A stretch of DNA of 64,000 bases from Candidatus Saccharicenans sp. (GTDB lineage: Bacteria > Acidobacteriota > Aminicenantia > Aminicenantales > Saccharicenantaceae). The position numbers were made by a program, and so were the translations under genes. Numbering within the stretch: position 1 is the stretch's first letter; every line of letters starts with the position of its first letter. Positions 1 through 64,000 of this stretch are shown here, one piece after another. Below the pieces are notes generated by a model. The model was not told the origin of the DNA. It saw nothing but the letters and a program-made list of their open reading frames with translations, and did not search any database. The DNA lies in NCBI GenBank assembly GCA_024653215.1, contig JANLFU010000001.1:269492-333491 (forward strand), in the 5' to 3' direction.

Positions 1-510
1 GCCGGAAGGTAGGTTACCTTTGGATAATTCCGGCCTTCAATCCGGTAGGGAAGATAATAGAAATAATAATCGGCCGGGGCCTCGGGGGCCTGAAAGATAA
101 AGTCCCCGTAGTCATTATTAACGGCCACCGGGTAAACGTTCTTTATTTCCTTCTGACCGCTGGCGGTCATCACCAGTACCCTTTTTTTATCGGGCTCGGG
201 ATCTGGCCGGCGCCAGGGCAGGCGGACATAGATAGCATCAGCCCGCTGCCGAACCCTGACCACCGCCCGGTGGTTGCCCAGCCCGGAGTCCGGGTCCCAG
301 GAGGCCACCCGGTAGGGGACACCGCTTACCTGCCCGATCATTTCTTCAACTGCCGGGACAGCCGGCCGGGCTGAGAGCCGGATTAGGGCCAGCCAGAGGC
401 AGAGAAAAGCGCCAAAGTATCTTAGCCCGGCCGGTAAAGAATTTCCTGACTTCCTGTTCCCCGCCCGGGTTAATGCCAGAACACTTTCAATTGCCCGCGA
501 CTTTTTCATG
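1..510 (-). CDS. Hypothetical protein, N-terminal fragment; gene continues past the window start
   Basis: Manual minus-strand translation from ATG at 510-508 gives MKKSRAIESVLALTRAGNRK...ADYYFYYLPYRIEGRNYPKVTYLP, an open frame running off the window edge. It is absent from the ORF track because it is truncated. No family recognised. Confidence 0.4.
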
Positions 511-733
511 TTGATCGCTCTTTCTTTTCAATTCATTTTTCGGGTCTGGTGCCTGTGGCCTATGGTCTTAACACGGCCAGCGACCCGCCCGATTATTATT
601 CCAGAAGCTGACAAATATTAAAATACCCCGGGGCCAGAGGCGACGGGCTCCGGGTCCTGAGTCAAGGCGGCTACGGCCAAATTGCCAAAACAGTCTAAGC
701 TGGGGAAGGCAGTCTGGTTGAAGACAGGCTTGT

Positions 734-1210
734 TCAGTCTTTTAAATTCCTGGCGAATTCCACCATCTCTTCTGGTCTGAAACGGGAAACAGACTCCTTG
801 ACCCCGATGAACTTCTTGATGACCAGTTTCTCCAGGAAATTCATCTTCTCAAATGATAATTCGCCGCCGAAGATGGCCCTAGCCCTGGCCGACTGCCGCA
901 GCTCTTCCGGGAAGGCTTCCTGGAACTGTTCTTCGGCTTTCTGGCCATCGTACATGCAGCAGATGAAAAGACCGACTTTTTTCCTGCGCAACAGGTCCAG
1001 GTTCTTCTGGCAGAACTTCTTGACCTCTTTCTGCACCCGGCCGGCATAGATGGAGCCGCCGATGACAATCCAGTCAAAATTCTCCAGGTCGGGACAGCGT
1101 TCTTTTTTTAAGTTACAGATGACGGCTTCACCCAGGTTGTCCTTGATGATGGCCGCGGCCCTGGCCGTGGTTCCGTACCTGGTGGCGTAGGCAATAAGGT
1201 ATCTAGGCAT
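734..1210 (-). CDS. Flavodoxin-like protein (HemG-type short flavodoxin architecture)
   Basis: 158 aa; N-terminal LIAYATRYGTT and DWIVIGGSIYAG segments match the HemG-like flavodoxin pattern; ATG start. Confidence 0.55.
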   Translation of the reverse strand: MPRYLIAYATRYGTTARAAAIIKDNLGEAVICNLKKERCPDLENFDWIVIGGSIYAGRVQKEVKKFCQKNLDLLRRKKVGLFICCMYDGQKAEEQFQEAFPEELRQSARARAIFGGELSFEKMNFLEKLVIKKFIGVKESVSRFRPEEMVEFARNLKD

Positions 1211-1504
1211 TTTCCCTCTCTTTCAGTGCCAATCGTGGTGATTATACTTCATGATCGGCCTGGCTGGCAAAAAGACCGCTTCAGTTGGCGTAATCAGACC
1301 GGTTGATTAACCGCTTATGTTCTTTCTTAAAACCACCGGCTCTCTCTGTCCAAATCAAAAGATGCAGCCGGGAACCGGCCGGTAGAATTGAGGTCTGACC
1401 GGTTGTTAAAGTATTGCGGCTGACCGAATCGCCCGAGAGAGAGCTCCCGCCCAGGTCTGCCTATCTTAACTCTGGAAAGGGACCGGGTTTTGTGGTATTC
1501 AGGT

Positions 1505-1529
1505 CTGGCCGGGATGAAAATCCGGCCAG
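1505..1529 (+). promoter_or_regulatory. 25-bp perfect inverted repeat CTGGCCGG-N9-CCGGCCAG in the BNR gene leader; operator-like
   Basis: 8-bp arms are exact reverse complements with a 9-nt spacer; about 100 nt upstream of the 1628 start; no T-run follows, so it is not a terminator. Confidence 0.3.
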
Positions 1530-1627
1530 GTTCTGGAATGATCAGGATAAAACTGGTGGGGCCGGAAGATTGGCCGGTCGTAATCGTCAAAAATAAAGGA
1601 TTTTTTTGTTTTCAAAAAGGAGGTCAG

Positions 1628-4600
1628 ATGAGATTAAAACCTGTTAGCTGGTTAATGGTAATTCTGCTTCTGGTCGGCCTGCTCCCGCTTCAGGCCCAGA
1701 ATGTTTCCGAGCTGCTGGCCGGCCTGAGGCCACGGAACATAGGCCCGGCCAACATGAGCGGCAGGATCGGGGCAATAGAAGCGGTGGCGGCTGACCCGAG
1801 AATCATCTATGTGGGCGCGGCCGCCGGCGGGGTCTGGAAATCCATTGATGGTGGGCTGACCTGGAAACCCATCTTTGACGACCAGCCGGTGGCTTCAATC
1901 GGGGCCATTGCCGTCTACCAGAAAAATCCGAATATTGTCTGGGTGGGCACGGGCGAGGCGGCCCCCAGAAATTCGGTCAGCGTTGGTCGCGGTGTTTACC
2001 GGTCACTGGACGGCGGCCAGACCTGGCAGCTTATGGGCCTGGAAAAGACGGAAAAGATTGCCGACATCATCATCCATCCCGAGAACCCGGACCTGGTACT
2101 GGTTGGGGCCCTGGGTGCCACCTGGGGTGACAGCCAGGACCGGGGAGTTTACAGGACCACCGACGGCGGCCGGACCTGGAAGAAAGTGCTGTATGTCAAC
2201 GAGAAGACCGGGGTTTCCGATATGGCAGTTGACCCGGCTGACCCCAACCATATCATCGTGGCCATGTGGGAACACCGTCGCTATCCCTGGTTTTTTGTTT
2301 CCGGTGGCCCGGGCAGTGGAATTTATGTCAGCCGTGATGGCGGGGAAACCTGGACCAGGTTGACTGAAAAGAACGGGCTGCCGGCCGGAGAGCTCGGCCG
2401 CTGCGGGTTGGCCTTTGCCCCCAGCCGCCCGAACATAGTCTACGCCCTGGTTGAGGCCAGCAAGAACGGTTTTTACCGTTCAACCGACGGCGGGCAGAAC
2501 TGGACGCTGGTCAACAACGAGGCCGACGTCCACAACCGGCCTTTCTATTACAGCCGGGTCCTGGTCAATCCGGCCAACGAAAACCTTGTCTACCTGCTGC
2601 AGACGCAGCTCCGGGTGAGTGAAGACGGTGGGAAAACTTTCAGGGCCCTGACCGCCTTCAACCAGGCCCATTCTGACTTTCATGCCATGTGGCTCAGCCC
2701 TGATGGCGAGACGCTTTACGTTGGCAACGATGGCGGAGTGGTCATCAGCCATAACCGGGGTCAGAGCTGGCGCTTCGTGGAGAACCTACCCCTTGGCCAG
2801 TTTTACCATATCAATTACGATATGCAGGTGCCCTACAACGTCTACGGGGGCCTTCAGGATAACGGGACCTGGGTCGGTCCGGCCTACGTCCTGAATGAAA
2901 GAAACGTTGCCTTCTACCACTGGAAGACAGTCGGCGGCGGTGATGGCTTTGATGCCGCCCCCGACCCGGAAAAACCGGGCTGCGGCTACGGCATGTCGCA
3001 GGGCGGCAACCTCTATTATTTCGACATTAACTCTGGCACCACCAGGAACATCGTGCCCACGGAATCTGAGGTCAAGCACCGCTATAACTGGAATGCCGGG
3101 TTCGCCGTCGATCCCTTCAATCCGTCTACCATTTACCTGGGCAGCCAGTTTGTCCACCGCAGCCGGGACAAGGGCCGGACCTGGGAAATCATTTCCCCGG
3201 ACCTGACCACCAACGATCCTGAGAAACAGAAACAGAGCGATAGCGGCGGGCTGACCCTGGACGTGTCCAACGCCGAGAATTACTGCACCATCCTGAGCCT
3301 CGCTCCCAGCCCGCTAAGAGAAGGATTGATCTGGGTGGGGACCGATGACGGTAACGTTCAGCTGACCAGAGATGGCGGGAAAAACTGGGAGCTGGTTTCC
3401 AGGACCCTGACCACCGGCAAGAAGCCCCTGGTCCCGGCCGGGGCGGCGGTGCCCCACATCAAGCCAAGTCGATTTGAAGAAGGCACGGCCTACGTGGTTT
3501 TTGATGACCACCGGCGTTCCAATTTTACTCCCTACGTTTTTGTAACCCGGGATTTCGGCAAGACCTGGAAAAGCCTGGCCACTTCTGAAATAGACGGGTT
3601 CTGCATGGCCATCGAGGAAGATCCGGTCAATCGGAACCTTCTCTTCCTGGGCACGGAATTCGGCCTGTTTGTCAGCCTGAACGGCGGCCAGAACTGGACC
3701 AAGTGGACCGGCAGTTTTCCCACCTGCCCGGTCTATGATATTGCCGTTCATCCCCGGGAACACGACCTGATCGTGGCCACCCACGGCCGGGCGGTCTATG
3801 TATTTGATGATATTTCACCGCTCAGGGAACTTTCGGCCGAGGTGATGAAAAAGAAACTCCACCTGTTCAGGGTTAACGATGCCCTGCAATTTCAGACCGG
3901 CCGGATGTCTTCCTACATGAGCCCGGGAGATGGCGAGTACCTGGCCCAGAATAAGCAGACCGGGGCGGTCATCACTTATTTTCTGATTCCTTCCGAAAAG
4001 AAGGCTGCGGATATGGAAACCCCCTCACCGGAAATGGCCCAGATGCAGGAGCGAATGGCCCAGTTTGCGCAGCGCGGCGGTATGGACATGGCCACCATGA
4101 GACAGATGATGGGCCGGGGCCGGGTCCAGGTCACCATAAGCGATGCCCAGGGACGTGTGGTGCGGCAGCTAAATGGGTCTGAGGAGAAGGGAATAAACCG
4201 GGTCTACTGGGATTTTCGCGAGATGGAACCCGTTTCCCCTGGCGAGATGATGTCAGCCCAGGCCGCAGGTCGGGCTGCGGCCGGGTTTTTTGGCGGCCGC
4301 GGCGGGCTGACCGTGCTGCCCGGAACCTATACGGTTAAGGTCAAATACGAAGACCAGGAAGCCAGCCAGACCTTTGAAGTCAAGCCAGATACGAGGGTGC
4401 AGGTTGACCTGGCCATACTCAAGTCAAATTACGAAAAAGGGAAGGAAGCCCAGAAGCTGTCGAGAGCGGTCCAGGCCGTCAGCCAGAGGCTGCAGCAGAC
4501 CCAGAGGGCCCTGCAGACCATAAGAGAATTTGCCCGGGGGCAGAGAAACCAGAAGATGGCGGAGGTGCTGAAGAAGCTGGATGCCGTTGAGAATAAACTC

Positions 4601-4891
4601 AAAGATTTATCTGAAACCCTGAACCCGACTCCTCCCAGGCAGGGCATGGCCGACAGGTCGTCCGGGTTGCTGTCTCAGGTGAACGGTGCCGTCAGCGGAA
4701 TAACTTCTGCCGGTTACGAACCCATCAGCCAGGCGGCCGGGGTCAGGTATGAAAAGGCCAGGGCCAGGCTCGGCGAGTTCTTAAAACAGGTGAATGAGTT
4801 TTATGAGAAGGATGTGGCCGAGCTCAATAAGGCCCTTCAGGATGCCGGTTTTACCCTGCTCCTGAATTATCCACCGGTCAGGATAGATTGA
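1628..4891 (+). CDS. Secreted BNR/Asp-box repeat protein (sortilin/VPS10-like beta-propeller) with a C-terminal Met-rich and coiled-coil region
   Basis: The ORF opens at 1490, but AAGGAGG lies at 1617-1623 just before ATG 1628 and the product starts with a signal peptide (MRLKPVSWLMVILLLVGLLPLQAQ). It carries repeated S/T-x-D-G-G-x-T-W Asp-box motifs (WKSIDGGLTW, YRSLDGGQTW, YRTTDGGRTW, and others). Confidence 0.75.
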   Translation: MRLKPVSWLMVILLLVGLLPLQAQNVSELLAGLRPRNIGPANMSGRIGAIEAVAADPRIIYVGAAAGGVWKSIDGGLTWKPIFDDQPVASIGAIAVYQKNPNIVWVGTGEAAPRNSVSVGRGVYRSLDGGQTWQLMGLEKTEKIADIIIHPENPDLVLVGALGATWGDSQDRGVYRTTDGGRTWKKVLYVNEKTGVSDMAVDPADPNHIIVAMWEHRRYPWFFVSGGPGSGIYVSRDGGETWTRLTEKNGLPAGELGRCGLAFAPSRPNIVYALVEASKNGFYRSTDGGQNWTLVNNEADVHNRPFYYSRVLVNPANENLVYLLQTQLRVSEDGGKTFRALTAFNQAHSDFHAMWLSPDGETLYVGNDGGVVISHNRGQSWRFVENLPLGQFYHINYDMQVPYNVYGGLQDNGTWVGPAYVLNERNVAFYHWKTVGGGDGFDAAPDPEKPGCGYGMSQGGNLYYFDINSGTTRNIVPTESEVKHRYNWNAGFAVDPFNPSTIYLGSQFVHRSRDKGRTWEIISPDLTTNDPEKQKQSDSGGLTLDVSNAENYCTILSLAPSPLREGLIWVGTDDGNVQLTRDGGKNWELVSRTLTTGKKPLVPAGAAVPHIKPSRFEEGTAYVVFDDHRRSNFTPYVFVTRDFGKTWKSLATSEIDGFCMAIEEDPVNRNLLFLGTEFGLFVSLNGGQNWTKWTGSFPTCPVYDIAVHPREHDLIVATHGRAVYVFDDISPLRELSAEVMKKKLHLFRVNDALQFQTGRMSSYMSPGDGEYLAQNKQTGAVITYFLIPSEKKAADMETPSPEMAQMQERMAQFAQRGGMDMATMRQMMGRGRVQVTISDAQGRVVRQLNGSEEKGINRVYWDFREMEPVSPGEMMSAQAAGRAAAGFFGGRGGLTVLPGTYTVKVKYEDQEASQTFEVKPDTRVQVDLAILKSNYEKGKEAQKLSRAVQAVSQRLQQTQRALQTIREFARGQRNQKMAEVLKKLDAVENKLKDLSETLNPTPPRQGMADRSSGLLSQVNGAVSGITSAGYEPISQAAGVRYEKARARLGEFLKQVNEFYEKDVAELNKALQDAGFTLLLNYPPVRID

Positions 4892-4960
4892 CCTGAGGTT
4901 GGCTTATTAAGCGGTCCGGGCTGAATCATTAGGGCCCGGATAGGTGAGATATTAAAAGTG

Positions 4961-4989
4961 GGGGCAACCGCTGGGTTGCCCCTCTTTTT
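4961..4989 (+). terminator. Rho-independent terminator after the BNR gene
   Basis: GGGGCAACC-GCTG-GGTTGCCCC: a 9-bp perfect GC-rich stem followed by TCTTTTT. Confidence 0.6.
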
Positions 4990-5305
4990 ACATTCTCAGA
5001 TTTTTGAGAATTTTTCTGTTCACCGGCTAAAGCCGGGGCGGAGCCCGGGTCCTGGCTGTAGTTTATTCTGTTAAATCCTTTTCTTCGGGGTGGGGGTGGG
5101 TAAAGGCAAGACCCGAAGACTGGTTGACTCCCGGTTCTGCTGTCCGGTCCGGATCCCGGCAAATTTGTCCATGGTCAAACAGAGTAATTACTGTCGGAAA
5201 AATTATGAAAGATAAAATTATCGGGGTGGAGATGATCGCGGGAAAATTTAAAAAAATTACTGGCTGGCTGCTGCCAGCTGTTATTATCCTGTTCCAGGGT
5301 TTATA

Positions 5306-6190
5306 ATGGATGAAATGAAAAAAATAATAGCGGTTTCCGTTCTGCTGGCCTGGCTGGCCGGGGCGCTGTCCGCCTCAGACCTGAAGTTTGTGGTGGTCTC
5401 CGACACCAATCCCGAATTCCTCAACCAGAAGGATTTCTCCCACTTTGAAAAGTTTATCGACCGGATTAATGCCCTGAAACCAGACCTGGTGATCAATCTC
5501 GGGGACCTGATTTACGGCTACGGCCTGCGGAGCACCAGGCCCCAGTGGGAGAGATACCTTGAGGTTATCGGCCGGATCGAGCCCCCCTATTACCAGATCC
5601 CCGGCAATCATGATGTCTTTAATAACCGGGCCAGGCAGATCTACCTGGAATTATTCAGAAAAACCTATATGTCTTTTGACGCGGGCAAATGCCACTTTGT
5701 TCTCCTGGACAACCTGGAAGATGGGGTCTGGGGAAAAATCGGTCCGGAGCAACTGGCCTGGCTGGAAGAGGACCTCAAGCGGCCACGCTGGGAACAGGCA
5801 TTTGTGTTCATCCATGTCCCGGTCTGGGATATGAAGGCCCGAAACGTCAGGCTGGAATGGAGAGAATTCTGGTTTGAAAAAATCCATCCGTTGCTGCTGG
5901 CCGGCCGGGTGAAGGCGGTCTTTGCCGGCCACAGTCACCGTTTCGGACCGACCAGAATCTACGACGGTCTGATTTACTACATTGCCGGGGGAGGCAGTCC
6001 CAGACTTCATAAAGAATATGTCAGGGCCGGGGGTCGCAATTTTTTTCTGCTGGTGGAAGTCACCGAGAATGGATTTAAGGTGAATGTGGTCATGGAGGAC
6101 CGGATAATCTCTGAACAGGAAGCTGATATCCTGAGGGATGTTCTTGGCCCCCATTTTTACCGGCCCGGAGAATCTCAAAACGCCAGATAG
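5306..6190 (+). CDS. Secreted calcineurin-like metallophosphoesterase
   Basis: Signal peptide; the VVVSDTN, LGDLIYGYG and GNHD motifs are typical of the metallophosphatase fold. Confidence 0.75.
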   Translation: MDEMKKIIAVSVLLAWLAGALSASDLKFVVVSDTNPEFLNQKDFSHFEKFIDRINALKPDLVINLGDLIYGYGLRSTRPQWERYLEVIGRIEPPYYQIPGNHDVFNNRARQIYLELFRKTYMSFDAGKCHFVLLDNLEDGVWGKIGPEQLAWLEEDLKRPRWEQAFVFIHVPVWDMKARNVRLEWREFWFEKIHPLLLAGRVKAVFAGHSHRFGPTRIYDGLIYYIAGGGSPRLHKEYVRAGGRNFFLLVEVTENGFKVNVVMEDRIISEQEADILRDVLGPHFYRPGESQNAR

Positions 6191-6259
6191 ACTTTTGACT
6201 TGCGTGGTGATTAAGCCTGATGTTGGCCCAGGATTAAATTTTATTTTAAAGGAGGGCTC

Positions 6260-6514
6260 ATGTCCGAAAAGTCTAGGCTGGTAACTTTTCTTCTGTGCTG
6301 GTTGTTTGGCCTGTTCGGCGGTCACCGCTTTTATGTGGGCAAGACCGGCACCGGCCTGATCTGGCTGTTCACTCTCGGTTGCCTGGGAATCGGGGTGCTG
6401 GTTGACCTGATCATGATTCTGCTGGGAAAGTTCTATGACGCCCAGAACAAGCCGGTCCTGGTCTGGTTCAGAAACTGCGATGCCGAGGGCAGGGTCCTGA
6501 GCTACTCAGTTTAA
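6260..6514 (+). CDS. TM2 domain-containing small membrane protein
   Basis: LFGLFGGHRFYVGKTGTGLIWL matches the TM2 signature; two hydrophobic helices. Confidence 0.7.
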   Translation: MSEKSRLVTFLLCWLFGLFGGHRFYVGKTGTGLIWLFTLGCLGIGVLVDLIMILLGKFYDAQNKPVLVWFRNCDAEGRVLSYSV

Positions 6515-6574
6515 AAAAGAGATGGGAGGGCTGGCGCCCCTCAGCGAAGAAGTTGAGGAAAGAAATCTTTTAAG

Positions 6575-7309
6575 TCAGAAATCGAGCAGGTCCAGGGTCC
6601 GGGGCCTTTCCTCCAGGTGGAAGACGATAATGGCCTGGAAAACCCGGCCCAGCTTCTTCCAGTCGTCCGCTTCGAGTTCCAGGTCTGGAGGAACTTCCGG
6701 CGGATTCTTTTTTATCCAGTCTATGGCCTGAACCAGCCGGGGGCTCAGTTCAAACTTTTTGTCCCGGGCACACCGGTCACACAGGACGCCGTCTTTCTGC
6801 GGCTCCAGCCAGGCGGTGTTAATTATCCTGTGATGGCACTTCTGGCAGGTCCGGAAATCAGGCAGGATACCGTTAATTTTCAGAAACCAGTACTCGAAAT
6901 AGCGAACCAGGTATTCCACCTTTTGCCCGGCCCGGGCGGCCCTGGTCAGGCTCACCAGCAGCCGGTAGAGCTTCTCCTCCCCGGCCCGGTACGGGGAGAA
7001 CTTTTCGGTCAGCTCGGCCAGGTAAGAAAAAAAGCAGGCCATCCGGCGATCACTGAACAGTTCGAAGGCCGACTCCAGCAGGTCGCAGTTGCTGACGGTG
7101 ACCAGGTCCTGCCTCTCCTTTTCATAATAAAAGATCCTGACTATGGAGAACGGCTCCAGACTGCTGCCGAAGCGGTTGTTGAATTTCCTGGCTCCCTTGG
7201 CGATGCCCCGCACCAGCCCCTTCTCCCGGCTGAAAAAGACCACCAGTTTATCCTGTTCGGCAAAACTCTGGGTGCGTAAGATCACGGCCTCGGATTGGTC
7301 TATTGGCAT
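6575..7309 (-). CDS. recO: DNA repair protein RecO
   Basis: N-terminal OB-fold region (AVILRTQSFAEQDKLVVFFSREKGLVRGIAKGARK) and C-terminal Cys4 zinc finger (CQKCHH...CDRCAR). Confidence 0.85.
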   Translation of the reverse strand: MPIDQSEAVILRTQSFAEQDKLVVFFSREKGLVRGIAKGARKFNNRFGSSLEPFSIVRIFYYEKERQDLVTVSNCDLLESAFELFSDRRMACFFSYLAELTEKFSPYRAGEEKLYRLLVSLTRAARAGQKVEYLVRYFEYWFLKINGILPDFRTCQKCHHRIINTAWLEPQKDGVLCDRCARDKKFELSPRLVQAIDWIKKNPPEVPPDLELEADDWKKLGRVFQAIIVFHLEERPRTLDLLDF

Positions 7310-7363
7310 GCTTATCTCTCGCCCGGTAGAGTCGGGAAAGTATCCACTGGGCTTTCCGGTTTT

Positions 7364-8230
7364 TTATTGCGGGCTCTTTTCCCGGTCCAGGAACTGGTCC
7401 AGGTTGTCCCGCGTGATTTTGATATTCTTGACCACCGCCCCGCGTTTGCCGAAGGGTTTGCCGGGCTGACCGTTCAGCCTGAAGCTGACCCCGCCGGCGT
7501 TGCCCAGGTTGATGACCAGCTCCGATTCGGCCCGGACCTGTATCCGGAACCCCTCCAGTTTCAATCCGTCCACCACCAGATTGCCGTCGGCGTAGACCTG
7601 TATCCAGCAGTCTTCGTTGAACTCCAGTTCCAGCTGTAAGCCCAGAATGGCCTGGGGCTGCGGTTCTGGTGCGGCCACCTGCGTCCCGGCCGGTGGCAGC
7701 TGTTCTTCGGCCGGGATGGTCACCTCGGCCTGGATTTTCTGGCTGGCCTTTCTGGCTTCGATATTTTTCCTGGTGGTCTGAATGGAAAGATAGATCAGCA
7801 ATACAAAAAGTGCCAGGACTATAACCGTCAGGGCTATCCAGACTACCCGGTCCAGCCTCGGCTCTCTTTTCCTTTCTTCGGGCTCGGCTCCGGCCTTGTT
7901 TTCCTGGGACGGCAGGTAATATTTGACCTTGTCCACCTGCTGGGGCTTGGGCGGGGGGACGACCTTTTTTCCGGACCCGGGTTCTCTGGCGGGTGGCCTG
8001 AGTTCCGGCCGCTCGTATTTCGGCAACCATTCTTCCGGGTTGAGTCCCAGGGATGAAATGTAGGCCTTTAAGATGTGCCTGGTAAAAAACCCCCCGGGCA
8101 GGAGATCCAGCCGGTCGTTTTCTATGGCCTCCAGGTGTCTGAGGCCGATTTTCGTCTGGAGAGATATGTCTTTTAAGGAGATACCCCGGGCTTCTCTTTC
8201 TTTCTGAAGTTCCTTGCCTATGCTTTCCAT
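7364..8230 (-). CDS. rodZ: RodZ-like cytoskeleton protein (HTH, transmembrane, DUF4115-like C-terminus)
   Basis: N-terminal XRE-type HTH (GISLKDISLQTKIGLRHLEAIE), a Pro-rich linker, one TM helix, and a C-terminal beta-rich domain. The overlapping 331-aa frame at 7248-8243 is a GC-frame artefact. Confidence 0.7.
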   Translation of the reverse strand: MESIGKELQKEREARGISLKDISLQTKIGLRHLEAIENDRLDLLPGGFFTRHILKAYISSLGLNPEEWLPKYERPELRPPAREPGSGKKVVPPPKPQQVDKVKYYLPSQENKAGAEPEERKREPRLDRVVWIALTVIVLALFVLLIYLSIQTTRKNIEARKASQKIQAEVTIPAEEQLPPAGTQVAAPEPQPQAILGLQLELEFNEDCWIQVYADGNLVVDGLKLEGFRIQVRAESELVINLGNAGGVSFRLNGQPGKPFGKRGAVVKNIKITRDNLDQFLDREKSPQ

Positions 8231-8242
8231 CAGACCGCTTCA

Positions 8243-8271
8243 ATTTTAATTAATGCCAGAAGATCAGTCAA
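8243..8271 (-). promoter_or_regulatory. Sigma70-type promoter for rodZ
   Basis: Minus strand reads TTGACT, a 17-bp spacer, then TAAAAT (the -35 box is the complement of 8266-8271 and the -10 box is the complement of 8243-8248); about 12 nt to the ATG. Confidence 0.35.
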
Positions 8272-8516
8272 ACCTTTTCTTCTTTCCGGTTCAACTTGCC
8301 AGGTCATGGGGAAGGGGGGCATCTGGAAGCGCAGTCGGAAGGGAGGCCGTGTTGGTTGTCCCGGGGTCAGCGGGCTGAACCGGGGCAGGGTGATGGCCGT
8401 GGCCTGGACTCAACCTTCCCCTTTCTGAGAGGGCACACCACGGTCAAATTAAAGTGGATGAGTGATGTAGTCGTTAGACGGCAGCCAGATGATTAGCCGG
8501 TGCATGGAGAACCGGC

Positions 8517-9416
8517 CTAAATCTTGAGAAACCGCGAGACCGAGGTGACACTGCCCAGGGTTCCGGTAATCACTCCGCCGGCCACCAGCCAGAGGCCCTG
8601 TTCGGTCGTCAGCGGCCGCAGGGTGAACAGCTCCCGGGCTGCCCCGAGGGAACTGCCGATGTAGATGGGAAAGACCTTTATCAGGATGAACAGTATGAAC
8701 AGCGACACCAGGCTGCCCAGCAGTCCCAGAACGAATCCTTCCAGCAAGAACGGAATTCTTATGAAGGTGTTGGTGGCCCCGACCAGCCGGAGAATTTCTA
8801 TCTCGTTTTTCCTGGCGAAAACGTTCAGCCTGACCACGTTGGAGATTATGAAAAAAGAGGCCAGGATCAGGATGCCACCCAGGAAAAAGCCCACGGCCTG
8901 AACAATCCGGCTGAGGGAGTCCATCTTTTCCACCCAGTCCTGGTTGAACTGGACGTCGATTACACCTTTCAGTCCTTTTATTTTTTCCATGAAGTAGACG
9001 ATGGCCGACAGGCTCAGAATTTTATCTTTGAGCTTGACCTCGTAAGATGGAGGAAAGGGATTGGACTTGAGGTTATCCAGGATCTCCCGCAGCTCGGGGA
9101 AGTTGGCCCGGAAACGGCTCAGGGCATCTTCGGAAGAAACGAAGGTCACCCGGTCCACCAGTTCCGAGGCCAGGATCTGTGATTTGATGTACTCCAGCTC
9201 CGGAGCTTTCAGGTTCTTGTCCAGGAAGAAGGAAATGGCCAGGTTGTTTGATAGCTGCTGGCCAAGGTAGGTCAGGTTATTGGACAGGGCCAGGAAGATG
9301 CCTATTACCAGGAAAGAAAAGCCGATGATCAGGACTGAGACCAGGTTGCGGCCGCGGAAGGTCCACAGGTTGTTGCCCGCGGCCTTGACCAGGTACCAGA
9401 GTTGCCTGAAGATCAC
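8517..9416 (-). CDS. ftsX: Cell division ABC transporter permease FtsX
   Basis: Four-TM FtsX-like topology with a large periplasmic loop; GTG start overlapping the ftsE stop (GTGA). Confidence 0.8.
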   Translation of the reverse strand: MIFRQLWYLVKAAGNNLWTFRGRNLVSVLIIGFSFLVIGIFLALSNNLTYLGQQLSNNLAISFFLDKNLKAPELEYIKSQILASELVDRVTFVSSEDALSRFRANFPELREILDNLKSNPFPPSYEVKLKDKILSLSAIVYFMEKIKGLKGVIDVQFNQDWVEKMDSLSRIVQAVGFFLGGILILASFFIISNVVRLNVFARKNEIEILRLVGATNTFIRIPFLLEGFVLGLLGSLVSLFILFILIKVFPIYIGSSLGAARELFTLRPLTTEQGLWLVAGGVITGTLGSVTSVSRFLKI

Positions 9417-10081
9417 TGTTTTTCTTCCTTGCCGATGATTTTGCCCTTCTGTAAGAAAAAGATCTTATCACCGAAATGACGGATGAGCTCCCGGTCGTGG
9501 CTGCCGATGATGACCGTGGCTCCCTGCTGGTTGATTTCCTTGAAGATGCTCATGATCTCGAAGGCCAGCTCGGGATCTAGGTTGCCGGTCGGTTCGTCGG
9601 CCAGCAGGATGGAAGGGTTGTTAACGATGGCCCGGGCAATGGCCACCCGCTGCTGCTCGCCGTAGGACAGGCGCTGGGGAAAGTCCCACATCTTGTGATG
9701 CAGGTTGACCTGGCGCAGGGCATTGAACACCCGTCGCCTGATTTCCTTGGATGACAGCCCGATAACCTGCAGGGGCACGGCCACGTTGTGAAACACGGAC
9801 TGGTGGAAAAGCAGCCGGAAATCCTGAAAGACGATGCCCATGGTGCGGCGGAGCCGGTAAATCTTATGGTCCGGTATTTTAAGGATGTTAACTCCATCGA
9901 CTAAAATCTGTCCCTCGGTCGGGATGAGCTCGCGGAAGATGATTTTCAACAGGGTGGTCTTACCGGAGCCGCTCGGCCCGGTGATGAAACAGAACTCCCC
10001 GGTTCTGATTTCCAGGGAAATGTCGGACAGGGCCCAGTGCGGTTTCTGGTACTGCTTCCAGACGTGAAATAATTCAATCAT
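9413..10081 (-). CDS. ftsE: Cell division ATP-binding protein FtsE
   Basis: Walker A (GPSGSGKTT), ABC signature (LSYGEQQRVAIARA) and Walker B (ILLADEP) motifs. Confidence 0.9.
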   Translation of the reverse strand: MIELFHVWKQYQKPHWALSDISLEIRTGEFCFITGPSGSGKTTLLKIIFRELIPTEGQILVDGVNILKIPDHKIYRLRRTMGIVFQDFRLLFHQSVFHNVAVPLQVIGLSSKEIRRRVFNALRQVNLHHKMWDFPQRLSYGEQQRVAIARAIVNNPSILLADEPTGNLDPELAFEIMSIFKEINQQGATVIIGSHDRELIRHFGDKIFFLQKGKIIGKEEKQ

Positions 10082-10097
10082 CTGCTGGCATCAGCTT

Positions 10098-11612
10098 CTA
10101 TTTTTTGGCCAGCTTATCCAGGGCCTGGCGCAGCAGGGGTTGCACCCTCTGCGGGTCGGCCTGGCCCTTACTGGCCTTCATCACCTGGCCCAGCAGGAAT
10201 CCCAGGACCTGGACCTTGCCTTCCAGGTATTGTTTTACCGGGCCGGGATTCTTCTCCAGGACCTCTTCTATTATATTCTGCAGGGCCTGTTCGTCGCCGA
10301 TCTTTTTCAAACCGAGTTGCTCGGTGATAACCCGGGGATCGCAAGCGGCTAGTTTTTCTTCAATAGTCGGGACGGGCACCTCCACTGATTTCGGCACTTC
10401 CAGAGATCTCCTGAGCATCTCCGGGAAGACTTTTTCCTTGGCCATGGTTATGGTTATTTCCTGGTTCTCAACCATTTTAATCAACTCGGCCAGGGATTCG
10501 GCCGGAAGCGGGAAGTTTTCCGGGGTCAGGTTTTTTTCCTTGAGATATTGCAAGACCTCGCGCATTATCCAGTTTGAGGCCTGCTTGGGGGAGCCGGAGA
10601 GACTGGCCACCTTCTCAAAATAATCGGCCAGGGCCCGGCTTCCGGTCAGAATCCGGGCATCATAGGCAGGAAGCTGGTAATCCCTGATAAACCGGTCGAT
10701 TTTGGCCTGGGGAAGCTCCGGCAGCCCGGCTGAAATTTCCTTTATCCAGTCTTCGGAGATGATGAGCGGCGGCAGGTCGGGCTCGGGAAAGTAGCGGTAG
10801 TCATGGGCTTCTTCCTTGCTGCGCTGCGGAACCGTCCGGTTGGCCGAAGCATCCCAGCCCCTGGTCTCCTGGATTATCTTTTCGCCTCTCTCCAGGGCCT
10901 CAATCTGGCGGCTGGCCTCGTATTCCAGGGCCCGGGCCAGGAAGCGGAAAGAATTCAGGTTCTTGACCTCGGTCTTGGTTCCGAATTCAGTTGAACCTGC
11001 CGGCCTGACCGACAGATTGGCGTCACAGCGCAGGCTGCCCTCTTCCATGTTGCCGTCACAGATTTCCAGGTACTGGAGAATGGTCCTTAAGTTCTGGACA
11101 AACTCGACCGCTTCTTCCGGCGAGCGCAGGTCGGGCCGGCCGACAATTTCCAGCAGCGGAACGCCGCAGCGGTTGAAATCAAGGTAGGTCTTTTCGGCCG
11201 AATCGGGGAAGCCCTCGTGAAGCGATTTCCCGGCGTCTTCTTCCAGGTTTATCCTCTCGATTCCTATGGCCTTCCTGCTCCCGTTGACTTCGATCAGCAA
11301 CCGGCCGTCTTCGGCCACCGGCAGGTGATACTGGGTAATCTGGTAGCCCTTGGGCAGGTCCGGGTAAAAATAATTCTTGCGGCTGAAGATCGATTTCAGA
11401 TTGATTTTTGCCTCCAGGGCCAGGGCCAGCTTGATGGCCATCCGGACCGCTTCCCGGTTGATGACCGGCAGGCTGCCCGGCAGGCCCAGGCAGACCGGGC
11501 AGGTCAGGGTGTTGGGGGTCTGACCGAATTCGGTGCTGCACCGGCAGAAGAGCTTGGTCCTGGTCAGAAGCTGGGCGTGGATTTCCAGGCCGATGACGGT
11601 TTCGTATTTCAT
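10098..11612 (-). CDS. gatB: Asp/Glu-tRNA(Asn/Gln) amidotransferase subunit B
   Basis: MKYETVIGLEIHAQL...CRCSTEF...CPVCLGLPG is the GatB N-terminal signature; length matches. Confidence 0.95.
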   Translation of the reverse strand: MKYETVIGLEIHAQLLTRTKLFCRCSTEFGQTPNTLTCPVCLGLPGSLPVINREAVRMAIKLALALEAKINLKSIFSRKNYFYPDLPKGYQITQYHLPVAEDGRLLIEVNGSRKAIGIERINLEEDAGKSLHEGFPDSAEKTYLDFNRCGVPLLEIVGRPDLRSPEEAVEFVQNLRTILQYLEICDGNMEEGSLRCDANLSVRPAGSTEFGTKTEVKNLNSFRFLARALEYEASRQIEALERGEKIIQETRGWDASANRTVPQRSKEEAHDYRYFPEPDLPPLIISEDWIKEISAGLPELPQAKIDRFIRDYQLPAYDARILTGSRALADYFEKVASLSGSPKQASNWIMREVLQYLKEKNLTPENFPLPAESLAELIKMVENQEITITMAKEKVFPEMLRRSLEVPKSVEVPVPTIEEKLAACDPRVITEQLGLKKIGDEQALQNIIEEVLEKNPGPVKQYLEGKVQVLGFLLGQVMKASKGQADPQRVQPLLRQALDKLAKK

Positions 11613-11631
11613 GGTCGATTAAAGGAAATTG

Positions 11632-11659
11632 ATTATAACACAATTCATTTTGTGGCCAA
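11632..11659 (-). promoter_or_regulatory. Promoter for gatB, with a consensus -10 box
   Basis: Minus strand reads TTGGCC, a 16-bp spacer, then TATAAT; the leader is short. Confidence 0.35.
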
Positions 11660-11716
11660 AAGATTTATGGTCAGGCAGAAGGTGGTGAAATCAGGTATGT
11701 GTTTAGTCGACTGGTC

Positions 11717-11895
11717 TATTTGACAAAAAGGTACATGAACCAGCCGAAGGCCAGGGAAGCCAGGGTCATTATCAGGAACAGGGTCAGGCCGTAGCGGAGC
11801 CGGCTCTTCAGGTCGGGACGGCGGATCAGGGCCAGCACCAGAGACACTAAGAAGGCGTAGATAATCATGGTGAAGAGGTGACTTTCCAGGATCAT
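11717..11895 (-). CDS. Unannotated 58-aa two-helix hydrophobic small protein
   Basis: Manual translation gives MILESHLFTMIIYAFLVSLVLALIRRPDLKSRLRYGLTLFLIMTLASLAFGWFMYLFVK. Its ATG overlaps the stop of the upstream membrane-protein gene (ATGA at 11892-11895). At under 60 aa it is not in the ORF track. Confidence 0.3.
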
Positions 11896-12260
11896 TGTTT
11901 CTTTCCTCTGGCTATGTCCCAGGCATCCAGGGCCACCAGGTAGTTCAGCAGCCCGGCCCCGGCCAGGTAAGCCGTTCCAAATTCGAAGGATAGTCTTTCC
12001 AGTTCACCCAGGCCAACGGGCAGAAACCTGGAGAGGATATAAAGCAGCCCGTTCCCGAGGTCGGAGAGAAAGGCCAGGAAGGTCAGCGGGTTGTCTGCCT
12101 GCAGCGGATAAATCTTGCCCCCCATGACCAGGCCCATCAGGGACATCAGGGCGATGGCCACCAGAAAAGCCAGGCCCCGCCAGTAGCGGCGAAGGTAGAG
12201 ATGGCCCAGACCCGGAACAAGCCAGGCCAGAATGATTGCGGTAACGGCTTTCTTTTTCAT
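11892..12260 (-). CDS. Small integral membrane protein with a TM2-like GxGHxYxRR motif
   Basis: MKKKAVTAIILAWLVPGLGHLYLRRYWRG; three to four predicted helices. Confidence 0.5.
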   Translation of the reverse strand: MKKKAVTAIILAWLVPGLGHLYLRRYWRGLAFLVAIALMSLMGLVMGGKIYPLQADNPLTFLAFLSDLGNGLLYILSRFLPVGLGELERLSFEFGTAYLAGAGLLNYLVALDAWDIARGKKQ

Positions 12261-12371
12261 AAGGCTTAATATTAATTAAAATGAACCATTAAATCAAGCA
12301 GATTCACCCGAAAACTCTGCAGGCATATTGAGGGTCTTGGCTATTTTCAGCCGGGAAGGTAAAATCGATTC

Positions 12372-13199
12372 ATGCCCGAATTGCCCGAAGTTGAAACCGT
12401 GGTCAGCGGCCTGCGTTCCAGGCTGGAAGGTCGCCGGGTCAGGGACCTGGTCTTCCTGTCGGCCCACCTCGAACGAAAACAGCCCGCCTCTGCCCTCAAT
12501 CCCGTTATTTATCGCGGAAAAACGGTGCAGAAAATATGGCGTCGCGGGAAAATGATAATTTTCAGTTTTTCCGGCGGCTGCGGCCTGTTGATTCACCTCA
12601 AGATGACCGGGCAGCTTTACCTGTGCCCGCCGGAGCAACCACTGGATAAACATACCCATGCCCGGATGACCTTTTACGGGCTGGGCTCTGAGCTCCGCTT
12701 CCGCGATGTCAGAAAATTTGGTTTCTACAACTGTCTGCGGTTGCCGGAAATAATGAGCAGGGTCGAGGCTGAACTCGGGCCTGAACCGCTGGAGCTGGAC
12801 TTTCCAGAATTCCAGCATTTGCTGCAGAAGCATGGAGGCAAGAAAATCAAGGGCTGGCTGCTCGACCAGAAGATCATAGCCGGCATCGGCAACATATATT
12901 CTGACGAGATCCTGTTCCGGTCCGGAATAAGGCCAGACCGCCCGGCTGGCCGCTTGAGCCTGGTTGAAACCAGGAAACTGTACCGGGCCATGAAATCCGT
13001 CCTGAACAAGGCCATTGAGCTCAGGGGGTCATCCATCAGTGACTATGTTGATTCGGCGGGCGAGAAGGGCCAGTTCCAGCAGAAACACCTGGTCTATGAC
13101 CGGGAAGGCCAGCCCTGCCGACGCTGCCGGCAGGCAATTATTGAGAGAAAGAAGATAGCCGGCCGGAGTTCTTTTTTCTGCCCTTACTGCCAGAAGTGA
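12372..13199 (+). CDS. mutM: Formamidopyrimidine-DNA glycosylase
   Basis: Starts MPELPEVETV (catalytic Pro2 and Glu3); H2TH region; C-terminal zinc finger CRRC...CPYC. Confidence 0.9.
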   Translation: MPELPEVETVVSGLRSRLEGRRVRDLVFLSAHLERKQPASALNPVIYRGKTVQKIWRRGKMIIFSFSGGCGLLIHLKMTGQLYLCPPEQPLDKHTHARMTFYGLGSELRFRDVRKFGFYNCLRLPEIMSRVEAELGPEPLELDFPEFQHLLQKHGGKKIKGWLLDQKIIAGIGNIYSDEILFRSGIRPDRPAGRLSLVETRKLYRAMKSVLNKAIELRGSSISDYVDSAGEKGQFQQKHLVYDREGQPCRRCRQAIIERKKIAGRSSFFCPYCQK

Positions 13200-13229
13200 G
13201 CAATTAGGGCCCGGTCCGGCTCTCCCTGA

Positions 13230-13258
13230 TTGAAAAAATCGAGCTGATAAGTTATATT
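13230..13258 (+). promoter_or_regulatory. Near-consensus sigma70 promoter for tRNA-Arg(CCT)
   Basis: TTGAAA at 13230-13235, a 17-bp spacer, TATATT at 13253-13258; the mature tRNA 5' end is 18 nt downstream. Confidence 0.45.
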
Positions 13259-13275
13259 TAGCTCTTGCAAAGAAT

Positions 13276-13350
13276 GCCCCTGTAGCTCAGTATGGATAGA
13301 GCAAGGGATTCCTAATCCCTGTGCCGGGAGTTCGAGTCTCCCCAGGGGCA
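13276..13350 (+). tRNA. tRNA-Arg (anticodon CCT)
   Basis: Full cloverleaf: acceptor GCCCCTG/CAGGGGC, D-stem GCTC/GAGC, anticodon stem AGGGA/TCCCT with loop TTCCTAA, T-stem GGGAG/CTCCC with loop TTCGAGT; no encoded CCA. Confidence 0.85.
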
Positions 13351-13512
13351 TTTGGCTTCATCCGAAAGATGAGCCCAAAAGGGAAGGGTCAGGCAGGTTT
13401 GGTCCTCAGGGGGAGGTTCAGGGCGGGGCAGTCCAATCGCCGGTCAATAAGGGAAAAGTGCTGGCGGTTTTCGGCCCGGCCGAATGAGGGGAGCAGAAAT
13501 CATCTTTTAATT

Positions 13513-13526
13513 CACCTTGAAAGGTG
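13513..13526 (+). promoter_or_regulatory. Perfect palindrome CACCTT-GA-AAGGTG upstream of the orphan 435-aa gene; operator-like
   Basis: Exact 6-bp inverted repeat separated by 2 bp, about 65 nt upstream of ATG 13590; a GGTGA(A/T)A motif recurs at about 13556. Confidence 0.3.
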
Positions 13527-13589
13527 ATAAATTTATGGGCGGAATATTTTATTAAAGGGGTGAAATCGTAGATTTGAAAGGACCGAGCC

Positions 13590-14897
13590 ATGAACAGGGT
13601 CATCCTGCTGGATTTTGAGGATAGGGACAAGGAGTACCTGGAGCAGGAGCAGGTCGATACCTTTCTAATTCACACCTCCGATTTCAGGAATCTGCCGACC
13701 ATCCTGCCCGAGGCCAGGGCCATTTTTTATCAGCTCAACTGGCCGGTGGAGGAGGAGGCTGTTCCGGGCGGGCTGGCGGAGAAGGTCCAGGAAATGGTGG
13801 TGGATGGAGCCAGGGTGGTCTGCTTTGTCGGCAAGGGGCATCTTTACCAGCTGACCGGCGTTATCGGTACCTTCCCGGATATTCATTTTCAGGAATCGAC
13901 CCCGAACGAGGTGCTGCTGGTAACACCGGAAATGCCCTTCAACCTGGTTTTTGAGAAATTTTCCAGCAGCCTGGCCCATATTTACAAGCTGTTGCCCAAC
14001 TCTTTTGGCGCCGACATCTGGGAGGTCCCGGCCAGCCTGAACGAAAGCTGGAAAATTGTGGCCAAGAGCCATGATGGCTATCCGGTTTCCCTGATGATCA
14101 GGAAGGGAAAGGGCTTCATCTGGCTGCTGCCCTGGTTCGGTCAGCACAATATCAAGGTGGTTGATTTCATCCTGAAAGATGTTTTCCCGCTCATGGAAAT
14201 GAAAGGCAAGGAGGTGGAGCAGATGGACTGGATTGACAAGGAAGAATATCTTTTCCCGGAAATCAAGGAATTGTTCCTGAAGAAGGAAGAAGAGAAGAAG
14301 AAATTCGAGGAAAGGTTAAAGGAACTCGACGAACAGATCAGGACCCTGCGGGAAACCCAGCAGGAGGCCTTCAACCGCCTGCTCAAGGCCGAGGGCCCGG
14401 AACTGAAGGCGGCCGTCCTCCAGGCCTTCAAGTATCTGGGCTGGGCCAAGGTGGTGGATGTGGACCAGTACTGGAAGAACGTCATCAGGGACAAGGAGGA
14501 AGACCTGTGGCTCATCGAGAACAATGACCAGCCGGTGGAAGTTTGCCTGCGCAAGGAATTCCTGATACTGGTAGTCATCAGGAGCAGCCGCAACTGGGCT
14601 ACCGATGACGACTGCATCCTGCTGCAGAGGTTCAAGGGCCGCCGCATGCAGGAATTTGACAATACCAGGATGAAGGCCATCCTGGTCGGCAATTACTTCA
14701 ACCTGGTTGAGGCCAAGCTGCGGAACAATCCTTATTCCCAGTTCCAGGTGGAGGAAGCAGAAAAGGACGGGAACGGCCTGCTGACCACCTATGAACTCTT
14801 CCAGGTCATCAAGGCCGAGAAGGAAGGTCTCATCAGCAAAGAGGAAATCAGGAAGCAGATCAAGGAAAAGGCCGGACTGCTGAAGTTCAACTATTAA
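13590..14897 (+). CDS. Uncharacterised 435-aa protein: N-terminal globular domain, charged coiled-coil segment (KEEEKKKFEERLKELDEQIRTLRETQQ), C-terminal globular domain
   Basis: Clean ATG with AAAGGA about 8 nt upstream; no recognisable family motif; monocistronic, between tRNA-Arg and an AT-rich spacer. Confidence 0.6.
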   Translation: MNRVILLDFEDRDKEYLEQEQVDTFLIHTSDFRNLPTILPEARAIFYQLNWPVEEEAVPGGLAEKVQEMVVDGARVVCFVGKGHLYQLTGVIGTFPDIHFQESTPNEVLLVTPEMPFNLVFEKFSSSLAHIYKLLPNSFGADIWEVPASLNESWKIVAKSHDGYPVSLMIRKGKGFIWLLPWFGQHNIKVVDFILKDVFPLMEMKGKEVEQMDWIDKEEYLFPEIKELFLKKEEEKKKFEERLKELDEQIRTLRETQQEAFNRLLKAEGPELKAAVLQAFKYLGWAKVVDVDQYWKNVIRDKEEDLWLIENNDQPVEVCLRKEFLILVVIRSSRNWATDDDCILLQRFKGRRMQEFDNTRMKAILVGNYFNLVEAKLRNNPYSQFQVEEAEKDGNGLLTTYELFQVIKAEKEGLISKEEIRKQIKEKAGLLKFNY

Positions 14898-14954
14898 AAC
14901 CAGCTCGGCCGTACTTTTTTCTGGTTCTTTATTGTTAATTCTCTTACTATCTTG

Positions 14955-14984
14955 TTTATTTTATTCCACTTTATTTTATTCCAT
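14955..14984. repeat. Perfect tandem direct repeat, 2 x TTTATTTTATTCCA (15-bp period)
   Basis: 14955-14968 and 14970-14983 are identical 14-mers separated by a single C; AT-rich, between the orphan gene and the TPR gene. Confidence 0.7.
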
Positions 14985-15045
14985 CCTCCCACTTGGATTT
15001 TATCCAGGAATATGCTAAAAAGAAGTCTTTAAGGAGAGGCCCGAT

Positions 15046-15702
15046 ATGAAGAGAGCGGAGAGAAGACAGCTGAAAGAGAATGAACTGGCCACCGGACTGA
15101 GCCGGTTCGTGCGCTGGGTTAAAAAACACGAGAAGAAATTCATGGCCATAGCCCTGGGCCTGGTGGCCCTGCTGGCCATAATTGTCGGGGTCAGATTCTT
15201 CCTAGACTACCAGAGAAGCCGGGAGGCGGGTTACCTGAGCCAGGTCCTGGCCCTCAAGGCCGAACTGGGACAGAAGCCTGAAAACCTGGCCCGGCTGGAA
15301 ACCCTGGCCCAGAAGAGAAAATACGGACGGATAGCCAGCCTGGCCCTGGCCACTTATTATCTTGAAAAAAACGAACTGGACAAGGCCGAACAGATCCTGG
15401 CCGGGGTCAAGGACCGTGGCCGCGACCTGGTTCACTACCAGATTCTTGATCTCTATGCCCAGGTCCTGTCCAGGAAGGGACAGCCTGACCGGGCGGTTGA
15501 AATTTACCGCCAGATGGAGAAGGAAAAACCGGAAGATTACCCCCTGGACGTGATTCTGTTCCGGCTGGCCGAAACTTATGAGAAGGCGGGACAGAAAGAC
15601 CAGGCGGTCAGCCTCTACCGGGACCTGCAGTCCAATTACCAGAATACCTACTATGGCTACCAGGCGGCCATGAAGGTGATGAAGCTGGAAACCGGTCGGT
15701 AA
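15046..15702 (+). CDS. Membrane-anchored tetratricopeptide-repeat protein (YfgM/UPF0070-like)
   Basis: Short charged N-terminus, a single TM helix (FMAIALGLVALLAIIVGV), then TPR-like helical repeats; AGGAGAGG RBS. Confidence 0.6.
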   Translation: MKRAERRQLKENELATGLSRFVRWVKKHEKKFMAIALGLVALLAIIVGVRFFLDYQRSREAGYLSQVLALKAELGQKPENLARLETLAQKRKYGRIASLALATYYLEKNELDKAEQILAGVKDRGRDLVHYQILDLYAQVLSRKGQPDRAVEIYRQMEKEKPEDYPLDVILFRLAETYEKAGQKDQAVSLYRDLQSNYQNTYYGYQAAMKVMKLETGR

Positions 15703-15714
15703 CCGATAGGAGTA

Positions 15715-15742
15715 TTGTTTATTTAAGGCAGGGGAATATAAT
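15715..15742 (+). promoter_or_regulatory. Promoter for the ferredoxin gene, with a consensus -10 box
   Basis: TTGTTT at 15715-15720, a 16-bp spacer, TATAAT at 15737-15742; followed by a strong AAAGGAGGAAG RBS. Confidence 0.45.
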
Positions 15743-15771
15743 AGAAATAGCATACAGAAAAGGAGGAAGAA

Positions 15772-16020
15772 ATGGCTTATAAGATTACCGAAGACTGCAT
15801 CAACTGTGGAGCCTGCGAACCGGAATGCCCCAACCAGGCTATCTCTCCCGGCGACGAGAGATATGAAATCAACCCGGACAAGTGCACCGAATGCGTGGGC
15901 TTTTTTGATGAGCCCCAGTGCGCCTCGGTCTGTCCCAGCGGAGCCTGCGTTCCCGACCCCGATCACCGGGAAAGACGGGAAGAGCTGGAAGCCAAGGCCC
16001 GTCGCCTTAAGGGCAGCTGA
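15772..16020 (+). CDS. Dicluster 4Fe-4S ferredoxin
   Basis: [12 protein letters not shown] and [18 protein letters not shown] cluster-binding motifs; 82 aa. Confidence 0.85.
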
Positions 16021-16037
16021 ACATTTCTCGAATTTAG

Positions 16038-16070
16038 CAGGAGTGCGGCGGCACTCCTGTTTTATTTTTT
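16038..16070 (+). terminator. Rho-independent terminator after the ferredoxin gene
   Basis: CAGGAGTGC-GGCG-GCACTCCTG stem-loop followed by TTTTATTTTTT. Confidence 0.65.
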
Positions 16071-16078
16071 AACCTGTC

Positions 16079-16987
16079 ATGTTGTCTGGCAAGAGGTGGT
16101 TAAACCTTGTTCTTTTTATCCTGACCATACTATCGACCTATTTTGTCGGCTACCTCTGGGGGATAAATTATCTCTGGGCCGGACAGGATCCCAATAATAT
16201 TTCTGGAGCTCTCAGTCTATCCCTGTTCCTGGAGCCGGCCCTGATCAAGCTCAGCCTGATCTATTCTATCTCTCTGCTGGTCATTCTGCTTGGCCATGAA
16301 CTGGGCCACTACCTGACCTGCCGCCGTTATCGGGTCCAGGCCAGCCTGCCCTTTTTTATTCCCGCTCCTACCCTGATCGGAACTCTGGGTGCCTTCATCA
16401 GGATTAAATCCCCCCTGGCCAGGCGGGAAGAACTGTTTGACGTCGGGGCCAACGGGCCGTTAACCGGTTTCTTACTATCGGTTCCGGCGCTCTATGCCGG
16501 CCTGCAGTTATCCCGGCTGATACCGGCTCTGCCCCGGGAAAGCTCGATCTTATTCGGAGAGCCGCTGCTTCTCAAGCTGTTCGTCAGACTGACCTTCGGG
16601 CCGGTGGCTCAGAACCAGGACCTGATTCTGCACCCCCTGGCCGTGGCCGGCTGGGTCGGGTTGCTGGTCACCTCATTCAATCTATTCCCCGTGGGGCAGC
16701 TTGATGGTGGACACATCCTGTACGCCCTGTTCGGGGAAAAAATGAGGAGACTGGCTCCAGGGATCATTCTGATTCTACTGGTGCTGGGCATTTTTTACTG
16801 GGCCGGCTGGCTCATCTGGGCGGTTCTCATCTCGGTCATGGGCCTCAGGCATCCGGCCGTGGCCGATTCTGGACAGAGATTTTCCAGGAAAAGAATATTT
16901 CTCAGCCTGGCCGTGGCTCTGATTTTTGTTCTGTCTTTTATACCCGCGCCCATTTCCGGGAACAGCCTGCTTGACCTTCTGAAATAG
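16079..16987 (+). CDS. Site-2 protease family (M50) membrane metalloprotease
   Basis: HELGHY zinc-binding motif within a TM helix; multi-pass membrane protein; LDGG motif downstream. Confidence 0.75.
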   Translation: MLSGKRWLNLVLFILTILSTYFVGYLWGINYLWAGQDPNNISGALSLSLFLEPALIKLSLIYSISLLVILLGHELGHYLTCRRYRVQASLPFFIPAPTLIGTLGAFIRIKSPLARREELFDVGANGPLTGFLLSVPALYAGLQLSRLIPALPRESSILFGEPLLLKLFVRLTFGPVAQNQDLILHPLAVAGWVGLLVTSFNLFPVGQLDGGHILYALFGEKMRRLAPGIILILLVLGIFYWAGWLIWAVLISVMGLRHPAVADSGQRFSRKRIFLSLAVALIFVLSFIPAPISGNSLLDLLK

Positions 16988-17189
16988 TCTGAACGAGCAG
17001 CCGTTTGGTTTCCGGCCAGATATTCACAATTTTTGTGGAAAAGCCTGTGCAAAAAGCCCGTGGGTTCTGGCTCAAATGTGTTGAGTCTGCGTAAGATATA
17101 ACTAACTGCACAAAAATTAGGCACCTGATATTTGTCTCCGAAACTTGCTAAAATGCTTCTTTCCAGATAAATTTATTTAGGGTGTTCAC

Positions 17190-17984
17190 ATGCTGGACAG
17201 ACGTTTTCGGGCGGTGGAAGCGAGTTTCTATCAACTGAGCAAGCAGTTCAGGCGCGGCGACCTGAGCCGGGACCAGTATGCCGAAGCCCTGAAGAAGCTG
17301 AGGCTGGTGGACGGCGAGGGACGTTGCTGGATGATCGGGGCCCAGACCGGCCGCTGGTATTATTACGACGGCCAGCAGTGGATCCAGTCAGAGCCGCCCG
17401 AGGACGGGGGCGAATCCATTCTCTGTCCGAGCTGCTACCATCAAAACGAGCCGGAGGCCAGGAACTGCGAGGCCTGCGGGGCAGCCCTGGTTAAGACTCC
17501 GACCAAAATTGTCTGCGTTGGGTGTGGAAACCTGATTGACCAGAACCTGAAAACCTGTCCCTTCTGCGGGGCGGGTCTTTACGGCCAGGCAGAGGAAGCC
17601 ATTTCCGAAAAAAAAGTCGAGACCACCCGGCTGGAACAGAAACCGGCTGAAGGCGGAACCATCTACCTGCGGTCGGTTGACCAGGTTTCGTTCCTGCTAT
17701 TTTCGGGTGGACTGGGAATTTTCCTGGGAATTCTGTTCGGGCTGGTGCTGGGTTCCACTGAGTTTTTACCGGGGCTGGTGTCTGTCCTGCCCGCTTTTCT
17801 GAAAGACTTGCAGGGCAAGTTAATGGGAGGCTTAATTTTCAGCCTGCTGGGCGGCGTGTTTGGCTTTGTCCTGGCGGCCGCTTCTGGCTTCCTGCTGGCC
17901 CTGCTAATCAACGCGGCCATCTACTTTTTTGGGGAGCCCGGTTTCAGGCTGGAAAAAAGCCGGAGAAGAATTACCCTCAAGTAG
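17190..17984 (+). CDS. Double zinc-ribbon protein with a C-terminal Gly-rich transmembrane bundle
   Basis: Two CxxC...CxxC ribbons (CPSCYH...CEACGA and CVGCGN...CPFCGA), then hydrophobic helices; a possible extended -10 box TGCTAAAAT lies at 17146-17154. Confidence 0.55.
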   Translation: MLDRRFRAVEASFYQLSKQFRRGDLSRDQYAEALKKLRLVDGEGRCWMIGAQTGRWYYYDGQQWIQSEPPEDGGESILCPSCYHQNEPEARNCEACGAALVKTPTKIVCVGCGNLIDQNLKTCPFCGAGLYGQAEEAISEKKVETTRLEQKPAEGGTIYLRSVDQVSFLLFSGGLGIFLGILFGLVLGSTEFLPGLVSVLPAFLKDLQGKLMGGLIFSLLGGVFGFVLAAASGFLLALLINAAIYFFGEPGFRLEKSRRRITLK

Positions 17985-18010
17985 AAAGCTCCCACAATCA
18001 GACCCTGGAA

Positions 18011-20287
18011 TCAAACCTGTCCACGTTTTACTCGGTTAAGAGCATAGGCAATCTGGCCCAGGGACAGGGATTCATCCCCCGGAGAGTAAAAGACAGGTCT
18101 GAGGACTTCAAACCCATTTTTCCTCAGTACCATCTCCGTTTGTTCGGTCAGGAGGCGATTCAGGAAAACTCCACCGGTCAGGACCACCCGGTTCAGGCCA
18201 TGCTCCTTGCGGGCCAGGACAGACATTTCCAGGATGAGTTGAACCAGGGTCAGGTGGAATTTACAGGCGGCCAGTTCGGGCCGCACTTTTTCCTTCAGGT
18301 CAAGAACCAGTTCGTTTATAGTCTGGCTGAAATCAACCCGGTAGGGCCGGCTGTCCCTTCTGACCGAAAAAGAATAGCCCTGATTCCGTTTAGACCTGAC
18401 TCTTGAAGCAGCCGCTTCCAGGCGGGAGGGGGCTTCGGCTTCATATTCCACCCGGGCCGGGGCCAGGCCGCAGATATAAGCCACGGCATCAAAAAGCCGG
18501 CCGGCGCTTGAAGTCAGCGGGCTGTTGATTTTCCTTTCTATCATCAACCGTACCGGACGCAACCTGCTTTCCGGGATGGCGGCCAGTGGTCGGAGGCGGG
18601 GTAATTTTTCTCCAAAGGCCCGGTAAAGATAAGCCAGGGCCATCCTCCAGGGTTCCCGGGCAGCGGCGTCTCCTCCCGGCAATGGGACATAATCAAAATG
18701 GGCGTATCTTTCGTACCCGTCATAATCGGCCAGCAGGAACTCGCCGCCCCAGGCCTGTCCGTCATCGCCGTAACCGAATCCATCCCAGCTCACCCCGAGG
18801 AATTTTTCGCCAGGAGGTAGTTGATGCTCGATGAGGGGGGCCAGGCTGTGGGCAAAGTGATGCTGCACCTGGAGATGCGGTATTTTCAGGCTGCGGGCAA
18901 AGCGGGTGCTCCAGAAATCGGGGTGGAGGTCGCTGACCACCAGCTCGGGACGGAAGCTGAACAATTTTTTCAGGTGGGCCAGGGTCTCTTCGAAGTATCG
19001 GAAGTTCTCGTAATCATCCAGGTCGCCCAGGAACTGTGAGGTTACTATATATCCATTCTTATAGATGGAGATGGTGTTTTTCAGCTCGCCGCCCACGGCC
19101 AGGATCTGAACCGGGCTCTGGAGACTTTCAGGAACAGCCTGTGGGAAGGGAACAAAGCCCCGTGCCCGGCGGAGAAAGACGGGTTTTCCGTTGACCACCT
19201 TGATGACCGAATCATCGGCCCGCATGGCGATTTCCCGGTTGTGGGTCAGGATGTAATCGCATAGCTCGGGGCCAATGAGAGAATCGTCCTTGATGATCGG
19301 GGCATCTTTCCGGTTGGAGCTGGTGGCCACGATGAGCGACAGGTCCTTGAGCAGGAGGTGATGTAGAGGGGTGTAGGGCAGCATGATGCCCACCGTATCG
19401 ATGAAAGGAGCTATGCCCGGCAGCTCCCTTTTCTTTTTAAGAAGGACTATCGGCCGGGCCGGTGAAGTCAGCCAGCTCTTTTCGTCAGAAGTGATTTGCA
19501 CGTACCTTCTGGCCGTCTTGATGTCCCTGGCCATCAGGGCCAGGGGCTTGGTCTGCCTCTTTTTGATCTGCCGCAGCCTTCTTATTGCCTTGGGATTGGT
19601 GGCCAGGCAGACCAGGTGAAATCCCCCCAGTCCCTTGACCGCCAGCACTTTGCCATTTCTGATGAACCTGACCGCTTGCTCCAGTCCGCCTGGTAGCTTG
19701 CGACCCGTCCTGGCCTCTAGCAGGCTGAGTTCCGGGCCGCAGCGGGGGCAGGCAATCGGCTGGGCATGATAGCGCCGGTCAAGTGGGTCCTGGTATTCAC
19801 GGCGGCAGTCCCGACACATCCTGAAACCCGACATGGTCGTCTGGCGCCGGTCATAGGGCAGTTGCCTGACTATGGTATAGCGGGGGCCGCAATTGGTGCA
19901 ATTTGTGAATGGGTAACGATACCGTCTTTCCTCCGGGTCTTCGATCTCGCTCAGGCAGTCCGGGCAGGTGGCGATATCCGGAGAGATAAAAACGAACGAC
20001 TTCTCCTGGCTGGACCGGTCTATTTCAAACCCCGACCGGCCGAGCGGTTCAACCGGCTGATAATCAACCCCCTCAATTCTGGCCAGGGGAGGGGCTTCAT
20101 CTCGCAGGGATTCCAGGAATTCTTCAAGCTCGCCCCCTTCTTTTTCCAGGTATATTTCCACTCCTTCCCCGATGTTTCTGACGAAACCGGAAAAACCCAG
20201 GCGGCTGGCCAGGCGGTAAATAAAGGGGCGGAAACCAACTCCCTGGACGGTTCCCCGGACGATCAGTCTGAAAGCCTTCCGGGTCAT
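18011..20287 (-). CDS. hypF: [NiFe]-hydrogenase maturation carbamoyltransferase HypF
   Basis: Acylphosphatase domain (VQGVGFRPF), two CxxC zinc-finger pairs, a YrdC-like domain and a Kae1-like domain. The ORF opens at 20323, but an ATG at 20287 overlaps the queH stop (ATGA), so that is the likelier start. Confidence 0.88.
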   Translation of the reverse strand: MTRKAFRLIVRGTVQGVGFRPFIYRLASRLGFSGFVRNIGEGVEIYLEKEGGELEEFLESLRDEAPPLARIEGVDYQPVEPLGRSGFEIDRSSQEKSFVFISPDIATCPDCLSEIEDPEERRYRYPFTNCTNCGPRYTIVRQLPYDRRQTTMSGFRMCRDCRREYQDPLDRRYHAQPIACPRCGPELSLLEARTGRKLPGGLEQAVRFIRNGKVLAVKGLGGFHLVCLATNPKAIRRLRQIKKRQTKPLALMARDIKTARRYVQITSDEKSWLTSPARPIVLLKKKRELPGIAPFIDTVGIMLPYTPLHHLLLKDLSLIVATSSNRKDAPIIKDDSLIGPELCDYILTHNREIAMRADDSVIKVVNGKPVFLRRARGFVPFPQAVPESLQSPVQILAVGGELKNTISIYKNGYIVTSQFLGDLDDYENFRYFEETLAHLKKLFSFRPELVVSDLHPDFWSTRFARSLKIPHLQVQHHFAHSLAPLIEHQLPPGEKFLGVSWDGFGYGDDGQAWGGEFLLADYDGYERYAHFDYVPLPGGDAAAREPWRMALAYLYRAFGEKLPRLRPLAAIPESRLRPVRLMIERKINSPLTSSAGRLFDAVAYICGLAPARVEYEAEAPSRLEAAASRVRSKRNQGYSFSVRRDSRPYRVDFSQTINELVLDLKEKVRPELAACKFHLTLVQLILEMSVLARKEHGLNRVVLTGGVFLNRLLTEQTEMVLRKNGFEVLRPVFYSPGDESLSLGQIAYALNRVKRGQV

Positions 20288-20832
20288 GGCGAGGCTGGCC
20301 TCCGGCTGTACAGACAACCGCAATAATTCTGCCGGTACAGGCCTAACTCCCGGCTTAGCCGGACGCTGCGGTTGAAGCCATCTTTCTTCTTGAAATCGGC
20401 TTCCAGGAATTTGAGTCCGTATTTTCTGGCGGTCATCCTGCCAATTCTGTTAAGGACCGCGCTGTTCTTCCAGGGGCTGACGCTCATGATGGTGGTGAAA
20501 AGAGGAAAACCGGCTTCCAGGGCTTTCCTGGCGGTTCGTTCCAGCCGCCAGGCAAAGCAGATATTACAGCGGCGGCCTTTCTCAGGCTCTGATTTGAATT
20601 TTTCGGTCAGCCGGAACCAGGTCTCGGGGTCGTAAATATCCTCGATCAACTTGAATTGCAGGTGCTCGGCTACCCTCCGGGCTTCAGCCAATCGCAGCCG
20701 GTATTCTTCTTCCGGGTGGATGTTGGGGTTATAAAACAGGCCAACCACTTCGTATTCAGCCTGGAGCAGTCCGACTACATAAAGGGCATCTGGTGCGCAG
20801 CACAGGTGGGCCAGGATCGGGCTTTTGTTCAT
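20284..20832 (-). CDS. queH: Epoxyqueuosine reductase QueH (DUF208 family)
   Basis: LAHLCCAPD...C...C motif pattern and the 182-aa length are typical of QueH. Confidence 0.75.
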   Translation of the reverse strand: MNKSPILAHLCCAPDALYVVGLLQAEYEVVGLFYNPNIHPEEEYRLRLAEARRVAEHLQFKLIEDIYDPETWFRLTEKFKSEPEKGRRCNICFAWRLERTARKALEAGFPLFTTIMSVSPWKNSAVLNRIGRMTARKYGLKFLEADFKKKDGFNRSVRLSRELGLYRQNYCGCLYSRRPASP

Positions 20833-20925
20833 GCGTCTATTTTAGCCCTGCCGGGTGGCCGGGTAAAGGCTGGTTTTAAGATGGTCTGTCGCTCAGAAGC
20901 GAACCGTTACTGCGGCCTACCGGAA

Positions 20926-21603
20926 CTACAGTTTTTCCAGCCGGGCCTTGAGCTCGCGGATCTTGCTTTCCAGGGAGTCTATCTGGAAATAGAGAAAGGC
21001 CAGGTCCTCGCGGTCAGGCCTTAAACTGTACATGATATGGCCGATGGTCTTATGGTATGGTTCCAGTTGCTCGTCGGTGGCCAGGATGCTGGCCTGGACC
21101 TGCTTCAGTTCTTTTTCCATGCTGGCAATCTTATTATCCAGCTCGGCCTGCCTGGCCTTAAAATTATCGTCTGGAACCGGGGAGGACATCAGCCTGGTTT
21201 TCTCCTGCCTCAGGTTTTCCAGCTGCTTGTATATCCGGTGCCACTCGACCTGCAGGCCGGTATTTTTTTCTTCCAGGGCCTTGATTTCCCTGGAAATGTC
21301 TTCTATTTCCGGCAGGTCGGGCCACTGGATGGAGGTCAATTCCCCCAGCCGTTTCAGCAGCTCCGACTTCTTGTTTTCTTCCCGTTTCAGCAGGGCCTCG
21401 ATTCTCAGCCGGGAAAACCGACGGCGGGGACCGGCCAGGACATAGCTGATTCTCTGGCGGAGGTCTTTTTTCTGGAGAAAATTAATAAAAATCAGGAGTA
21501 AGATGACGCTCAGAAGAAGGTAAAACACCCAGAAAGGAAGTCCACCTTTCTGAAGCTCTGGCGTCGATAGAAGGCTGAGATGGCTTGCGGCGGTACTATC
21601 CAC
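20926..21603 (-). CDS. Membrane-anchored coiled-coil protein, function unknown
   Basis: N-terminal TM helix (FWVFYLLLSVILLLIFINFL) then about 150 aa of heptad-rich sequence. GTG start with GGAAGGAGA upstream, sharing 1 nt with the M14 gene stop. Confidence 0.5.
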   Translation of the reverse strand: MDSTAASHLSLLSTPELQKGGLPFWVFYLLLSVILLLIFINFLQKKDLRQRISYVLAGPRRRFSRLRIEALLKREENKKSELLKRLGELTSIQWPDLPEIEDISREIKALEEKNTGLQVEWHRIYKQLENLRQEKTRLMSSPVPDDNFKARQAELDNKIASMEKELKQVQASILATDEQLEPYHKTIGHIMYSLRPDREDLAFLYFQIDSLESKIRELKARLEKL

Positions 21604-22961
21604 TACCTGCTCTCCTTCCCCTTGAAAGCAGCACCCGCTCTGTCTTTTATCATAATTTCATGTTTTTTTTCAAGTTCTCTTCTCAATAAGGGGAAGGCCC
21701 GGGCTCCCTTGCTAACATAGGAGGCTATAGCCCACTCTATTAGGTAAAGGGCGGCCGGCAGGTTCTCCCGGAAGATCGGTTCTATGTCGCTTTCCGAATT
21801 TAGGAAGCCTCCCTGGACCAGGTCTACCGGGGGAAGTTCTATGGTAAAGGCGGGTATCCGGAAAAAGCCGTAGGCCCAGTCAGCAAAGTCGCCGTTGGTC
21901 AGGTAAAGAGAAGTTGCAGCCCGGCCGGTCTGGTAAACCCGGCCGTTTACCTGCGAAATCAACCCGGCCATTTCTTGGGCCAGGCTCTGAAGCAGGGCTT
22001 CGTCCTCCGTGGGCTGGTCGAGGTAGCCCCAGGGATAAAGGATTAGCTGGGAAAAACTGTGGTAGGAGATGGCGGCCGATATCCGCTGGTTCTGGAAAAG
22101 TTTTCTGATGGCTTCGGTCTCTGGCTCGGAAAAGGGACCCGTTCCCCGGAAAACGGCCGAGGAGGGTTCGGGGCTTGAACCGATATCATCATAGGCCCAT
22201 TCGTAGGAATAATTACGGTTGAGGTCCACCCCGTAAGAACCGTCCTGGTTCAGGCGTCTATTCTTTCTCCACAGCCGGTAATTAAGTATCGAGTATTCCA
22301 GTCCGTCAGGGTTGACCATGGGTATGATCCAGACCTCGGCCGAATTGACCAGAGCCCTGACCCGGTCTTCACGGCTGTAATTTTCTAGAAGATAACGGCC
22401 AATGAGAAGAGGCACCTCCACTGAAATCCATTCCCGGGCGTGGTGGCCCCCCAGGAGTGCTATTCCCGGTTCATCTTCACTCAGGCCTGGATTATCGCTG
22501 ATCTTGAGAGCGTAAATATTTCTGTTTTCCAGGCTCTGGCCGGGCACATAAAGCCTGGCCAGGGTCGGGTATGAGGTAGCCAGGGATTTGAGCTCGGAGG
22601 CCAGTTCCCGGTATGAATGGTAGGCTCCATTAAGTCCCCCCGTCCCTTCCGCCTGAGGACGCAGAGATTTTTCACCTTTATGTTGGAAGCACCCGGTCTC
22701 AATGGTAAACACATAGCCCGCTTCCTGGATGGAGTCGAGGTACTTTCTTTCAACTAGGAAATAAACCTTCAGGCCATCGGTCAGAAGCGGGTCAAGGGGG
22801 AAGTTGAGCCTTAACGTTCTCAAGTCCTGGCGCGAGTCAAGGGCAATGACCTCCAGGCTTCCGGTTTCATTTTCGGAAAGGCTGAAGGGCCAGAGGCCGT
22901 ACAGCGCGGCTGATAGCAGAATCAGGATGATTAAAATCTGGATGATTTTGGTCTTTTTCAT
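21603..22961 (-). CDS. Secreted M14-family zinc carboxypeptidase
   Basis: Signal peptide; M14 family-level segments GGHHAREWIS, VNPDG and YHSFSQLILYPWGY. Confidence 0.8.
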   Translation of the reverse strand: MKKTKIIQILIILILLSAALYGLWPFSLSENETGSLEVIALDSRQDLRTLRLNFPLDPLLTDGLKVYFLVERKYLDSIQEAGYVFTIETGCFQHKGEKSLRPQAEGTGGLNGAYHSYRELASELKSLATSYPTLARLYVPGQSLENRNIYALKISDNPGLSEDEPGIALLGGHHAREWISVEVPLLIGRYLLENYSREDRVRALVNSAEVWIIPMVNPDGLEYSILNYRLWRKNRRLNQDGSYGVDLNRNYSYEWAYDDIGSSPEPSSAVFRGTGPFSEPETEAIRKLFQNQRISAAISYHSFSQLILYPWGYLDQPTEDEALLQSLAQEMAGLISQVNGRVYQTGRAATSLYLTNGDFADWAYGFFRIPAFTIELPPVDLVQGGFLNSESDIEPIFRENLPAALYLIEWAIASYVSKGARAFPLLRRELEKKHEIMIKDRAGAAFKGKESR

Positions 22962-24220
22962 TTTATTTTCCTGGCATCCTTCTTCAGCTCAGGGTGAAAG
23001 TCAAGGGTTATAGCTAATTTGTGCCTCTTCAGGGTATGACCTGAACCGCTCTCCAGTCCCAGGGCGGTGGAGAAGCTTAAACCGAATAGTTCGTTTTTCA
23101 AGCCTGAGCCAAATGTCAGTAAATAATAAGTCGACCTGACTTCCAGGTCGGGCTGGGAATCGACCGCCAGGCCCAGATAATAGGGCGAGGCCCAGGTCCG
23201 CCCCAGGAACCTGAACCTGGTCCGGTATTCCAGTCCAGCCCCGATTCTGACTGTATCGCCAAAGTTTCGTAGCTGGTCTTCCCCGAAGTAAGAAAAGCGG
23301 TAGCGCTTCCAGCCAAAGTAGAGGATATCCAGGTAAGCGTCCAGGTGTTGAGTGATGACCAGCTTGCCCCCGAAGCCCGCGATCAGCGGTCTTTTTATCC
23401 GGTCAGAGGCCTGGCTCCTGGTCTCAATTTCGGTCAGGGGAGTAATATAGGTAAGGCTGCTCTCTCCTTTAACTTTACGGATGTACGGCGGGCTCAGGCT
23501 CAACCCCAGGGACAGGCGGTTACTGATTTCATAGCCCAGCCCAGCCACCACTCTGAAACCTGTAATCTTCTGGTATCGATAGTCGAGCAACTGAATCTCT
23601 TCCTGGGTCCAGAATTCATCCAGGCTCCTTTCGAGGTAACCGCGCTCGTAGATTAGGCTGGCCCCGAGACTCATCTTCTGGGTTAACCTGCTTGCCAGGC
23701 TGATGGCATAGCCGGACAGGTGTCCCACCTGCCAGATCTGCATCTGGTTATAGACCACCTGGTTATAAACATAACGATATTCAAGTCCGGGTCTCCCGTA
23801 GTTCTCGGTCAGAGCTACCCCCAGTCCGATCGTCCAGCGGCCTACCCGCCAGGATAGGCCAAGGTGGTCCAACTGCCAGGCTCTGGCGGTCAGGTTGCCC
23901 CGGGTGGAAATTACTCCGGTATTGACCAGCCAGTAGCTGAAGAGCTGGGTCTGGTTGAAGCTTGAGCTCAGGCTGAAGGTAAGGGCTGGCAGCTGGGTAA
24001 GGAGAGCCGGGTTGGAATAGATGACTTCCCCCGAAGTAATCCTGGCCAGCCGGCAGAAACCTGAGCCCAGGCCCGCCGCGGTGTCTGGACCGAGAATATT
24101 CCAGCTACCCAGGGGCGCTTCTTCCGTGTACTGGCCCGGCCTGGTCTGGGCCAGAAGGGTTGGAATAATGAGAAAATAAATAATGATTATAAGCAGGTAT
24201 TTAAGAGTCCATCTCCTCAT
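22958..24220 (-). CDS. Secreted protein with outer-membrane beta-barrel-like features, function unknown
   Basis: Signal peptide (MRRWTLKYLLIIIIYFLIIPTLLAQ); alternating hydrophobic, aromatic and Gly-rich strands; ATGA overlap with the downstream M14 gene. Confidence 0.5.
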   Translation of the reverse strand: MRRWTLKYLLIIIIYFLIIPTLLAQTRPGQYTEEAPLGSWNILGPDTAAGLGSGFCRLARITSGEVIYSNPALLTQLPALTFSLSSSFNQTQLFSYWLVNTGVISTRGNLTARAWQLDHLGLSWRVGRWTIGLGVALTENYGRPGLEYRYVYNQVVYNQMQIWQVGHLSGYAISLASRLTQKMSLGASLIYERGYLERSLDEFWTQEEIQLLDYRYQKITGFRVVAGLGYEISNRLSLGLSLSPPYIRKVKGESSLTYITPLTEIETRSQASDRIKRPLIAGFGGKLVITQHLDAYLDILYFGWKRYRFSYFGEDQLRNFGDTVRIGAGLEYRTRFRFLGRTWASPYYLGLAVDSQPDLEVRSTYYLLTFGSGLKNELFGLSFSTALGLESGSGHTLKRHKLAITLDFHPELKKDARKIK

Positions 24221-24311
24221 TTCAAGCTACCCGGGCAGCCCTATTTTACCACCCCCGTCTTTATTTTTGAAAACGAAATGGGTATGATAGAAAATCATCA
24301 GGAGTGCGCTC

Positions 24312-25304
24312 ATGGTTAAGAAGGACAGAAGGATTAAGATTAGAAGTCTGGGGATTTACCTCCCCGAAAAAGTCCTGACCAATCTTGACCTGGAAAAAAT
24401 GGTTGAGACTTCAGACGAATGGATTACCACCCGGACCGGGATCAAGGAGAGAAGGATAGCAGCCGAGGACCAGGTAACCTCCGACCTGGGCGTGGCCGCC
24501 GCCAGGCAGGCCCTGGACCGGGCCGGTCTCAAGCCCGAAGATATTGACCTGATCCTGGTGGCCACCAACAGCCCGGACACCCTGTTTCCTTCAACCGCCT
24601 GCTGGATCCAGAAGAAGCTGGGTACCAGGGAAATGCCTGCCTTTGACCTCCAGGCCGGCTGCACCGGTGTTCTCTATGGCTTGATCGTGGCCGAGGGATT
24701 AATCCTTAGCGGGGTCTGCCGCCGGGTGTTATTAATCGGCGTGGATATTCTCTCCAAAATAACCAACTGGGAAGACCGTACCACCTGTGTTCTTTTCGGG
24801 GACGGGGCCGGGGCTTTTATACTGGAAGAGAGTGAGGATGACTCAGGCCTGCTATCCCATTTCTGGGGCGCCGACGGTTCCCTGGGAGAGCTGCTGATAC
24901 TCCCCGGAGGCGGAACACTGCATCCGGCCAGTGAACAGACGGTTAAAGAAAAAATGCATTATATCCACATGAAGGGGAACGATGTTTTCAAGCATGCCGT
25001 CAAGCGCATGGGAGAGTCCATAATGGAAGCCCTGAAGTCAGCCGGGCTGGACAAGCACCAGGTGGATTTCCTGATCCCGCACCAGGCCAACCTCCGGATC
25101 ATAGATGCCATCGGGGAAAGGCTGGACCTGGACCCGGAAAAAGTGGTGGTCAACGTCGATCGCTACGGCAACATGTCAGTGGCCACCATTCCAGTGGCTC
25201 TGTACGAGTTACAGGAAGAGGGCAAGCTTCAGCCGGGGAAAATCGTGGCCATGGTGGCCTTTGGCGCCGGCTTTACCTGGGCCTCAGCCGTCTACCGCTG
25301 GTAG
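24312..25304 (+). CDS. fabH: 3-oxoacyl-ACP synthase III
   Basis: Catalytic triad context (Cys in LQAGCTGVLYG, His in LIPHQANLRI, Asn in VDRYGNMSVATI), 330 aa. Confidence 0.9.
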   Translation: MVKKDRRIKIRSLGIYLPEKVLTNLDLEKMVETSDEWITTRTGIKERRIAAEDQVTSDLGVAAARQALDRAGLKPEDIDLILVATNSPDTLFPSTACWIQKKLGTREMPAFDLQAGCTGVLYGLIVAEGLILSGVCRRVLLIGVDILSKITNWEDRTTCVLFGDGAGAFILEESEDDSGLLSHFWGADGSLGELLILPGGGTLHPASEQTVKEKMHYIHMKGNDVFKHAVKRMGESIMEALKSAGLDKHQVDFLIPHQANLRIIDAIGERLDLDPEKVVVNVDRYGNMSVATIPVALYELQEEGKLQPGKIVAMVAFGAGFTWASAVYRW

Positions 25305-25372
25305 TTTCCTTTCCGGACGTGCCGGCCATCATCAGCAACCTCGGCCGGTTCTGCCCTGGATATGCTTTCTTA

Positions 25373-25894
25373 TTATTCTTTTTCCAGTTCTTCAAAGATC
25401 CGGACCAGGTCCTTCTTGGCCAGCTGGCCTACATGCTTGTACCTGAGGCGCCCGTTCCGGTCGATAAAGATGGAAGTTGGTATGTACTGACCGGGCCTGA
25501 AAGCCGAAACGATGTCCTGGCCGACCAGGGCCACCGGGTAGTTCATCTTGGCCTTGGTCACGAAGGACTTAAGCTCGGCTTCCGGCATGTCATCAACCGA
25601 AAAACCCAGGATTTCCAGTCCCCGGTCCTTGAGCTCAGTATAGGCCTCTATAAACTCGGGAATCTCGGCCCGGCAGGGTGGACACCAGGTGGCCCAGAAG
25701 TTAACCAGGATTACCTTCCCCTTGAGCGAGGCCAGGCTCAGTTGCTGGCCATCCAGGCTGATGACTGAAAAATCCGGGGCCGGTTCGGCCTTGGCAGACG
25801 CTTCCACGGCTGAGCCGCCGCCTTTTTCGTTGAAACAGGCCAGGCCGGTCAGCAAAAGCGCTGCCAGAATGGCCAGGAGAAAAATTTTTTTCAT
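25373..25894 (-). CDS. TlpA/ResA-like thiol-disulfide oxidoreductase; thioredoxin fold, lipoprotein-type signal peptide
   Basis: WATWCPPC active site; N-terminal signal peptide ending LTGLAC. Confidence 0.8.
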   Translation of the reverse strand: MKKIFLLAILAALLLTGLACFNEKGGGSAVEASAKAEPAPDFSVISLDGQQLSLASLKGKVILVNFWATWCPPCRAEIPEFIEAYTELKDRGLEILGFSVDDMPEAELKSFVTKAKMNYPVALVGQDIVSAFRPGQYIPTSIFIDRNGRLRYKHVGQLAKKDLVRIFEELEKE

Positions 25895-25922
25895 GTTATT
25901 TTCCTTTCTTCAATCGGCCGGG

Positions 25923-26819
25923 TCACAGGCCGCAATGCTTGAGGATCCTGGCCCAGCGGGCGTCGACCTCCTGCTGGATCAGGGCAATCTCTTCTTCCTT
26001 GAGATGGCGGAAGCGGCCCTGCAGCTTCAGGTACTCGGCTATTGGTTTTCTTTCCTTAACTTTCAGGTTCAGGGTCCATTTTTCCCCGTCTTCTATTTCG
26101 TAAAGCGGAAAGTAGCCCGTCTGAACCGCCAGCCTGGCCAGCTTCACTGTGTCCTCCGGACGACTTTTCCAGCCGGCCGGGCAGGGAGCGAAGACGTGGA
26201 TGAACCGCGTTCCCTTGATTTCCCTGGCTTTCTTGAATTTTTTAACCATGTCTTCTGGATAGGCCACGCTGGCCGTGGCGATGTAAGGGATCCCGTGGGC
26301 GGCCATGATGCCGATGATGTCTTTCTTCCGCTCTTTCTTATAGTGCTTGACGGGGGTGGTAGTGGTCCAGGCTCCAATCGGGGTGGCTGAACTCCGCTGG
26401 ATACCGGTATTCATGTAGGCTTCATTGTCATAGCAGGTATAGATGATATCGTCATTTCTCTCGGCTGCACCGGACAGGGCCTGGAGCCCGATGTCAAAGG
26501 TTCCGCCGTCGCCGGCCCAGGCCAGGACAGTGGTCTCGGTGTCGCCCACCATGTCCAGCCCGGCCCTGACTCCCGAGGCAGAGGAAGCTGCGGTTTCAAA
26601 GGCGCAGTGGTAGATCGGTATGTCCAGAGAAGAATGGGGGAAGGGACCATCGATCACCGCCCAGCAGCAGGCCGGGATGCAGACTATGGTTTTCTGCCCG
26701 AGGCCTTTAAGGGCCAGGCGCATGGCCAAGGAGGCTCCGCAGCCCTGGCAGGCCAGGTGGCCCGGACTCATGTATTCTTCCCGGGGTATGGTTAGGGTCA
26801 TTTTTCTTTCTTTGCTCAT
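25923..26819 (-). CDS. porB: 2-oxoacid:ferredoxin oxidoreductase beta subunit (TPP-binding)
   Basis: TPP-binding GDG...N motif region (AWAGDGGTFDIG); gene order G-D-A-B. Confidence 0.85.
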   Translation of the reverse strand: MSKERKMTLTIPREEYMSPGHLACQGCGASLAMRLALKGLGQKTIVCIPACCWAVIDGPFPHSSLDIPIYHCAFETAASSASGVRAGLDMVGDTETTVLAWAGDGGTFDIGLQALSGAAERNDDIIYTCYDNEAYMNTGIQRSSATPIGAWTTTTPVKHYKKERKKDIIGIMAAHGIPYIATASVAYPEDMVKKFKKAREIKGTRFIHVFAPCPAGWKSRPEDTVKLARLAVQTGYFPLYEIEDGEKWTLNLKVKERKPIAEYLKLQGRFRHLKEEEIALIQQEVDARWARILKHCGL

Positions 26820-27970
26820 TTTTTCACTCCTATCCAGACAATTTCTTCCTCGGCTCTATTTTTGCTCAGGGTGTATTCGGCAATTTCCTGGAAAGAATCC
26901 CTGGTGATGTCGCGGCCGCCGAGTCCGGCGATGAAGCCGAAGACGAGCGGAGAGGAAGGCTGGCCGTACAGGGCCGATTTCACTTCCTGGTAGAAGATTC
27001 CGTGGTGGCCGTAGGATATATTGCGGTCAAGGACGGCCACTTTCGGCACCCGGGACAGGATGGCCCTGACCTTTTCGAAGGGGAAGGGACGGAAGAGCTT
27101 GATCCTGAGGTTACCGGCCTTGATTCCCTTTTGCCTGAGCTCATCCACGGCCACCCTGGCCGTGTAACCGGCAGTACCCGAGGTAACAAAGACCAGCTCG
27201 GCGTCAGCGCAGAGGTATTCTTCCACCTGACCCAGGTAGCGGCCAAATAACTTTTCATATTCCTTTCCTGTTTCTTCCACCAGGGCCGGGACCTTCTCCA
27301 TGTCTTTCTGCAGCTTGTAGCGAAGCTCCATGTAGTGGTCGGGTGAGGTCAGGCCACCGAAGGCATGGGGGTCAGCTGGAGTCAGGCGCCAGGGTGGATT
27401 GAAGGGCGGCAGGAACTGGTCAACCCTGGCCTGCTCGGGAATTTCCACCACCTCGTAGGTATGGGAGAGGGCAAAGGCATCAAGAATGATCATGCTGGGA
27501 ATCATCAATTTTTCCGAGACTTTAAAAGCCTGGATGACGGTGTCCAGAACTTCCTGGTTGGAAGAGCAATAAAACTGTATCCAGCCGGTATCCCTTTCCG
27601 ACAGGCTGTCGTTCTGGTCGGCCCAGATGCTCCAGCCCGGGGCCATGGCCCGGTTGATGTTGCCCATGACCACCGGCATCCGTCCCCCGGATGCCCAGTG
27701 CAGCATCTCGTGCATCAGGGCCAAGCCCTGGGCCGAGGTGGCGGTAAAAGTCCTGGCCCCGGCCAGGGAAGCTCCCAGGCAGGCGGCCATGGCCGAATGC
27801 TCGGATTCGACCTTTATGAACTTGGCGTTGAGGGTGCCGTCGGCGCACATTTCGGACAGCAGCTCCACCACCTGGGTCTGGGGGGTGATGGGATAGGCGG
27901 CTATGACCTGAGCCCTGGACAGCATGGCTCCGTAAGACAGGGCGTGATTTCCCATTATTACTTTCTTCAT
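26816..27970 (-). CDS. porA: 2-oxoacid:ferredoxin oxidoreductase alpha subunit
   Basis: The ORF opens at 28021, but an ATG at 27970 (MKKVIMGNHALSYGA) follows AGGAGGAAAA and overlaps the porD stop (ATGA); classic PorA N-terminus. Confidence 0.85.
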   Translation of the reverse strand: MKKVIMGNHALSYGAMLSRAQVIAAYPITPQTQVVELLSEMCADGTLNAKFIKVESEHSAMAACLGASLAGARTFTATSAQGLALMHEMLHWASGGRMPVVMGNINRAMAPGWSIWADQNDSLSERDTGWIQFYCSSNQEVLDTVIQAFKVSEKLMIPSMIILDAFALSHTYEVVEIPEQARVDQFLPPFNPPWRLTPADPHAFGGLTSPDHYMELRYKLQKDMEKVPALVEETGKEYEKLFGRYLGQVEEYLCADAELVFVTSGTAGYTARVAVDELRQKGIKAGNLRIKLFRPFPFEKVRAILSRVPKVAVLDRNISYGHHGIFYQEVKSALYGQPSSPLVFGFIAGLGGRDITRDSFQEIAEYTLSKNRAEEEIVWIGVKK

Positions 27971-28266
27971 TTTTCCTCCTCGACCATGGCGATGCATTTT
28001 TGCGGGCATTCTTCGGCACACAGACCGCAGCCCTTGCAGTAGACATAATTTATCTGCGGCCAGTCATCGACGATGTCGATGGAAGCATCGGGGCAGAATT
28101 TCCAGCAGATGCCGCACTTGATGCACCTGGACAGGTCTATGACCGGCTTGATGTTGCGCCAGGCCCCGGTCTTGTTGTAGAGCATCGAGCCCAGCGACAT
28201 GGGCACGGCCGGCATTTCTTTTTCCGATTCGAAAACGATTTTCTTGGCTTCTTTCTTCTTGCTCAT
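27967..28266 (-). CDS. porD: 2-oxoacid:ferredoxin oxidoreductase delta subunit (2x[4Fe-4S] ferredoxin)
   Basis: CIKCGICWKFCP and CKGCGLCAEECP motifs; 99 aa. Confidence 0.85.
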   Translation of the reverse strand: MSKKKEAKKIVFESEKEMPAVPMSLGSMLYNKTGAWRNIKPVIDLSRCIKCGICWKFCPDASIDIVDDWPQINYVYCKGCGLCAEECPQKCIAMVEEEK

Positions 28267-28276
28267 AGCTCCTCCT

Positions 28277-28819
28277 TCAGGCCCGTTCGTAGGCCTCGAT
28301 GGCTGCCTTGACGTTGTCTTCCGGCTTGATCGGGATGCCTTCCCTGATGGCTTCCACCAGCGACTCCAGCCTGGTCAGGTTGAGGATCTTGACCACGGCC
28401 CCGGTGATGGCCGTGTTGACGATGGGTGCGGCCAGTGTGCCCAGCCGGTGCTTGACCGCTATCTCGGTGGCGTCAATGGTAAAGACCTTGAACTTCGGGG
28501 GAAACTTGAAGTGTTCCGGCGGGTTGTTGCTGTTGATGATGATGTAGCCGCCTTCTTTAAGTCCTTCGGTTACATCGATGGCTTCGACCAGCGTCGGATC
28601 AACCACCACCACGTGGTCCGGGTTATAAATCTTGCTCTTGTCATAGATGGGCTTGTTGTCGATCCGGATGAAGGCAAAGACCGGCGCGCCACGCCGCTCC
28701 ACCCCGAACTCCGGATAGGCCTGGACATAGTTGCCCTCTTTGGCCAGGGCGTCAGCCAGTATCTTGGAAGCTACCACCGTTCCCTGGCCGCCTCGTCCAT
28801 GGAAGCGAATCTCAATCAT
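28277..28819 (-). CDS. porG: 2-oxoacid:ferredoxin oxidoreductase gamma subunit
   Basis: MIEIRFHGRGGQGTVVASKILA is the canonical gamma-subunit N-terminus. Confidence 0.85.
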   Translation of the reverse strand: MIEIRFHGRGGQGTVVASKILADALAKEGNYVQAYPEFGVERRGAPVFAFIRIDNKPIYDKSKIYNPDHVVVVDPTLVEAIDVTEGLKEGGYIIINSNNPPEHFKFPPKFKVFTIDATEIAVKHRLGTLAAPIVNTAITGAVVKILNLTRLESLVEAIREGIPIKPEDNVKAAIEAYERA

Positions 28820-29040
28820 CTGCTTCTCCTTTTCCGTGAGATATTCTCAGAAGTGCATATAAGGTTTAATGCCCCGGTGAAATCAGGGCAGGTGGCTGTC
28901 GGCCCCAGTTTCAGACCCCGAAATCTCGGTCCAGCCGGAAAGATCGCCTTGACGGAGAAAGGAAAAAAATTCCGGCCATCTGCGGCGACTATGTTTGAGT
29001 CCATCTGGTTAAAATAAATAGATTAAAAAGATTAGGATTC

Positions 29041-29069
29041 AGTTTATTCTTAACCCTATTGCATGTCAA
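29041..29069 (-). promoter_or_regulatory. Sigma70-type promoter upstream of the por operon, implying a long leader
   Basis: Minus strand reads TTGACA (complement of 29064-29069), a 17-bp spacer, then TAAACT (complement of 29041-29046); about 215 nt upstream of the porG ATG. Confidence 0.35.
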
Positions 29070-29134
29070 GAATAACCTGCGAGGAAAGCTGATCCCAATC
29101 GGGTTCGGAACGGTGACAGCAGAAGAGGTCCGGT

Positions 29135-30007
29135 TCAGGTCTGATGCCCGGAATCTATTCTCTTTTCTTTAAGGTTATGGTAGAGGTTTTTGAGCATCAG
29201 GGCATCGGTTTCAAGGGAAGGACTTTCACAGATTATAGTGCCGGCTACTCCGGCGTCATCCAGGGCCTGCAGCCATTCATCGAAGCGGAATTCTGCCTCC
29301 TGTAGGTTCAGGTGCTTGAGTTCGCCGGTCTGGTTATATTTAACGCCGGAAATGTGAATATGAGCGCTCTTAAGGGCCGAGCGGCCCAGCTTCTTTTCCA
29401 CCTTTTTAATGACCTGGAGGAAATCCCGGTAAGAGTTGACCCTCCCTTCCCGGGCAAAGATATGGGCGAAATCCAGGCAGGGGAGAAGGCCGTCGAGCTC
29501 CCGGCAGAGTGACAGCACCTCGTCCAGGCTGCCAAATTGTTTTCTCTTGCCCATTGTTTCCAGCCTCAGCCGGGCAGGAATTTTTTCCGACCTGGCGATC
29601 GACAGGACTTCCTTGAGCGAGTTCTTGATATTCTGATAGGTTTCTTCCGGGCTCTTCAGGCCGTAATAGCCGGCGTGGAAGACCAGGTCGCCGGCCCCGG
29701 CGGCCGCGGCCAGGCGCAGGGAATTCAGCAGCAGGTCCTGGCTCTGCATTCTCTTGCCCCGGTCCTCGGCATTCAGGTTGATGAAATAAGGAGCATGAGC
29801 GCTGAGTTTGACCCGATGGTTGCGGGCGGCCAGCCTGATCCGGGCGGCAGTTTCCGGTCCCATCTTGAGTCCCTGGACGAATTCCAGCTCCAGGGCTTCC
29901 AGCCCCATCTGTTGAACCAGCTCCACCGCTTTAAGGGAAGAATCCTCTGGGCAGGAATGGGGAATGCCGGCCACGCCGAAAAGCAGGCCTTCAGGAACAG
30001 GAGTCAT
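29135..30007 (-). CDS. nfo: Endonuclease IV-like AP endonuclease (TIM-barrel, xylose-isomerase-like fold)
   Basis: HAPYFINL, FHAGYYG, RLETMG, CLDFAHIFA and TIICESP segments align with the Nfo metal-binding positions. The ORF opens with GTG at 30019; an ATG at 30007 preceded by GGAGAGG is preferred. Either start overlaps the thiC 3' end. Confidence 0.6.
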   Translation of the reverse strand: MTPVPEGLLFGVAGIPHSCPEDSSLKAVELVQQMGLEALELEFVQGLKMGPETAARIRLAARNHRVKLSAHAPYFINLNAEDRGKRMQSQDLLLNSLRLAAAAGAGDLVFHAGYYGLKSPEETYQNIKNSLKEVLSIARSEKIPARLRLETMGKRKQFGSLDEVLSLCRELDGLLPCLDFAHIFAREGRVNSYRDFLQVIKKVEKKLGRSALKSAHIHISGVKYNQTGELKHLNLQEAEFRFDEWLQALDDAGVAGTIICESPSLETDALMLKNLYHNLKEKRIDSGHQT

Positions 30008-31295
30008 CAGCCTCTCCACCGTTCAGGAATTCGCTGACAATCTTCATGGCGCAGAATTCGCCACACATGGAGCAGGCTCTGGTCTTTGATTTCCGCCTCC
30101 GGCGGACCTCGGCAAATTTATCCGGGTCCAAACAGAGTTTTGCCTGGCGGTCCCAGTCCAGCTTTTTCCTGGCCCGGGAAATTTCGGCATCCCGGTCGAT
30201 GGCCCCCGGATAACCCTTGACGATATCGGCGGCATGAGCGGCAATCCGGGAGGCGATCAGGCCTTCCTTAACGTCTTCGACGGTCGGCAGCCCGAGGTGT
30301 TCGGCCGGGGTCACGTAGCAGAGAAAATCGGCTCCGGCCGAGGCGGCCACCGCCCCGCCTATGGCTGACACAATGTGGTCATAGCCGGGAGCGATGTCAG
30401 TCACCAGCGGTCCCAGAACATAGAAGGGAGCTTCCTGGCACAGGCGTTTCTGGAGCTTCATGTTCATGGCCACCTGGTCGAGAGGCACGTGCCCGGGACC
30501 CTCAACCATGGCCTGGACTCCAGCCTCCCTGGCCTGTTCTACCAGTTCTCCCAGGGTCATCAGCTCTTCTATCTGGGGCCGGTCGGTGGCATCCAGCACC
30601 GAGCCGGGCCTCAGGCCATCTCCCAGGCTCAGGGTAAAATCATATTTTCTGGCCAGTTCCAGAAGGCGGTCAAACCTGGCATAGAGGGGGTTTTCTTTCT
30701 CGTTGTGAAGCATCCAGGCCAGGTGAAAAGCCCCACCCCTGGAAACGATGTCGGCAATCCGCCCCTGCTTTTTCAGTCGTTCCACTGCTTTTAGGGTCAG
30801 GCCGCAATGAACGGTCATGAAATCTACGCCTTCCCGGGCCTGGGCCTCGATGACCGAGAATAGGTCGTCTTCGGTCATCCGGACAATTGAGCCTCTCCTG
30901 AGGATGGCTTCAATTGCCGCCTGGTAGACGGGAACCGTCCCCAGAGGTAGTGGTGAATGCGACAGCAGTTTCTTTCTTATAGCTCTGATATCCCCGCCGG
31001 TGCTGAGGTCCATGACCGCGTCAGCTCCGTATTTCACGCTTATTTTCAGCTTGGAAATTTCGGTCTCGAGGTCGGGATAATCTCTGGAGGTACCCAGGTT
31101 GACGTTGACCTTGGTGCGCATTTTTAGCCCGATGGCGGCCGGTCTTCGCGGTGAATGGTTCCGGTTGTAGGGGATGACCACCCGGCCCCGGGCCACCAGC
31201 GATAGCAATTCCTCAGGGGATATTTTCTCTTCCCTGGCCAGTTTTTTTATCAGGGGGGAAGAAAATCCTTTTCTGGCCCGGTCTATAAGGGTCAT
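29991..31295 (-). CDS. thiC: Phosphomethylpyrimidine synthase ThiC
   Basis: Full-length ThiC with the C-terminal radical-SAM cluster motif CSMCGEFCAMK. Confidence 0.95.
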   Translation of the reverse strand: MTLIDRARKGFSSPLIKKLAREEKISPEELLSLVARGRVVIPYNRNHSPRRPAAIGLKMRTKVNVNLGTSRDYPDLETEISKLKISVKYGADAVMDLSTGGDIRAIRKKLLSHSPLPLGTVPVYQAAIEAILRRGSIVRMTEDDLFSVIEAQAREGVDFMTVHCGLTLKAVERLKKQGRIADIVSRGGAFHLAWMLHNEKENPLYARFDRLLELARKYDFTLSLGDGLRPGSVLDATDRPQIEELMTLGELVEQAREAGVQAMVEGPGHVPLDQVAMNMKLQKRLCQEAPFYVLGPLVTDIAPGYDHIVSAIGGAVAASAGADFLCYVTPAEHLGLPTVEDVKEGLIASRIAAHAADIVKGYPGAIDRDAEISRARKKLDWDRQAKLCLDPDKFAEVRRRRKSKTRACSMCGEFCAMKIVSEFLNGGEADDSCS

Positions 31296-31464
31296 GGGTT
31301 TGACTTTCTTTCGAGAGTAATATCAAGAACTCAGTATAGTTTACACCCCATACCCTGTCAAGGAAACCGGCCGGCTGAACCTGGCAGTCTGTTCAGACAG
31401 GTGGCGAAAACTTGTAGTCTTGATAAATTTACAAACGGGACGAATGCTGATAGCATTTTAGTCA

Positions 31465-32064
31465 ATGAAGAAAAGATCCTGGATAGCGTTTCTCACCCTG
31501 GTCCTGTTCTGCCTGGTTCTGTTCCCCGGGCTGAGTCTGGCAGTCACCGGGTCGCCTCGAGACCTGGAGATACAGGACAGGACAGATGAACTGGACGATG
31601 TTCTCAGGATAATCAATTTTCTGGAAGAGGCAGCCAGCTTATGGCGGGAGAAAGGTCATTTCCAGGGACTGGTGGCTGAATTTTCACAGGAGCAGGTGAG
31701 CGCTTTTTTTAAGCATTTGTTCTCGGAGGAGAACCCAACCCTGAAATCATTGAGGTTGAAGCTCGCCCCGGGCAACCGGGTGGAGGGCTGGGTCATTCTG
31801 GACCTGGCTTCCCAGGGGCTATCCGGAGATCGCAACCTGTATTTCGCGGCCCGGGTGGAACAGCAGGGGCGGCGGGTCAGGTTGAATTTCAGCAGCCTTT
31901 TCCTGGAGACACAGCGGGTCCAGCCGGAGATTGTTAATGCCCTGATTGACCTGGTGGCCAGGGTCCGGGGGCTGGAAGCCCGGCACCTGGACGACTGGTA
32001 TGACCTCCCGGAAGGAATTGCCCGGGTGGAAACCGGGCCGGGAAGCCTTCTGATTTATTATTGA
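31465..32064 (+). CDS. Secreted hypothetical protein
   Basis: Signal peptide (MKKRSWIAFLTLVLFCLVLFPGLSLA); no family recognised; its stop overlaps the rsmD region. Confidence 0.5.
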   Translation: MKKRSWIAFLTLVLFCLVLFPGLSLAVTGSPRDLEIQDRTDELDDVLRIINFLEEAASLWREKGHFQGLVAEFSQEQVSAFFKHLFSEENPTLKSLRLKLAPGNRVEGWVILDLASQGLSGDRNLYFAARVEQQGRRVRLNFSSLFLETQRVQPEIVNALIDLVARVRGLEARHLDDWYDLPEGIARVETGPGSLLIYY

Positions 32065-32075
32065 GGTTTGAAAAA

Positions 32076-32669
32076 ATGATCAGGATTATCGGTGGTCGAT
32101 TCAAGGGAAGAAAGCTGAGGATGGTGCCCAGCCCGGCGGTTCGGCCACTTCCGGCCAAGCTCCGGGGTTCTCTTTTCAACATTCTTCAGTCCAGGGTGAT
32201 CGATGCCTTTTTCCTGGACGGCTTTGCCGGGACGGGTTCGGTCGGGATTGAAGCCCTGAGCCGGGGGGCCAGCCGGGCCGTGTTCATCGAGGAATTGCCC
32301 CAGGCCGCCAGAATAATAGAGGCCAACCTGGCCAAATGCCAGGCCGAGGACCTCGGCCTGGTCCTCAACCAGGAGTTCAACCGGGCCATAATCGAACTCG
32401 GAAAGAAGGGAGTAAAGTTTGACCTGATTTTCCTGGACCCGCCTTACAAGTTGCTGGAAGAAAGAAACCCGCTCAAGGTCATCAGGAAACGCGGCGTCCT
32501 GAAGCCAGCCGGGCTCCTCATCATCAGGCATCACCGCCACTATCAACCCTCGCGCCAGGATTTTAAGCTGCTCCGCCAGGTTGATTTTGGAGACGATATT
32601 TTTTCCTTTTATTCCGGGGAAGAGGTGTCTGGCTCCGGGCCCGGGGATAATTCGGCCGACGGCGATTGA
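32076..32669 (+). CDS. rsmD: 16S rRNA (guanine966-N2)-methyltransferase RsmD
   Basis: Begins MIRIIGGRFKGRKL, with DGFAGTGSVGIEALSRGA and DPPY motifs. The ORF opens with TTG at 32061; an ATG at 32076 follows GAGG. Confidence 0.8.
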   Translation: MIRIIGGRFKGRKLRMVPSPAVRPLPAKLRGSLFNILQSRVIDAFFLDGFAGTGSVGIEALSRGASRAVFIEELPQAARIIEANLAKCQAEDLGLVLNQEFNRAIIELGKKGVKFDLIFLDPPYKLLEERNPLKVIRKRGVLKPAGLLIIRHHRHYQPSRQDFKLLRQVDFGDDIFSFYSGEEVSGSGPGDNSADGD

Positions 32670-32723
32670 ATTGAGCCTGATAATTTTATAGAATGTCTTA
32701 AAAGTGTGCCGGTTCGGTGATAG

Positions 32724-33587
32724 ATGACCAAGAGCGATCGCAAGATTGAACCATTCTGGGAAAAAGAACCAGTCCTTAAAGACGAAGAAATGTTTTCCGG
32801 GCTGGGACCGTCCCGGGGGTCGTTGCTCTTCCTCGGCCGTTATACCCTGAAGGAAGTCATGGCCGTTCTGGCCAAGAAAAGCTTTTTCCGGGAAGCCAGG
32901 AAAAAGAACCTCTGGCCGATTAAGTACCGGATGGACTCTTCCGATTACCCGGTGCAGAGGCTTCTTATTTACTGGGAGGAAGAACACCCGGACCGGATGA
33001 TCGTCGACCTAAAGATCAGGGAAGCCGAGGTCCGGTTTGCCGCCCCAAAAAAGCATGGCTACAGGTTGCCTCCCCAGCACTGCCTGCTGTTTGAGTGGCT
33101 GACCCTGCAGAACCCGCGCCTGAGCTTTGACGACAGACATCCGCCGCTTCCCGGGCAGAATAAACCCGGTCTCAGCCTTTCCAAGAAAATACTGGAAATT
33201 TTTCTGCACCTGGGCCGGCTGATCAACCTCGATGCCCTGGTGGCCTTTCCGGCTTACTTTCATAACGCCCTGCTCTTTTCGAGGTATTTTCAGTTCGTCG
33301 ACCCCATAAAACAGGGTGAAATCAAGGCCATCAGGAAGCAATTCAGCCATGTTCCTTTCAGGCAGCTGGCCTGGGCCGTCTACCTGGGATGCCTAAAGGA
33401 CGAGGATGGCCGGGTGTACGAATGGCAGGCCGAGGAACAGGTGGTGGCCCTGAGCGAAGACCTCAGAAACTACCTGGAATCAAGAGTTTACCGGGAGATA
33501 TCAAGACACGTGGAAAAAACTGCGGTCTTCAGCCTGGACTGGGACCTCTTCCAGCAGAAGTGCCAGGAACAGCGCATCCTTTACTGA
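32724..33587 (+). CDS. Hypothetical cytoplasmic protein, 287 aa
   Basis: Open frame with an ATG start; no motif recognised. Confidence 0.5.
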   Translation: MTKSDRKIEPFWEKEPVLKDEEMFSGLGPSRGSLLFLGRYTLKEVMAVLAKKSFFREARKKNLWPIKYRMDSSDYPVQRLLIYWEEEHPDRMIVDLKIREAEVRFAAPKKHGYRLPPQHCLLFEWLTLQNPRLSFDDRHPPLPGQNKPGLSLSKKILEIFLHLGRLINLDALVAFPAYFHNALLFSRYFQFVDPIKQGEIKAIRKQFSHVPFRQLAWAVYLGCLKDEDGRVYEWQAEEQVVALSEDLRNYLESRVYREISRHVEKTAVFSLDWDLFQQKCQEQRILY

Positions 33588-33640
33588 CCGCCCAAAACCT
33601 GCTATAATCAATCCCCTTAAGAGTAAGAGGAGACGAGCTC

Positions 33641-33850
33641 ATGAAAAAAGGCATCCATCCAGAATACCAGGAATGCACCGTTATCTGCGCCTGTGGTAAT
33701 ACTTTTAAGACCAGGTCCACCAAGAAAGAAATAAGGGTGGAAATCTGCTCCCAGTGCCATCCCTTCTTCACCGGAAAACAGAGAATTGTGGATACCGCCG
33801 GCCGGGTCGAAAAATTCAGGAAGAAATATGCCACCAAGACCAAAAAATAA
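33641..33850 (+). CDS. rpmE: 50S ribosomal protein L31
   Basis: [22 protein letters not shown]...[10 protein letters not shown]: zinc-ribbon type L31. Confidence 0.9.
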
Positions 33851-33855
33851 ACCAT

Positions 33856-34959
33856 ATGCTTCAGGAATTAAGGGTCTTAGAAGACAAGTATAAGCAGATT
33901 ACTGCCCTCCTGTCCGACCCCAACATTTCCTCCAATCCCCAGAAAATAAAGGAATTGGCCAGGGAGAGGTCTGAGCTTGAGCCGGTCGTCAGAAAATATG
34001 ACGAGTATAAAAAGGTGGTAAGGGAGCTCAGGGAGACCGAGTCCATGCTATCTGACGGCCAGGCAGACCCCGACCTGAAACGCCTGGCCGAAGCCGAGCT
34101 CAACCAGCTCAAGGAAAAGAAGGACCTGCTGGAACAGGAACTGAAAAGGCTGTTGCTCCCCAAGGACCCCAACGACGAAAAGAACGTCATCCTGGAAATC
34201 AGGGCCGGGGCCGGGGGAGACGAGGCTTCTCTTTTTGCCCAGGACCTGCTGCGGATGTATACCCGTTATGCCGAGCATAAGGGCTGGAAGTGGGAGCTGA
34301 TGGACGTCAGCTATTCGCCGATAGGGGGAATCAAGGAGGCCATAGTCAACATCCAGGGGAAAAGGGTTTATTCCTTCTTGAAATATGAGAGCGGGGTGCA
34401 CCGGGTGCAGCGAGTCCCCAAAACCGAAGCCTCGGGGCGAATTCATACCTCGACGGCCACGGTGGCCGTCCTGCCCGAGGCCGAAGAAATTGACCTGAAG
34501 CTGGACCCCAAGGACCTGAAGATTGAGGCCTTCGGAGCCTCCGGGCCGGGCGGGCAGAATGTTAACCGCAACTACACCGCCATCAGGGTGACCCACAGGC
34601 CATCGGGAATAGTCGTTTCCTGCCAGGATGAAAAGTCCCAGCACCGGAATAAAGAGAAGGCGCTCAAGATTCTCAGGACCAGGCTCCTGGACATTGCCCG
34701 CCAGGAGCAGATGAGCAAGATTTCCCAGGACAGAAGGAAGCAGGTAGGTACGGGTGAAAGAAGCGAGAAAATCAGGACCTACAATTTTCCCCAGTCCCGG
34801 ATAACCGACCACCGCCTGAATGAAAATTTTCATAACGTGGAAAGCATCATGGACGGGGAACTCGATGAGCTCATTGACAAACTGGTCATCCACTTCCAGA
34901 CCAGGGCCCTAGAAGAGAATAAATCAGGCTTGTCCCCGGACCGGCAAGTTGAGATATAA
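33856..34959 (+). CDS. prfA: Peptide chain release factor 1
   Basis: PKT tripeptide (the RF1 PxT motif) and GGQ motif (SGPGGQNVN). The ORF opens at 33754 inside rpmE; an ATG at 33856 (MLQELRVLEDKY) lies immediately after the rpmE stop. Confidence 0.92.
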   Translation: MLQELRVLEDKYKQITALLSDPNISSNPQKIKELARERSELEPVVRKYDEYKKVVRELRETESMLSDGQADPDLKRLAEAELNQLKEKKDLLEQELKRLLLPKDPNDEKNVILEIRAGAGGDEASLFAQDLLRMYTRYAEHKGWKWELMDVSYSPIGGIKEAIVNIQGKRVYSFLKYESGVHRVQRVPKTEASGRIHTSTATVAVLPEAEEIDLKLDPKDLKIEAFGASGPGGQNVNRNYTAIRVTHRPSGIVVSCQDEKSQHRNKEKALKILRTRLLDIARQEQMSKISQDRRKQVGTGERSEKIRTYNFPQSRITDHRLNENFHNVESIMDGELDELIDKLVIHFQTRALEENKSGLSPDRQVEI

Positions 34960-35797
34960 GAACCTGGACCAGCTTTTCCGGCAAACTGCCGGAAGACTTT
35001 CCTTTTCATCCTGCCCCTTCATAGAGGCCCGCCTGTTGATCCAGAAGGTCGCCGGCTGGGACGAAGCGGAGTTTTTCCGCCGCCTGAATTCCCGGGTATC
35101 CCCCGGGCTGGTCAGACGACTATCCGCACTGGTTAGAAAAAGGCGGAGCGGCTGGCCCATGGCCTATCTCCTGGGCTGGAAAGAATTCTGGAGCCTGCCC
35201 TTCAGGGTCAACCGGCTGGTGTTGATACCCAGGCCGGAAACGGAACTGCTGGTGGAGAAAGTCCTGTCGCTGCCGCTGCCGGAGCGACCGCGTCTTCTTG
35301 ACGTTGGCACCGGCTGTGGAAACATTGCCATGGCCCTGGCGAAAGAAAAACCTCTGGCCAGAGTGGTGGCTTCGGACATCTCAAGAAGGGCCCTGGCTCT
35401 GGCCGCCTGGAACGCCAGAAATAATGGGGTCACCAACATTTCCTTTGTTCACAGCGACCTGCTCCAGCATTTTATTGAGAGAAAGCAAAAATTTGAGGTG
35501 ATAGTCAGCAACCCGCCCTACGTTTCCGCCGCTGACTGGGAAAAGCTCGACCGGCCGGTGCGGGATTTTGAACCGCGGACGGCCCTGGTGGCCGGGCCAA
35601 CCGGGCTGGAGGTAATCCAAAAGCTGATCAGCCAGTCCTGGTCATGTCTTAAGCCCGGCGGGTTTCTGGTATTTGAATTCGGAGCCGGCCAGGAGAATGA
35701 AATCCGCAAGCTCCTGGACCGGAGATGGTCCGAGCCGGAAATCCTGTCTGACTATTCGGGCTTTCCCCGGGTGATGACGGTTAAGAAGCCTGGTTAA
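34949..35797 (+). CDS. prmC: Release factor glutamine N5-methyltransferase PrmC (HemK)
   Basis: NPPY motif, SAM-binding DVGTGCGNIA; overlaps the prfA 3' end as usual. Confidence 0.85.
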   Translation: MRYKNLDQLFRQTAGRLSFSSCPFIEARLLIQKVAGWDEAEFFRRLNSRVSPGLVRRLSALVRKRRSGWPMAYLLGWKEFWSLPFRVNRLVLIPRPETELLVEKVLSLPLPERPRLLDVGTGCGNIAMALAKEKPLARVVASDISRRALALAAWNARNNGVTNISFVHSDLLQHFIERKQKFEVIVSNPPYVSAADWEKLDRPVRDFEPRTALVAGPTGLEVIQKLISQSWSCLKPGGFLVFEFGAGQENEIRKLLDRRWSEPEILSDYSGFPRVMTVKKPG

Positions 35798-35798
35798 G

Positions 35799-35814
35799 GC
35801 CGGGTAGCACCGGC
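35799..35814. terminator. Short hairpin GCCGG-GTAGCA-CCGGC between the convergent prmC and HD-GYP stops; possible weak bidirectional terminator
   Basis: 5-bp GC stem and 6-nt loop, TTT on the plus side; weak. Confidence 0.25.
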
Positions 35815-35815
35815 T

Positions 35816-36943
35816 TTACTGAGGCTGCCTGTTTCTTCTGGCCAGCAGCCGGTGATAGTCCTCGAATGAGGGCAGCAGCTTGGTAGTTTCGAAACGGATT
35901 CTTTCCCAGCGGTCGATGTCCAGGGCACAGAAAGCTTCAACCACCACCGGGTCAAACTGGGTGCCGGAATTCTTGATGATTTCCTGCCGGGCGGTCAGGA
36001 AATCCTGTTCTGGCCGGTAGGGCCGGTGGGAGGTAATGGCATCCAGGGCGTCGGCCAGGGCGAAGATCCTGGCCTCCAGTGGAATTTCATCTTTCTTCAA
36101 CCCTCGCGGGTAACCCGTGCCGTCGTATTTCTCGTGATGATAAAGAATGATGTTGCCGACTTCCTTCAGCAGTTTCATTTCTTTTATCAGACCGTAGCCC
36201 AGTGTCGGATGCATCTTGATTTTTTCCCATTCTTCAGGCGTCAGTGGCCCGGGCTTCTTGAGGATGGAATCGGGGATGGCAATTTTCCCGATGTCGTGGA
36301 GCAGGGCCCCTTTCCTGATGTGGTCAAGGGTGGGCTGGTCCTTGAGGCCCAGGACCTCGGCCAGGACCTGGCTGTACTTGGAGACCGTGCGCGAATGTCC
36401 GAAGGTTTCCACGTCTCTCAGGTCCAGGGCGGTCATCAGGTTTTCCACCGTGGTGTCGTATATTTCTTCAAGTTCCAGAAGCTTGCGGATATGACGGGAT
36501 TGTTCCAGCTTGAGCTTGGTCAGGTTCCTCAGGTAGTACTCGTTTTCCTGCTTCAGTTGCCGCCGCTGGATTTCGGACCTCAGGGCCGAGAAGATGGCTG
36601 GAAGGTTATTCCGGGGACAGACAAAATCCAGAAGATTGTCCTCCAGTGGTTTCAGGAACTCGATGGCCTCAGCCGGGGGAGTCAGCAGTATCAGGCTCAA
36701 ACGCGGGTAGGACTTCTTCATTTGTTTGAGCCAAGCCGATATTTTCCGGCTATTAACCGACTCGCTGGAAAAAACCAGGATGGCATTTTTCAGGTTGTTG
36801 GTGGAAAGGTCAGGCAGGCCGGAGGTTTCCTCAAGCCCGACCTGTAACTGGCCGCAGAGTTCAACCAGCTGCCGCCGCAGCCTGCCCTCGGGAATAGCCA
36901 GAATGATTTTCAGGTGATGGTTATGGTTAGCTCCGCCGCTCAT
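35816..36943 (-). CDS. HD-GYP c-di-GMP phosphodiesterase with an N-terminal degenerate receiver-like domain
   Basis: LLHDIGK (HD) and HHEKYDGTGYPRGL (GYP) motifs; the N-terminal roughly 150 aa is REC-like without a clear phospho-acceptor context. Confidence 0.8.
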   Translation of the reverse strand: MSGGANHNHHLKIILAIPEGRLRRQLVELCGQLQVGLEETSGLPDLSTNNLKNAILVFSSESVNSRKISAWLKQMKKSYPRLSLILLTPPAEAIEFLKPLEDNLLDFVCPRNNLPAIFSALRSEIQRRQLKQENEYYLRNLTKLKLEQSRHIRKLLELEEIYDTTVENLMTALDLRDVETFGHSRTVSKYSQVLAEVLGLKDQPTLDHIRKGALLHDIGKIAIPDSILKKPGPLTPEEWEKIKMHPTLGYGLIKEMKLLKEVGNIILYHHEKYDGTGYPRGLKKDEIPLEARIFALADALDAITSHRPYRPEQDFLTARQEIIKNSGTQFDPVVVEAFCALDIDRWERIRFETTKLLPSFEDYHRLLARRNRQPQ

Positions 36944-37152
36944 ATTTACTTAATCCTGTATACATCAAATCTGAACTCAAGGCAAGTGTTTTTGAAAAAA
37001 TTGCCGTTAAATTGTTCTGGTTTCTGACAGCCAGACAGACCGACCCGCGGCCGGCGGGGTGATTTTTTGGCTTCCGGCTCGCCGCTGGTGGTTAATTCCT
37101 TTCCCCCCGGCCGATAGAATAATTCCCCGACAGGCTCACCCGCTTTTATCCT

Positions 37153-37181
37153 TGACAGGCGAATCGGGTTGATTTTAGAAT
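37153..37181 (+). promoter_or_regulatory. Sigma70-type promoter for the coiled-coil gene
   Basis: TTGACA at 37153-37158, a 17-bp spacer, TAGAAT at 37176-37181. Confidence 0.4.
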
Positions 37182-37220
37182 AGCCTTGCCAGGGCCGAAT
37201 AACAGGCAAAGGAACGGGCA

Positions 37221-38528
37221 ATGAATGAAGACAGCCACTTGATAAAAAAACCTGTATCCATCATCCAGGAAATCGAGAATCAACTGGAAGACTATCTCCG
37301 CCGGCAGAGGGAAGAAATTGAAAAATCCCTTGAAGAGAGAATTCAAAAGGAGAGAGAACTGGCCAGGCAGCAGCTGGCCGAGATTGAGCAGGCAGTTAAA
37401 AGGGAATGGCTGGCCCTGGAAGAGTATGGCCGGGTCTGGGAGCAATTTGAAGACAGAAGGCAGGAAATTCTTAGAAAAATCAAAGAGTGCCTGGAAAGAA
37501 TTGCTGACCGGCAGCAGGAAATTGAAAAACTCACCCGGGCCACTTCCGAGGATGTTCGGGCCATAAGTCAGCTGCACGAGGAACTGGAAGAGCTAAGGCG
37601 GCAGTCGCTGGAACAGGCCGAAGTTCTTAAGAAAGGACTGGAGGAGAAATTCGGACTGAGGGCTGAAATACCGAGGCCGGCAGAAGCGGAAAGGCCGGAA
37701 CTGGACCTGACGCCTGAGCTGGAAAAGCTACGTAAAGTCAAGGAACTTCTGCTGCTGGAAAGCGGGATAACCCAACCCCAGCCATCCAAAGAAGCGGAAG
37801 AGCAGGTCGGCCAGGCGGTGGAAACGGTTGAACCGCAACCAGCGGTGGAGCCGGTGACCGAGCCGGAGAAACCGGAGGAAGCCAGGCCCTTCACCGTAAC
37901 TGAAGAAGTAGCAGAGCCTACCCTGGAAGATAAACTGGCTGAAGAGATCAGGAAGACCATAGCCGGCCGGCTGGAATCCTTGCAGGCCGAGGGAACGGGA
38001 GAGGTGGCTTCTACCGCGCCCTCTGCCGAGAGCCTGGAGATGATCACCAGGAAAGACCTGGAAGAATTTTACCGGGAAGAGCCGGCCAACGGCTCCAGCC
38101 CGATCGGCTTTTACCAGAAGGGCAAGAAAAACATACTGGAAGCAGAAGAATTATTGACCAGGCTGAGGGAAGCGATCGAGGAGGCCCGTAAATTGAATTA
38201 CAAGATGGCCTTTGTCACCGCGGCCAAGGAGCAATTTTATCTGAAACAGGAAATCATCAGCCTGCAGGAGGGTATAAGGCGGTACCTGCTTCGGGTTGTC
38301 TTTCTGGCTAACAAGAAAAATTTCCGCTTTCCGGCCCTGACCCAGGATATCCTGAACCAGCAGGTGCTGGAAGAGCTTTCCGACCAGCTGGCGGTTCAGA
38401 ACTGGAGTTCGGCTGATGACCTGTCTCGCTTCGAGCAGAGAATAATCGACCTGACCGCTTCCTTTAAGGCCAGGACCACCCCGGCCTCAATTTACTACGG
38501 TGCCCTGAAAAAAGAACTGGAAGCCTGA
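37221..38528 (+). CDS. Long coiled-coil protein (E/R/Q/L-rich) with a C-terminal globular region; unknown function
   Basis: AAAGGAACGGGCA then ATG; heptad-rich N-terminal half, a Pro/Glu-rich linker, and a C-terminal roughly 150 aa of higher complexity. Confidence 0.5.
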   Translation: MNEDSHLIKKPVSIIQEIENQLEDYLRRQREEIEKSLEERIQKERELARQQLAEIEQAVKREWLALEEYGRVWEQFEDRRQEILRKIKECLERIADRQQEIEKLTRATSEDVRAISQLHEELEELRRQSLEQAEVLKKGLEEKFGLRAEIPRPAEAERPELDLTPELEKLRKVKELLLLESGITQPQPSKEAEEQVGQAVETVEPQPAVEPVTEPEKPEEARPFTVTEEVAEPTLEDKLAEEIRKTIAGRLESLQAEGTGEVASTAPSAESLEMITRKDLEEFYREEPANGSSPIGFYQKGKKNILEAEELLTRLREAIEEARKLNYKMAFVTAAKEQFYLKQEIISLQEGIRRYLLRVVFLANKKNFRFPALTQDILNQQVLEELSDQLAVQNWSSADDLSRFEQRIIDLTASFKARTTPASIYYGALKKELEA

Positions 38529-38552
38529 AGATAAGGGCCGGTCCCCCCGCCA

Positions 38553-40571
38553 TCAATTAAACGTTTCCTTCTGAACCTCTTTGAAATAATTCTCCAGGAC
38601 CTGGAAATCGTCTCCGCTTAGTTCCTTAAATCTCAGGCCGGTGTAAAAAGTGCCGGCATCAGGGCTGGCCTTTTCCGAATAGACCACCTCTCCCTTCAGC
38701 GGGTGGGCTTTCTTGCCCAGAATCAGGATGACATCCATAGTCCGGGAGGCGGGCAGGGGTCTCTCCGAGAGAACCTTGGCTCCCCCCAGGCTGAGGTTGA
38801 TGGTCTTGCAGACCCGCAGCTGGCCGTCGTCCCGGTACATCATGATGGTGGACGTGTAATGCCGCTGGAAATGGCGTTTTTCGCGGAACAGCTTTTCCTG
38901 GTAGGTGACCGTCGGGCGGAGATGGTTTTCTCTTTCCCAGTCGCGGGAATAGGCCACCACCGTGTTCTTGGTGGCCGGCCTGGTTTGCGCCTCCGAGGGT
39001 GGCAGGCGCCAGGTTTCCTTTCCCTTGGCTTCGGCCAGGGCCAGGTCGCATTCGTGCACCAGGTGTTTCAGGTCTTCCCGGGTCAGCTGGCCATCGTCTT
39101 CTATTTTCTTGCGGGGGAAGACGGTGACCCCGAAGGACATGGTCAGGTTGTTCCGGGGCTGAAACTCTTCGTAGGGGAAATAGTGGTCTTCGATGTTCTT
39201 CCTGATTCTTTCGGTGAGCAGGCAGGCTTCTTCCAGGGTGGTGACCCCGCTCAGGAAGAACAGAAATTCTTCGCCCCCGTATCGGCAGATCAAATCATTT
39301 TCCCGGACCGATTGCTTCAGGATCGAGGCCAGTTCCTGCAACAGCCGGTTGCCGGCTTCATGGCCGTTGCGGTCGTTGTAATGCTTGAACCAGTCCACGT
39401 CGCCCATGACCATGGCGAAGGCCCCTTCTTCGATTTTTCTCTTGCTCATGGAGTTAACTTTCTGGAGGATGCGGTCGAAGAAGGGTTCGGCCCGCAGCAG
39501 CCCGGTCAGGGCGTCGTATTGAATCAGGTTGAGCTTGGTCATGGCGATGCCGATGTGTTCCGACAGCCCCCTCAGGATCTGCTGGTCTTCGCGGCTGAAG
39601 CCCTCCGGCAACGGGCTGTCCATAAAATGCTTGTTATAGAGTTCGATAACTCCGATGACCTGTTCTTCGTAGGTGATGGGCACGGCCAGGATGCTCTTCA
39701 AGGGGAACTTCAGGTTGTGCTGGTAGCGCAGCGAAAAGCGCTTGTCGTAGGTCAGGTCGCTGATGTTGACTTCCTGCCCGTGGCGGGCCACGGCCGCGGC
39801 AAAATCAGGGGCTTCCAGCCGGGCCACGTACTTGAAAGTTTCCGGGTGGGTGATGAAGGTATCGTCCCAGATGATGGGTTTCAGGTGCTTGCCCAGGGTC
39901 TCACTTTCTTCTATCAGGTAGATGGTCAGGCCCTGGGCCTGGAGCAGGTCTTTAATATCCGGGACCACACCCAGCAGGCTGCTGACGTCGTTGGCTGAAT
40001 AGATTTTGCGGACGATGTTTTCGATTTTCCATCTTTCCCGCTGGGACCAGACATAGCGGGCTTCCAGGGAAATTCTTCTTTCCAGCTCCCGCAGGTAATT
40101 CTCGTTGATTAACCTTTTAATTTCGGCAATTTCCTTGAAGACCTCCCGGGCGCTGGCCGAGTTCAGGGCCACGGTCTGCTGCAGCTGGGCCCACTCCCTT
40201 TTTATCCGGCTGTGATGGATGGCGATTTTAAGGATCTGGCCCAGGATCGGTTCCAAAGGTTGATTCTCTGTTTCCAGGACGTATTCCAGGTGATGGTGAG
40301 CCGGCCAGGTCAGCAGGCTCCGGTAGACTTCGGTTTCATCCCGTCCCAGGATGATAACCGAGCAATCCGGGCTGATGATGTCCTTCCAGCGGTCGTAATC
40401 GGCCGAACCGGAGTCGATAATGGCCGCCCAGCAATCATAGTTTTTTAAGAGCGGAGGGACCTCGTCAAAAGAATTGGCCACCACCGGCAGGTATTCTTTT
40501 TCGCAGAGCCGGACCACCTTCAGGGCCTGTTCGACACTGGAAACATAGACCAGAATATTTATCTGCGCCAT
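38553..40571 (-). CDS. Diguanylate cyclase with REC-like N-terminus, GAF domain, GGDEF domain (active, with I-site) and a C-terminal PilZ domain
   Basis: RENDLICRYGGEEF holds the I-site RxxD and an active GGEEF. The C-terminus has RHFQR (RxxxR) and NLSLGG (D/NxSxGG), which are PilZ signatures. Confidence 0.8.
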   Translation of the reverse strand: MAQINILVYVSSVEQALKVVRLCEKEYLPVVANSFDEVPPLLKNYDCWAAIIDSGSADYDRWKDIISPDCSVIILGRDETEVYRSLLTWPAHHHLEYVLETENQPLEPILGQILKIAIHHSRIKREWAQLQQTVALNSASAREVFKEIAEIKRLINENYLRELERRISLEARYVWSQRERWKIENIVRKIYSANDVSSLLGVVPDIKDLLQAQGLTIYLIEESETLGKHLKPIIWDDTFITHPETFKYVARLEAPDFAAAVARHGQEVNISDLTYDKRFSLRYQHNLKFPLKSILAVPITYEEQVIGVIELYNKHFMDSPLPEGFSREDQQILRGLSEHIGIAMTKLNLIQYDALTGLLRAEPFFDRILQKVNSMSKRKIEEGAFAMVMGDVDWFKHYNDRNGHEAGNRLLQELASILKQSVRENDLICRYGGEEFLFFLSGVTTLEEACLLTERIRKNIEDHYFPYEEFQPRNNLTMSFGVTVFPRKKIEDDGQLTREDLKHLVHECDLALAEAKGKETWRLPPSEAQTRPATKNTVVAYSRDWERENHLRPTVTYQEKLFREKRHFQRHYTSTIMMYRDDGQLRVCKTINLSLGGAKVLSERPLPASRTMDVILILGKKAHPLKGEVVYSEKASPDAGTFYTGLRFKELSGDDFQVLENYFKEVQKETFN

Positions 40572-40633
40572 TGGATCCGGGGTTCCTTTCCCTGTGCCCT
40601 CCGATAAAACCTTGGCTTAGCTCGCTCACCGAT

Positions 40634-40662
40634 AATTTACTCAAATAATTTCTCTCAGTCAA
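40634..40662 (-). promoter_or_regulatory. Sigma70-type promoter for the GGDEF-PilZ gene, with an AT-rich UP-like tract
   Basis: Minus strand reads TTGACT, a 17-bp spacer, then TAAATT, preceded by ATAAAAATAAAAAAATTTG. Confidence 0.4.
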
Positions 40663-40732
40663 CAAATTTTTTTATTTTTATAATCGGGCCAAATCCGGCA
40701 TCATCTTCGGCTTCATCAGGCCCCGAGGCTTT

Positions 40733-40761
40733 TTGAATATCGGTTCCGGCTGTGATATATT
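40733..40761 (+). promoter_or_regulatory. Sigma70-type promoter for gltX
   Basis: TTGAAT at 40733-40738, a 17-bp spacer, TATATT at 40756-40761. Confidence 0.4.
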
Positions 40762-40801
40762 TTTAGCCTGGAAATCAACCTGGAAAGAGATAATAAGAAT
40801 T

Positions 40802-42241
40802 ATGGTCAGAGTAAGATTTGCCCCCAGCCCGACGGGGCACCTGCACGTGGGCGCCCTGAGAACGGCCCTGTTCAACTGGCTTTTTGCCCGGCATCATCAT
40901 GGAACTTTTGTCCTGAGGATAGAGGATACCGACGTGGCCCGTTCCTCAGAAGAAATGAGCCGTTCAATACTCGAAGCCCTGAGCTGGGTGGGCCTGGACT
41001 GGGATGAAGGACCAATCTACCAGTCACAGCGCTTTGAAATCTACCGCCGGGCGGCCCGGACCCTGGTTGACCGGGGGCTGGCCTACTATTGCTTCTGTTC
41101 ACCCGAAGAAATTGAAAAACGCCGGCAGGAAACCCAGGCCAGGGGAGAGCACTGGAAGTATGACCGGCACTGCCTGAACCTGAGCGAAAAAGAAAAACAG
41201 GACCTGAGGGAAAAAGGAGTGGCCGCCGCCATCCGTTTCCTGGTGCCCGAAGGGGTGACTGAATTCGACGACCTGGTGCATGGCCATATTTCCGTCGACC
41301 ACAGGAACCTGGAGGACTTTGTCCTGCTGCGTGGCGATGGTTTCCCCACTTACCACCTGTCGGTGGTGGTGGACGATATCGATACCGGGATTACCCATGT
41401 CATCCGGGGAGATGACCATATCTCCAACACGCCCAAGCAGATACTTCTCTATCGGGCCCTGGGCGCTCCGGTGCCTCAGTTCGCCCATCTTCCGTTGATT
41501 CTCGGCCCGGACCGGAAAAAGCTCAGCAAGCGGCACGGCGATACCTCGGTCCTTAATTTCCGGGACAAGGGCTATCTGCCGCTGGCTTTTTTCAACTTCA
41601 TGGCCCAGCTCAGCTGGTCGCCCGGCAACGAGGAAAAAATTTATTCCATCGAGGAGATGGTCAGGGAATTTTCCTTGGAGCGCATCAGCAAGGGCAGCCC
41701 GGTCTTTGACCTAAACAAGCTGGAATGGCTTAACAGCCGCCTGATCAACGAACTGCCGCTGGCCGAGCTCATTGCCCAGCTCAGACCCTGGCTGGAGAAG
41801 GCTGGCCTGTGGTCGGATGAACTGGTGACCACGAGGAGAGACTGGTTTGAAAGGCTGGTCAACCTGACCCGCAGCCGGAGCCGGACCCTGGTTGACCTGA
41901 GCGGGATGATTGCTCCATTCATTTCCGATAGGTTCAGCTATGACCCGGAAGCTGTGCGCAAGCACCTGCTGAACGGGGAACTGGACCGGGTGCTACCACT
42001 GCTTCAGGACGATTTCCAGAAGCTGGAAAATTTTTCTGCCCAGGAAATAGAAAGAACTCTCAGGGAAAGAGCAGAAAAAGAAGGAATCAAGGCGGCCATT
42101 CTGATTCATGCCCTGAGGGTCCTGGTACTGGGACGGGCGGTCAGCCCGGGCCTGTTTGAAGTCCTGGAGCTGATGGGCCGGGAACAGACCCTGGCCAGGA
42201 TGGGAAAGCTGTCCGAGGTCAGGAAAATGATAGAAAACTGA
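40802..42241 (+). CDS. gltX: Glutamyl-tRNA synthetase, probably non-discriminating since gatB is present
   Basis: HIGH motif ([10 protein letters not shown]) and KMSKS-type (KLSKRHG); the ORF opens at 40733; an ATG at 40802 ([10 protein letters not shown]) follows GGAAAGAG. Confidence 0.9.
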
Positions 42242-42254
42242 GGGAGGAGCGAAG

Positions 42255-43937
42255 ATGAACAGCCAGGAAAAGACTGCTTATAAACCGGTCAGAGCTCCCC
42301 GCGGGAGCCGGCTTCACACCAGGGGCTGGTCCCAGGAAGGAGCGCTGCGGATGTTGATGAATAATCTGGACCCGGAGGTAGCCGAGAAACCACAGGAACT
42401 CATCGTTTATGGCGGCACGGGCAAGGCGGCCCGCAACTGGGATTGTTTCCGGGCCATCGTCAGCAGCCTGAAGAAACTGGAAAATGACGAGACCCTGCTT
42501 GTCCAGTCCGGCAAACCGGTCGGCATTTTTAAGACCCAGGCCGACGCTCCCAGGGTCTTGATTTCCAACGCCATGGTGGTACCGAAGTGGGCTACCTGGG
42601 ACGAGTTCCGGCGCCTGGAAGCCCTGGGCCTGACCATGTACGGGCAGATGACCGCCGGCAGCTGGATTTACATCGGAACGCAGGGAATTTTGCAGGGCAC
42701 CTACGAAACCCTGGCCGCCGTCGCCCGGAAACATTTTGGCGGCAGTCTCCGGGGACGGCTGGTGGTGACCGCCGGCCTGGGCGGTATGGGCGGAGCCCAG
42801 CCGCTGGCGGTGACCATGAATGACGGCGTGGCCATCGTGGTGGAGGTGGACCCGGACCGCATCAGGAGAAGGCTGGAAACAAAGTATGTGGATACCATGA
42901 CCACCAGCCTGGACGAAGCACTGAGGATGGCCGGGGAGGCCTGCCGTAAGGGCCAGCCCCTGTCCATAGCCCTGCTGGGCAATGCAGCCGATGTCCTGCC
43001 GGAACTGGTGCGCCGCGGCTTGACTCCCGATGTCCTGACCGACCAGACTTCAGCCCACGATGAACTGAACGGCTACGTGCCTCGGGGTATTCCTTATGCC
43101 GAGGCCCTGGAACTCAGGAAGAAAGACCCGCAGAAATACATAGCCATGGCCTATGAATCCATGGCCGCCCAGGTTGAGGCCATGCTGGAGCTGCAAAAAA
43201 GGGGAGCCCGGACCTTCGATTACGGCAATAATATTCGCGGCCAGGCCCAGAAGGCCGGGGTGGCCAAGGCCTTTGACATCCCGGGTTTTGTCCAGGAATA
43301 CATCCGGCCTCTTTTCTGCATCGGCAAGGGGCCGTTCCGCTGGGCCGCTCTGTCCGGAAAACCAAAGGACATATATGTCACCGACGAGGCCGTCCTGAAG
43401 ACTTTTCCCGAAGACGAGGCCCTGGCCCGCTGGATCAGGAAGGCCCAGAAGCAGGTTAAGTTCCAGGGGCTGCCGGCCCGAATCTGCTGGCTGGGTTACG
43501 GGGAGAGGGCTCTCTTCGGTGATGTCATAAATACCCTGGTCAAAAAGGGCAAGATCAGCGCCCCGATCGTCATCGGCCGCGACCACCTGGATACCGGCTC
43601 GGTGGCTTCTCCCAACCGGGAAACCGAAAAGATGAAGGACGGTTCCGATGCCATCGCCGACTGGCCGGTGCTAAACGCCCTCCTGAACGCTGTCTGCGGC
43701 GCTTCCTGGGTATCGGTTCACCACGGAGGCGGAGTGGGCATCGGTTTTTCAATTCACGCCGGCATGGTGATTGTGGCCGACGGCAGTGCGGCCATGGCCC
43801 GGAGGCTGCAGAGAGTGCTGACCGTGGACCCGGGCCTGGGAGTTGTGCGCCACGCCGACGCCGGTTACGAAGAAGCCATAGCCTGCGCCCGGAAGAATAA
43901 AATCAAGATCCCGATGCTGCCGAAGGCCAGGGCCTGA
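42255..43937 (+). CDS. hutU: Urocanate hydratase
   Basis: 560 aa; NAD-binding [10 protein letters not shown] and conserved urocanase blocks; strong GAGGGAGGAG RBS. Confidence 0.9.
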
Positions 43938-43948
43938 GAAGAAACCCG

Positions 43949-44644
43949 ATGTTTTTTCTACCGGTAATTCTTCTTTTTTTGGTTTTCTATTTTTTTCTCC
44001 TGGGCGGGTTATTCTTTTTTCTAAAGCTGGGACTTATTTCCCTGGCTTTCCAACGACTGGGCCTGCCCCCGGACCTGGTTTTTATCCTGCTGCTATTAAG
44101 TCTGCTCGGTAGTGGCCTGAATATACCGGTCAGGCGTCTCCGCAGCCAAAGATTGCTGACCGAACAGGTGGTGGACTTCTTCGGCTGGAAATTCCGTATC
44201 CCGTCGGCTGCCGCCAGCGATATCACGGTTCTGGCCGTAAACGTGGGTGGAGCGGTTATACCCGGAATACTGAGTCTGTACCTGATCTGGCGCTGGGCTT
44301 CTTTGGGCTTGCTTTTTATTATGGCCACGCTTGTGGTAACCGTCATGGTCAACAGGGTTGCCCGGCCGGTCAGGGGGCTGGGAATTGCCACTCCGGCCCT
44401 GTTTCCGCCGCTGGTGGCCGCTCTGACTGCTTTGCTGTTTTCTGCTTTCTCTCCTGCCGGCCTTCAGGTGGCCCCGGTGATTGCCTATGTTGCCGGCACC
44501 CTGGGGACCTTGATTGGAGCTGACCTGTTGAATCTTAACAAGATCGCCGACCTGGGAGCCCCAGTAGCTTCAATTGGAGGGGCCGGGACTTTTGATGGGG
44601 TTTTTCTTACCGGGATAATCGCCGTGGCCCTGACTTCAATTTGA
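43949..44644 (+). CDS. Polytopic membrane protein (DUF1614-like), unknown function
   Basis: Six or more hydrophobic helices with Gly-rich loops; the DUF assignment is from memory of the family and is tentative. Confidence 0.45.
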   Translation: MFFLPVILLFLVFYFFLLGGLFFFLKLGLISLAFQRLGLPPDLVFILLLLSLLGSGLNIPVRRLRSQRLLTEQVVDFFGWKFRIPSAAASDITVLAVNVGGAVIPGILSLYLIWRWASLGLLFIMATLVVTVMVNRVARPVRGLGIATPALFPPLVAALTALLFSAFSPAGLQVAPVIAYVAGTLGTLIGADLLNLNKIADLGAPVASIGGAGTFDGVFLTGIIAVALTSI

Positions 44645-44676
44645 TGATTGCCAGTGCCAGGGAGTCCGGGACGTAT

Positions 44677-47600
44677 TCAGGTTAATTCAGCTTTCTTTTT
44701 CCTGTACCTGGTCTTGACCTGTTCCACGAAAGCCTCCAGCCGGCTCCGGGTGCTGACCGTTTCGGTTTCGCCGTAAACCAGGGTGGGCAGGGGCAGGTTG
44801 CCAAAATCTTTTTTAATCCTCCGGGAGATGGCGGCCGAGGTGGTGCCCAGCATGCAGTTGAAGCAGATGACGTTGATGATGCCGTCGGCTCCCCGGCGGG
44901 CCAGGTCCACCATCCTGGCCACGTTCAGGAAAAGGCTCTGGTTGTTATTGTAATTAAGGTAGGCCAGGGTGGAGCGCAGGAGCTCTTCAAAGCGTGGTTC
45001 TTTAAGTTTCAGTTCCGAAAACTCCAGTTTCTTCCTGACCTGGGCCAGGTTGATCTCCCGGACCAGGTTCAGCCCGGCATACTTGACAGTTTCCAGCAGG
45101 TTACCCTCGGACAGCTTTTCGTAGAAGCCGCGGCTGAAGCTGAAGTCGATTTCATCCACCAGGAAGGGCGAGGGCCAGACTTCGCAGCCAAGTTCTTCCA
45201 GCTGTTCAAACAGCCGGTTGTTGGCAAATGAGTTCTGGCGGGTATAGATGTCCCCGGCGATTCCGATCAGTGGCCTTTCCTCCGGGCAAACCTTGATCTG
45301 ACTGAAGCTGGACCTGATTTTTTCCAGGGCCTCAGCCAGGCGGTCTGAGGCCAGTCCCTCTTCAATCAGCTTCAGGCCTTCCTGGAAAGCCCGGTTGACT
45401 TCACCCCGCTTGACCTCGTAAGGCCTGAGCTGGCAGGAGATTCTGGTCAGGTGGTCCACGGCCACCAGGCCCTGGTAAAGGGCCTTCAGGCCATCAAAGC
45501 CGATTAACTGCCAGAAATAATCAAGGGTCGGGGTCAGCAGCAGGACCCGCTGATTATCAAGTTCATGGAGCAGCTGGCGCATGGCCGGGCCGTACTGCTG
45601 CAACAAGCAGGAATATCTGGCCCCGGGGAAAAAGAAAATGAGTGGCTCGGCGGGTTTTTCGTCCAGGGTCAATTTCAGCAGGTCTCCCAGGAGGAAGGAA
45701 TAAGCGTGGCACTCCTTGCCCGAAGAATACTTTTCACCCAGTTCCAGGCTGCGCTCGTCGGGCGGGGGCAGGACCTCGGCCCGCAGGCCTGACTTTTTTA
45801 GAGCTCCGGCAAAGGCCCGGGCGTGGTCGGCAAAGTAGGGAAGGACGAACGGAATTTTTTTGACCCGTTCCACCGGCCAGGTTTCCGGGTTTTCTGCCTT
45901 TTTCAGCCTGGCGGCCGGGCGGTTTCCGGCGCGGTGCTGGCTGACCTCATCGTCGAAGGCTTCCAGCCTGGTAATCAGCCCGGCTTCTCCCCGGTGTTCG
46001 TCAAACTCGAGAAAGAGATGGGGGATGCTCTCCACCAGGCTCTTACACTGTTTCAGACAGAAGGCATCCGGCCCGCAGCCGTAAAATGAAAGAAAAACCG
46101 GATAGACGCCATGATGTTTTCTCGACCAGGCCGCGGCCTCAAGCATTTTCCTTGGATATCTCCAGGGCGGCACGGCCGAGCCTTCCAGGATTTCTCCGGC
46201 CAGCTCGACATCTTCCAGCTCCAGGTAATCCGCCGGGATGGCGATCAGTTTCAATTTTTCCAGGTGTGACCAGAAATTCAGGTTGACAAAGCTATCGTAG
46301 AGCAGGTAGGGACGCCCGGAAATCAACCAGACCGGTCTTTTGCTCTGAAAACTCCTTTTGAGCAACTGCTGGCCCTGCTCTTTAAGTTTCCGGTCGAATT
46401 CCATCTGGACCTGCCAGGCCTCGGTCCAGGCCCGGGCAATTGTCTCTTCGGGTTCCTTTAGAAGGCCGGCCAGGTTCTGCCAGCTCAATTTCTGGCTGTC
46501 TTCAACCGGTTCCAGGTAGACGGAGGTGGTCAGCAATTTTTCCCTGACTGTTTCGGGAATCATATGGGGCAGGTTCTCGGTATAGGGGCAAAAATAGAAA
46601 GATTCTCTTCGGTTCTGATGCCGGTCGACCAGGCTGGGCAGGAAGACCAGGTCCACCTCCGGGTCATCCTGCAGGAACTTAAGATGACCGATGGCCACTT
46701 TAACCGGCAGGCAGGTCTCGGCCGGCTGGAGTTTTATTCCAGCCTCCATGATTTCAGGACTGGTTTCGGGGGAAACCTTGACTCTGTAACCGAGCCGGGA
46801 AAAGAAGGCCAGCCAGAAAGGCAGAAATTCCAGGAAAACAGAGGCCCGGGGCAAACCGATGGTCGGGCCCTCAGCCGGTTTCTGAAGTTTAAAGTCGTCC
46901 AGCAGTTTTTTTCTGAAGGCCAGGGGGTTATGCCCATCGGCAGATGATAGCTCCAGGCGCGAGTCCGAAGTGTAGCGTTCGCAGATGTCGCCGAAATAGA
47001 CCCGTTCCTGGCCTGACTCCACCGCCACCACCTGGCAGCGGTTGGCACAATGTCGGCACTCGAAATGGGTCAGCTTGAAGGATTGAAAAAGCTGGTTTCT
47101 GATGTCGTCCAGGCCTAATGACTTCTTGCCCGATTTCCTGACCACCTCCCTAGCTTCCAGGGCCGCGCCGATGGCCCCGGAAATCCGGTGGTAGGGATGA
47201 ACCTTGATTTCCTTTCCCAGCAGGATGGAAAATGCTCTGACCACGGCCTGGTTGGAAGCCACCCCGCCCTGGAAAACTATGTTCTGACCGATGGGTCTTC
47301 TTTCCACCACCTTTTCCAGGTAATTCCGGGCAATAGAATAGGCCAGGCCGGCTACCAGGTCGGGCAGGGGCTGTCCCCGGGCGGCCTCGTTCAGAAGCTC
47401 TGATTCCATGAAGACGGTGCAGCGGCTGCCCAGGTCGGAAGGCTGCCGTGAAACCGAAGCCAGAACGGCAAAATCTTTCTCTACCCGGAAACCCATCTGG
47501 GCGGCCTGTTCTTCCAGAAAGGAACCGGTCCCGGCAGCACAGATCTTGTTCAAATTAAAATCGACCACCCGGCCGTTATCGACCTGAATGTACTTGGAGT

Positions 47601-48867
47601 CCTGACCTCCGATCTCAAAGATGGTATCGACTTCCGGAAAATAGTAACAGGCGCTGCGCATCTGGCAGGTTATCTCGTTCTTGATGAGGTCAGCCCGCAG
47701 CAACCGCCCGACCAGGTAGCGGCCGCTGCCGGTAGTACCTATGCCCAGGATTTCCAGCCCGGCCGGGAACCTGGAGAAAAGTTCCAGAAGTCCTTCCTTC
47801 AGCACCTCGAGTGGCCGGCCCCTGGTTGGCAGGTAGACTCCGCTCAGAACCTGGCTGGCTTCATCGACAATGACCAGATTGGTGCTGACCGAACCTATGT
47901 CAATTCCCAGGTATCCCCGGGCGGGGAAGTTTACCCTGTCCACGGGTTCGGAAGCCGGGCTGGCCCGGAGCTCCCCCAGCGGCTGCAGGCTGGAAAACTT
48001 GTGGTCAGCTGTCGGCCGGATTCTACCAGGAAGGTCTTCAGCGGTCAGGAAGCGTTTCTCCTCTTTCCTGGCGATGACCAGGCTGGCCGCTCCGATGGCC
48101 GGAAGATACGGTGATAAATCTGAATACAGCAGCCTTTCCGGACCGGCTTTTAAGACTTCCTGGAAGGCCCTGAGGACGCCGGCATTCTTGATGATGTTGC
48201 CGGCCAGGACCAGCGGCCAGGAAATATCCTTTCCCTTGAGCAGGGAAGAAGTCACCGATCTGACCAGGGCCAGGCAGACACCGTAAGCGATCTCTTCGGC
48301 CGGGGTGCCCTTCTGCTGGAGGTGAATCATGTCCGACTTGGCGAAGACACTGCAACGACCGGCAATGGTCGCTCCCTTCCTGGCCCGGGCGGCCAGGGAA
48401 GAAAAATCTTCTATCGACAGGCGCAATCGGTAGGCCTGCTGTTCCAGAAAGAGTCCAGTGCCGGCGGCGCATCTTTCATTGAGGGCGAAATCAACCACTT
48501 CCGGGAAGATGTCTCCGGCGGAGACTTTCCCCAGTTCCAGCCAGCGGGAACTTTCGGCCCCGATGTCAAAAACCGACCTGGCCCCGGGAAAAACCAGCCC
48601 GACCCCGGCGGCCAGGGCTGAAATCTCGTTGACCTTGAAAACCTCACCCGGGAAATCCAGACTGTTCCGGCCAGCCCCGGTGGCTGAGATTAGAAGTTTC
48701 TGGCCCGAGAGCGTAGATAGGTTTCGGCGGAGGATGGTCTCCAGGGCTGAGAAGAAATTGCCTTTGACCTCCTGGCTGTCCCTGAATATAAGCTGTCGCT
48801 GAGGGGAAAGAACCACCAGCTTTACCGATTGGACCCCGAGGTCAAGTCCCACGGCCAGGAAGCTCAT
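44677..48867 (-). CDS. 1396-aa fusion protein: two BadF/BcrA/HgdC-type (ASKHA-fold) ATPase 'activase' modules plus HgdB/BcrC-like dehydratase/reductase-type modules (CoA-substrate-specific enzyme activase family)
   Basis: N-terminal VGLDLGVQSVK and second GIDIGSVSTN ASKHA phosphate-1 motifs; ICAAGTGSFLEEQA-type cluster-bridging Cys; the remaining roughly 900 aa is Cys-containing alpha/beta. Confidence 0.7.
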   Translation of the reverse strand: MSFLAVGLDLGVQSVKLVVLSPQRQLIFRDSQEVKGNFFSALETILRRNLSTLSGQKLLISATGAGRNSLDFPGEVFKVNEISALAAGVGLVFPGARSVFDIGAESSRWLELGKVSAGDIFPEVVDFALNERCAAGTGLFLEQQAYRLRLSIEDFSSLAARARKGATIAGRCSVFAKSDMIHLQQKGTPAEEIAYGVCLALVRSVTSSLLKGKDISWPLVLAGNIIKNAGVLRAFQEVLKAGPERLLYSDLSPYLPAIGAASLVIARKEEKRFLTAEDLPGRIRPTADHKFSSLQPLGELRASPASEPVDRVNFPARGYLGIDIGSVSTNLVIVDEASQVLSGVYLPTRGRPLEVLKEGLLELFSRFPAGLEILGIGTTGSGRYLVGRLLRADLIKNEITCQMRSACYYFPEVDTIFEIGGQDSKYIQVDNGRVVDFNLNKICAAGTGSFLEEQAAQMGFRVEKDFAVLASVSRQPSDLGSRCTVFMESELLNEAARGQPLPDLVAGLAYSIARNYLEKVVERRPIGQNIVFQGGVASNQAVVRAFSILLGKEIKVHPYHRISGAIGAALEAREVVRKSGKKSLGLDDIRNQLFQSFKLTHFECRHCANRCQVVAVESGQERVYFGDICERYTSDSRLELSSADGHNPLAFRKKLLDDFKLQKPAEGPTIGLPRASVFLEFLPFWLAFFSRLGYRVKVSPETSPEIMEAGIKLQPAETCLPVKVAIGHLKFLQDDPEVDLVFLPSLVDRHQNRRESFYFCPYTENLPHMIPETVREKLLTTSVYLEPVEDSQKLSWQNLAGLLKEPEETIARAWTEAWQVQMEFDRKLKEQGQQLLKRSFQSKRPVWLISGRPYLLYDSFVNLNFWSHLEKLKLIAIPADYLELEDVELAGEILEGSAVPPWRYPRKMLEAAAWSRKHHGVYPVFLSFYGCGPDAFCLKQCKSLVESIPHLFLEFDEHRGEAGLITRLEAFDDEVSQHRAGNRPAARLKKAENPETWPVERVKKIPFVLPYFADHARAFAGALKKSGLRAEVLPPPDERSLELGEKYSSGKECHAYSFLLGDLLKLTLDEKPAEPLIFFFPGARYSCLLQQYGPAMRQLLHELDNQRVLLLTPTLDYFWQLIGFDGLKALYQGLVAVDHLTRISCQLRPYEVKRGEVNRAFQEGLKLIEEGLASDRLAEALEKIRSSFSQIKVCPEERPLIGIAGDIYTRQNSFANNRLFEQLEELGCEVWPSPFLVDEIDFSFSRGFYEKLSEGNLLETVKYAGLNLVREINLAQVRKKLEFSELKLKEPRFEELLRSTLAYLNYNNNQSLFLNVARMVDLARRGADGIINVICFNCMLGTTSAAISRRIKKDFGNLPLPTLVYGETETVSTRSRLEAFVEQVKTRYRKKKAELT

Positions 48868-48907
48868 GACCTTAACTCTCCAGCCGATAAAGTTTCACAT
48901 CTGACTA

Positions 48908-49864
48908 TCAGGAAAGGAGTTTTAGCAACCGGTACTCGGGTTCAAACTTTAATTTCTTTGGTTGAATGGCAATTTCCAGGGGCACCAGTTCGAGGCTATC
49001 GTTCTTAAGAGAAACGCACTTATCGGTCTCACCGGCCATCAGGTATTCGACGGCGGCGTTTCCCAGCCTGGCCGCCAGAATCCGGTCGAAGGCTGTCGGC
49101 CGGCCTCCCCGCTGGATATGACCGAGAACAGCTATCCTGGTTTCCAGACCGGTCAGGCCGGTGATGGCCGCGGCCACGTCCCGGGCTGTGGCCCGTCCTT
49201 CGGCCACGATCACAATCCAGCTGACCTTGCCGCGGGCGTTTCCGGCCTCTATTTCCCGGCAGATTTCTTCCAGCGAAAAGTCCTGTTCTGGCAGCAGGAC
49301 ATCCTCGCAACCGCCGGCCAGGGCCACCTTCATGGCCAGGTAACCGCAATCGCGGCCCATGACTTCCACCACGAAAATTCTTTCCAGGCTGGTGGCCGTG
49401 TCCCTGATTTTATCCAGGGCATCGAGGGCCACGTTGACGGCCGTGTCCGCTCCCAGGCAGAAATCAACGCCGTTGACGTCATTGTCGATGGTGGCCGGGA
49501 TTCCCATCACCCTGATTCCGTACTTGGTGGCCAGCAGGTGGGCCCCGCTCAGGGAACCGTTTCCACCTATGACCACCAGGCCGTCCAGTCCGTGCTCGCG
49601 GATGGTTTTAAGGGCCTGTTGCTGGCCGGCCGCGGTCAGGAACCTTTCCGAGCGGGCCGATTTCAGAATGGTTCCACCCAGGTTGATGATGCCGGAAACC
49701 GACCGCCGGTCCAGAACCGTCAGGTTGCCATCTATGAGTCCATCGTAACCCCGGATTATCCCCAGGACTTCAAGGTTGTGGCTGGCCGCGGTTCTGACCA
49801 GGGCCCTCAGGGCCGCATTCACCCCGGCGCAATCCCTGGTGATGACTCCAATTCTTCTCAACAT
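48908..49864 (-). CDS. pfkA: 6-phosphofructokinase (ATP- or PPi-dependent PFK family)
   Basis: GGDGS-type motif (VIGGNGSLSGA), MGR motif (VMGRDCG), 318 aa. Confidence 0.85.
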   Translation of the reverse strand: MLRRIGVITRDCAGVNAALRALVRTAASHNLEVLGIIRGYDGLIDGNLTVLDRRSVSGIINLGGTILKSARSERFLTAAGQQQALKTIREHGLDGLVVIGGNGSLSGAHLLATKYGIRVMGIPATIDNDVNGVDFCLGADTAVNVALDALDKIRDTATSLERIFVVEVMGRDCGYLAMKVALAGGCEDVLLPEQDFSLEEICREIEAGNARGKVSWIVIVAEGRATARDVAAAITGLTGLETRIAVLGHIQRGGRPTAFDRILAARLGNAAVEYLMAGETDKCVSLKNDSLELVPLEIAIQPKKLKFEPEYRLLKLLS

Positions 49865-49908
49865 TGTCTGAGCCCTGTCTTAGGTTTTGATATTATCAGA
49901 GTTAACCT

Positions 49909-50235
49909 TCAGTTTAAAGACCGCCCGCAGTATGGACAGAAACGGAAACCGGGCTCCAGATGACGGCCACAAGCCGGGCAGGTTCCAGTCGCCCTTGAAT
50001 CCTGGACTTCTGGCCGGTGGGGCCAGGTATCGTGCTCTGCAATTTCCAGCCCGCAGTTTTCACAGAGCTTGACAGGTCGTCCTTTTTTGACCGGGAAAAG
50101 CGGGATGAAAAAGAGGTTGAGGTAGTGGTCAACCCTGACCAGGTACAGGGTTGACAATCCGCAGCCAGGGCAAATTCCGGGGAGCTCATCCAGCTTCTTG
50201 ATTCGCGGGCTGATACCACCTATGAAGAAAAACAT
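49909..50235 (-). CDS. Double zinc-ribbon small protein
   Basis: CPGCG...CENCG...CPACG...CPYCG: four CxxC pairs in 108 aa. Confidence 0.45.
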   Translation of the reverse strand: MFFFIGGISPRIKKLDELPGICPGCGLSTLYLVRVDHYLNLFFIPLFPVKKGRPVKLCENCGLEIAEHDTWPHRPEVQDSRATGTCPACGRHLEPGFRFCPYCGRSLN

Positions 50236-50253
50236 GTTAAGAACCCGGACCGC

Positions 50254-51741
50254 TCAATTAAGTCCCTTCATGTATCGCATGTATTCTTCCACCCTATCAG
50301 GTGGCCGGGTAGAGAGGCTGACCAGAACAACCGCCAGGAAGGACAGGATGAAGGCCGGGACCCACTCGGCCACCAGGGCCTTGAGCGATGGAATAAGATA
50401 CCAGACAATTTCGGTGAGAGAGCCGACCAGGATGCCGGCGATAACTCCTTCCTTGGTGGTCTTTTCCCAGTAAAGCGACAGCAGGACGGCCGGTCCGAAG
50501 GCCGCTCCCAGTCCTCCCCAGGCAAACAGCACCAGGTAGAAGACCAGCTTGTTGGCATAGGCCGCAAACAACAGGGCCACCACGGCCACCAGCAGGGTAA
50601 AGACACGGCTGATCAATACCAGCTTCTTTTCCGGTATCTTTTTCTGGCTGGCGATAATCTTCTGGTAGGCATCCCGGACCACGGCCGAGGAGGCCACCAG
50701 CAACTGGGAAGAAGCGGTGGACATGATGGCCGCAAAGATGGCCGCTATGGTTAACCCGAAAAGAAAGGGATGAAGGTGCTGGGAACCGAGCAGGGGATAG
50801 ACGTTTTCCGGGTCTTTCCCGGGCAGGTTGGCCACGTCCTGGTACAGGGCTCTTCCGGCCAGCCCGATGAAGATGGCCCCCCAGGCCATCAGGACGTTCC
50901 AGACAGTTCCGATGAGGCCGGTCCTGTTCAATTTTTCTGGCTCTTCGATGCTCATGTATTTATTAAGGATATGGGGATTGCCGGGTGAGCCGAAACCGAT
51001 GCCGACAAAGCCCAGCCAGGCTCCGAAGCTGATGGAGAAAGTGTCGAGGTAGCCCGGGGAAATACCGCCGAGGACGGAGAACATCCGGCCCAGGCCACCG
51101 AAATGAATAATGGCGATGACCGGAAGTATCATCAGGGCAAAGATCATGAACATGGCCTGGAGGGTATCAGTCCAGCAGACGGCCATGAATCCGCCCAGGA
51201 CCGTGTAGAAAATCACGATGGCCGCGGTTATCAGGATTCCCTGGAGCGGGGTCAGGTTGAAACTGGCCGCCAGAGATTTGCCGCCGGCATTGAACTGGGC
51301 GGCCACATAAGCCGTCATGAAAATCAGGATTGGAATCAGGGCAAACAGCCGCAGCAGGTGCCGGTTGTCTTCAAACCTTGACTCCAGGTAATCGGGAATG
51401 GTGATGTCGCCCATCTTCCCGGTGAAATAGCGCAGGCGCTTCCCCGGAAAGATGAACATGAACAGCTCGACCAGGATGTATCCGACCACGGCCCAGACGG
51501 CCGAGACCCCTCGGGTGAAGGCCATCCCGGAAACGCCGATGAGCAGCCAGGCCGAACGGCCGGAAGTCACCGCGGCCAGGGCCACCACAAAGGACTTCAT
51601 TTTTCTTCCGCCCAGGAAAAATTCTCCTATGCCGCGGGAAGAAAACCTGGCGGTGATGATTCCGACCGAAACCATCATTACCACATATAAAATAAATGCG
51701 GCCAGGGCCCAGGGATTGGTATGAATGCTCAGAGTGTTCAT
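50254..51741 (-). CDS. Sodium:solute symporter (SSS) family transporter
   Basis: 13 or more TM helices with SSS-family architecture. The ORF opens at 51912, but an ATG at 51741 (MNTLSIHTNPWALAAFILY) follows GGAGGAAAGAA and starts directly with TM1. Confidence 0.8.
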   Translation of the reverse strand: MNTLSIHTNPWALAAFILYVVMMVSVGIITARFSSRGIGEFFLGGRKMKSFVVALAAVTSGRSAWLLIGVSGMAFTRGVSAVWAVVGYILVELFMFIFPGKRLRYFTGKMGDITIPDYLESRFEDNRHLLRLFALIPILIFMTAYVAAQFNAGGKSLAASFNLTPLQGILITAAIVIFYTVLGGFMAVCWTDTLQAMFMIFALMILPVIAIIHFGGLGRMFSVLGGISPGYLDTFSISFGAWLGFVGIGFGSPGNPHILNKYMSIEEPEKLNRTGLIGTVWNVLMAWGAIFIGLAGRALYQDVANLPGKDPENVYPLLGSQHLHPFLFGLTIAAIFAAIMSTASSQLLVASSAVVRDAYQKIIASQKKIPEKKLVLISRVFTLLVAVVALLFAAYANKLVFYLVLFAWGGLGAAFGPAVLLSLYWEKTTKEGVIAGILVGSLTEIVWYLIPSLKALVAEWVPAFILSFLAVVLVSLSTRPPDRVEEYMRYMKGLN

Positions 51742-51830
51742 TTCTTTCCTCCCTTCCTGAGGCCCAGAACCAGGGCCAGGACCAGGATCAGGCCGGGCAT
51801 GATGAACAGGCCGAAGTAAGTTGACAGCAT
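51738..51830 (-). CDS. Unannotated 30-aa hydrophobic micro-protein translationally coupled to the SSS transporter; candidate small accessory subunit
   Basis: Manual translation gives MLSTYFGLFIMPGLILVLALVLGLRKGGKK. Strong RBS (GGAGGTAGCC then ATG); its TGA overlaps the transporter ATG (ATGA at 51738-51741). Confidence 0.3.
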   Translation of the reverse strand: MLSTYFGLFIMPGLILVLALVLGLRKGGKK

Positions 51831-51963
51831 GGCTACCTCCTTCAGATGGCATAAAATACCACAGCCCGGCCCGGTCTTCAATTTTCTTTATTCCCTTTAT
51901 TCTCTGGAACAATTCTTCCGGTTGTGCTATGTATAAAGTCTCAAATCCCTCATGGAGGCTCCG

Positions 51964-54102
51964 ATGACCAAGGGCAAAATGGCAATCATGGTCTTATTTA
52001 CCTGTGCTATGATTATTCTGGTGGCGGCTTCGGCCTGCCGGAAGGCGGAGGAAAAAATTATCTATCCCCAGACCAGGAAAGTGGATCAAGTTGATGATTA
52101 TTTCGGCACCAGGGTGGCCGACCCCTACCGCTGGCTGGAAGACGACAATTCCGAAGAAACCAGGAAATGGGTGGAAGAACAGAACCGGGTAACCTTCGCT
52201 TACCTGGAAAAAATTCCTTACCGTGAAAAAATTCGCGAACGTCTTAGAGACATATACAACTATCCACGCATGGGACAGCCCATCCGGGCCGGTGAGTACT
52301 ATTTCTTCTACAAGAACGATGGCCTGCAGAACCAGTCTGTAATTTACATCCAGAAGGGCCTGGACGGGCAGCCTGAAGTCTTCATCGACCCCAACCAGCT
52401 TTCGCCGGATGGAACGGTCAGGATTGGCCTGGCCGGTTTTTCTACCGATTTCCGGTACGTGGCCATCAACCGCTCCGAGGCTGGCTCTGATTGGTCGGAG
52501 CTGAGGGTGATGGAGATCGCCACCCGGAAGGAGCTTCCGGACATAATCCGGTGGGTTAAGTTTTCTGGCGCGGCCTGGTACAAAGATGGCTTTTTCTACA
52601 GCGGCTATGATCAGCCCGCCCCGGGCCAGGAACTGAGTGCTCGCAACGAGTTCCAGAAGGTTTTTTATCATAAGCTGGGAGATCCGCAGGAGAAAGATAT
52701 CCTCATCTACCAGGACCCGAAAAATCCGCTGCGATACTTCAACCTGGGAGTGACCGAGGACCAGAAGTATGCCATTCTTGATATCTCGGCCGGGACCTCC
52801 GGCAATGAACTCTACTGGAAGGACCTGACCGCCAAAAAATCTGAGTTCCAGCTCCTCATCCCCGGTTTCGACCACGACAGCGAGGTCATAGATAACCTGG
52901 GCGATAAGTTCCTGGTCAGGACCAACCTAGGGGCCGCAAATTTCCGCCTGGTCCTGGTCGACCCCAGGAACCCGTCCCCGGACAGATGGCAGGAAATCCT
53001 GCCCGAAAAACCTGAAGTCCTGGTCTCGGCCAGCATGGCTGGCGGCTATCTGTTCGCTTCCTACCTCCAGGATGCCCGGACCAGGGTTTACCAGCACCGG
53101 CCCAGCGGCGAGCTCATCAAGGAAGTGGAACTGCCGACCATCGGCACGGCCTCGGGCTTTGGCGGCTGGCGGGACGACAGGGTCATTTTTTACACCTTTC
53201 AATCCTTCAATTATCCGCCAACCATCTATAAGTATGACCTGGCCAGCGGCCAGTCTGAGGTCTTTGTCCGGCAGCAGGTAAAATTCAACCCGGAAGATTT
53301 CGAGGTCAAGCAGGTCTTCTATAACAGCAAGGATGGAACCAGGGTGCCGATGTTTATCGTCCACAAAAGGGGACTGGTTCTGGATGGCAAGAATCCGACC
53401 TGGCTGACGGCTTACGGAGGCTTTAATGTCAGCCTGACCCCGGGTTTTAACCCGACGATCTTGATCATCCTGGAAAACGGTGGAGTCTATGCCCAGCCCA
53501 ACCTGAGGGGCGGAGGCGAGTACGGAGAAAAATGGCACCGGGCCGGGATGCTGGAAAACAAGCAGAATGTCTTTGACGACTTCATAGCGGCCGCCGAGTA
53601 TCTGATCAGCGAAAAGTATACCTCGCCCAAATACCTGGCTATCTCCGGCGCTTCCAACGGCGGCTTGCTGGTGGGCGCGGTCATGACCCAGAGGCCAGAG
53701 CTTTTCGGCGTGGCCTTCCCGGCGGTGGGAGTCATGGATATGCTGCGCTACCACAAGTTTACCGTGGGCTGGGGCTGGGTGGTGGAGTACGGTTCTAGCG
53801 ACAGGGAAGATCAGTTCCGTTACCTTTTTAAGTACTCGCCGCTGCACAATATCCGGGATGGGGTCTGCTATCCGGCCACCATGGTGACCACGGCCGACCA
53901 CGACGACCGGGTGGTGCCGGCCCATTCCTTCAAGTTTGCGGCCACCCTGCAGGAAAAGCAGGCCTGCAACCGTCCGGTGCTGATCCGGATTGAAACCCGC
54001 TCCGGGCACGGCTCCAGCAACGTCACCAAGGCCATAGATGAGCTGACGGACAAGTATTCTTTCATGTTCCGGGTAATGGGCCTGAAGCCGATTTACCGTT
54101 GA
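51964..54102 (+). CDS. Prolyl oligopeptidase (S9A), secreted or lipoprotein
   Basis: Beta-propeller N-terminus plus an alpha/beta-hydrolase C-terminus with catalytic Ser in GGSNGGLL. The ORF opens at 51952; an ATG at 51964 follows GGAGG with a 5-nt spacer. Signal peptide ends AASAC. Confidence 0.88.
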   Translation: MTKGKMAIMVLFTCAMIILVAASACRKAEEKIIYPQTRKVDQVDDYFGTRVADPYRWLEDDNSEETRKWVEEQNRVTFAYLEKIPYREKIRERLRDIYNYPRMGQPIRAGEYYFFYKNDGLQNQSVIYIQKGLDGQPEVFIDPNQLSPDGTVRIGLAGFSTDFRYVAINRSEAGSDWSELRVMEIATRKELPDIIRWVKFSGAAWYKDGFFYSGYDQPAPGQELSARNEFQKVFYHKLGDPQEKDILIYQDPKNPLRYFNLGVTEDQKYAILDISAGTSGNELYWKDLTAKKSEFQLLIPGFDHDSEVIDNLGDKFLVRTNLGAANFRLVLVDPRNPSPDRWQEILPEKPEVLVSASMAGGYLFASYLQDARTRVYQHRPSGELIKEVELPTIGTASGFGGWRDDRVIFYTFQSFNYPPTIYKYDLASGQSEVFVRQQVKFNPEDFEVKQVFYNSKDGTRVPMFIVHKRGLVLDGKNPTWLTAYGGFNVSLTPGFNPTILIILENGGVYAQPNLRGGGEYGEKWHRAGMLENKQNVFDDFIAAAEYLISEKYTSPKYLAISGASNGGLLVGAVMTQRPELFGVAFPAVGVMDMLRYHKFTVGWGWVVEYGSSDREDQFRYLFKYSPLHNIRDGVCYPATMVTTADHDDRVVPAHSFKFAATLQEKQACNRPVLIRIETRSGHGSSNVTKAIDELTDKYSFMFRVMGLKPIYR

Positions 54103-54369
54103 TGAGTTAAGACCAGGCTGGCGGCCTGATCCAGCCGGATTGAATGATTCGGGCGGCGGGCATAGCCTGGTCGGTACCGGGGTGAACTGGTTTCTGACTG
54201 ATCTGTGTCAGGCTTGAAATCGGCTCGGTCCAGACATCCGGGTTGCCCCCTGGTTAAGCCCGAGAACCAGTCTGAAACCCGGTTAGGACCGTAAGCTCTT
54301 CATTTACACCCCGGTCATCAGCAGCCAGGGTTCCTTTTCTCCTGTTACGGGGATTATCCTGTCTTCCGC

Positions 54370-55980
54370 TCAGTCTTTGATCTCATGCTGTTCCAGCAGG
54401 GCTCTCCATTTCTCCATCAGGTCCCGGTTGATGTCCAGAGGGGGAGTGGCCTCCGGTGGCAGGAAGGATTTATATGAATGGGTCTTCATATGTTCTTCAA
54501 ATTCGGCCTTAATCTTATTTAATGTCTCTGGACCCGTCAGCAGGTCGAGAGCGGTCAGGGCCATGGCCTTAGCCCCGGCGTTCAATCCTTTCCAGGCAAT
54601 TGAGCCGTAGACCGAAGCCACGGTTGACCAGTGATGGCCGATGGCCCCGGGGACGTTGGACGGGAAACGAACCGTGGCCGTTGGGGCCACCAGGGTCACC
54701 TCGCCCACGTCGGTGGAGCCGCCGCCGATGAATGAATCTCTCGGCTCACGAAGCGGGTTGACCTCCCTTTTCAAGCCTTTTTCTTCCGACTTAAGTTCCT
54801 GCTGCAGGGCCTGGGCAAACTCTTCTTCTTCCTTGTCCCAGACCGGCATCCCGGCCAGCTCGATGTTCTTCTGAAGGAGCTCGGCCAGGGTCCTGTTTCC
54901 GTGGAACTGGTGGGTGGCGCTCAGCACCCTGACTTCGGCCAGTTCGGTCCCGGTGGCCAGGGCCGCGGCTCTGGCGCAGTTCGCCACCCGTTCAAACATC
55001 GCTTCCAGCTCGTCGTCGGTATTCCGGACGTAATACCAGACCGAAGCTTTGTCGGGGACCACGTTGGGAGCCTGTCCGCCTTCAAGGATGATGTAATGGA
55101 GTCGATGGGCGGGGTTCAGGTGTTCCCGGAGGTAATTGGTGGCTACGTTCATCAGTTCCACCGCGTCCAGGGCGCTGCGTCCGGCCCATGGCGCCCCGGC
55201 GCTATGGGCCGTTTTTCCCCTGAAGGTAAAGATGGCGGAAATCACCGCGTTACCCGAGACGCCGTAAGCCGTGCCGAAATCGCTGGAGCTGTGGTTGTCA
55301 ATGACGGCATCCACGTCTCTGAACAGACCGGCCCGGACCATGTATGGCCGGCTGGCCAGAATTTCTTCGGCCGGCGAGCCAAAGACCTTGATCGTTCCCT
55401 TGATTCCAAATTTTTCCATGGCCTTCCTGGTGGCTATGGCCGCAGCCACCGCCGCCGTGCCCATGGTATTGTGGCCGCAGCCGTGACCCGGGGCGCCTTC
55501 TATGACCGGGTCCTTCCTGGGCACCCGTCCTTTCTGGGAAAGCATGGGCAGGGCGTCAAATTCGCCCAGGAATCCGATGACCGGCTTTCCCTCCCCGTAG
55601 CTGGCCACGAAGCAGGTCGGCATGCCGGCCAGCCCCCGCTCCACCTTGAACCCGGCCTGCTCCAGGGTATCGGCCAGAAGTTTTGAAGACTTGAACTCCT
55701 GCAGGCCCAGCTCGGCATAGGACCAGATGCGGTCGGAGATGCGGCCAAAAAATTCCAGTTGCTCTTTCTCCCCCAGCCAGTCCAGAATGAATCTCTTTTC
55801 CTTTCCGATTTTTACTGTTGCTTTTTTCTTTGCGGCCTGGGTGTTTTCCGGTCCGGCGGCAAGCCCTGGCCGGTAGCAAAGCAGGGCGGCCAGCAGCAGC
55901 AGGGGCAGCAGTCTCCAGAATCTGGTTTTGGGACTTTGGCCGGGACTGACGATTTCTTCAGGCAGCCCGGAGTGATTCAT
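54370..55980 (-). CDS. Secreted M20-family metallopeptidase/amidohydrolase (AbgB-like M20D)
   Basis: GHGCGHN metal-binding motif; signal peptide after a roughly 20-aa n-region. Confidence 0.78.
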   Translation of the reverse strand: MNHSGLPEEIVSPGQSPKTRFWRLLPLLLLAALLCYRPGLAAGPENTQAAKKKATVKIGKEKRFILDWLGEKEQLEFFGRISDRIWSYAELGLQEFKSSKLLADTLEQAGFKVERGLAGMPTCFVASYGEGKPVIGFLGEFDALPMLSQKGRVPRKDPVIEGAPGHGCGHNTMGTAAVAAAIATRKAMEKFGIKGTIKVFGSPAEEILASRPYMVRAGLFRDVDAVIDNHSSSDFGTAYGVSGNAVISAIFTFRGKTAHSAGAPWAGRSALDAVELMNVATNYLREHLNPAHRLHYIILEGGQAPNVVPDKASVWYYVRNTDDELEAMFERVANCARAAALATGTELAEVRVLSATHQFHGNRTLAELLQKNIELAGMPVWDKEEEEFAQALQQELKSEEKGLKREVNPLREPRDSFIGGGSTDVGEVTLVAPTATVRFPSNVPGAIGHHWSTVASVYGSIAWKGLNAGAKAMALTALDLLTGPETLNKIKAEFEEHMKTHSYKSFLPPEATPPLDINRDLMEKWRALLEQHEIKD

Positions 55981-55981
55981 G

Positions 55982-57331
55982 TCATTTCTCCTTTTCCCTT
56001 TTTCTGAATTTTTCCAGCAACTCCGTATAGCGGTTGCTCAGGTCCACCTCCCGGCCTTCAATGAATACCTTTTCAATCCGGGTGCCGAGTTCCAGCAGGT
56101 CGCCGTCGGCCAGGACGATGTTGGCCTGTTTCCCGGCCTCCAGGCTGCCCATGAGCTTATCCACTCCGAATATTTCAGCCGGGTAGATGGTTACTGCTTT
56201 CAGGGCTTCCAGCCGGTCAAGTCCGAAGGCCGCCGCCTTGGCCGCATGGTAGGGAAGGTCCTTGGCCGCGCTGGAGCTGGAGGAGGAGAAGGCGATTTTC
56301 ACCCCGGCCTGGTTGAGCAGCACCGGGTTCATAAACAGTGAGTCATAGCCGTCTTCCCACACCGGCGGCTGGTCATAGAGCGAACCGATGAGGCAGGGAA
56401 TGCCAGCTTTCTTGATTTCCCCGGCCACCTTGTAACCCTGGTGGACCCCATAGAATATGGCCTTAATCTTTTCTTCCTGAACGAAGCGTATGGTCTGCAG
56501 GATGTCCTTGTCGGCCTGGACTGAAAAGATAACCGGCAGTTCTCCCCTGACCACCGGCAGCAGGCAGTGGCTGGTTTCGTCGAAATCGGGCCTGGGTAGC
56601 AGAAGGTTTTTCGCAGCCTGTTCTCTTCTTATCTCGTACATTCTGGCCCGGTGAAACAATTCTTTAAGCTCGGCCAGGGCCCGGTCGGTGGAGACGGCTG
56701 CCTGCTGGGTGCCCATGCCCATGAATCCTCGCCTTCCACCCCTTATGCCCGGAAGCTCAACCACCAGGGCCAGGCTTTCCTTGATTACCATTTCCCGGTT
56801 GGTCCAGCCGTCGAGCTTGACCAGGGTGCTCTGCCCGGCTATCAAGCCGCCGGAGGGGGCCACCACCGCGGCCACGATTCCGTTGGCCCGGGCGATTGGT
56901 ATGTGCATGGAGTCGTACTTCAGGGCTTCGATGGCCTTGACCTGGGGGTTGATGCGCCCGGTTTCCCGGTTATCAACCGTGGCCGAAACGCCGCTTATCT
57001 CAACCAGCCCCAGGGAAGAATAACCGTCGATCATTCCCGGGTAAGCGGTCAGGCCCCGGGCCTCTATGATTCTGGCTCCGGCTGGAATTTCCAGGTTGGC
57101 TCCAAGGGCCTTTATTTTCCCGTTCTCAACCAGGATGGTTCCCGAGGGAATTTCCTGGCCGACGACCGGGACAATACGGACGTTGACGATGGCCTGCAAA
57201 GCTGACCCAGGACCGCTATTTTCTGTGTCTGTCCGGGCTTCTGCCGGCGACAACAGCCAGGTGGTTAAAAGTAAAATTAACAGGAATGACAGCGGCAGAT
57301 ATTTCTTAAAGCAAATTATTCTGCTGAACAT
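55982..57331 (-). CDS. Secreted amidohydrolase-superfamily protein (prolidase-like subfamily), lacking the HxH motif
   Basis: Signal peptide. The beta-strand-1 motif reads PGMIDGYSSLGL at about 57010-57045 (expected PGxIDxHxH). The C-terminal GSLEAGKQANIVL block is conserved among the three paralogues. Confidence 0.75.
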   Translation of the reverse strand: MFSRIICFKKYLPLSFLLILLLTTWLLSPAEARTDTENSGPGSALQAIVNVRIVPVVGQEIPSGTILVENGKIKALGANLEIPAGARIIEARGLTAYPGMIDGYSSLGLVEISGVSATVDNRETGRINPQVKAIEALKYDSMHIPIARANGIVAAVVAPSGGLIAGQSTLVKLDGWTNREMVIKESLALVVELPGIRGGRRGFMGMGTQQAAVSTDRALAELKELFHRARMYEIRREQAAKNLLLPRPDFDETSHCLLPVVRGELPVIFSVQADKDILQTIRFVQEEKIKAIFYGVHQGYKVAGEIKKAGIPCLIGSLYDQPPVWEDGYDSLFMNPVLLNQAGVKIAFSSSSSSAAKDLPYHAAKAAAFGLDRLEALKAVTIYPAEIFGVDKLMGSLEAGKQANIVLADGDLLELGTRIEKVFIEGREVDLSNRYTELLEKFRKREKEK

Positions 57332-58638
57332 CAGTTTCCTCCTTTCCTGGCCGCCTCTTCTCTTTCCTTGATTACCTGCTGCCGGTCGAAGTAAACCTCG
57401 CCTTCAATTATGGTCAGGTCGCAGCGGGTATAGGCGCTCATCGGGTGTTCGTTGAACAGGGCCAGGTCGGCCTGTTTCCCCACCTCGATGCTTCCCACCA
57501 GGCGATCAACCCCCAGCTGGCGGGCGGCGTTGATGGTTACCATCTTCAGGGCTTCATCCGGGGTCAGGCCGTACTTGACCGCCTTGCCGGCTTCATTGAA
57601 CAGGCGGCGCACCCTTTCCGAGCTGTCGGAGTTGATGGAGACCAGGACCCCTCTTTGAGTGCAATAGGAAGCATTGTAGGCAATTCCCTCGGCCGCCTCC
57701 ATCTTGTAGGCCCAGCTATCTATGAACACCGAGATTCCAACCCCGGCGGCCAGCAGCTCATCGGTGATCTTGTAGGCTTCCCAGGCATGTTCGAAAGCTC
57801 CTATCTTGAACCCGAATTCTTTAGCCAGGTTAAGAAATTCCACCATCTCGGTAGCCACGTAGGCATGGCAGCGGGCATAAAGCTTGCCGCGCAGCAGGTC
57901 AGCCAGGGTTTCCAGCCTGAGGTCCTTTTTGGGAGGCAGGAGGTTTTCGGGCGGGTTTTTGGAATTCCTTAATTTTTCATACCTGTCCCACTCGGCCAGG
58001 TAATCTCTGGCCCGCAGCAGTTCCCTCCTGATGATGGCGTTGGCTCCCATCCTGGTGGCCGGGTAACGCTGCGGACGGCCGGGGAGAAGAGTGCGGTTGG
58101 ACTGCTTGACGTTTTCACCGAGGGCGAACTTCAGGGTGGGGTAGGCTTCCCTGACCACCAGCTTTTCCGAGGGCTGACCCCATTTCATCTTCAGCACGAC
58201 GTTGACCCCGCCGATGACGTTGGCGCTGCCGTGCATGGTGTGAACCATGGTCACTCCGCCGCTCAGGGCAGTGAAAATGGCCGGGTCGTCGGGATTGATG
58301 ACCTCGGCCATGTTGACTTCGGGGGTGATGGCCTCGGTACCCTCGTTGGTGCCGGACAGGGCCAGGTGGGTATGGGTGTCGATGATGCCTGGAATCAGGT
58401 ATTTGCCCTGGGCCTCGATGATTCTGGTGCCCGGGGGTGCGGTCAGGTTCCGACCAATCTGTTTAATGATTCCATTAGTTACCAGGACATCTCCGCCGGT
58501 GATGGGTGGGCCGGTGACCGGAAGAATGGTGGCGTTCTTGATCAGAAGGTTGCCGGCGGCCAGCAGCCAGCTGGCCGAGCCGGCCAGCATTATAACCAGA
58601 AGCAGTATGAAAATTGGGAGACGAGTCAGATTTTTCAT
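57331..58638 (-). CDS. Secreted amidohydrolase-superfamily protein (prolidase-like), canonical
   Basis: PGIIDTHTHLAL HxH motif; C-terminal GSIEVGKQADLAL; ATGA overlaps with both neighbours. Confidence 0.8.
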   Translation of the reverse strand: MKNLTRLPIFILLLVIMLAGSASWLLAAGNLLIKNATILPVTGPPITGGDVLVTNGIIKQIGRNLTAPPGTRIIEAQGKYLIPGIIDTHTHLALSGTNEGTEAITPEVNMAEVINPDDPAIFTALSGGVTMVHTMHGSANVIGGVNVVLKMKWGQPSEKLVVREAYPTLKFALGENVKQSNRTLLPGRPQRYPATRMGANAIIRRELLRARDYLAEWDRYEKLRNSKNPPENLLPPKKDLRLETLADLLRGKLYARCHAYVATEMVEFLNLAKEFGFKIGAFEHAWEAYKITDELLAAGVGISVFIDSWAYKMEAAEGIAYNASYCTQRGVLVSINSDSSERVRRLFNEAGKAVKYGLTPDEALKMVTINAARQLGVDRLVGSIEVGKQADLALFNEHPMSAYTRCDLTIIEGEVYFDRQQVIKEREEAARKGGN

Positions 58639-59975
58639 TGGCCCTTCTCCTCGTAATTAAAGAGAATTCCGTCGACCAGCACCCTGACCACTTTGGTCTT
58701 TTCTCCGAACAGGTCACCCCTGGTCAGGATGAGGTTGGCGATCTTTCCGGGTTCCAGGGTGCCCAGTTGCCGGTCGAGTCCCAGGATCCGGGCCGGTTCC
58801 ACGGTCAGGGCCCGGAGGGCGGCCTGGGGCTCAAGCCCGGCCTTGATGGCGGCCTGCAGATTCCTGGCGAAGCTTGACTCGGACAGTCCAAAGCTGGTCA
58901 GGGCAAAGGTGATATTTTCTTTTAGCAGGGTGGCGGCGTTGGCCGGATAGATTTCAGCCTCGGCCTTTTTTCGGACGGCTTCGCCCTGCTGATTGTAAAT
59001 GCTGGCATTGGGAGGCCTGAAGTCGAGAGCCACCAGCAGGGGAACCCGGGCCTTCTTCAGATGTTCAGCGGCTCTCCAGGCCTCGTTGCAGCCGGTGAGA
59101 ACCGCGTTCAGCTTGAATTCTTCTATCAGGCGCAGCGCCCTCTTGATATCCTCCTGGTTGTTGCACTGGAAGACGACCGGTCTTTTATCAACCACAAAGG
59201 GTACCAGGGCTTCCAGGAAGGGGTCGTATTCGGGTCTTTTTAAGAAGCGCGGCGAGGACTGGTATTTTTTCTGGTGGAGGGCATAGTGGCTGGCATCATA
59301 GAATTTCTGCCGGATGAAGGCTACCGTTCCCATCAGGCTCGAGGGGTAGACTCCGCCCCTTTCGGTGGTGAAGTTGACATGCAGAGCCCAGGGCTGTTTC
59401 AGGACCATGCTGTTTGGCTGGTCACCATTGAGGTTAAGAACAACGCTCTGTCCCTGGAAAATTCCACGGTTCGGAGCCACCACCACCGTGGTTACTCCGG
59501 CCCGGTGCCAGGCTTCAACCGTCTGCTTCTTGGGCTTTATTTCCTTGAAGACCTGGAGCTCGGGAAACTGCTGGGGAGTGGCTGCCTGGGTATAGGCACC
59601 CAGGAAGTCTTCAGCCGTCTGGGGTTGTTCCTGTTCCCTGGTTTCCAGGAAAAGGTTGGTGTGGGCTGAAATCAGCCCGGGGTAGACGGTCAGCCCCCCG
59701 GCCTCAATCACTTCCGCGTCTGCCGGGACTGTAATCTTATCAGCGGGGCCCAGGGCTTCAATCAAACCGTCCCGGACGATGATGGTGCCTTTTTCAATGG
59801 GCGGGCTGGAAACCGGGACCAGACGACAATTTACCAGGGCGTAAACCGGTTTGACTTCGGTTGCTGCGGCCGGGAGGGCGAGAACCATGGCCACTCCCAG
59901 CATAAGCAGAATCAGAAGCGGCAACCATTTCTTCTGTGGCCAGGGCTGATGTTGCTTCCGCAGTTTTTGTTTCAT
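58635..59975 (-). CDS. Secreted amidohydrolase-superfamily protein (prolidase-like), HxH reduced to AHTN
   Basis: The ORF opens at 60014; an ATG at 59975 (MKQKLRKQHQPW...LLILLMLGVAMVLALPAAA) follows GGAAGGAGG. The motif reads PGLISAHTNLF at about 59651-59686. Confidence 0.75.
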   Translation of the reverse strand: MKQKLRKQHQPWPQKKWLPLLILLMLGVAMVLALPAAATEVKPVYALVNCRLVPVSSPPIEKGTIIVRDGLIEALGPADKITVPADAEVIEAGGLTVYPGLISAHTNLFLETREQEQPQTAEDFLGAYTQAATPQQFPELQVFKEIKPKKQTVEAWHRAGVTTVVVAPNRGIFQGQSVVLNLNGDQPNSMVLKQPWALHVNFTTERGGVYPSSLMGTVAFIRQKFYDASHYALHQKKYQSSPRFLKRPEYDPFLEALVPFVVDKRPVVFQCNNQEDIKRALRLIEEFKLNAVLTGCNEAWRAAEHLKKARVPLLVALDFRPPNASIYNQQGEAVRKKAEAEIYPANAATLLKENITFALTSFGLSESSFARNLQAAIKAGLEPQAALRALTVEPARILGLDRQLGTLEPGKIANLILTRGDLFGEKTKVVRVLVDGILFNYEEKGQ

Positions 59976-60504
59976 ATGCCTCCTTCCTTGTCGGGCTTCA
60001 GGCCGTACCCGCAACCACGTTGGTGGCCGAGGTGGAGATTGAATTTGATCGAGGCTATATAACTGTGGCCAGAGCCATAAAAATCAAGGCGAATTAACGA
60101 TGGTAATAGCAGCGGGGCAAAGCCGGAAGCCGCGGTTTTAATCTTTTTATTCAAAATATCCGCCAGGCCAGTCGGAAAAATTCTTTAGAAAAAATATCTT
60201 ATATCTGGAAAATTTGATGTCAACAAGAATATTTTTTTCAGGTTAGATTATTTTATCTGGGCAAGATAGCCTGAATTGGCGGGGCTGGTGCAGATGGACA
60301 GATTTGGTCGGGGCATAGGATCCACAGCCTCCATCTGAGCATTTCTTAAAGAAGCGGTCTTATGGCCTTAAAAGTCTGGCGGGGTTTTTAAAATAAAAAA
60401 GATAACGATGTGAAAATAAAGACAGGCCCGATTTATCTGTTACTTATTGCGGTTTCTGTTCAGTGATTCTGGCTGTCGAGGTAAGCCCGGAAGTTGTCCT
60501 TTCC

Positions 60505-60533
60505 TTGTCTTGAGTTCAAAAATGTAATAGAAT
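60505..60533 (+). promoter_or_regulatory. Candidate promoter for the small OMP gene
   Basis: TTGTCT at 60505-60510, a 17-bp spacer, TAGAAT at 60528-60533. Confidence 0.3.
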
Positions 60534-60587
60534 TAATGACTAAACTGTGGGTTGGAAACATTTCATAATATATATAAGGAGTATGAG

Positions 60588-61043
60588 ATGAAAAAAATTG
60601 CCATCCTGTTGGTTATGGTCCTGGTTCTGATGATGGCAGTTCCGGGCCAGGCCCAGCAGAAAAAGTTCGGCCTGGGTATCATTCTGGGCGAGCCAACGGG
60701 CCTCATCGCCAAGTACTGGACCAGCCGGACCACGGCCTTTGATATAGCCGGTTCCTGGTCTTTTGCCGGTGAAGATTCGTTCCACCTGCATGCCGATTAC
60801 CTGTTTCACAGCTTCAATATCTTCAAGGTGGATAAGGGCCAGCTGCCCCTTTATTACGGAATCGGGGCCAGGCTGAGCCTTCAGGATCAGACCAGGTTCG
60901 GCATCCGTATCCCCGTAGGCCTGAGCTACATGTTTGACAAAACCCCCATTGATATCTTTGTTGAAATAGGTCCGGTGATGGATGTCGTCCCGGCCACCGA
61001 GCTGCACATTCTCGGTTTCATCGGCTTCCGCTATTATTTCTAA
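60588..61043 (+). CDS. Small outer-membrane beta-barrel protein (OmpW/OmpA-like 8-strand class)
   Basis: The ORF opens at 60552; an ATG at 60588 follows AAGGAG. Signal peptide MKKIAILLVMVLVLMMAVPGQAQ; amphipathic strands; C-terminal FRYYF aromatic terminus. Confidence 0.65.
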   Translation: MKKIAILLVMVLVLMMAVPGQAQQKKFGLGIILGEPTGLIAKYWTSRTTAFDIAGSWSFAGEDSFHLHADYLFHSFNIFKVDKGQLPLYYGIGARLSLQDQTRFGIRIPVGLSYMFDKTPIDIFVEIGPVMDVVPATELHILGFIGFRYYF

Positions 61044-61499
61044 TCATGTCAATTCGGGGTAGGCTGGGGTGCCCGGAATTATCCGGGCCTAGCTCCCGGT
61101 GCTTTTGATGCCTGGTCGTTAACCCTGAGACTGACCAGCATTTCTGATTTAAGGCTGCGGTTTAAGTCTGGTTTTAATCGCTGTGGGGCCAGGAGGTCAG
61201 AGTCAGTCTGGACAGCCAGGAGCGGAATCAAGGTCGCCGAGATGATGAATATAATGGTATCCATCTTTGATGGCCTTAAAAGGATAACGATAGACCGGCT
61301 ATTACCCACACCCTTTTTCTTGGTCCGGCCTTCCACCACGAAAGAAGCCTCCGGGTTTCCTTTTTACTCGCCCGGGAGGCCGGCAGCCTGGCCTTGAGAT
61401 GTGGTAACCGGCGATCCGCCCCCTGGGAAAACAGTGGAAATTGGCTACAAAATGCTTAAAATCTTATAAGATATTATGGCCGTCTAGAGGAGACGCGAG

Positions 61500-63551
61500 G
61501 TGCTGACCCTGGCCGAAAAAATTATTTTGACCATTCTTATACTGGCAACTTTTATCCTTTTCTTTTTCCCGGTTGTAAAACGGGTGCTGATCCTGGCCCG
61601 TCTCCAGGCTGCAGCCCGGTTTGATTCCCTGCTCAGGAGATTCTTTTACACCGTCTCCCGGGTTTTCCTGCAGCTCTGCACCCTGAAAAATGAAAGGCCG
61701 TGGAGCGGTGCGGCCCATCTCCTGATTTTTTACGGGGCCCTGGCCTTTGACACCATGACCATTAACCATGTCATCGAGGGTTACGTTGATGGCTTTTACC
61801 TTTTCGGACAGTCCTGGCTGGGCCGGCTTTTTTCAGCCTCGGTTGACCTTTTTTCCATAACCGTCCTGGCCGGCGTGACCTTTTTTGCCATTAAGCGGTT
61901 TGTGATCAGGCCACGGGCCTATGATACCGGTGCCCGGGATTCGGCCCTGATCTATCTTTTTATTTTCCTGGCCGTCAGCACCTTCCTGCTGTTCAACCTG
62001 TTTTCCGTGGCTCTCCATCCGGGAAGCCAGACCTGGGCTTTCCTCAGCCGCTTTCTGGCCGAAAAATTCCTGCCGGCCTCAGTGTCCACTATCACCCTGG
62101 AGCATAACCTGAAACTGGCCTACTGGCTCCATGCCCTGGCCGTCTTTTCCTTTATTTCCTATGTGCCGCATTCCAAGTATTTTCACCTGTTTGCCGGACC
62201 GGTCAACCTGTTTTTCCGGAGAAACCGGCCCACCGGTCAGATGCCTCCCCTGAACCTGGAAACAGCCGAAACTTTCGGGGCAGAAAAGGCCACCGATTTC
62301 AGCTGGAAGGATGGCCTGGACGCCCTGGCCTGTGTCGAGTGCGGCCGTTGCCAGGATGTCTGTCCGGCCTTTCAGAGCGGAAAGGCTCTTTCGCCAAAGA
62401 TGGTCATCCTGAACCTGGAAAAGCATCTGCTGGCGGAATACAAGAACATCAAAAAAGGCGGGGAAAACCTGCCGGCCCTGGTGCCGGGCGTCTTCTCCGA
62501 GGAGGAGATCTGGGCCTGCACCACCTGCGGGGCCTGCCTTCACGTCTGTCCCTTTGACATAGAACATCCGGATAAGTTGTTGAGCCTGCGCCAGAACCTG
62601 GTGCTGGCCCGGGGACGTTTTCCGGGAGAGTTGCGCAAATTTTTCCACAACCTGGAAACCTATGGCAATCCCTGGGGTTTGCCCGTCTCCAGGAGGGCTG
62701 AACTGCTCCGGGAACTCGGGGTGAAAACTCTTGATGAGTACCCCGAGGCCGAGTACTTGCTGTGGCTTGGCTGTTTTGGCACTTTTGATGACCGGGGCCG
62801 CCAAATTGCCGGGGCCATGGTCAGGATAATGAAGTCGGCCGGCCTCAGGTTTGCAGTCCTGGGAGAGGAGGAGCGCTGCTGCGGCGATTCAGCCCGTCGC
62901 CTGGGAAACGAGTATCTCTTTCAGACGCTGGCTTCGGCCAACATCAAGAGCCTGGCCCGTTTCAGGCTGAAGGGCCTGGTTACCTTCTGCCCCCATGGCT
63001 ATAACGTTTTTAAGAACGATTATCCGGCCCTGCTGGAAGTTCTCAGCGATTTGAGCCCCGAGGCAAAGGAAAGAATCCGCTCCCTGCGGGTCCTTTCTCA
63101 TCTGGAGTTACTGTCCAGCCTGATTGAACGGAAAAGGCTTCCGCTTCAAAGACCGGATGAATCAGGAACCGGGGGCTCTTTTACCATTCATGATTCCTGC
63201 TATTACGGCCGCCACAACAGACTGCTGGCTGAGCCCAGGAAAATTCTCGGTGCCGTCCTGGGCGAAAACCTGCGGGAACTGAAGAATTCAGGGGAACACA
63301 GCTTTTGTTGCGGGGCCGGGGGCGGGTTGATGTGGACAGAAGAGAAGGCTGGGAGACGGGTCAACCACCTGCGGAGCGATGAGATAATCAGGAATGGCAG
63401 CCGCCTGGTGGCCACTTCCTGTCCTTTCTGCCTGACCATGCTCCAGGACGGCCTTCGCGACCGTGGCGCCGACGAATTCCGGGTGCTGGACGTGGCCGAG
63501 ATTCTGGCCGCGGCCCTGCAGGATTCTGGCCCGGACACTACCAGGTCTTGA
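61500..63551 (+). CDS. Membrane-bound Hdr-like protein: N-terminal NarI/HdrE/DsrM-like multi-TM domain fused to an HdrD/DsrK-like domain (2x[4Fe-4S] plus two CCG domains)
   Basis: Six TM helices with conserved His residues; CVECGRCQDVCP and CTTCGACLHVCP ferredoxin motifs; two Cys-rich CCG repeats (CFGTF...ERCCGD and CYYG...FCCGAGGG). GTG start per the ORF track. Confidence 0.7.
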   Translation: MLTLAEKIILTILILATFILFFFPVVKRVLILARLQAAARFDSLLRRFFYTVSRVFLQLCTLKNERPWSGAAHLLIFYGALAFDTMTINHVIEGYVDGFYLFGQSWLGRLFSASVDLFSITVLAGVTFFAIKRFVIRPRAYDTGARDSALIYLFIFLAVSTFLLFNLFSVALHPGSQTWAFLSRFLAEKFLPASVSTITLEHNLKLAYWLHALAVFSFISYVPHSKYFHLFAGPVNLFFRRNRPTGQMPPLNLETAETFGAEKATDFSWKDGLDALACVECGRCQDVCPAFQSGKALSPKMVILNLEKHLLAEYKNIKKGGENLPALVPGVFSEEEIWACTTCGACLHVCPFDIEHPDKLLSLRQNLVLARGRFPGELRKFFHNLETYGNPWGLPVSRRAELLRELGVKTLDEYPEAEYLLWLGCFGTFDDRGRQIAGAMVRIMKSAGLRFAVLGEEERCCGDSARRLGNEYLFQTLASANIKSLARFRLKGLVTFCPHGYNVFKNDYPALLEVLSDLSPEAKERIRSLRVLSHLELLSSLIERKRLPLQRPDESGTGGSFTIHDSCYYGRHNRLLAEPRKILGAVLGENLRELKNSGEHSFCCGAGGGLMWTEEKAGRRVNHLRSDEIIRNGSRLVATSCPFCLTMLQDGLRDRGADEFRVLDVAEILAAALQDSGPDTTRS

Positions 63552-63581
63552 GCTTCGCGGTCGTTTAAGGGCACCAGCTCC

Positions 63582-63610
63582 TTGCCAGATGGACGGAAAT
63601 CGGCTATAAA
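63582..63610 (+). promoter_or_regulatory. Near-consensus sigma70 promoter for tRNA-Arg(CCG)
   Basis: TTGCCA at 63582-63587, a 17-bp spacer, TATAAA at 63605-63610; the tRNA starts 9 nt downstream. Confidence 0.45.
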
Positions 63611-63619
63611 TAAAGCAGT

Positions 63620-63693
63620 GCGCCTGTAGCTCAGTTGGATAGAGCGACGGACTCCGGATCCGTAGGTCGCGCGTTCGAATCGCGCCAGGCGTA
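63620..63693 (+). tRNA. tRNA-Arg (anticodon CCG)
   Basis: Cloverleaf: acceptor GCGCCTG/CAGGCGT (G1-U72 wobble), D-arm GCTCAGTTGGATAGAGC, anticodon stem ACGGA/TCCGT with loop CTCCGGA, T-arm GCGCG-TTCGAAT-CGCGC. Coordinates may be off by 1 nt. Confidence 0.75.
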
Positions 63694-63710
63694 CTCTTGC
63701 TTTAAGAGTC

Positions 63711-64000
63711 ATGCTGGTCAGACGAGGGGCGGTTATCAAACATAAACTGGTTTCCTGGCCAAGACTTCAGGCTTTTATCAAGGCCCGTGGTTATGCTTCT
63801 TGCTTTCTGTTAGTTCTTTTTATCCTGGCGGCCAGTGCCCCGGCTTTGATTGATGGGGCTGGTGCAGGCGATCTTGATGGAGTCCCGCCTTTTTATTCTT
63901 CTTCTGTTTTGTCCACTGCAAACCGGGCTGACCAGCCCGGGCCGAGACCAGAAAGCCGGTTCCTCCGGGTATTGAGGGTGATAGACGGCGACAGCCTGGA
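63711..64000 (+). CDS. Membrane-anchored thermonuclease (SNase-like) family protein, 5' fragment; gene continues past the window end
   Basis: Manual translation from ATG 63711 gives MLVRRGAVIKHKLVSWPRLQAFIKARGYASCFLLVLFILAASAPA...RVLRVIDGDSL. It has an N-terminal TM anchor and the RVIDGD(T/S) motif characteristic of staphylococcal-nuclease homologues. Confidence 0.5.
   Translation, partial: MLVRRGAVIKHKLVSWPRLQAFIKARGYASCFLLVLFILAASAPALIDGAGAGDLDGVPPFYSSSVLSTANRADQPGPRPESRFLRVLRVIDGDSL

What the first reader, a model, noticed from the sequence alone, without database searches (positions are those of the whole stretch)
13351..15045. Orphan 435-aa gene docked immediately downstream of tRNA-Arg(CCT), flanked by an operator-like palindrome and a tandem repeat
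The 13590-14897 ORF is the only gene in this window with no recognisable family and no operon partner. It has its own RBS and is monocistronic. It sits 240 bp after a tRNA gene, the classic docking site for small accessory or defence cargo. To the eye it is bracketed by AT-richer DNA than the GC-rich surroundings. The 5' flank holds a perfect palindrome, CACCTTGAAAGGTG. The 3' flank holds a perfect 2 x 14-bp tandem repeat. The protein is a three-part architecture: a globular N-domain of about 200 aa, a charged coiled coil, and a C-terminal domain of about 160 aa with D...E...K-type patches (DLWLIENNDQPVEVCLRKE). That layout is reminiscent of single-gene sensor-effector defence or abortive-infection proteins. 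It is not diagnostic of any of them, and there is no integrase or att duplication to prove mobility.
Basis: partly seen in the sequence, partly recalled or inferred. Interest (0 to 1): 0.65.

Follow-up and report, generated by a model that had tools for sequence, protein, structure and literature searches.

The report
Lineage-conserved FokI-like nuclease-fold gene
The "orphan" gene beside the tRNA is not mobile defence cargo but a strongly conserved, vertically inherited Aminicenantes gene from an unannotated protein family, built from an amidotransferase-like domain, a long helix and a FokI-like nuclease domain whose catalytic motif has been rewritten.

Summary
The ORF (13590-14897), the tRNA-Arg(CCT) 238 nt upstream, the inverted repeat, the 2x14-nt repeat and the three-part protein layout are all real. 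The gene is not an orphan or island cargo. It has 404 full-length homologues, one copy in at least 109 Aminicenantes species genomes. All 46 close-clade loci have the same order (Fpg, tRNA where scanned, X, then TPR21 wherever the held DNA reached it). X co-diverges with its neighbours (r up to 0.985) and has dN/dS about 0.045, lower than four of five neighbours. No integrase, att duplicate or GC anomaly was found.

The inverted repeat is a conserved operator-like element (65/78 loci, ~100-fold enriched). The tandem repeat is not conserved. Fpg is adjacent upstream in the close clade, and an AlkD-like gene is operon-linked in another lineage, which tentatively suggests DNA repair.

The parts
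13275..13351 (+). tRNA-Arg(CCT). It is an ancestral neighbour of gene X within the close (Saccharicenans-level) clade only.
   Evidence: ARAGORN and Rfam (66.4 bits). Present directly upstream of X in 22/22 scanned GTDB loci with X >=64% identical and in 0/38 scanned loci below 52%. No second copy of its 3' 21 nt anywhere in the window, even with 3 mismatches allowed.
13352..13489 (+). Variable spacer between the tRNA and the conserved regulatory element. It is not conserved and is largely absent from the 77%- and 65%-identity orthologous loci.
   Evidence: Alignment A2: about 110-130 nt are present only in the window and L001. Contains a short palindrome, TTCGGCCCGGCCGAA, at 13470.
13500..13533 (+). 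Conserved operator-like element: direct half-sites TCATCTT (13500-13506) and TCACCTT (13512-13518), inverted half-site AAGGTGA (13521-13527), then TAAATT (13528-13533). TAAATT occupies the position where distant clades have a TTGAC -35-like hexamer.
   Evidence: Conserved in 23/24 close-clade loci within 110 nt of the start, with a compensatory C>T / G>A change in L021. L019 carries it at -245. TCAYC-N4-7-GRTGA lies within 200 nt upstream of X in 65/78 loci: 4.23 hits/kb against 0.042/kb elsewhere in the same loci. It is directly followed by TTGAC(G/C) in 37 loci. Only one copy in the window. No Rfam family and no significant RNA fold (z = -0.56). That it binds a regulator is inferred.
13547..13556 (+). 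Putative -10 region (TTTTAT / TATTAA), 16-17 nt after TAAATT.
   Evidence: A conserved T/A-rich block at this position in alignment of 25 upstream regions. Inferred only; the consensus scan did not call a promoter here.
13577..13582 (+). Ribosome-binding site AAAGGA, 7 nt before the ATG.
   Evidence: Read directly from the sequence. GAAAGGA is conserved across orthologous loci.
13590..14204 (+). Gene X, N-terminal domain (aa 1-205): class-I glutamine-amidotransferase-like / ThuA-like fold without a catalytic triad.
14205..14435 (+). Gene X, low-confidence linker (aa 206-222) and long charged helices (aa 223-282).
   Evidence: pLDDT below 50 at residues 206-213; helices at 223-266 and 269-282. 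14 K+R and 14 D+E among 60 residues. W214 and L272 are invariant across the superfamily. A role in oligomerisation is inferred.
14436..14897 (+). Gene X, C-terminal FokI-like PD-(D/E)xK nuclease-fold domain (aa 283-435) plus stop codon. E304-D305 = 14499-14504; clade-specific E317 = 14538-14540; V329-I330-R331 (in place of ExK) = 14574-14582.
14955..14983 (+). Direct repeat of 2 x 14 nt (TTTATTTTATTCCA, period 15) in the AT-rich 3' spacer. A local, non-conserved duplication, probably without function.
   Evidence: Absent from the orthologous spacers of L001 (91%), L003 (77%) and L005 (65%).
14990..15036 (+). Conserved promoter-like element and RBS of the downstream TPR_21 gene: TTGGAT (14993-14998), 17 nt, TAAAAA (15016-15021) preceded by TGC, and AAGGAG (15031-15036).
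   Evidence: These are the only conserved blocks in the otherwise variable X-to-TPR21 spacer (alignment A3). Function inferred. Suggests the downstream gene has its own promoter.

Best explanation
Gene X is the Aminicenantes-wide, single-copy, vertically inherited member of a large unannotated protein superfamily. The family architecture is a non-catalytic class-I-amidotransferase-like (ThuA-like) N-domain, a long charged helix, and a FokI-like PD-(D/E)xK endonuclease-fold C-domain.

Shown:
- The gene sits at a fixed chromosomal position at the head of the TPR_21 - ferredoxin - M50 protease - DZR - HypF block, and has been there since before the deepest split sampled (X 41-51% identical).
- It is under stronger purifying selection than four of the five neighbours tested.
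- At the base of this clade the catalytic ExK was replaced by (L/V/I)xR, and an 11-residue insert with an invariant Glu appeared. The PD-motif pair E304-D305 and the RR, N and R positions shared with the whole superfamily stayed invariant or nearly so.

Inferred:
- X is transcribed from its own promoter under control of an unidentified regulator that binds the conserved TCACC-N4-6-GGTGA repeat abutting the -35 region.
- The protein acts on DNA as an oligomer held together by the helix and N-domain, as the FokI cleavage domain must dimerise (textbook knowledge).
- It has a cellular DNA-maintenance or repair role rather than an immune one, either with a rewired active site or as a non-cleaving DNA-binding module.

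The repair link rests on neighbours. Fpg is immediately upstream in the close clade. An AlkD-like alkylation-repair glycosylase is in an apparent operon with X in another sub-lineage. UDG and DnaB are nearby in the nearest out-clade relative.

My sub-probabilities: vertically inherited core-like gene and not island cargo, about 0.9. Domain folds as stated, about 0.9. Conserved repeat is a protein-binding operator, about 0.7. DNA repair or maintenance role, about 0.4. Catalytically active nuclease, about 0.5.
For: Distribution and synteny:
- 404 homologues, almost all full length among the 120 listed.
- 109 GTDB species genomes encode a relative; among the 80 loci kept, each is from a different assembly, and every informatively labelled record is Aminicenantes/Acidobacteriota.
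- Identical gene order in 24/24 loci at >=64% identity, and TPR21 within 4 kb downstream in 50/80. In one 'missing' case a 10-kb flank shows X, a 5.5-kb sugar-utilisation cassette, then TPR-Fer4-M50-HypF. Other insertions are seen.
- The tRNA is adjacent in 22/22 scanned close-clade GTDB loci, and X follows the tRNA in 22/22 close-clade loci selected by the tRNA alone.

Vertical descent and constraint:
- Identity of X correlates with that of TPR21 (r = 0.985), M50 (0.969) and DZR (0.964).
- dN/dS: X 0.044-0.048, against Fpg 0.12-0.17, TPR21 0.09-0.12, M50 0.08-0.15, DZR 0.07-0.16 and Fer4 0.03-0.05.
- GC of the ORF is 0.534 against 0.556 for the window. No att-like repeat.

Fold:
- hhalign places the family's ExK on FokI D467-x-K469 (pairwise E = 0.0034). 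The FokI sequence was verified against the PDB.

Active-site remodelling. Operator.

Repair neighbours: Fpg. The AlkD-like gene (PF08713, E = 2e-54) starts -19 to +10 nt after X's stop in 7 loci. UDG and DnaB are in L092.
Against: - No experiment and no annotated homologue exist, so the function rests on fold and neighbourhood alone.
- The metal-binding acid of ExK is lost and the Lys is Arg, so the protein may not cleave DNA at all. I had no access to model coordinates and could not test whether E317 or E310 reaches the D305 site.
- The glycosylase association is circumstantial. Fpg is separated from X by a tRNA gene and promoter elements, UDG is four genes away, and most B-type loci have unrelated upstream genes.
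- Six tRNA-selected loci from a distant lineage have tRNA-Arg(CCT) directly followed by TPR21-Fer4-M50 with no X. X is therefore either lost or relocated there, or was inserted anciently next to the tRNA in the ancestor of the other lineages. I could not decide which.
- I have no count of Aminicenantes genomes that lack X. All genomes are MAGs.
- The sequence-level link to FokI is weak (hhalign probability 9.6%; no Pfam PF09254 hit).
Confidence: 0.55

Rival explanations
1. X is a chromosomally fixed immune nuclease. It still works as a single-gene anti-phage or anti-plasmid effector like its mobile relatives, but has been retained vertically in Aminicenantes. The N-domain senses an infection cue, the helix transmits it, and the FokI-like domains dimerise to cut DNA.
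For: The ~600-aa relatives with canonical D...ExK are scattered across Archaea, Cyanobacteria, Gammaproteobacteria, Planctomycetes and Firmicutes. They occur on plasmids. One is directly downstream of pifC-PifA (PADLOC E = 2.1e-261) and near an Abi-family gene; one is bracketed by IS1 copies; one is next to a RelE/ParE pair. In a chromosome, one is next to an AAA_15/AAA_23 ATPase. The sensor-linker-nuclease layout is typical of single-protein defence effectors (general knowledge).
Against: X has fixed synteny, one copy per genome among the 80 loci kept, co-divergence with housekeeping neighbours and dN/dS of about 0.045. The catalytic ExK is replaced in 118/118 clade members. There is no PADLOC hit for X or any relative, no neighbouring defence genes in any Aminicenantes locus, and an operon with a DNA-repair glycosylase in one sub-lineage.
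Confidence: 0.2
2. X is a catalytically dead scaffold or regulator. The degenerate nuclease domain only binds DNA or another protein, and the gene's conserved position reflects a functional tie to the downstream membrane-associated block (TPR_21, ferredoxin, M50 site-2-type protease, DZR) rather than to DNA repair.
For: The ExK acid is lost and Lys is replaced by Arg. Inactive PD-(D/E)xK domains used for binding are known, for example ERCC1 and EME1 (general knowledge). X stays at the head of the TPR21-Fer4-M50 block across the whole clade, on the same strand.
Against: The block has its own conserved promoter-like element. Unrelated cargo of 0.5-5.5 kb is repeatedly inserted between X and TPR21. 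In sub-lineage D, X is paired with an AlkD-like gene and no TPR21 is found in the held DNA. E304-D305 and the clade-specific E317 are invariant or nearly so, which is more than a pure scaffold would seem to need.
Confidence: 0.15
3. One reading: X is recently acquired accessory or defence cargo integrated at the 3' side of tRNA-Arg(CCT).
For: X lies 238 nt after a tRNA gene. It has no curated family. A distant lineage has tRNA-Arg(CCT) directly followed by TPR21 with no X, which resembles an empty site. The spacer between the tRNA and the X promoter is variable.
Against: There is no integrase, no att duplication and no GC anomaly. X follows the tRNA in 46/46 close-clade loci with no polymorphism. 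X keeps its link to the TPR21 block in lineages that lack the tRNA. Co-divergence with neighbours is r = 0.985 and purifying selection is strong. Any insertion would predate the deepest split of the clade.
Confidence: 0.04
4. X is a metabolic glutamine amidotransferase or ThuA-like enzyme with an accessory C-terminal domain.
Against: There is no Cys-His-Glu triad. C78 is V/I/A in relatives, and no His or Glu in residues 1-205 is invariant. No GATase Pfam or NCBIfam hit. The most conserved part of the protein is the nuclease-fold domain.
Confidence: 0.02

Closest known systems
FokI cleavage domain and the related R.BspD6I small subunit / N.BspD6I (type IIS restriction endonuclease catalytic domains, PD-(D/E)xK superfamily)
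   Different: No Pfam PF09254 hit, and the profile-sequence match is weak (probability 9.6%). X has no DNA-recognition domain and no partner methyltransferase. In X's clade ExK is (L/V/I)xR and there is an 11-residue insert with E317. X is fused to a GATase1-like domain instead.
ThuA-like / STM3548 (GATase1_like) / IFT52-N 'GIFT'-type non-catalytic class-I amidotransferase-fold domains
   Different: No sequence-level family hit. No catalytic triad. I found no described example of this fold fused to a nuclease.
NucS/EndoMS (two-domain PD-(D/E)xK repair endonuclease)
   Different: The N-domain fold is different. NucS keeps its catalytic residues. There is no sequence relationship.
Single-protein defence effectors with a C-terminal PD-(D/E)xK nuclease (for example Shedu SduA, or Can2/Card1-type effectors)
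   Different: No PADLOC model matches X or its relatives. X itself is syntenic, vertically inherited and has lost ExK.

Membership tests
PD-(D/E)xK phosphodiesterase superfamily | Alpha-beta-beta-beta-alpha-beta core fold | tested here: met
   [not shown]
PD-(D/E)xK phosphodiesterase superfamily | Conserved Asp at the start of the second core strand (the 'PD' Asp) | tested here: met
   D305 is D in 116/118 clade members, 123/124 representatives and 115/115 long-form relatives. E304 is invariant in all three groups.
PD-(D/E)xK phosphodiesterase superfamily | (D/E)xK motif in the third core strand | tested here: not met
   Positions 329-331 are (L/V/I)-x-R in the clade (acid in 0/118; R in 112/118, K in 2/118). 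The relatives have E/D in 233/239 and K in 228/239. The loss maps to the base of the Aminicenantes clade. Fold membership therefore holds, but catalytic competence is open.
FokI_C family (Pfam PF09254) | Match to the family HMM | tested here: not met
   No Pfam hit at E <= 10 for X or at E <= 0.01 for 10 relatives. hhalign of the C-domain profile against FokI residues 384-579 gives pairwise E = 0.0034 and probability 9.6%. X is structurally closest to FokI but is not a demonstrated family member.
Type IIS restriction-modification system | DNA-recognition domain and a cognate methyltransferase gene nearby | tested here: not met
   The N-domain is GATase1-like, not a recognition domain. The neighbours are Fpg, tRNA, TPR_21, ferredoxin and M50.
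Class I glutamine amidotransferases | Cys-His-Glu catalytic triad | tested here: not met
   The fold matches. C78 is conserved only within the clade and is V/I/A elsewhere, and no His or Glu is invariant in residues 1-205.
tRNA-linked genomic island | Integrase or recombinase gene in the element | tested here: not met
   There is none between Fpg and the TPR_21 gene, where the only ORF with homologues is X. None was called in the orthologous loci.
tRNA-linked genomic island | Direct repeat of the tRNA 3' end (att) at the far boundary | tested here: not met
   The 21-nt tRNA 3' end occurs once in the window, even allowing 3 mismatches. No such repeat appears.
tRNA-linked genomic island | Presence/absence polymorphism among related genomes | tested here: inconclusive
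   There is no polymorphism in the close clade: X follows the tRNA in 46/46 loci. However, six loci of a distant lineage have tRNA-TPR21 with no X, and whether that reflects loss, relocation or an ancient insertion could not be resolved.
tRNA-linked genomic island | Deviant base composition | tested here: not met
   ORF GC is 0.534 against 0.556 for the window. Only the intergenic spacers are AT-rich.
Known anti-phage defence systems (PADLOC-DB 2.0) | Match to any system HMM | tested here: not met
   No credible system match. X has 0 families at E <= 10. Of 16 relatives scanned at E <= 0.01, only P0311 gave anything, a single marginal Cas8a hit (E = 0.0045 over 27 residues). As a positive control, the adjacent Klebsiella gene scores as PifA at E = 2.1e-261.

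The most novel reading that the evidence does not exclude
The superfamily (at least 905 50%-identity clusters; no Pfam, NCBIfam, PADLOC or PDB-sequence match) is a previously undescribed class of single-gene, FokI-like nuclease effectors carried on plasmids and defence islands across Bacteria and Archaea. The Aminicenantes clade would then be a domesticated branch: the gene became fixed at one chromosomal locus, lost the canonical ExK, evolved a replacement acidic residue (E317) on a new insert, came under a dedicated operator, and was recruited to work with base-excision-repair glycosylases (Fpg, AlkD-like).
Probability: 0.25. Interest if true: 0.7.

Novelty: new variant of a known kind. Interest (0 to 1): 0.45.

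Why it matters
The finding removes a false lead: a tRNA neighbour and the absence of a Pfam hit do not make a defence island. It also exposes something more useful, a large protein family that no curated library covers and whose architecture (amidotransferase-like domain, long helix, FokI-like nuclease domain) I could not find described.

If the mobile ~600-aa members are shown to be defence nucleases, they would add a new single-gene system that current PADLOC and NCBIfam models miss. The Aminicenantes branch would then be a clean case of an immune-type nuclease becoming a constrained chromosomal gene with a rewritten active site. That case can be tested with a few point mutants.

For Aminicenantes, a widespread uncultured lineage, it also flags a lineage-wide, tightly conserved gene with its own conserved operator as a candidate DNA-maintenance factor.

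Tried and rejected
- Curated libraries (Pfam, NCBIfam, PADLOC, PHROGs, PDB sequences) gave only sub-threshold noise: FSIP1, EF-hand/calmodulin at E 0.17-0.6, and TRF1 at E 0.14. I treat these as chance matches.
- AFDB50 Foldseek was not available.
- The upstream repeat as an RNA element: no Rfam family and a non-significant fold (z = -0.56). In many loci it lies upstream of a -35-like hexamer. Rejected in favour of a DNA operator.
- The tandem repeat as a functional element: absent even from the 91%-identical orthologue's spacer. Rejected.
- An att duplication: none found.
- A second regulon member carrying the operator: only one copy in the window. Hits elsewhere in the loci are at background rate or inside the Fpg coding sequence.
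- A GATase enzymatic role: the triad is absent.
- Literature probes on FokI-like / anti-phage, amidotransferase-like plus restriction fold, ThuA-like plus nuclease plus defence, and Aminicenantes plus DNA repair found no description of this family. One query was malformed.
- The contig look-up for P0325 (Photobacterium) found nothing on record.
- I could not obtain model coordinates, so the distance from E317 or E310 to D305/R331 was not measured.
Full report
**1. What is in the sequence**

The ORF at 13590-14897 (+, 435 aa, ATG) and the tRNA-Arg(CCT) at 13275-13351 (+) are as described, 238 nt apart. An AAAGGA ribosome-binding site lies 7 nt before the start codon.

A repeat of that strength turns up in 3.6% of shuffles of the spacer. 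The 2 x 14-nt direct repeat (14955-14968 and 14970-14983, period 15) is real and unique in the window.

The gene's GC content (0.534) is close to that of the window (0.556). Only the intergenic spacers are AT-rich, at 0.50 and 0.35, which is normal. No canonical terminator follows the ORF.

**2. Not an orphan**

No curated library recognises the protein: Pfam, NCBIfam, PADLOC, PHROGs and PDB sequences all fail. The large protein collection, however, holds 404 homologues at E <= 1e-3. The 120 best listed are almost all 435-445 aa and range from 98% to 46% identity. All are called 'hypothetical', and the named ones come from Candidatus Saccharicenans, Aminicenantes or Acidobacteriota MAGs.

A scan of one genome per GTDB species found 109 genomes with a relative. 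Among the 80 loci kept, each is from a different assembly. The best (99%) is Ca. Saccharicenans subterraneus BY38, so the window comes from that organism or a very close relative.

**3. Presence/absence and synteny**

*Arrangement A (close clade).* In all 24 GTDB loci where X is at least 64% identical, the order is GatB, DUF6677, Fpg, X, TPR_21, ferredoxin, M50 peptidase and DZR, with HypF next wherever the held DNA reaches it. This matches the window. The tRNA-Arg(CCT) lies between Fpg and X in all 22 of those loci that were scanned.

Those loci were chosen because they contain X, so I also selected loci by the flank. The invariant first 48 nt of the tRNA retrieved 34 metagenome loci. Of the 31 with enough downstream DNA, 22 have X right after the tRNA, all of the close clade at 59-93% identity.

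*Arrangement B (distant clades, X 41-51% identical).* The tRNA is absent in 0 of 38 scanned loci, and the upstream genes differ. X nevertheless still heads the TPR21-Fer4-M50-DZR-HypF block. Sometimes it is directly adjacent, and sometimes unrelated cargo sits in between: a flavodoxin, GH2, DUF5916/CBM9, or an SSF-GH94-GH130 cassette.

*Arrangement C.* Six tRNA-selected loci from a distant lineage (TPR21 35-38% identical) have the tRNA directly followed by TPR21-Fer4-M50 with no X, and unrelated genes upstream. Either X was lost or moved in that lineage, or it entered next to the tRNA in the common ancestor of A and B. I could not decide between these. Under either scenario X has been at this locus since before the deepest split sampled.

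There is no integrase and no second copy of the tRNA 3' end.

**4. Mode of evolution**

Across loci, the identity of X to the window protein tracks that of its neighbours: r = 0.985 with TPR21 (n = 50), 0.969 with M50, 0.964 with DZR and 0.916 with HypF.

Against the four orthologous loci compared at 91-96% identity, dN/dS for X is 0.044-0.048. The neighbours give 0.12-0.17 (Fpg), 0.09-0.12 (TPR21), 0.08-0.15 (M50), 0.07-0.16 (DZR) and 0.03-0.05 (ferredoxin). This is the signature of a vertically inherited gene with an important cellular role, not of recently acquired cargo.

**5. What the protein is**

An AlphaFold2 model built on 42 sequences has mean pLDDT 84.8. It contains an alpha/beta N-domain (1-205), a poorly predicted linker (206-222), long charged helices (223-282) and an alpha/beta C-domain (283-435).

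Foldseek agrees, and nothing matches the full length. The N-domain has no Cys-His-Glu triad.

**6. The wider family and the rewritten active site**

A profile search of 1.84 billion cluster representatives found 905 at E <= 1e-3 and 460 at E <= 1e-10. Most are 550-620-aa proteins, about 20-23% identical to X. A sample of these relatives (16 in all across the scans) has no Pfam or NCBIfam hit and no credible PADLOC hit.

Column statistics over 118 clade members, 124 representatives and 115 long-form proteins:
- E304, P181, W214, L272, N368 (one exception) and R378 are invariant across all three groups. D305 is D in 354 of 357, and R351 and R352 are invariant in the clade and the long-form set.
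- The ExK acid (position 329) is E/D in 233/239 relatives but L/V/I in 118/118 clade members.
- The Lys (position 331) is K in 228/239 relatives but R in 112/118 clade members.
- The clade has an 11-residue insert with an invariant E317.
- The relatives' N-H motif is N-Y in the clade.

The nearest out-clade relatives (P0127, P0389) still read LVEVKSS, so the change happened at the base of the Aminicenantes clade. The C-domain is nonetheless the most conserved part of X. The site is therefore under selection, but for an altered function, either a migrated acid or non-catalytic DNA binding. I could not test which without model coordinates.

**7. Relatives look mobile**

The long-form family is found in Methanococcoides, several cyanobacteria, Photobacterium, Scalindua, Thiodictyon, Epulopiscium and Armatimonadetes. 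It also occurs on seven plasmids and one phage-labelled contig.

- On a conjugative Klebsiella michiganensis plasmid it follows pifC and PifA (PADLOC E = 2.1e-261) and lies near an Abi-family gene.
- On a K. pneumoniae plasmid it is bracketed by IS1 copies.
- On another plasmid it neighbours a RelE/ParE pair.
- In a 5.2-Mb chromosome it precedes a DUF1016 fragment and an AAA_15/AAA_23 ATPase.

This is suggestive of a defence or addiction role for the long form, but it is only guilt by association.

**8. The flanking motifs**

The inverted repeat is real biology. In the close clade the element is TCATCTT-N5-TCAYCTT-N2-AAGGTGA followed by TAAATT. It is conserved in 23/24 loci within 110 nt of the start codon, with a compensatory double change in L021; the 24th locus, L019, has it at -245.

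In the distant clades, which lack the tRNA and have unrelated upstream genes, TCACC-N4-6-GGTGA is still present upstream of X in 43/54 loci. In total it occurs in 65/78 loci, at 4.23 hits per kb against 0.042 per kb elsewhere in the same loci. It is directly followed by TTGAC(G/C) in 37 loci.

It matches no Rfam family and shows no significant RNA fold. I read it as an operator abutting the -35 region of X's own promoter. The regulator is unknown, and no second copy exists in the window.

The tandem repeat is absent from the three orthologous spacers I aligned, including that of L001 at 91% identity, so it is a local duplication. The conserved block at 14990-15036 (TTGGAT-17-TAAAAA plus AAGGAG) looks like the promoter and RBS of the TPR_21 gene.

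**9. A tentative functional pointer**

DNA-glycosylase genes lie near X in separate lineages:
- Fpg is immediately upstream in arrangement A.
- A PF08713 AlkD-like alkylation-repair gene (E = 2e-54) starts -19 to +10 nt after X's stop in seven loci of a sub-lineage that lacks the operator.
- UDG lies four genes upstream, and DnaB immediately downstream, of the out-clade relative in L092.

Only the first two are tight associations. Together with the nuclease fold, this makes a DNA repair or maintenance role my preferred hypothesis at about 0.4. It remains an inference.

**10. Verdict**

The interpretation as tRNA-docked defence cargo is not supported for this gene, although the nuclease-type C-domain, the three-part layout and the operator-like repeat were good calls.

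X is a lineage-conserved member of an undescribed family whose folds are known but whose architecture is new. Its mobile relatives are candidate defence nucleases, and X is a probable domesticated derivative with a rewritten catalytic motif.

Limitations: all evidence is computational and MAG-based, the count of Aminicenantes genomes lacking X is unknown, and no experiment bears on function.

Noticed in passing
window 14898-15045, compared with L007, L008, L009 and L130: The gap between X and the TPR_21 gene is a recurrent insertion site in other Aminicenantes. Inserted cargo includes a flavodoxin, flavodoxin plus GH2, a DUF5916/CBM9 gene, and an SSF transporter-GH94-GH130 cassette of 5.5 kb. 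The flanking genes stay in order. It is this gap, not X, that behaves like a cargo hot spot.
   Followed up: partly
L097, L101, L102, L113, L127, L128 (metagenome loci): A distant lineage has tRNA-Arg(CCT) directly upstream of TPR21-Fer4-M50 with no X. Upstream genes there are an M48 peptidase, a CHASE2 cyclase and an MscS-cNMP channel. Whether X was lost, moved or never inserted there is unresolved.
   Followed up: partly
L075, L079, L081, L085, L086, L087, L090 (about 10 nt after the X stop): In one Aminicenantes sub-lineage X appears to form an operon with an AlkD-like DNA alkylation repair gene (PF08713). These loci lack the TCACC-N6-GGTGA operator and instead share a GACTAAAT motif just before the RBS.
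   Followed up: partly
L094 (K. michiganensis plasmid NZ_CP024642.1), L093, L095: The ~565-585-aa relatives with canonical D...ExK sit directly downstream of pifC-PifA and near an Abi-family gene, between two IS1 copies, or beside a RelE/ParE pair. They are unannotated candidates for a new single-gene defence or addiction function.
   Followed up: partly
window 14990-15036: A conserved promoter-like element (TTGGAT, 17 nt, TGC-TAAAAA) and an AAGGAG RBS lie upstream of the TPR_21 gene. They are the only conserved blocks in an otherwise variable spacer.
   Followed up: partly
window 13352-13489: About 110-130 nt after the tRNA are present only in the window and its closest relatives and missing from orthologous loci at 77% and 65% identity. 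The segment contains a hairpin-like TCATCCGAAAGATGA at 13358 and the palindrome TTCGGCCCGGCCGAA at 13470. No function is evident.
   Followed up: no
window about 11716-11895 (- strand; approximate, inferred from L001 3684-3863): A 59-aa ORF overlapping the end of the DUF6677 gene by 4 nt is called in every close-clade locus examined. It has no Pfam hit and may be a conserved small protein.
   Followed up: no
[not shown]
   Followed up: partly
MT837188.1 (7.5-kb 'Bacteriophage sp.' contig, 5061-6680): An unannotated phage-labelled contig from human faeces encodes a long-form relative (37% identity to P0311 over 93% of its length).
   Followed up: no
window 63620-63694: A second tRNA gene, tRNA-Arg(CCG), lies near the end of the window.
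   Followed up: no

Follow-up and report, generated by a model that had tools for sequence, protein, structure and literature searches.

A stretch of DNA of 64,000 nucleotides from Candidatus Saccharicenans sp. (hereafter, the window) carries two genes with the hallmarks of cyclic-dinucleotide synthesis and degradation, separated by a third gene for a protein of 435 aa. Do these three genes work together, and if so, with which messenger? With moderate confidence, we read the locus as a self-contained cyclic-dinucleotide module of three genes that stay linked across the Aminicenantes, with c-di-GMP as its most probable messenger. All three open reading frames lie exactly where an earlier note, made from the sequence, had placed them (ORF listing). 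Their features, in coordinates of the window, are as follows.

35816..36943, minus strand: HD-GYP phosphodiesterase, 375 aa, with an N-terminal pseudo-receiver (ORF; Pfam HD_5, 1e-39)
35921..36436, minus strand: HD-GYP catalytic domain, residues 170-341, with HDIGK, HHEKYDGTGYP and RPYR (motif coordinates, orthologue conservation)
36569..36943, minus strand: pseudo-receiver of the HD-GYP protein, residues 1-125 (hhalign against CheY)
37152..37181, plus strand: sigma-70-type promoter of the middle gene, TTGACA-18-TAGAAT (11/12 match)
37221..38528, plus strand: middle gene, 435 aa, lineage-specific; long helix, acidic linker, four-helix bundle (ORF, AlphaFold2 model)
37251..37652, plus strand: continuous helix of the middle protein, residues 11-144, with a conserved N-terminal block (AlphaFold2 pLDDT mostly above 90)
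37767..38048, plus strand: variable Glu/Pro/Ala/Thr-rich linker, residues 183-276 (AlphaFold2, composition)
38049..38525, plus strand: conserved C-terminal domain, residues 277-435, beta-hairpin and helical bundle
38553..40571, minus strand: cyclase, 672 aa; pseudo-receiver, coiled-coil, GAF, GGDEF, PilZ (ORF; Pfam GAF, GGDEF and PilZ)
38562..38882, minus strand: C-terminal PilZ domain, residues 564-670, with RHFQR and NLSLGG (Pfam, AlphaFold2)
39012..39521, minus strand: GGDEF catalytic domain, residues 351-520 (Pfam; aligns with WspR, PleD and GacA)
39264..39305, minus strand: I-site REND (423-426) and active-site RYGGEEF (430-436) (translation)
39348..39350, minus strand: codon (AAC) of Asn408, the base-selectivity position corresponding to PleD D344 (Ser in Hypr GGDEFs; alignment)
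39483..39500, minus strand: LLRAEP, residues 358-363, replacing canonical 'xNRRx' with its cross-dimer Arg (alignment to WspR 'LSNRR-H')
39528..39995, minus strand: GAF domain, residues 193-348, with an NK..F...DQ motif (Pfam GAF)
39996..40256, minus strand: long helical linker joining pseudo-receiver and GAF domain, residues 106-192 (AlphaFold2 model)
40257..40571, minus strand: N-terminal pseudo-receiver of the cyclase, residues 1-105 (AlphaFold2 fold, hhalign)

The strands alternate, and the trio is not one operon. The middle gene, previously described as divergently transcribed, is divergent with respect to the HD-GYP gene, but it is convergent with the cyclase gene, their stop codons being separated by 24 nt. 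The near-consensus promoter that had been ascribed to it scored as the top site of the region in a promoter scan, and its CTTGACA and TA(G/A)AAT elements are kept in all 16 related Saccharicenans loci (16/16).

Domain organization of the cyclase

The Pfam search that the earlier note had proposed as a check confirmed GAF, GGDEF and PilZ domains in the 672-aa protein and an HD-GYP domain in the 375-aa protein. Cyclase orthologues of equal length and architecture are found across the Aminicenantes, and the invariance of its motifs was judged over 20 of these (47-87% identity).

The cyclase is soluble. While Pfam receiver models matched neither its N-terminus nor that of the HD-GYP protein (E-values up to 10), residues 5-105 adopt a (beta-alpha)5 fold in the AlphaFold2 model (pLDDT about 90), in line with the REC-like domain claimed before. 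The two N-termini match each other in hhalign (probability 86%, E = 4.7e-6); against CheY, that of the HD-GYP protein aligned (probability 73%, E = 3e-5) and that of the cyclase gave no match. In the cyclase, D53 is near-invariant, the acidic pair is absent (consensus N-P-N), and an invariant W89-P90 occupies the receiver K-P position. The HD-GYP protein has Ser at the position of CheY D57 and Cys at that of K109, and lacks the acidic pair; about a quarter of its orthologues are devoid of the entire pseudo-receiver. Both enzymes are thus predicted to begin with receiver-like domains that are incompetent for phosphorylation and, since these domains are related to each other, probably respond to the same input or dock on a common partner.

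One single helix (residues 106-192 of the AlphaFold2 model) leads from the pseudo-receiver to the GAF domain, whose presence, noted earlier, is borne out by a Pfam match at residues 205-344 (4e-13). Its top solved relatives are the cGMP GAF domains of PDE5 and PDE2 (E = 1e-10), and N313, K314, F325 and D329 align with the NKFDE motif of PDE5, in which Q330 replaces the final Glu. Judged by these residues, the domain is putatively of the cyclic-nucleotide-binding type. A GAF domain directly ahead of GGDEF also occurs in Leptospira Lcd1 and Myxococcus GacB, cyclases activated by cAMP according to work cited in bioRxiv 10.1101/600031. The cyclase keeps the NK..F...D portion of the motif; it differs from these enzymes in the terminal Gln and in the added pseudo-receiver and PilZ domains.

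The GGDEF domain is matched by Pfam at residues 351-517 (8e-29; 100.9 bits, cut-off 23.8) and scores 105.4 bits against TIGR00254. R430 precedes the GGEEF active site (432-436), and the I-site REND (423-426) sits six residues ahead of the GG pair, the spacing found in PleD. R423 and D426 of the I-site, the RYGGEEF segment and the D391-V-D393 metal site are invariant in the 20 orthologues. The two findings that would have undone the earlier reading, a degenerate GGDEF motif or a C-terminus that fails to match PilZ models, did not materialize: GGEEF and the catalytic residues are intact, and Pfam recognizes a PilZ domain at residues 564-663 (2.4e-10, 41.1 bits against a cut-off of 22.5). Both signatures attributed to this domain, R566-HFQ-R570 and N592-L-S-L-G-G597, are present and invariant in the 20 orthologues; they conform to the refined PilZ binding motifs RxxxR and [D/N]hSxxG (bioRxiv 10.1101/814665). 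The AlphaFold2 model comprises six strands between residues 576 and 649 followed by a helix at 653-670 (pLDDT 80-90); solved PilZ chains yielded no sequence-level match. We regard the domain as a canonical predicted c-di-GMP binder.

Substrate-reading positions and the nature of the messenger

In strict c-di-GMP producers, a conserved Asp (PleD D344) reads the Watson-Crick edge of guanine (PMC9140294, PMC6456294). The cyclase sequence 'GHEAGN', which aligns with WspR 'GHVAGD' and GacA 'GHLVGS', has Asn408 at this position, as do all of the orthologues inspected (81/81), in contrast to none of 122 sequences with the same motif in a metagenome sample. Nor does the family have the 'NRR' segment with its cross-dimer Arg, which occurs in 94% of predicted cyclases (PMC6456294): LLR[PAGST][ED][PA] stands in its place (81/81), and the Arg of this segment lies two to three residues out of the 'NRR' register. 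Because both changes are found in every orthologue, strict diguanylate cyclase activity is not assured, and the product is only probably c-di-GMP. The earlier description of a cyclase with an active GGEEF site, joined to a receptor of its own, consequently holds for the motifs, while the word 'own', which presumes that c-di-GMP is the product, is weakened. The Asn408 substitution had gone unmentioned in that description, and no biochemical data on an Asn variant turned up in the literature searched.

The Hypr GGDEFs, cGAMP synthases such as Geobacter GacA, Myxococcus GacB and Bdellovibrio Bd0367, are defined by changes at these same two positions (PMC6456294), and it is these positions that set the product of Hypr enzymes (PMC6456294; PMC9140294). 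It is thus conceivable, if unlikely, that the cyclase is not a strict diguanylate cyclase and takes ATP and GTP to form 3',3'-cGAMP or some other or mixed dinucleotide. With Asn408 able to act as hydrogen-bond donor or acceptor, and without the Arg that stacks on guanine, the GGDEF domain might accept ATP too; furthermore, Asn has the length of Asp and would, as we infer from the published 'Goldilocks' distance argument, fit GGEEF. Yet the selectivity position of known Hypr enzymes is Ser or Thr, and their motif is always GGDE[F/Y] (PMC6456294); the cyclase has neither this Ser/Thr nor the central Asp, but Asn and GGEEF. Its cross-dimer residue is acidic or Pro (R-x-[ED]-P in place of 'NRR') rather than Tyr, Ser, Ala or Gln as in Hypr enzymes, and it carries a fused PilZ domain. 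A precedent is GacB, a GAF-Hypr-GGDEF protein that has an I-site binding c-di-GMP, is inhibited by c-di-GMP, and is paired with the HD-GYP eraser PmxA (bioRxiv 10.1101/600031).

HDIGK (216-220), HHEKYDGTGYP (269-279) and R307-P-Y-R310 were located in the translation of the HD-GYP protein, and these catalytic motifs are conserved across 69 orthologues. Hence, the earlier assignment of this protein as an HD-GYP phosphodiesterase with a pseudo-receiver is confirmed by the HD_5 match and by a CheY alignment that lacks the phosphorylation residues. Its solved relatives are V-cGAP3 (6e-37) and PmGH (5e-36); the better of these carries the name of a cGAMP phosphodiesterase, a point in favor of a promiscuous cyclase. 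However, Rxx(K/R) is the guanine-reading motif of the c-di-GMP type and RxxQ, as in PmxA, that of the cGAMP type (bioRxiv 10.1101/600031), and the RPYR of the HD-GYP protein aligns with the 'RPYK' of PmGH (R314..K317). The enzyme has the full set of metal-binding, GYP and Rxx(K/R) residues that characterize c-di-GMP phosphodiesterases. Taken by their motifs, the reader and eraser elements of the locus are all of the c-di-GMP type (RxxD of the I-site; RxxxR and [D/N]hSxxG of PilZ; RPYR), which speaks against a cGAMP circuit.

Were the cyclase promiscuous nonetheless, the I-site and PilZ would sense c-di-GMP from other cyclases, a form of two-messenger cross-talk like that of Myxococcus GacB, and the family would represent a second, Asn/GGEEF route to Hypr-like promiscuity. 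An extended version of this reading, to which we likewise give little weight, would make the Aminicenantes enzyme a new GGDEF specificity class (Asn, GGEEF, no stacking Arg) with a product other than or besides c-di-GMP, in which PilZ and I-site let outside c-di-GMP gate synthesis and the helical middle protein is a dedicated effector or scaffold.

The middle protein and the cohesion of the trio

The family-specific 435-aa protein matched no known family in Pfam or NCBIfam. AlphaFold2 predicts a helix of 134 residues, then a disordered linker of acidic character and, at the C-terminus, a four-helix bundle, a model that suggests a rod-shaped protein. Confidence in the linker is low (pLDDT below 50 over residues 183-232 and 256-271, with a short predicted helix at 235-256 between them), and the linker differs in length and sequence among homologues. 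These are few, 226 clusters among 1.84 billion representatives. No nucleotide-binding, PilZ-binding or other c-di-GMP-related feature is recognizable in the protein.

Given the alternating strands, the separate promoters and a middle protein of this kind, the three genes could be neighbors by inherited gene order only, with both enzymes feeding a general pool and the middle protein serving some unrelated, e.g., structural, purpose. The region is fairly syntenic in the lineage, so that part of the linkage could indeed be inherited: hutU, prmC, prfA and a 287-aa ORF around the trio often keep their order too. Nevertheless, the trio outlasts changes in its flanks. The middle gene adjoins the cyclase gene in 79 of 80 related genomes and is followed next by the HD-GYP gene in 60 of 62 loci, whereas prmC is adjacent in 33/53, hutU in 41/67 and gltX in 24/67. 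On one contig (L205) the trio is kept between entirely different flanking genes, and even distant homologues of the middle protein sit in the same trio (independent gene calls). The rarity of these homologues and their place beside the cyclase at each locus inspected, together with the related pseudo-receivers of both enzymes, also argue against mere inheritance, which we consider quite improbable as the full explanation. Exceptions exist: in one genome (L042) the cyclase is accompanied by neither the middle gene nor the HD-GYP gene, and in another (L009) the HD-GYP gene is absent. The earlier claim that the three genes form one unit now has support from conservation.

Proposed mechanism and known relatives

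In the c-di-GMP module that we favor, a GAF ligand, probably a cyclic mononucleotide, and the pseudo-receiver would set the geometry of the helical dimer and thereby switch on the GGDEF pair. The product would feed back on the enzyme that made it at two sites: at the I-site through non-competitive inhibition, and at PilZ, which may either keep the GGDEF domains locked apart, adding a second layer of feedback, or change its surface so as to bind a partner. The best candidate for this PilZ partner or for a scaffold would be the middle protein, and the HD-GYP enzyme would reset the signal. A GGDEF domain whose main role is docking or reception rather than catalysis, within a c-di-GMP-responsive scaffold, as the non-canonical base-binding residues, the two predicted c-di-GMP-binding sites (I-site and PilZ) and the GGDEF partners of Xanthomonas RpfG, which control motility without enzymatic activity (PMC3749722), might suggest, is highly improbable: DxD, K396, N399, R430, GGEEF, K516 and K518 are invariant across orthologues of 47-100% identity, and a dead enzyme would not be expected to retain every catalytic residue.

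The cyclase shares GGEEF, I-site spacing, a receiver-fold input and a helical linker with the PleD/WspR type (REC-GGDEF, RxxD), but differs in its pseudo-receiver, the added GAF and PilZ domains, the Asn in place of the guanine-selecting Asp and the loss of the 'NRR' Arg. The same three domain types as in the trio form one complex in Xanthomonas campestris, where RpfG (REC-HD-GYP) joins the GGDEF proteins XC_0249/XC_0420 and the PilZ protein XC_2249 (PMC3749722). RpfG has an N-terminal receiver-type domain on its HD-GYP enzyme, as in the trio, and the complex needs the GYP of HD-GYP and the DxD of GGDEF (PMC3749722), both of which the trio possesses. In contrast to the Xanthomonas system, the trio unites GGDEF and PilZ in one polypeptide and has adjacent genes; neither receiver carries phosphorylation residues and no kinase gene lies nearby; a helical middle protein is included, and pilus genes are absent from the neighborhood.

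HD-GYP/GGDEF/PilZ complexes are hence already known, and so is the GGDEF-PilZ fusion itself. While the term 'GGDEF-PilZ' turned up in no paper of the literature searched, such fusions have been catalogued (Amikam & Galperin 2006, as cited by Galperin & Chou in bioRxiv 10.1101/814665, where PilZ-GGDEF is listed). The cyclase family differs from these catalogued fusions in its fixed gene context and its variant active site. Among the GGDEF ORFs that we sampled, about 1 in 108 carried the fusion.

Gene layout and domain architecture

Three open reading frames (ORFs) form the trio, and the ORF calls coincide exactly with the genes that the earlier note had described:

35816..36943, minus strand: HD-GYP gene (ORF call, 375 aa)
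37221..38528, plus strand: middle gene (ORF call, 435 aa)
38553..40571, minus strand: cyclase gene (ORF call, 672 aa)

In the window, prfA and prmC border the trio at one end, gltX and hutU at the other; the GC content is even throughout the window and hence gives no sign of a foreign island. A protein of Candidatus Saccharicenans subterraneus BY38 shares 99% identity with the cyclase, which public records annotate as 'diguanylate cyclase'; there, the middle protein is labelled 'hypothetical'.

Pfam assigns to the cyclase a GAF domain (residues 205-344), a GGDEF domain (351-517; 100.9 bits) and a PilZ domain (564-663; 41.1 bits, cut-off 22.5), and NCBIfam, which reports a diguanylate cyclase domain, agrees. 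Translation places the I-site REND at residues 423-426, GGEEF at 432-436, RHFQR at 566-570 and NLSLGG at 592-597; all residues of these motifs are invariant in an alignment of 20 cyclase orthologues with identities down to 47%. The PilZ and GGEEF assignments made initially are thus borne out, and the protein has the full set of cyclase catalytic residues, together with two c-di-GMP-type binding sites of its own. No Pfam family matches its N-terminal 130 residues, which form five beta-alpha units in the AlphaFold2 model (pLDDT about 90). In this model, the receiver-like part is followed by a helix of ~87 residues running into the GAF domain, and then by the GAF domain, the GGDEF domain, a disordered linker and the PilZ domain, in which a terminal helix follows a barrel of six strands; a sequence search found no solved relatives of this domain at E-values up to 1. 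Since the orthologue alignment reveals no acidic pair in the receiver-like domain and an invariant Trp-Pro at the position of the Lys-Pro of receivers, we regard it as a pseudo-receiver. The closest solved relatives of the GAF domain are the cGMP-binding GAF domains of PDE5 and PDE2 (E 1e-10); it retains the N-K...F...D residues of the NKFDE signature, with Gln replacing Glu. Lcd1 and GacB are known examples of cAMP-activated GAF-GGDEF enzymes (cited in bioRxiv 10.1101/600031).

The 375-aa protein matches the Pfam family HD_5 (1e-39) and contains the motifs HDIGK, HHEKYDGTGYP and RPYR, which are conserved in 69 orthologues; by these motifs, it is a complete HD-GYP enzyme of the c-di-GMP type. 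Its nearest solved relatives are V-cGAP3 and PmGH, and its RPYR motif lines up with R314..K317 of PmGH, the pair by which that enzyme reads guanine (bioRxiv 10.1101/600031). Along 106 columns, a profile of its N-terminus matched CheY (probability 73%, E 3e-5), with Ser replacing the phospho-acceptor Asp and Cys the conserved Lys; about a quarter of the orthologues are missing this pseudo-receiver. The N-terminal profile of the cyclase gave no direct match to CheY and matched that of the HD-GYP protein over 123 columns (probability 86%, E 4.7e-6), a relationship visible only in the profile-profile comparison, as BLASTP between the two N-termini was insignificant. The degenerate receivers of the two enzymes are hence of one kind.

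Base-selectivity positions of the cyclase

In an alignment with WspR and the Hypr enzyme GacA, Asn408 of the cyclase (in 'GHEAGN') takes the position of the guanine-reading Asp of diguanylate cyclases (D344 of PleD; 'GHVAGD' in WspR), at which the Hypr GGDEF enzymes, the cGAMP synthase class, have Ser. All 81 cyclase orthologues have Asn here. When metagenome contigs were scanned for the motif FKxxNDxxGHxxG[N/D], 120 DNA stretches were returned, and each of their 122 motif matches carried Asp; this small unweighted sample puts Asn at the selectivity position below a few per cent. Neither the window nor the 80 related loci hold other GGDEF genes with which to compare the cyclase within the lineage, and nothing relevant on an Asn variant was found in the literature searched. 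In 94% of predicted cyclases, the cross-dimer Arg of the 'NRR' segment is stacked against guanine (PMC6456294); here, this segment is replaced by LLR-x-[E/D]-P in 81/81 orthologues. Both Asn408 and the altered 'NRR' segment had been overlooked in the earlier note.

In Hypr enzymes, the selectivity residue together with the 'NRR' position sets the choice of product (PMC6456294; PMC9140294), and the Hypr GGDEF enzymes with the PmxA system are the nearest precedent for the deviating active site. The cyclase family itself falls outside the Hypr definition, which requires Ser/Thr plus GGDE[F/Y], since it combines Asn with GGEEF. The two altered selectivity positions speak for, and the c-di-GMP-type motif of the HD-GYP partner against, a non-canonical product under cross-control by c-di-GMP, a reading that we consider unlikely. 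The invariant Asp-to-Asn exchange and the lost stacking Arg offer a sharp test of the rules for substrate choice by GGDEF enzymes. Should the product not be pure c-di-GMP, nature would have a second way of making hybrid dinucleotides in this family, which would also be a warning against calling every GGEEF protein a 'diguanylate cyclase', as public records do here.

Conservation of the trio and its proposed mechanism

All 80 related loci, drawn from species-representative genomes, belong to the Aminicenantes, which are uncultured, even though the titles of some records are wrong. Among the loci reaching far enough, and with partial and frameshifted copies included, a middle-protein homologue follows the cyclase gene directly on the opposite strand in 79/80; phmmer E-values of the full-length copies range from 1e-262 to 1e-46. 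The HD-GYP gene comes next in 60/62 loci. Independent gene calls recovered the same trio around three distant middle-protein homologues, and on one contig it sits among a cellulase, an ABC transporter and a flavodoxin-like gene, which replace prmC/prfA. The flanks are less stable, with adjacency of prmC in 33/53, of hutU in 41/67 and of gltX in 24/67 loci. Two related loci are exceptions: in L042 (9060-14441), unrelated genes come after the cyclase (NTP_transf_5, methyltransferase, ABC transporter and radical SAM), while L009 (10400-10810) has retained the middle gene and lost the HD-GYP gene. The linkage is hence tighter than general synteny explains, if not absolute, and that the trio is a mere inherited neighbourhood strikes us as improbable.

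A profile search among 1.84 billion representative proteins returned only 226 clusters of the middle-protein family, which is thus small and lineage-restricted; it offers a clear genomic hook for finding the role of this protein. In two further related loci, L018 (2403-3615) and L026 (9015-12343), frameshifts split the middle gene in the assemblies.

On balance we favour, with some reserve, a mechanism in which the product acts back on the cyclase, the PilZ domain may engage a helical partner and the HD-GYP enzyme resets the signal. The GAF domain and the pseudo-receiver would govern the helical dimer and, through it, catalysis; the product would inhibit at the I-site and load the PilZ domain, which in turn might either immobilise the catalytic domains or recruit a partner, the helical middle protein being the prime candidate. 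The HD-GYP enzyme would then reset the signal. The conserved third gene and the relatedness of the two pseudo-receivers are consistent with this mechanism. A non-catalytic scaffold, for which the altered selectivity positions speak and against which the complete catalytic residues speak, is a very improbable reading of the cyclase. The original observation of a GGDEF cyclase with a fused PilZ domain and an HD-GYP gene nearby stands; its interpretation is supported in part.

The nearest functional precedent for the trio is the Xanthomonas RpfG/GGDEF/PilZ complex (PMC3749722). PilZ-GGDEF fusions were already listed in 2006 (as cited in bioRxiv 10.1101/814665); our literature search found no functional study of this architecture, though it has been catalogued for twenty years, and no paper of any kind linking Aminicenantes to c-di-GMP. 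In our own sample, a PilZ motif lay downstream in 1/108 complete GGDEF ORFs. The metagenome contig L191 contains an unrelated ORF of ~1400 codons, in which a GGDEF domain with the canonical Asp precedes an RxxxR...NxSxxG PilZ-like segment, an independent example of such a fusion. As a system that is compact, soluble and genetically fixed, the trio lends itself to asking what role a PilZ domain plays within the very cyclase by which it is presumably supplied, and its interest derives mainly from the invariant Asn/GGEEF active site and the conserved partner gene.

Regulatory regions and neighbouring genes

The near-consensus promoter proposed previously for the middle gene was recovered as TTGACA-18-TAGAAT (37152..37181), the best sigma-70-like site of the region; CTTGACA, TA(G/A)AAT and the ribosome-binding site are kept in 16/16 aligned Saccharicenans loci. 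An extra CTCACC (37135-37140) lies just upstream of its -35 box. Between the divergent HD-GYP and middle genes (37056-37090), an inverted repeat GGGGTGA-N17-19-TCACCCC, clear in five related loci (L013, L014, L016, L019 and L020) and of degenerate sequence in the window, may be a regulator binding site; in the window, a GC hairpin with a T-run (37044-37068) overlaps it. No sigma-70-like site for the HD-GYP gene was found in the region. A perfect palindrome, TGTATACA (36957-36964), is positioned 14-21 nt upstream of its start codon (36943, minus strand), is identical in 11/16 aligned Saccharicenans loci and has a single mismatch in another two; it may serve as an operator or belong to an unusual promoter. 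Scanned with Rfam, the whole window matched two tRNAs only and no c-di-GMP or cGAMP riboswitch, so that riboswitch control of the trio was rejected.

The middle and cyclase genes converge with stop codons 24 nt apart (38526-38555), and no terminator-like hairpin was found between them; their transcripts may overlap, which would permit antisense interference. In L201, the locus around a distant middle-protein homologue, the two ORFs overlap by 4 nt. Beside prfA, a 287-aa ORF (32724-33587, plus strand) without a Pfam match is present in most related loci at 45-100% identity. Another 435-aa ORF (13590-14897, plus strand), unrelated to the trio in position, also has no Pfam family. A 1396-aa protein (44677-48867, minus strand) comprises two BcrAD/BadFG ATPase regions and two DUF2229 (CoA-enzyme activase) regions.

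Follow-up and report, generated by a model that had tools for sequence, protein, structure and literature searches.

Enzymes that turn ester lipids into ether lipids without oxygen have been demonstrated since 2021. PlsA/PlsR, the anaerobic plasmalogen synthase, and Ger, a glycerol ester reductase, share a ~1400-aa BB-D-D layout. Their substrates are membrane glycerophospholipids, whose sn-1 acyl ester they convert by reduction into a vinyl or alkyl ether; both have been validated by heterologous expression, and both act on membrane glycerolipid esters, not on CoA thioesters (PMC9702350, PMC12838417, PMC13159169, PMC11150832). Single-gene plsA of 4248-4920 bp yields plasmalogens in E. coli (PMC12838417), and the Ger proteins of T. 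maritima and D. alkenivorans yield 1-O-alkyl glycerols under anaerobic conditions (PMC13159169). The BBD core is conserved in all alkyl-ether producers, and Ger homologues have earlier been recorded in acidobacterial MAGs of anoxic systems (PMC13159169). A published screen for Ger used E <= 1e-50 and at least 30% coverage against the T. maritima protein (AGL49404). Known PlsA/PlsR examples are CPE1194-1195 of C. perfringens (Q8XL48/Q8XL47) and the single-gene PlsA of E. faecalis, L. cremoris and B. longum subsp. suis. The PlsA motifs were reportedly defined by Jackson et al. 2021, and we know of no solved structure within the PlsA/PlsR/Ger family. PlsA/PlsR and Ger belong to one branch of the benzoyl-CoA reductase (BCR) / 2-hydroxyacyl-CoA dehydratase (HAD) superfamily.

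We analyzed a 64,000-nucleotide stretch of DNA from Candidatus Saccharicenans sp. (the window), which carries a gene for a 1396-aa protein (Table 1). We read this protein, with a probability of roughly 0.7, as belonging to the PlsA/PlsR/Ger family, with all parts in one polypeptide; it would be an oxygen-sensitive, ATP-dependent glycerolipid ester reductase. The ORF runs from an ATG to a stop codon; an in-frame stop lies 9 codons 5' of the ATG with no alternative start codon in between. The gap to the stop codon of the PFK gene is 40 nt long and holds no terminator-like site, and a promoter and terminator scan found nothing exceeding the shuffled expectation. The protein has a mass of 156.3 kDa and zero predicted transmembrane segments. 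Since full-length homologues of 1395-1400 aa exist with identities of up to 95%, this is a real gene and no chance ORF. The single giant ORF of the initial annotation is confirmed.

Table 1. Features of the locus, in window coordinates
Feature	Position	Strand	Basis or remark
Fused PlsA/PlsR/Ger-family glycerolipid ester reductase (predicted)	44677..48867	-	complete ORF, domain matches, homologues
RBS GGAGAG	48876..48881	-	8 nt 5' of ATG; read directly from sequence
Activase module 1, residues 5-267, BcrAD_BadFG/ASKHA ATPase	48067..48855	-	Pfam, PDB sequence alignment
Activase module 2, residues 320-572, BcrAD_BadFG/ASKHA ATPase	47152..47910	-	Cys443 and Cys483; Pfam, PDB alignment
Linker Cys4 motif C604-x2-C607-x3-C611-x17-C629	46981..47058	-	cofactor identity inferred
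Reductase/dehydratase module 1, residues 669-990	45898..46863	-	DUF2229 at 669-881, E 2e-47
Reductase/dehydratase module 2, residues 1000-1396	44680..45870	-	weak DUF2229 match, E 1.2e-5
PFK	48908-49864	-	neighbour
Zn_ribbon_15 protein	49909-50235	-	neighbour

The initial annotation had named three Pfam families to look for in this protein; two of them, BcrAD_BadFG and DUF2229, were recovered in two stretches each, and the third, HGD-D, had no match. The BcrAD_BadFG (PF01869) matches, at residues ~5-267 and 320-572 (E 5.6e-72), confirm the proposed presence of two activase modules in one polypeptide, and the NCBIfam model TIGR00241, 'acyl-CoA dehydratase activase', matches as well (E 7e-90). 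Each module aligns separately to the PDB activases HgdC, HadI and MbdP/Q, cluster cysteines included. The first module has the motifs NERC133AAGTG / GRC172SVFA and the second NKIC443AAGTG / SRC483TVFM; in the alignment, MbdQ and HgdC show NDKCAAGTG / (S)TCTVFA at these places. The pattern is that of BCR/HAD-type ASKHA activases, in which two cysteines per protomer bridge a [4Fe-4S] cluster. In HgdC (1HUX), the aligned cysteines are the cluster ligands. The phosphate-1 loop of the second activase reads GSVSTN, in which Asn330 replaces the lysine of HgdC and of C. perfringens PlsA. The Cys4 motif of the linker that follows is invariant in 281/282 family members and is probably an additional Fe-S (or metal) site.

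DUF2229 (PF09989) matches two stretches of the whole protein (E 2e-53), and the tandem activases followed by the first of these, the 'reduction' domain, make up a BBD core. In C. perfringens PlsA, the last third of the protein is the counterpart of the first reductase/dehydratase module, in which Cys719, Cys760 and Cys931 are invariant. The second module (Red2) has PlsR as its counterpart; it contains three family-wide invariant cysteines (Cys1053, Cys1087 and Cys1338), and Cys1145, Cys1228 and Cys1335 are conserved within the clade of this protein. The fold of this second module is of the BzdN/MbdN and HadC/HadB type, the catalytic-subunit fold of two alpha/beta domains found in HadB/C, BzdN/O and DCCP. 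An internal duplication relating the two modules was considered and rejected (hhalign E 0.0025, probability 12%).

This fold, and the label 'acyl-CoA dehydratase activase' given by NCBIfam and the source annotations, would also suit the reading of the initial annotation, in which the protein is complete in itself as a 2-hydroxyacyl-CoA dehydratase or benzoyl-CoA reductase and has a CoA thioester as its substrate. We consider that reading very improbable. When the catalytic part was compared with the PDB, by sequence and by profile, only activases were matched and no HAD or BCR catalytic subunit, and Pfam HGD-D (PF06050) gave no match in this protein at E <= 10, short segments included. Ger has been reported with small HGD-D segments (BBDHDDH); in four relatives of our protein (P0319, P0321, P0312 and P0339) the HGD-D matches reach 23.6-27.9 bits, short of the 28.4-bit cut-off, and sit at the ends of module 1 or 2, the module 1 equivalent here being residues 913-967. 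The characterized fused BB-D-D enzymes, moreover, all act on glycerolipid esters. Neither the 30 larger ORFs of the window (Pfam) nor seven related contigs hold CoA-transferase or ligase, acyl-CoA dehydrogenase or other acyl-CoA genes, or aromatic (ring) degradation genes; their absence from the vicinity, already remarked upon in the initial annotation, is expected of enzymes that act on lipid esters and not on CoA thioesters.

The C. perfringens plsA-plsR reference was recovered from a metagenome via a published primer (L109:6694-10892). Residues 3-1339 of our protein align collinearly with the concatenated PlsA+PlsR (E 6.7e-122, 25% identity). Against PlsA alone the match has E 1.5e-108 and 26.5% identity; against PlsR alone, residues 1006-1339 match PlsR residues 25-364 (E 6e-14, 23.7% identity). 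By the same method, C. perfringens PlsA (975 aa) and PlsR (420 aa) give the Pfam pattern seen here, including a weak DUF2229 match in PlsR. Our protein shares fourteen putative cluster-ligand cysteines with C. perfringens PlsA/PlsR; in a set of 282 sequences, these two plus the 280 full-length relatives, each is kept in 281-282.

A reductase of the DCCP type, ATP-driven, equipped with a complex Fe-S cluster and working on a small-molecule or other non-lipid substrate, is an unlikely alternative when set against these data. The homology to PlsA+PlsR spans the whole protein and is collinear, and the cysteines invariant across the family number only three per module. The six cysteines conserved in module 2 of this clade are spaced unlike those that hold the [8Fe-9S] cluster of BzdN (Cys36/73/100/263/293/327; PMC11971306). 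DCCPs (DCCP/DCCP-R; 6eno, 7yyl) form homodimers, each ~420-aa subunit carrying a 6-7 Cys motif, and have a separate reductase and an unknown physiological substrate; they have no BB-D-D fusion and no Cys4 linker.

The identity of 25% falls below the 41-55% that validated PlsA orthologues show to C. perfringens PlsA/PlsR (PMC12838417), and also below the >30% used as a screening cut-off (PMC13274423). All 280 full-length relatives lie at 22-30% identity to C. perfringens PlsA/PlsR, which places the protein, as judged from sequence, in a separate, deep clade with no characterized member identified. This homologue clade spans Aminicenantes, Planctomycetota, Elusimicrobia, Myxococcota and 'Deltaproteobacteria'/Desulfobacterota-like MAGs. 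Re-queries with homologues from a 'Terriglobales' MAG (P0086) and a 'Deltaproteobacteria' MAG (P0133), with E. aggregans, H. foetida, D. alkenivorans and T. maritima sought as anchors, returned MAG proteins only and no cultured or validated anchor; no cultured names were found among the cluster members of ten representatives. A published E. faecalis plsA primer, ATGGTTATGAGAGCAGGGAT, had 0 matches in genome contigs, and the reverse primer had 105 AT-rich chance matches, none encoding a homologue.

The low identity to PlsA/PlsR also bears on the possibility that this family member is inactive or auxiliary by itself, or acts on another lipid ester (sn-2, a membrane-spanning tetraester, or a wax/acyl ester). 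Ger2 of D. alkenivorans, a close paralogue of the validated Ger, made no ether lipid in E. coli (PMC11150832), and homology is thus no guarantee of activity; product and specificity, too, are not readable from sequence (PMC13274423, PMC11868695). Still, we hold this possibility to be improbable: no second copy of the gene was found in the window, and homologues throughout Aminicenantes and neighbouring phyla keep both the full length and all of the cluster cysteines, which speaks for an active enzyme. We entertain with some doubt a further possibility, that the deep ~25%-identity subfamily differs from the validated enzymes in product or regiochemistry, making for example saturated sn-1/sn-2 alkyl ethers.

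Two statements of the initial annotation need revision. It held the substrate not to be inferable, yet the ~1400-aa BB-D-D layout is that of PlsA/PlsR and Ger, which points to membrane glycerolipid esters; and it called such large fusions essentially uncharacterized, when PlsA/PlsR and Ger had been validated in heterologous hosts. On our reading, the gene adds a member to a known family, here in an uncultured Aminicenantes bacterium, and does not encode an unknown machine.

The neighbouring genes, PFK and a zinc-ribbon protein, are those the initial annotation listed. Their synteny with the reductase gene is kept in relatives at 80% and 64% identity and is lost at 46-47% and in other phyla. 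We therefore rejected PFK, the zinc-ribbon protein, SSF and DUF1614 as functional partners, their synteny being limited to close relatives; the PFK and zinc-ribbon neighbours represent lineage-specific synteny. In the window and seven related contigs, the gene has no lipid-biosynthesis gene beside it, and no neighbourhood is conserved that would back a lipid role. A B12-binding radical SAM gene beside a Thermoguttaceae homologue was considered as an Mss/Tes candidate and left unassigned, having no PDB match and only NCBIfam matches far sub-threshold. Other genes of the window suit an anaerobe (PFOR, HypF, HdrD-like).

If the glycerolipid ester reductase assignment holds, the two N-terminal activase modules would form an intramolecular pseudo-dimer, with one [4Fe-4S] cluster held by Cys133/172 and Cys443/483. 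A ferredoxin or flavodoxin would reduce this cluster. In one Aminicenantes relative, two flavodoxin-like genes, candidates for an electron donor, lie directly 3' of the homologue. ATP hydrolysis would then drive a low-potential electron, possibly via the Cys4 linker site, into the Fe-S clusters of both C-terminal modules, each of which offers three invariant cysteines as putative cluster ligands. There, the carbonyl of the sn-1 acyl ester in a membrane glycerophospholipid would undergo two one-electron reductions, protonation and dehydration. The product may be a 1-alk-1'-enyl (plasmalogen) ether or, upon further reduction, a saturated 1-O-alkyl ether. Concrete targets for mutagenesis and spectroscopy are the invariant pattern of 14 cysteines and the last module, whose fold is of the BzdN/HadC type.

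Aminicenantes, anaerobes that abound in sediments, aquifers and the subsurface, have not been cultured. Should the assignment be true, Candidatus Saccharicenans and other Aminicenantes are predicted to build ether-linked membrane lipids, and the database labels 'acyl-CoA dehydratase activase' and 'CoA-substrate-specific enzyme activase' invite readers to place the protein, wrongly, in the fermentation of amino acids or aromatics. The result bears on the open geochemical question of which anaerobes make the compounds that serve as palaeoclimate proxies in anoxic settings, namely non-isoprenoid alkyl glycerol ethers and branched GDGTs. Were the more doubtful deep-subfamily reading true, the Aminicenantia, a class of strict anaerobes within the Acidobacteriota, would be making non-isoprenoid ether lipids in anoxic sediments without being recognized as producers, and possibly brGDGT-type biomarkers as well. 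The result extends, and does not overturn, published surveys that flagged Ger homologues in anaerobic acidobacterial MAGs.

The class I benzoyl-CoA reductases (BzdNOPQ / MbdONQP; 8s02, 9g87, 9gai) are built of four separate subunits, have an aroyl-CoA substrate and a CoA-binding four-helix bundle, and show no detectable sequence similarity to our protein in the catalytic part. In the 2-hydroxyacyl-CoA dehydratases (HadBC+HadI, HgdAB+HgdC; 3o3m, 4eht, 1hux), the activator is a separate homodimer that is used catalytically; their substrate is a CoA thioester and their reaction is redox-neutral overall, in contrast to the electron-consuming formation of ethers. Ger ('modified PlsA'; T. maritima Tmari_0479/AGL49404, D. 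alkenivorans SHJ90043), compared here by its published description, is a single ~1400-aa polypeptide with a BBD core; the host is an anaerobe in both cases, and the mass is 156 kDa here versus 159 kDa for the D. alkenivorans enzyme (PMC11150832). PlsA/PlsR resembles our protein in the order of parts (Act1-Act2-Cys4 linker-DUF2229 module-second module), the same 14 cysteines and Pfam pattern, and the matching length of the fused gene, 4191 bp here. The differences are the lower identity, the asparagine in the second activase, the additional conserved Cys1145, 1228 and 1335, and the hosts, Bacillota or Actinomycetota for PlsA/PlsR and Aminicenantes, Planctomycetota, Elusimicrobia, Myxococcota and 'Deltaproteobacteria' MAGs for the present clade.

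The fused protein has a calculated mass of 156.3 kDa, and its sequence contains no hydrophobic segment of transmembrane character (Table). An in-frame stop lies nine codons upstream of the ATG with no alternative start codon between, and a GGAGAG ribosome-binding site is found 8 nt ahead of the ATG. Pfam searches gave two matches each for BcrAD_BadFG (E 5.6e-72) and DUF2229 (E 2e-53), and NCBIfam returned TIGR00241, "acyl-CoA dehydratase activase" (E 7e-90). Full-length homologues (1390-1430 aa) number more than 100, the closest (95% identity) from "Candidatus Saccharicenans subterraneus" and many others bearing Aminicenantes labels. The reading frame, the duplicated Pfam domain, the NCBIfam model and the full-length homologues bear out the initial annotation in its description of a 1396-aa fusion with two activase modules.

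Table. Features of the fused protein and its neighbourhood (nucleotide positions in the window; residue positions in the protein)
Feature	Position	Strand	Remarks
Fused protein, ORF	44677..48867	-	ATG start, 1396 residues + stop
Act1, ASKHA activase module	residues 5-267		C133, C172
Act2, ASKHA activase module	residues 320-572		C443, C483
Linker Cys motif	C604-x2-C607-x3-C611-x17-C629		after Act2, before module 1
Module 1	about residues 669-990		strong DUF2229 match; C719, C760, C931
Module 2	about residues 1000-1396		weak DUF2229 match, E 1.2e-5; C1053, C1087, C1338
PFK	48908-49864	-	40 nt upstream of the fused gene, same strand
Zn_ribbon_15 protein	49909-50235	-	neighbourhood of the fused gene

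Such fusions had been called essentially uncharacterised, a view that is superseded by the expression in E. coli of PlsA/PlsR and of the glycerol ester reductase Ger. Jackson et al. 2021, as cited in PMC9702350, showed that plsA-plsR of C. perfringens encodes the anaerobic plasmalogen synthase and that this enzyme belongs to the BCR/HAD family. The two are one gene in many bacteria, and the single plsA genes of E. faecalis, L. cremoris and B. longum subsp. suis (4248-4920 bp) gave plasmalogens in E. coli; the predicted structure of the single-gene protein is Act1-Act2-Red1-Red2 with [4Fe-4S] clusters (PMC12838417). When expressed in E. coli, Ger, a "modified PlsA" of Thermotoga maritima and Desulfatibacillum alkenivorans, yielded 1-O-alkyl glycerols and, in later work, diethers under anaerobic conditions only, and its BBD core is kept in all alkyl-ether producers examined (PMC13159169, PMC11150832). 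For the C. perfringens reference, the operon cloning primer from the published supplement was scanned against a metagenome collection, giving eleven contigs, one of which (L109) has both plsA (975 aa) and plsR (420 aa) lying between the two published primers. The concatenated PlsA+PlsR aligned collinearly with residues 3-1339 of the fused protein (E 6.7e-122, 25% identity), PlsA spanning Act1, Act2, the linker and module 1, and PlsR spanning module 2. The Pfam pattern of PlsA/PlsR is identical. We also aligned the fused protein and C. perfringens PlsA+PlsR with 280 full-length relatives, 28-95% identical to the former. Fourteen cysteines, distributed over the activases, the linker and modules 1 and 2, are invariant in 281-282 of the 282 sequences, and all fourteen have counterparts in PlsA/PlsR. 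Because of the collinear alignment, the shared Pfam pattern and the matching cysteines, the protein is assigned by homology to the PlsA/PlsR/Ger family, and we put the probability of an ether-lipid function at roughly 0.7. The most likely substrate, previously held not to be inferable, is by homology to PlsA/PlsR a membrane glycerophospholipid at its sn-1 acyl ester; a lipid ester rather than a CoA thioester would account for the absence of CoA-handling genes among the 30 larger window ORFs scanned against Pfam.

Each activase aligns over its full module length with the solved activators HgdC (1hux) and HadI (4eht), and also with MbdQ/MbdP of 3-methylbenzoyl-CoA reductase (9gai) and with DCCP-R (7yyl). 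Both contain the cysteine motifs N-x-x-C-A-A-G-T-G and C-(S/T)-V-F. In 1HUX the corresponding cysteines bridge the [4Fe-4S] cluster between the two HgdC protomers; with two cysteines in each of two modules, all four cluster ligands would therefore come from one polypeptide. In the phosphate-1 loop of Act2 (GSVSTN), Asn330 (codon 47878-47880) replaces the Lys present in HgdC, MbdQ and both C. perfringens PlsA modules. The family alignment of 282 members has N in 182, D in 57 and K in 38 sequences at this position, and Lys is retained in 239 at the Act1 counterpart, a pattern that suggests a functional difference between the two ATP sites in most of the family.

The initial annotation had staked its proposal on relatedness of the C-terminal part to HgdB/BcrC-type subunits, and here the result is divided: the relationship does not appear by sequence, and for module 2 it does appear by fold. 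In the PDB, phmmer and a 61-sequence profile found activases only, with no HAD/BCR catalytic-subunit match, and Pfam HGD-D did not match the protein. Modules 1 and 2 resemble each other faintly (hhalign E 0.0025). The AlphaFold2 model of residues 586-1396 (pLDDT 85.7) had DCCP (7yyl, 6eno) as its sole Foldseek matches of probability 1.0, and on the strength of these matches module 2 is assigned to the BcrC/HgdB type (gamma/beta) of subunit, as the initial annotation had proposed. Sub-threshold HGD-D matches (23.6-27.9 bits against a cut-off of 28.4) do occur in relatives that share about 45% identity with neighbouring clade members. They lie at the end of module 1 or module 2, within its final ~55 residues, a placement that agrees with the small "H" segments described for Ger.

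By analogy, reduced ferredoxin or flavodoxin would load the bridging [4Fe-4S] cluster of the Act1/Act2 pseudo-dimer, and ATP binding and hydrolysis would lower the cluster potential and dock the cluster onto the reductase modules. Docking of activase onto reductase has been seen for DCCP-R:DCCP and proposed for BzdPQ:BzdNO (PMC9351452, PMC11971306). The next step would be electron transfer to the three-Cys clusters in the two modules, perhaps with the Cys4 linker site as a relay; in HadB and BzdO the catalytic centre is a [4Fe-4S] cluster that has three Cys ligands and leaves an iron site open (PMC11971306). The ester carbonyl would bind at one such site, and two one-electron reductions with protonation would give a hemiacetal-like intermediate, whose dehydration would yield the vinyl ether, with the alkyl ether arising by a further two-electron reduction, following the scheme of Jackson et al. 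as summarised in PMC8788747. Module 2 is closer to the BzdN/HadC type than to the BzdO/HadB type, from which we infer that the catalytic site may more plausibly lie in module 1. One Aminicenantes relative (47% identical; contig L120, 12191-13485) has two flavodoxin-like genes, FMN_red and Flavodoxin_2, directly after the homologue, the first overlapping its stop codon. The pair, absent from the window, fits the need for a low-potential donor and possibly represents dedicated electron donors.

The PFK and zinc-ribbon neighbours were found as first reported; beyond them lie an SSF symporter and a convergent DUF1614 gene. The order SSF, zinc ribbon, PFK, fused gene, DUF1614 is retained where the homologue is 80% and 64% identical. 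Contigs with a 46-47% identical homologue, like those from other phyla, lack this order and have unrelated genes around the homologue; the pfkA adjacency therefore reflects gene order specific to the lineage and says nothing about function. The fused gene may be co-transcribed with pfkA, since the short gap between them holds no terminator-like site. A 333-aa ORF opposite PFK (48962-49963, +) overlaps it almost completely and was rejected as a shadow ORF. The symporter ORF (50254-51912, -) gives 552 aa from a TTG start and is called at 495 aa in homologous contigs; the true start probably lies downstream of the first possible start codon.

Two Aminicenantes contigs encode, immediately upstream of the homologue, a conserved protein of ~100 aa (L120:7677-7970; L121:7668-7973) with a lipoprotein-like signal and a hydrophobic, Lys-rich C-terminal tail, preceded by a divergent ferritin gene; it has no Pfam match and is unrelated to the zinc-ribbon protein of the window. 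The remainder of the window resembles chromosomal DNA of an anaerobe that ferments peptides. Tandem amidohydrolase-family genes with overlapping or abutting ends (55982-57331, 57331-58638 and 58635-60014) and the M20 peptidase-like gene after them (54370-55980) occupy 54370-60014 (-), with a prolyl oligopeptidase nearby (51952-54102, +). These look like a peptide or amide catabolism cluster, and its portion nearest the fused gene is also conserved in related contigs L117-L119. A 672-aa protein with GAF, GGDEF and C-terminal PilZ domains (38553-40571, -), likewise conserved in related contigs, would combine a diguanylate cyclase and a c-di-GMP receptor domain of its own in a single chain. Two 435-aa ORFs (13590-14897, + and 37221-38528, +) had no Pfam match; the second is conserved beside the GGDEF gene in related contigs as a protein of 445-446 aa, again with no Pfam family. 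At 60001-62000 the GC content falls to 0.489, compared with 0.53-0.59 elsewhere in the window, across short ORFs (60552-61043, 61079-61339) that directly precede an HdrD-like CCG/4Fe-4S protein (61500-63551).

The annotation is accordingly corrected from "acyl-CoA dehydratase activase" to a putative ether-lipid synthase, with the prediction that Aminicenantes produce ether lipids; the fold-level assignment of module 2 and a family-wide blueprint of 14 cysteines are further gains. Ger homologues have already been reported in anaerobic acidobacterial MAGs (PMC13159169). The family is large: clustered at 50% identity, the catalytic part has 3359 representatives at E <= 1e-3, of which 549 reach E <= 1e-30, and most are ~1400 aa long. 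The significance would be greater if the clade made saturated di-ethers or fed brGDGT synthesis in anoxic sediments. The window has no Mss/Tes-type radical SAM gene, ThiC being its sole radical SAM match. In a Thermoguttaceae (Planctomycetota) contig, a divergent 554-aa B12-binding/radical SAM gene adjoins the homologue (L122:4895-6559, -). The PDB gave no match for this gene and its NCBIfam matches (BchE, HpnJ, "lipid biosynthesis B12-binding/radical SAM") are all far below threshold; it could be a lipid-modifying partner or a coincidence.

According to the Ger authors, sequence cannot at present distinguish an alkyl (Ger) from an alkenyl (PlsA) product (PMC13274423, PMC11868695), and D. alkenivorans has a close paralogue of its Ger, Ger2, that showed no activity when expressed in E. 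coli (PMC11150832). Alkyl glycerol ethers are reported in some Planctomycetes and sulfate reducers (PMC13159169). The named MAG members of the clade are Aminicenantes, Thermoguttaceae (Planctomycetota), Elusimicrobia, Polyangia, Sericytochromatia and "Deltaproteobacteria"; since phyla with reported alkyl ethers are also among them, we lean slightly towards alkyl rather than alkenyl ethers as the product. By sequence the protein belongs to a separate deep clade, apart from C. perfringens PlsA/PlsR, to which each of the 280 collected relatives is at most 30% identical. Validated PlsA orthologues share 41-55% identity with the C. perfringens pair, whereas the fused protein stands at 25%.
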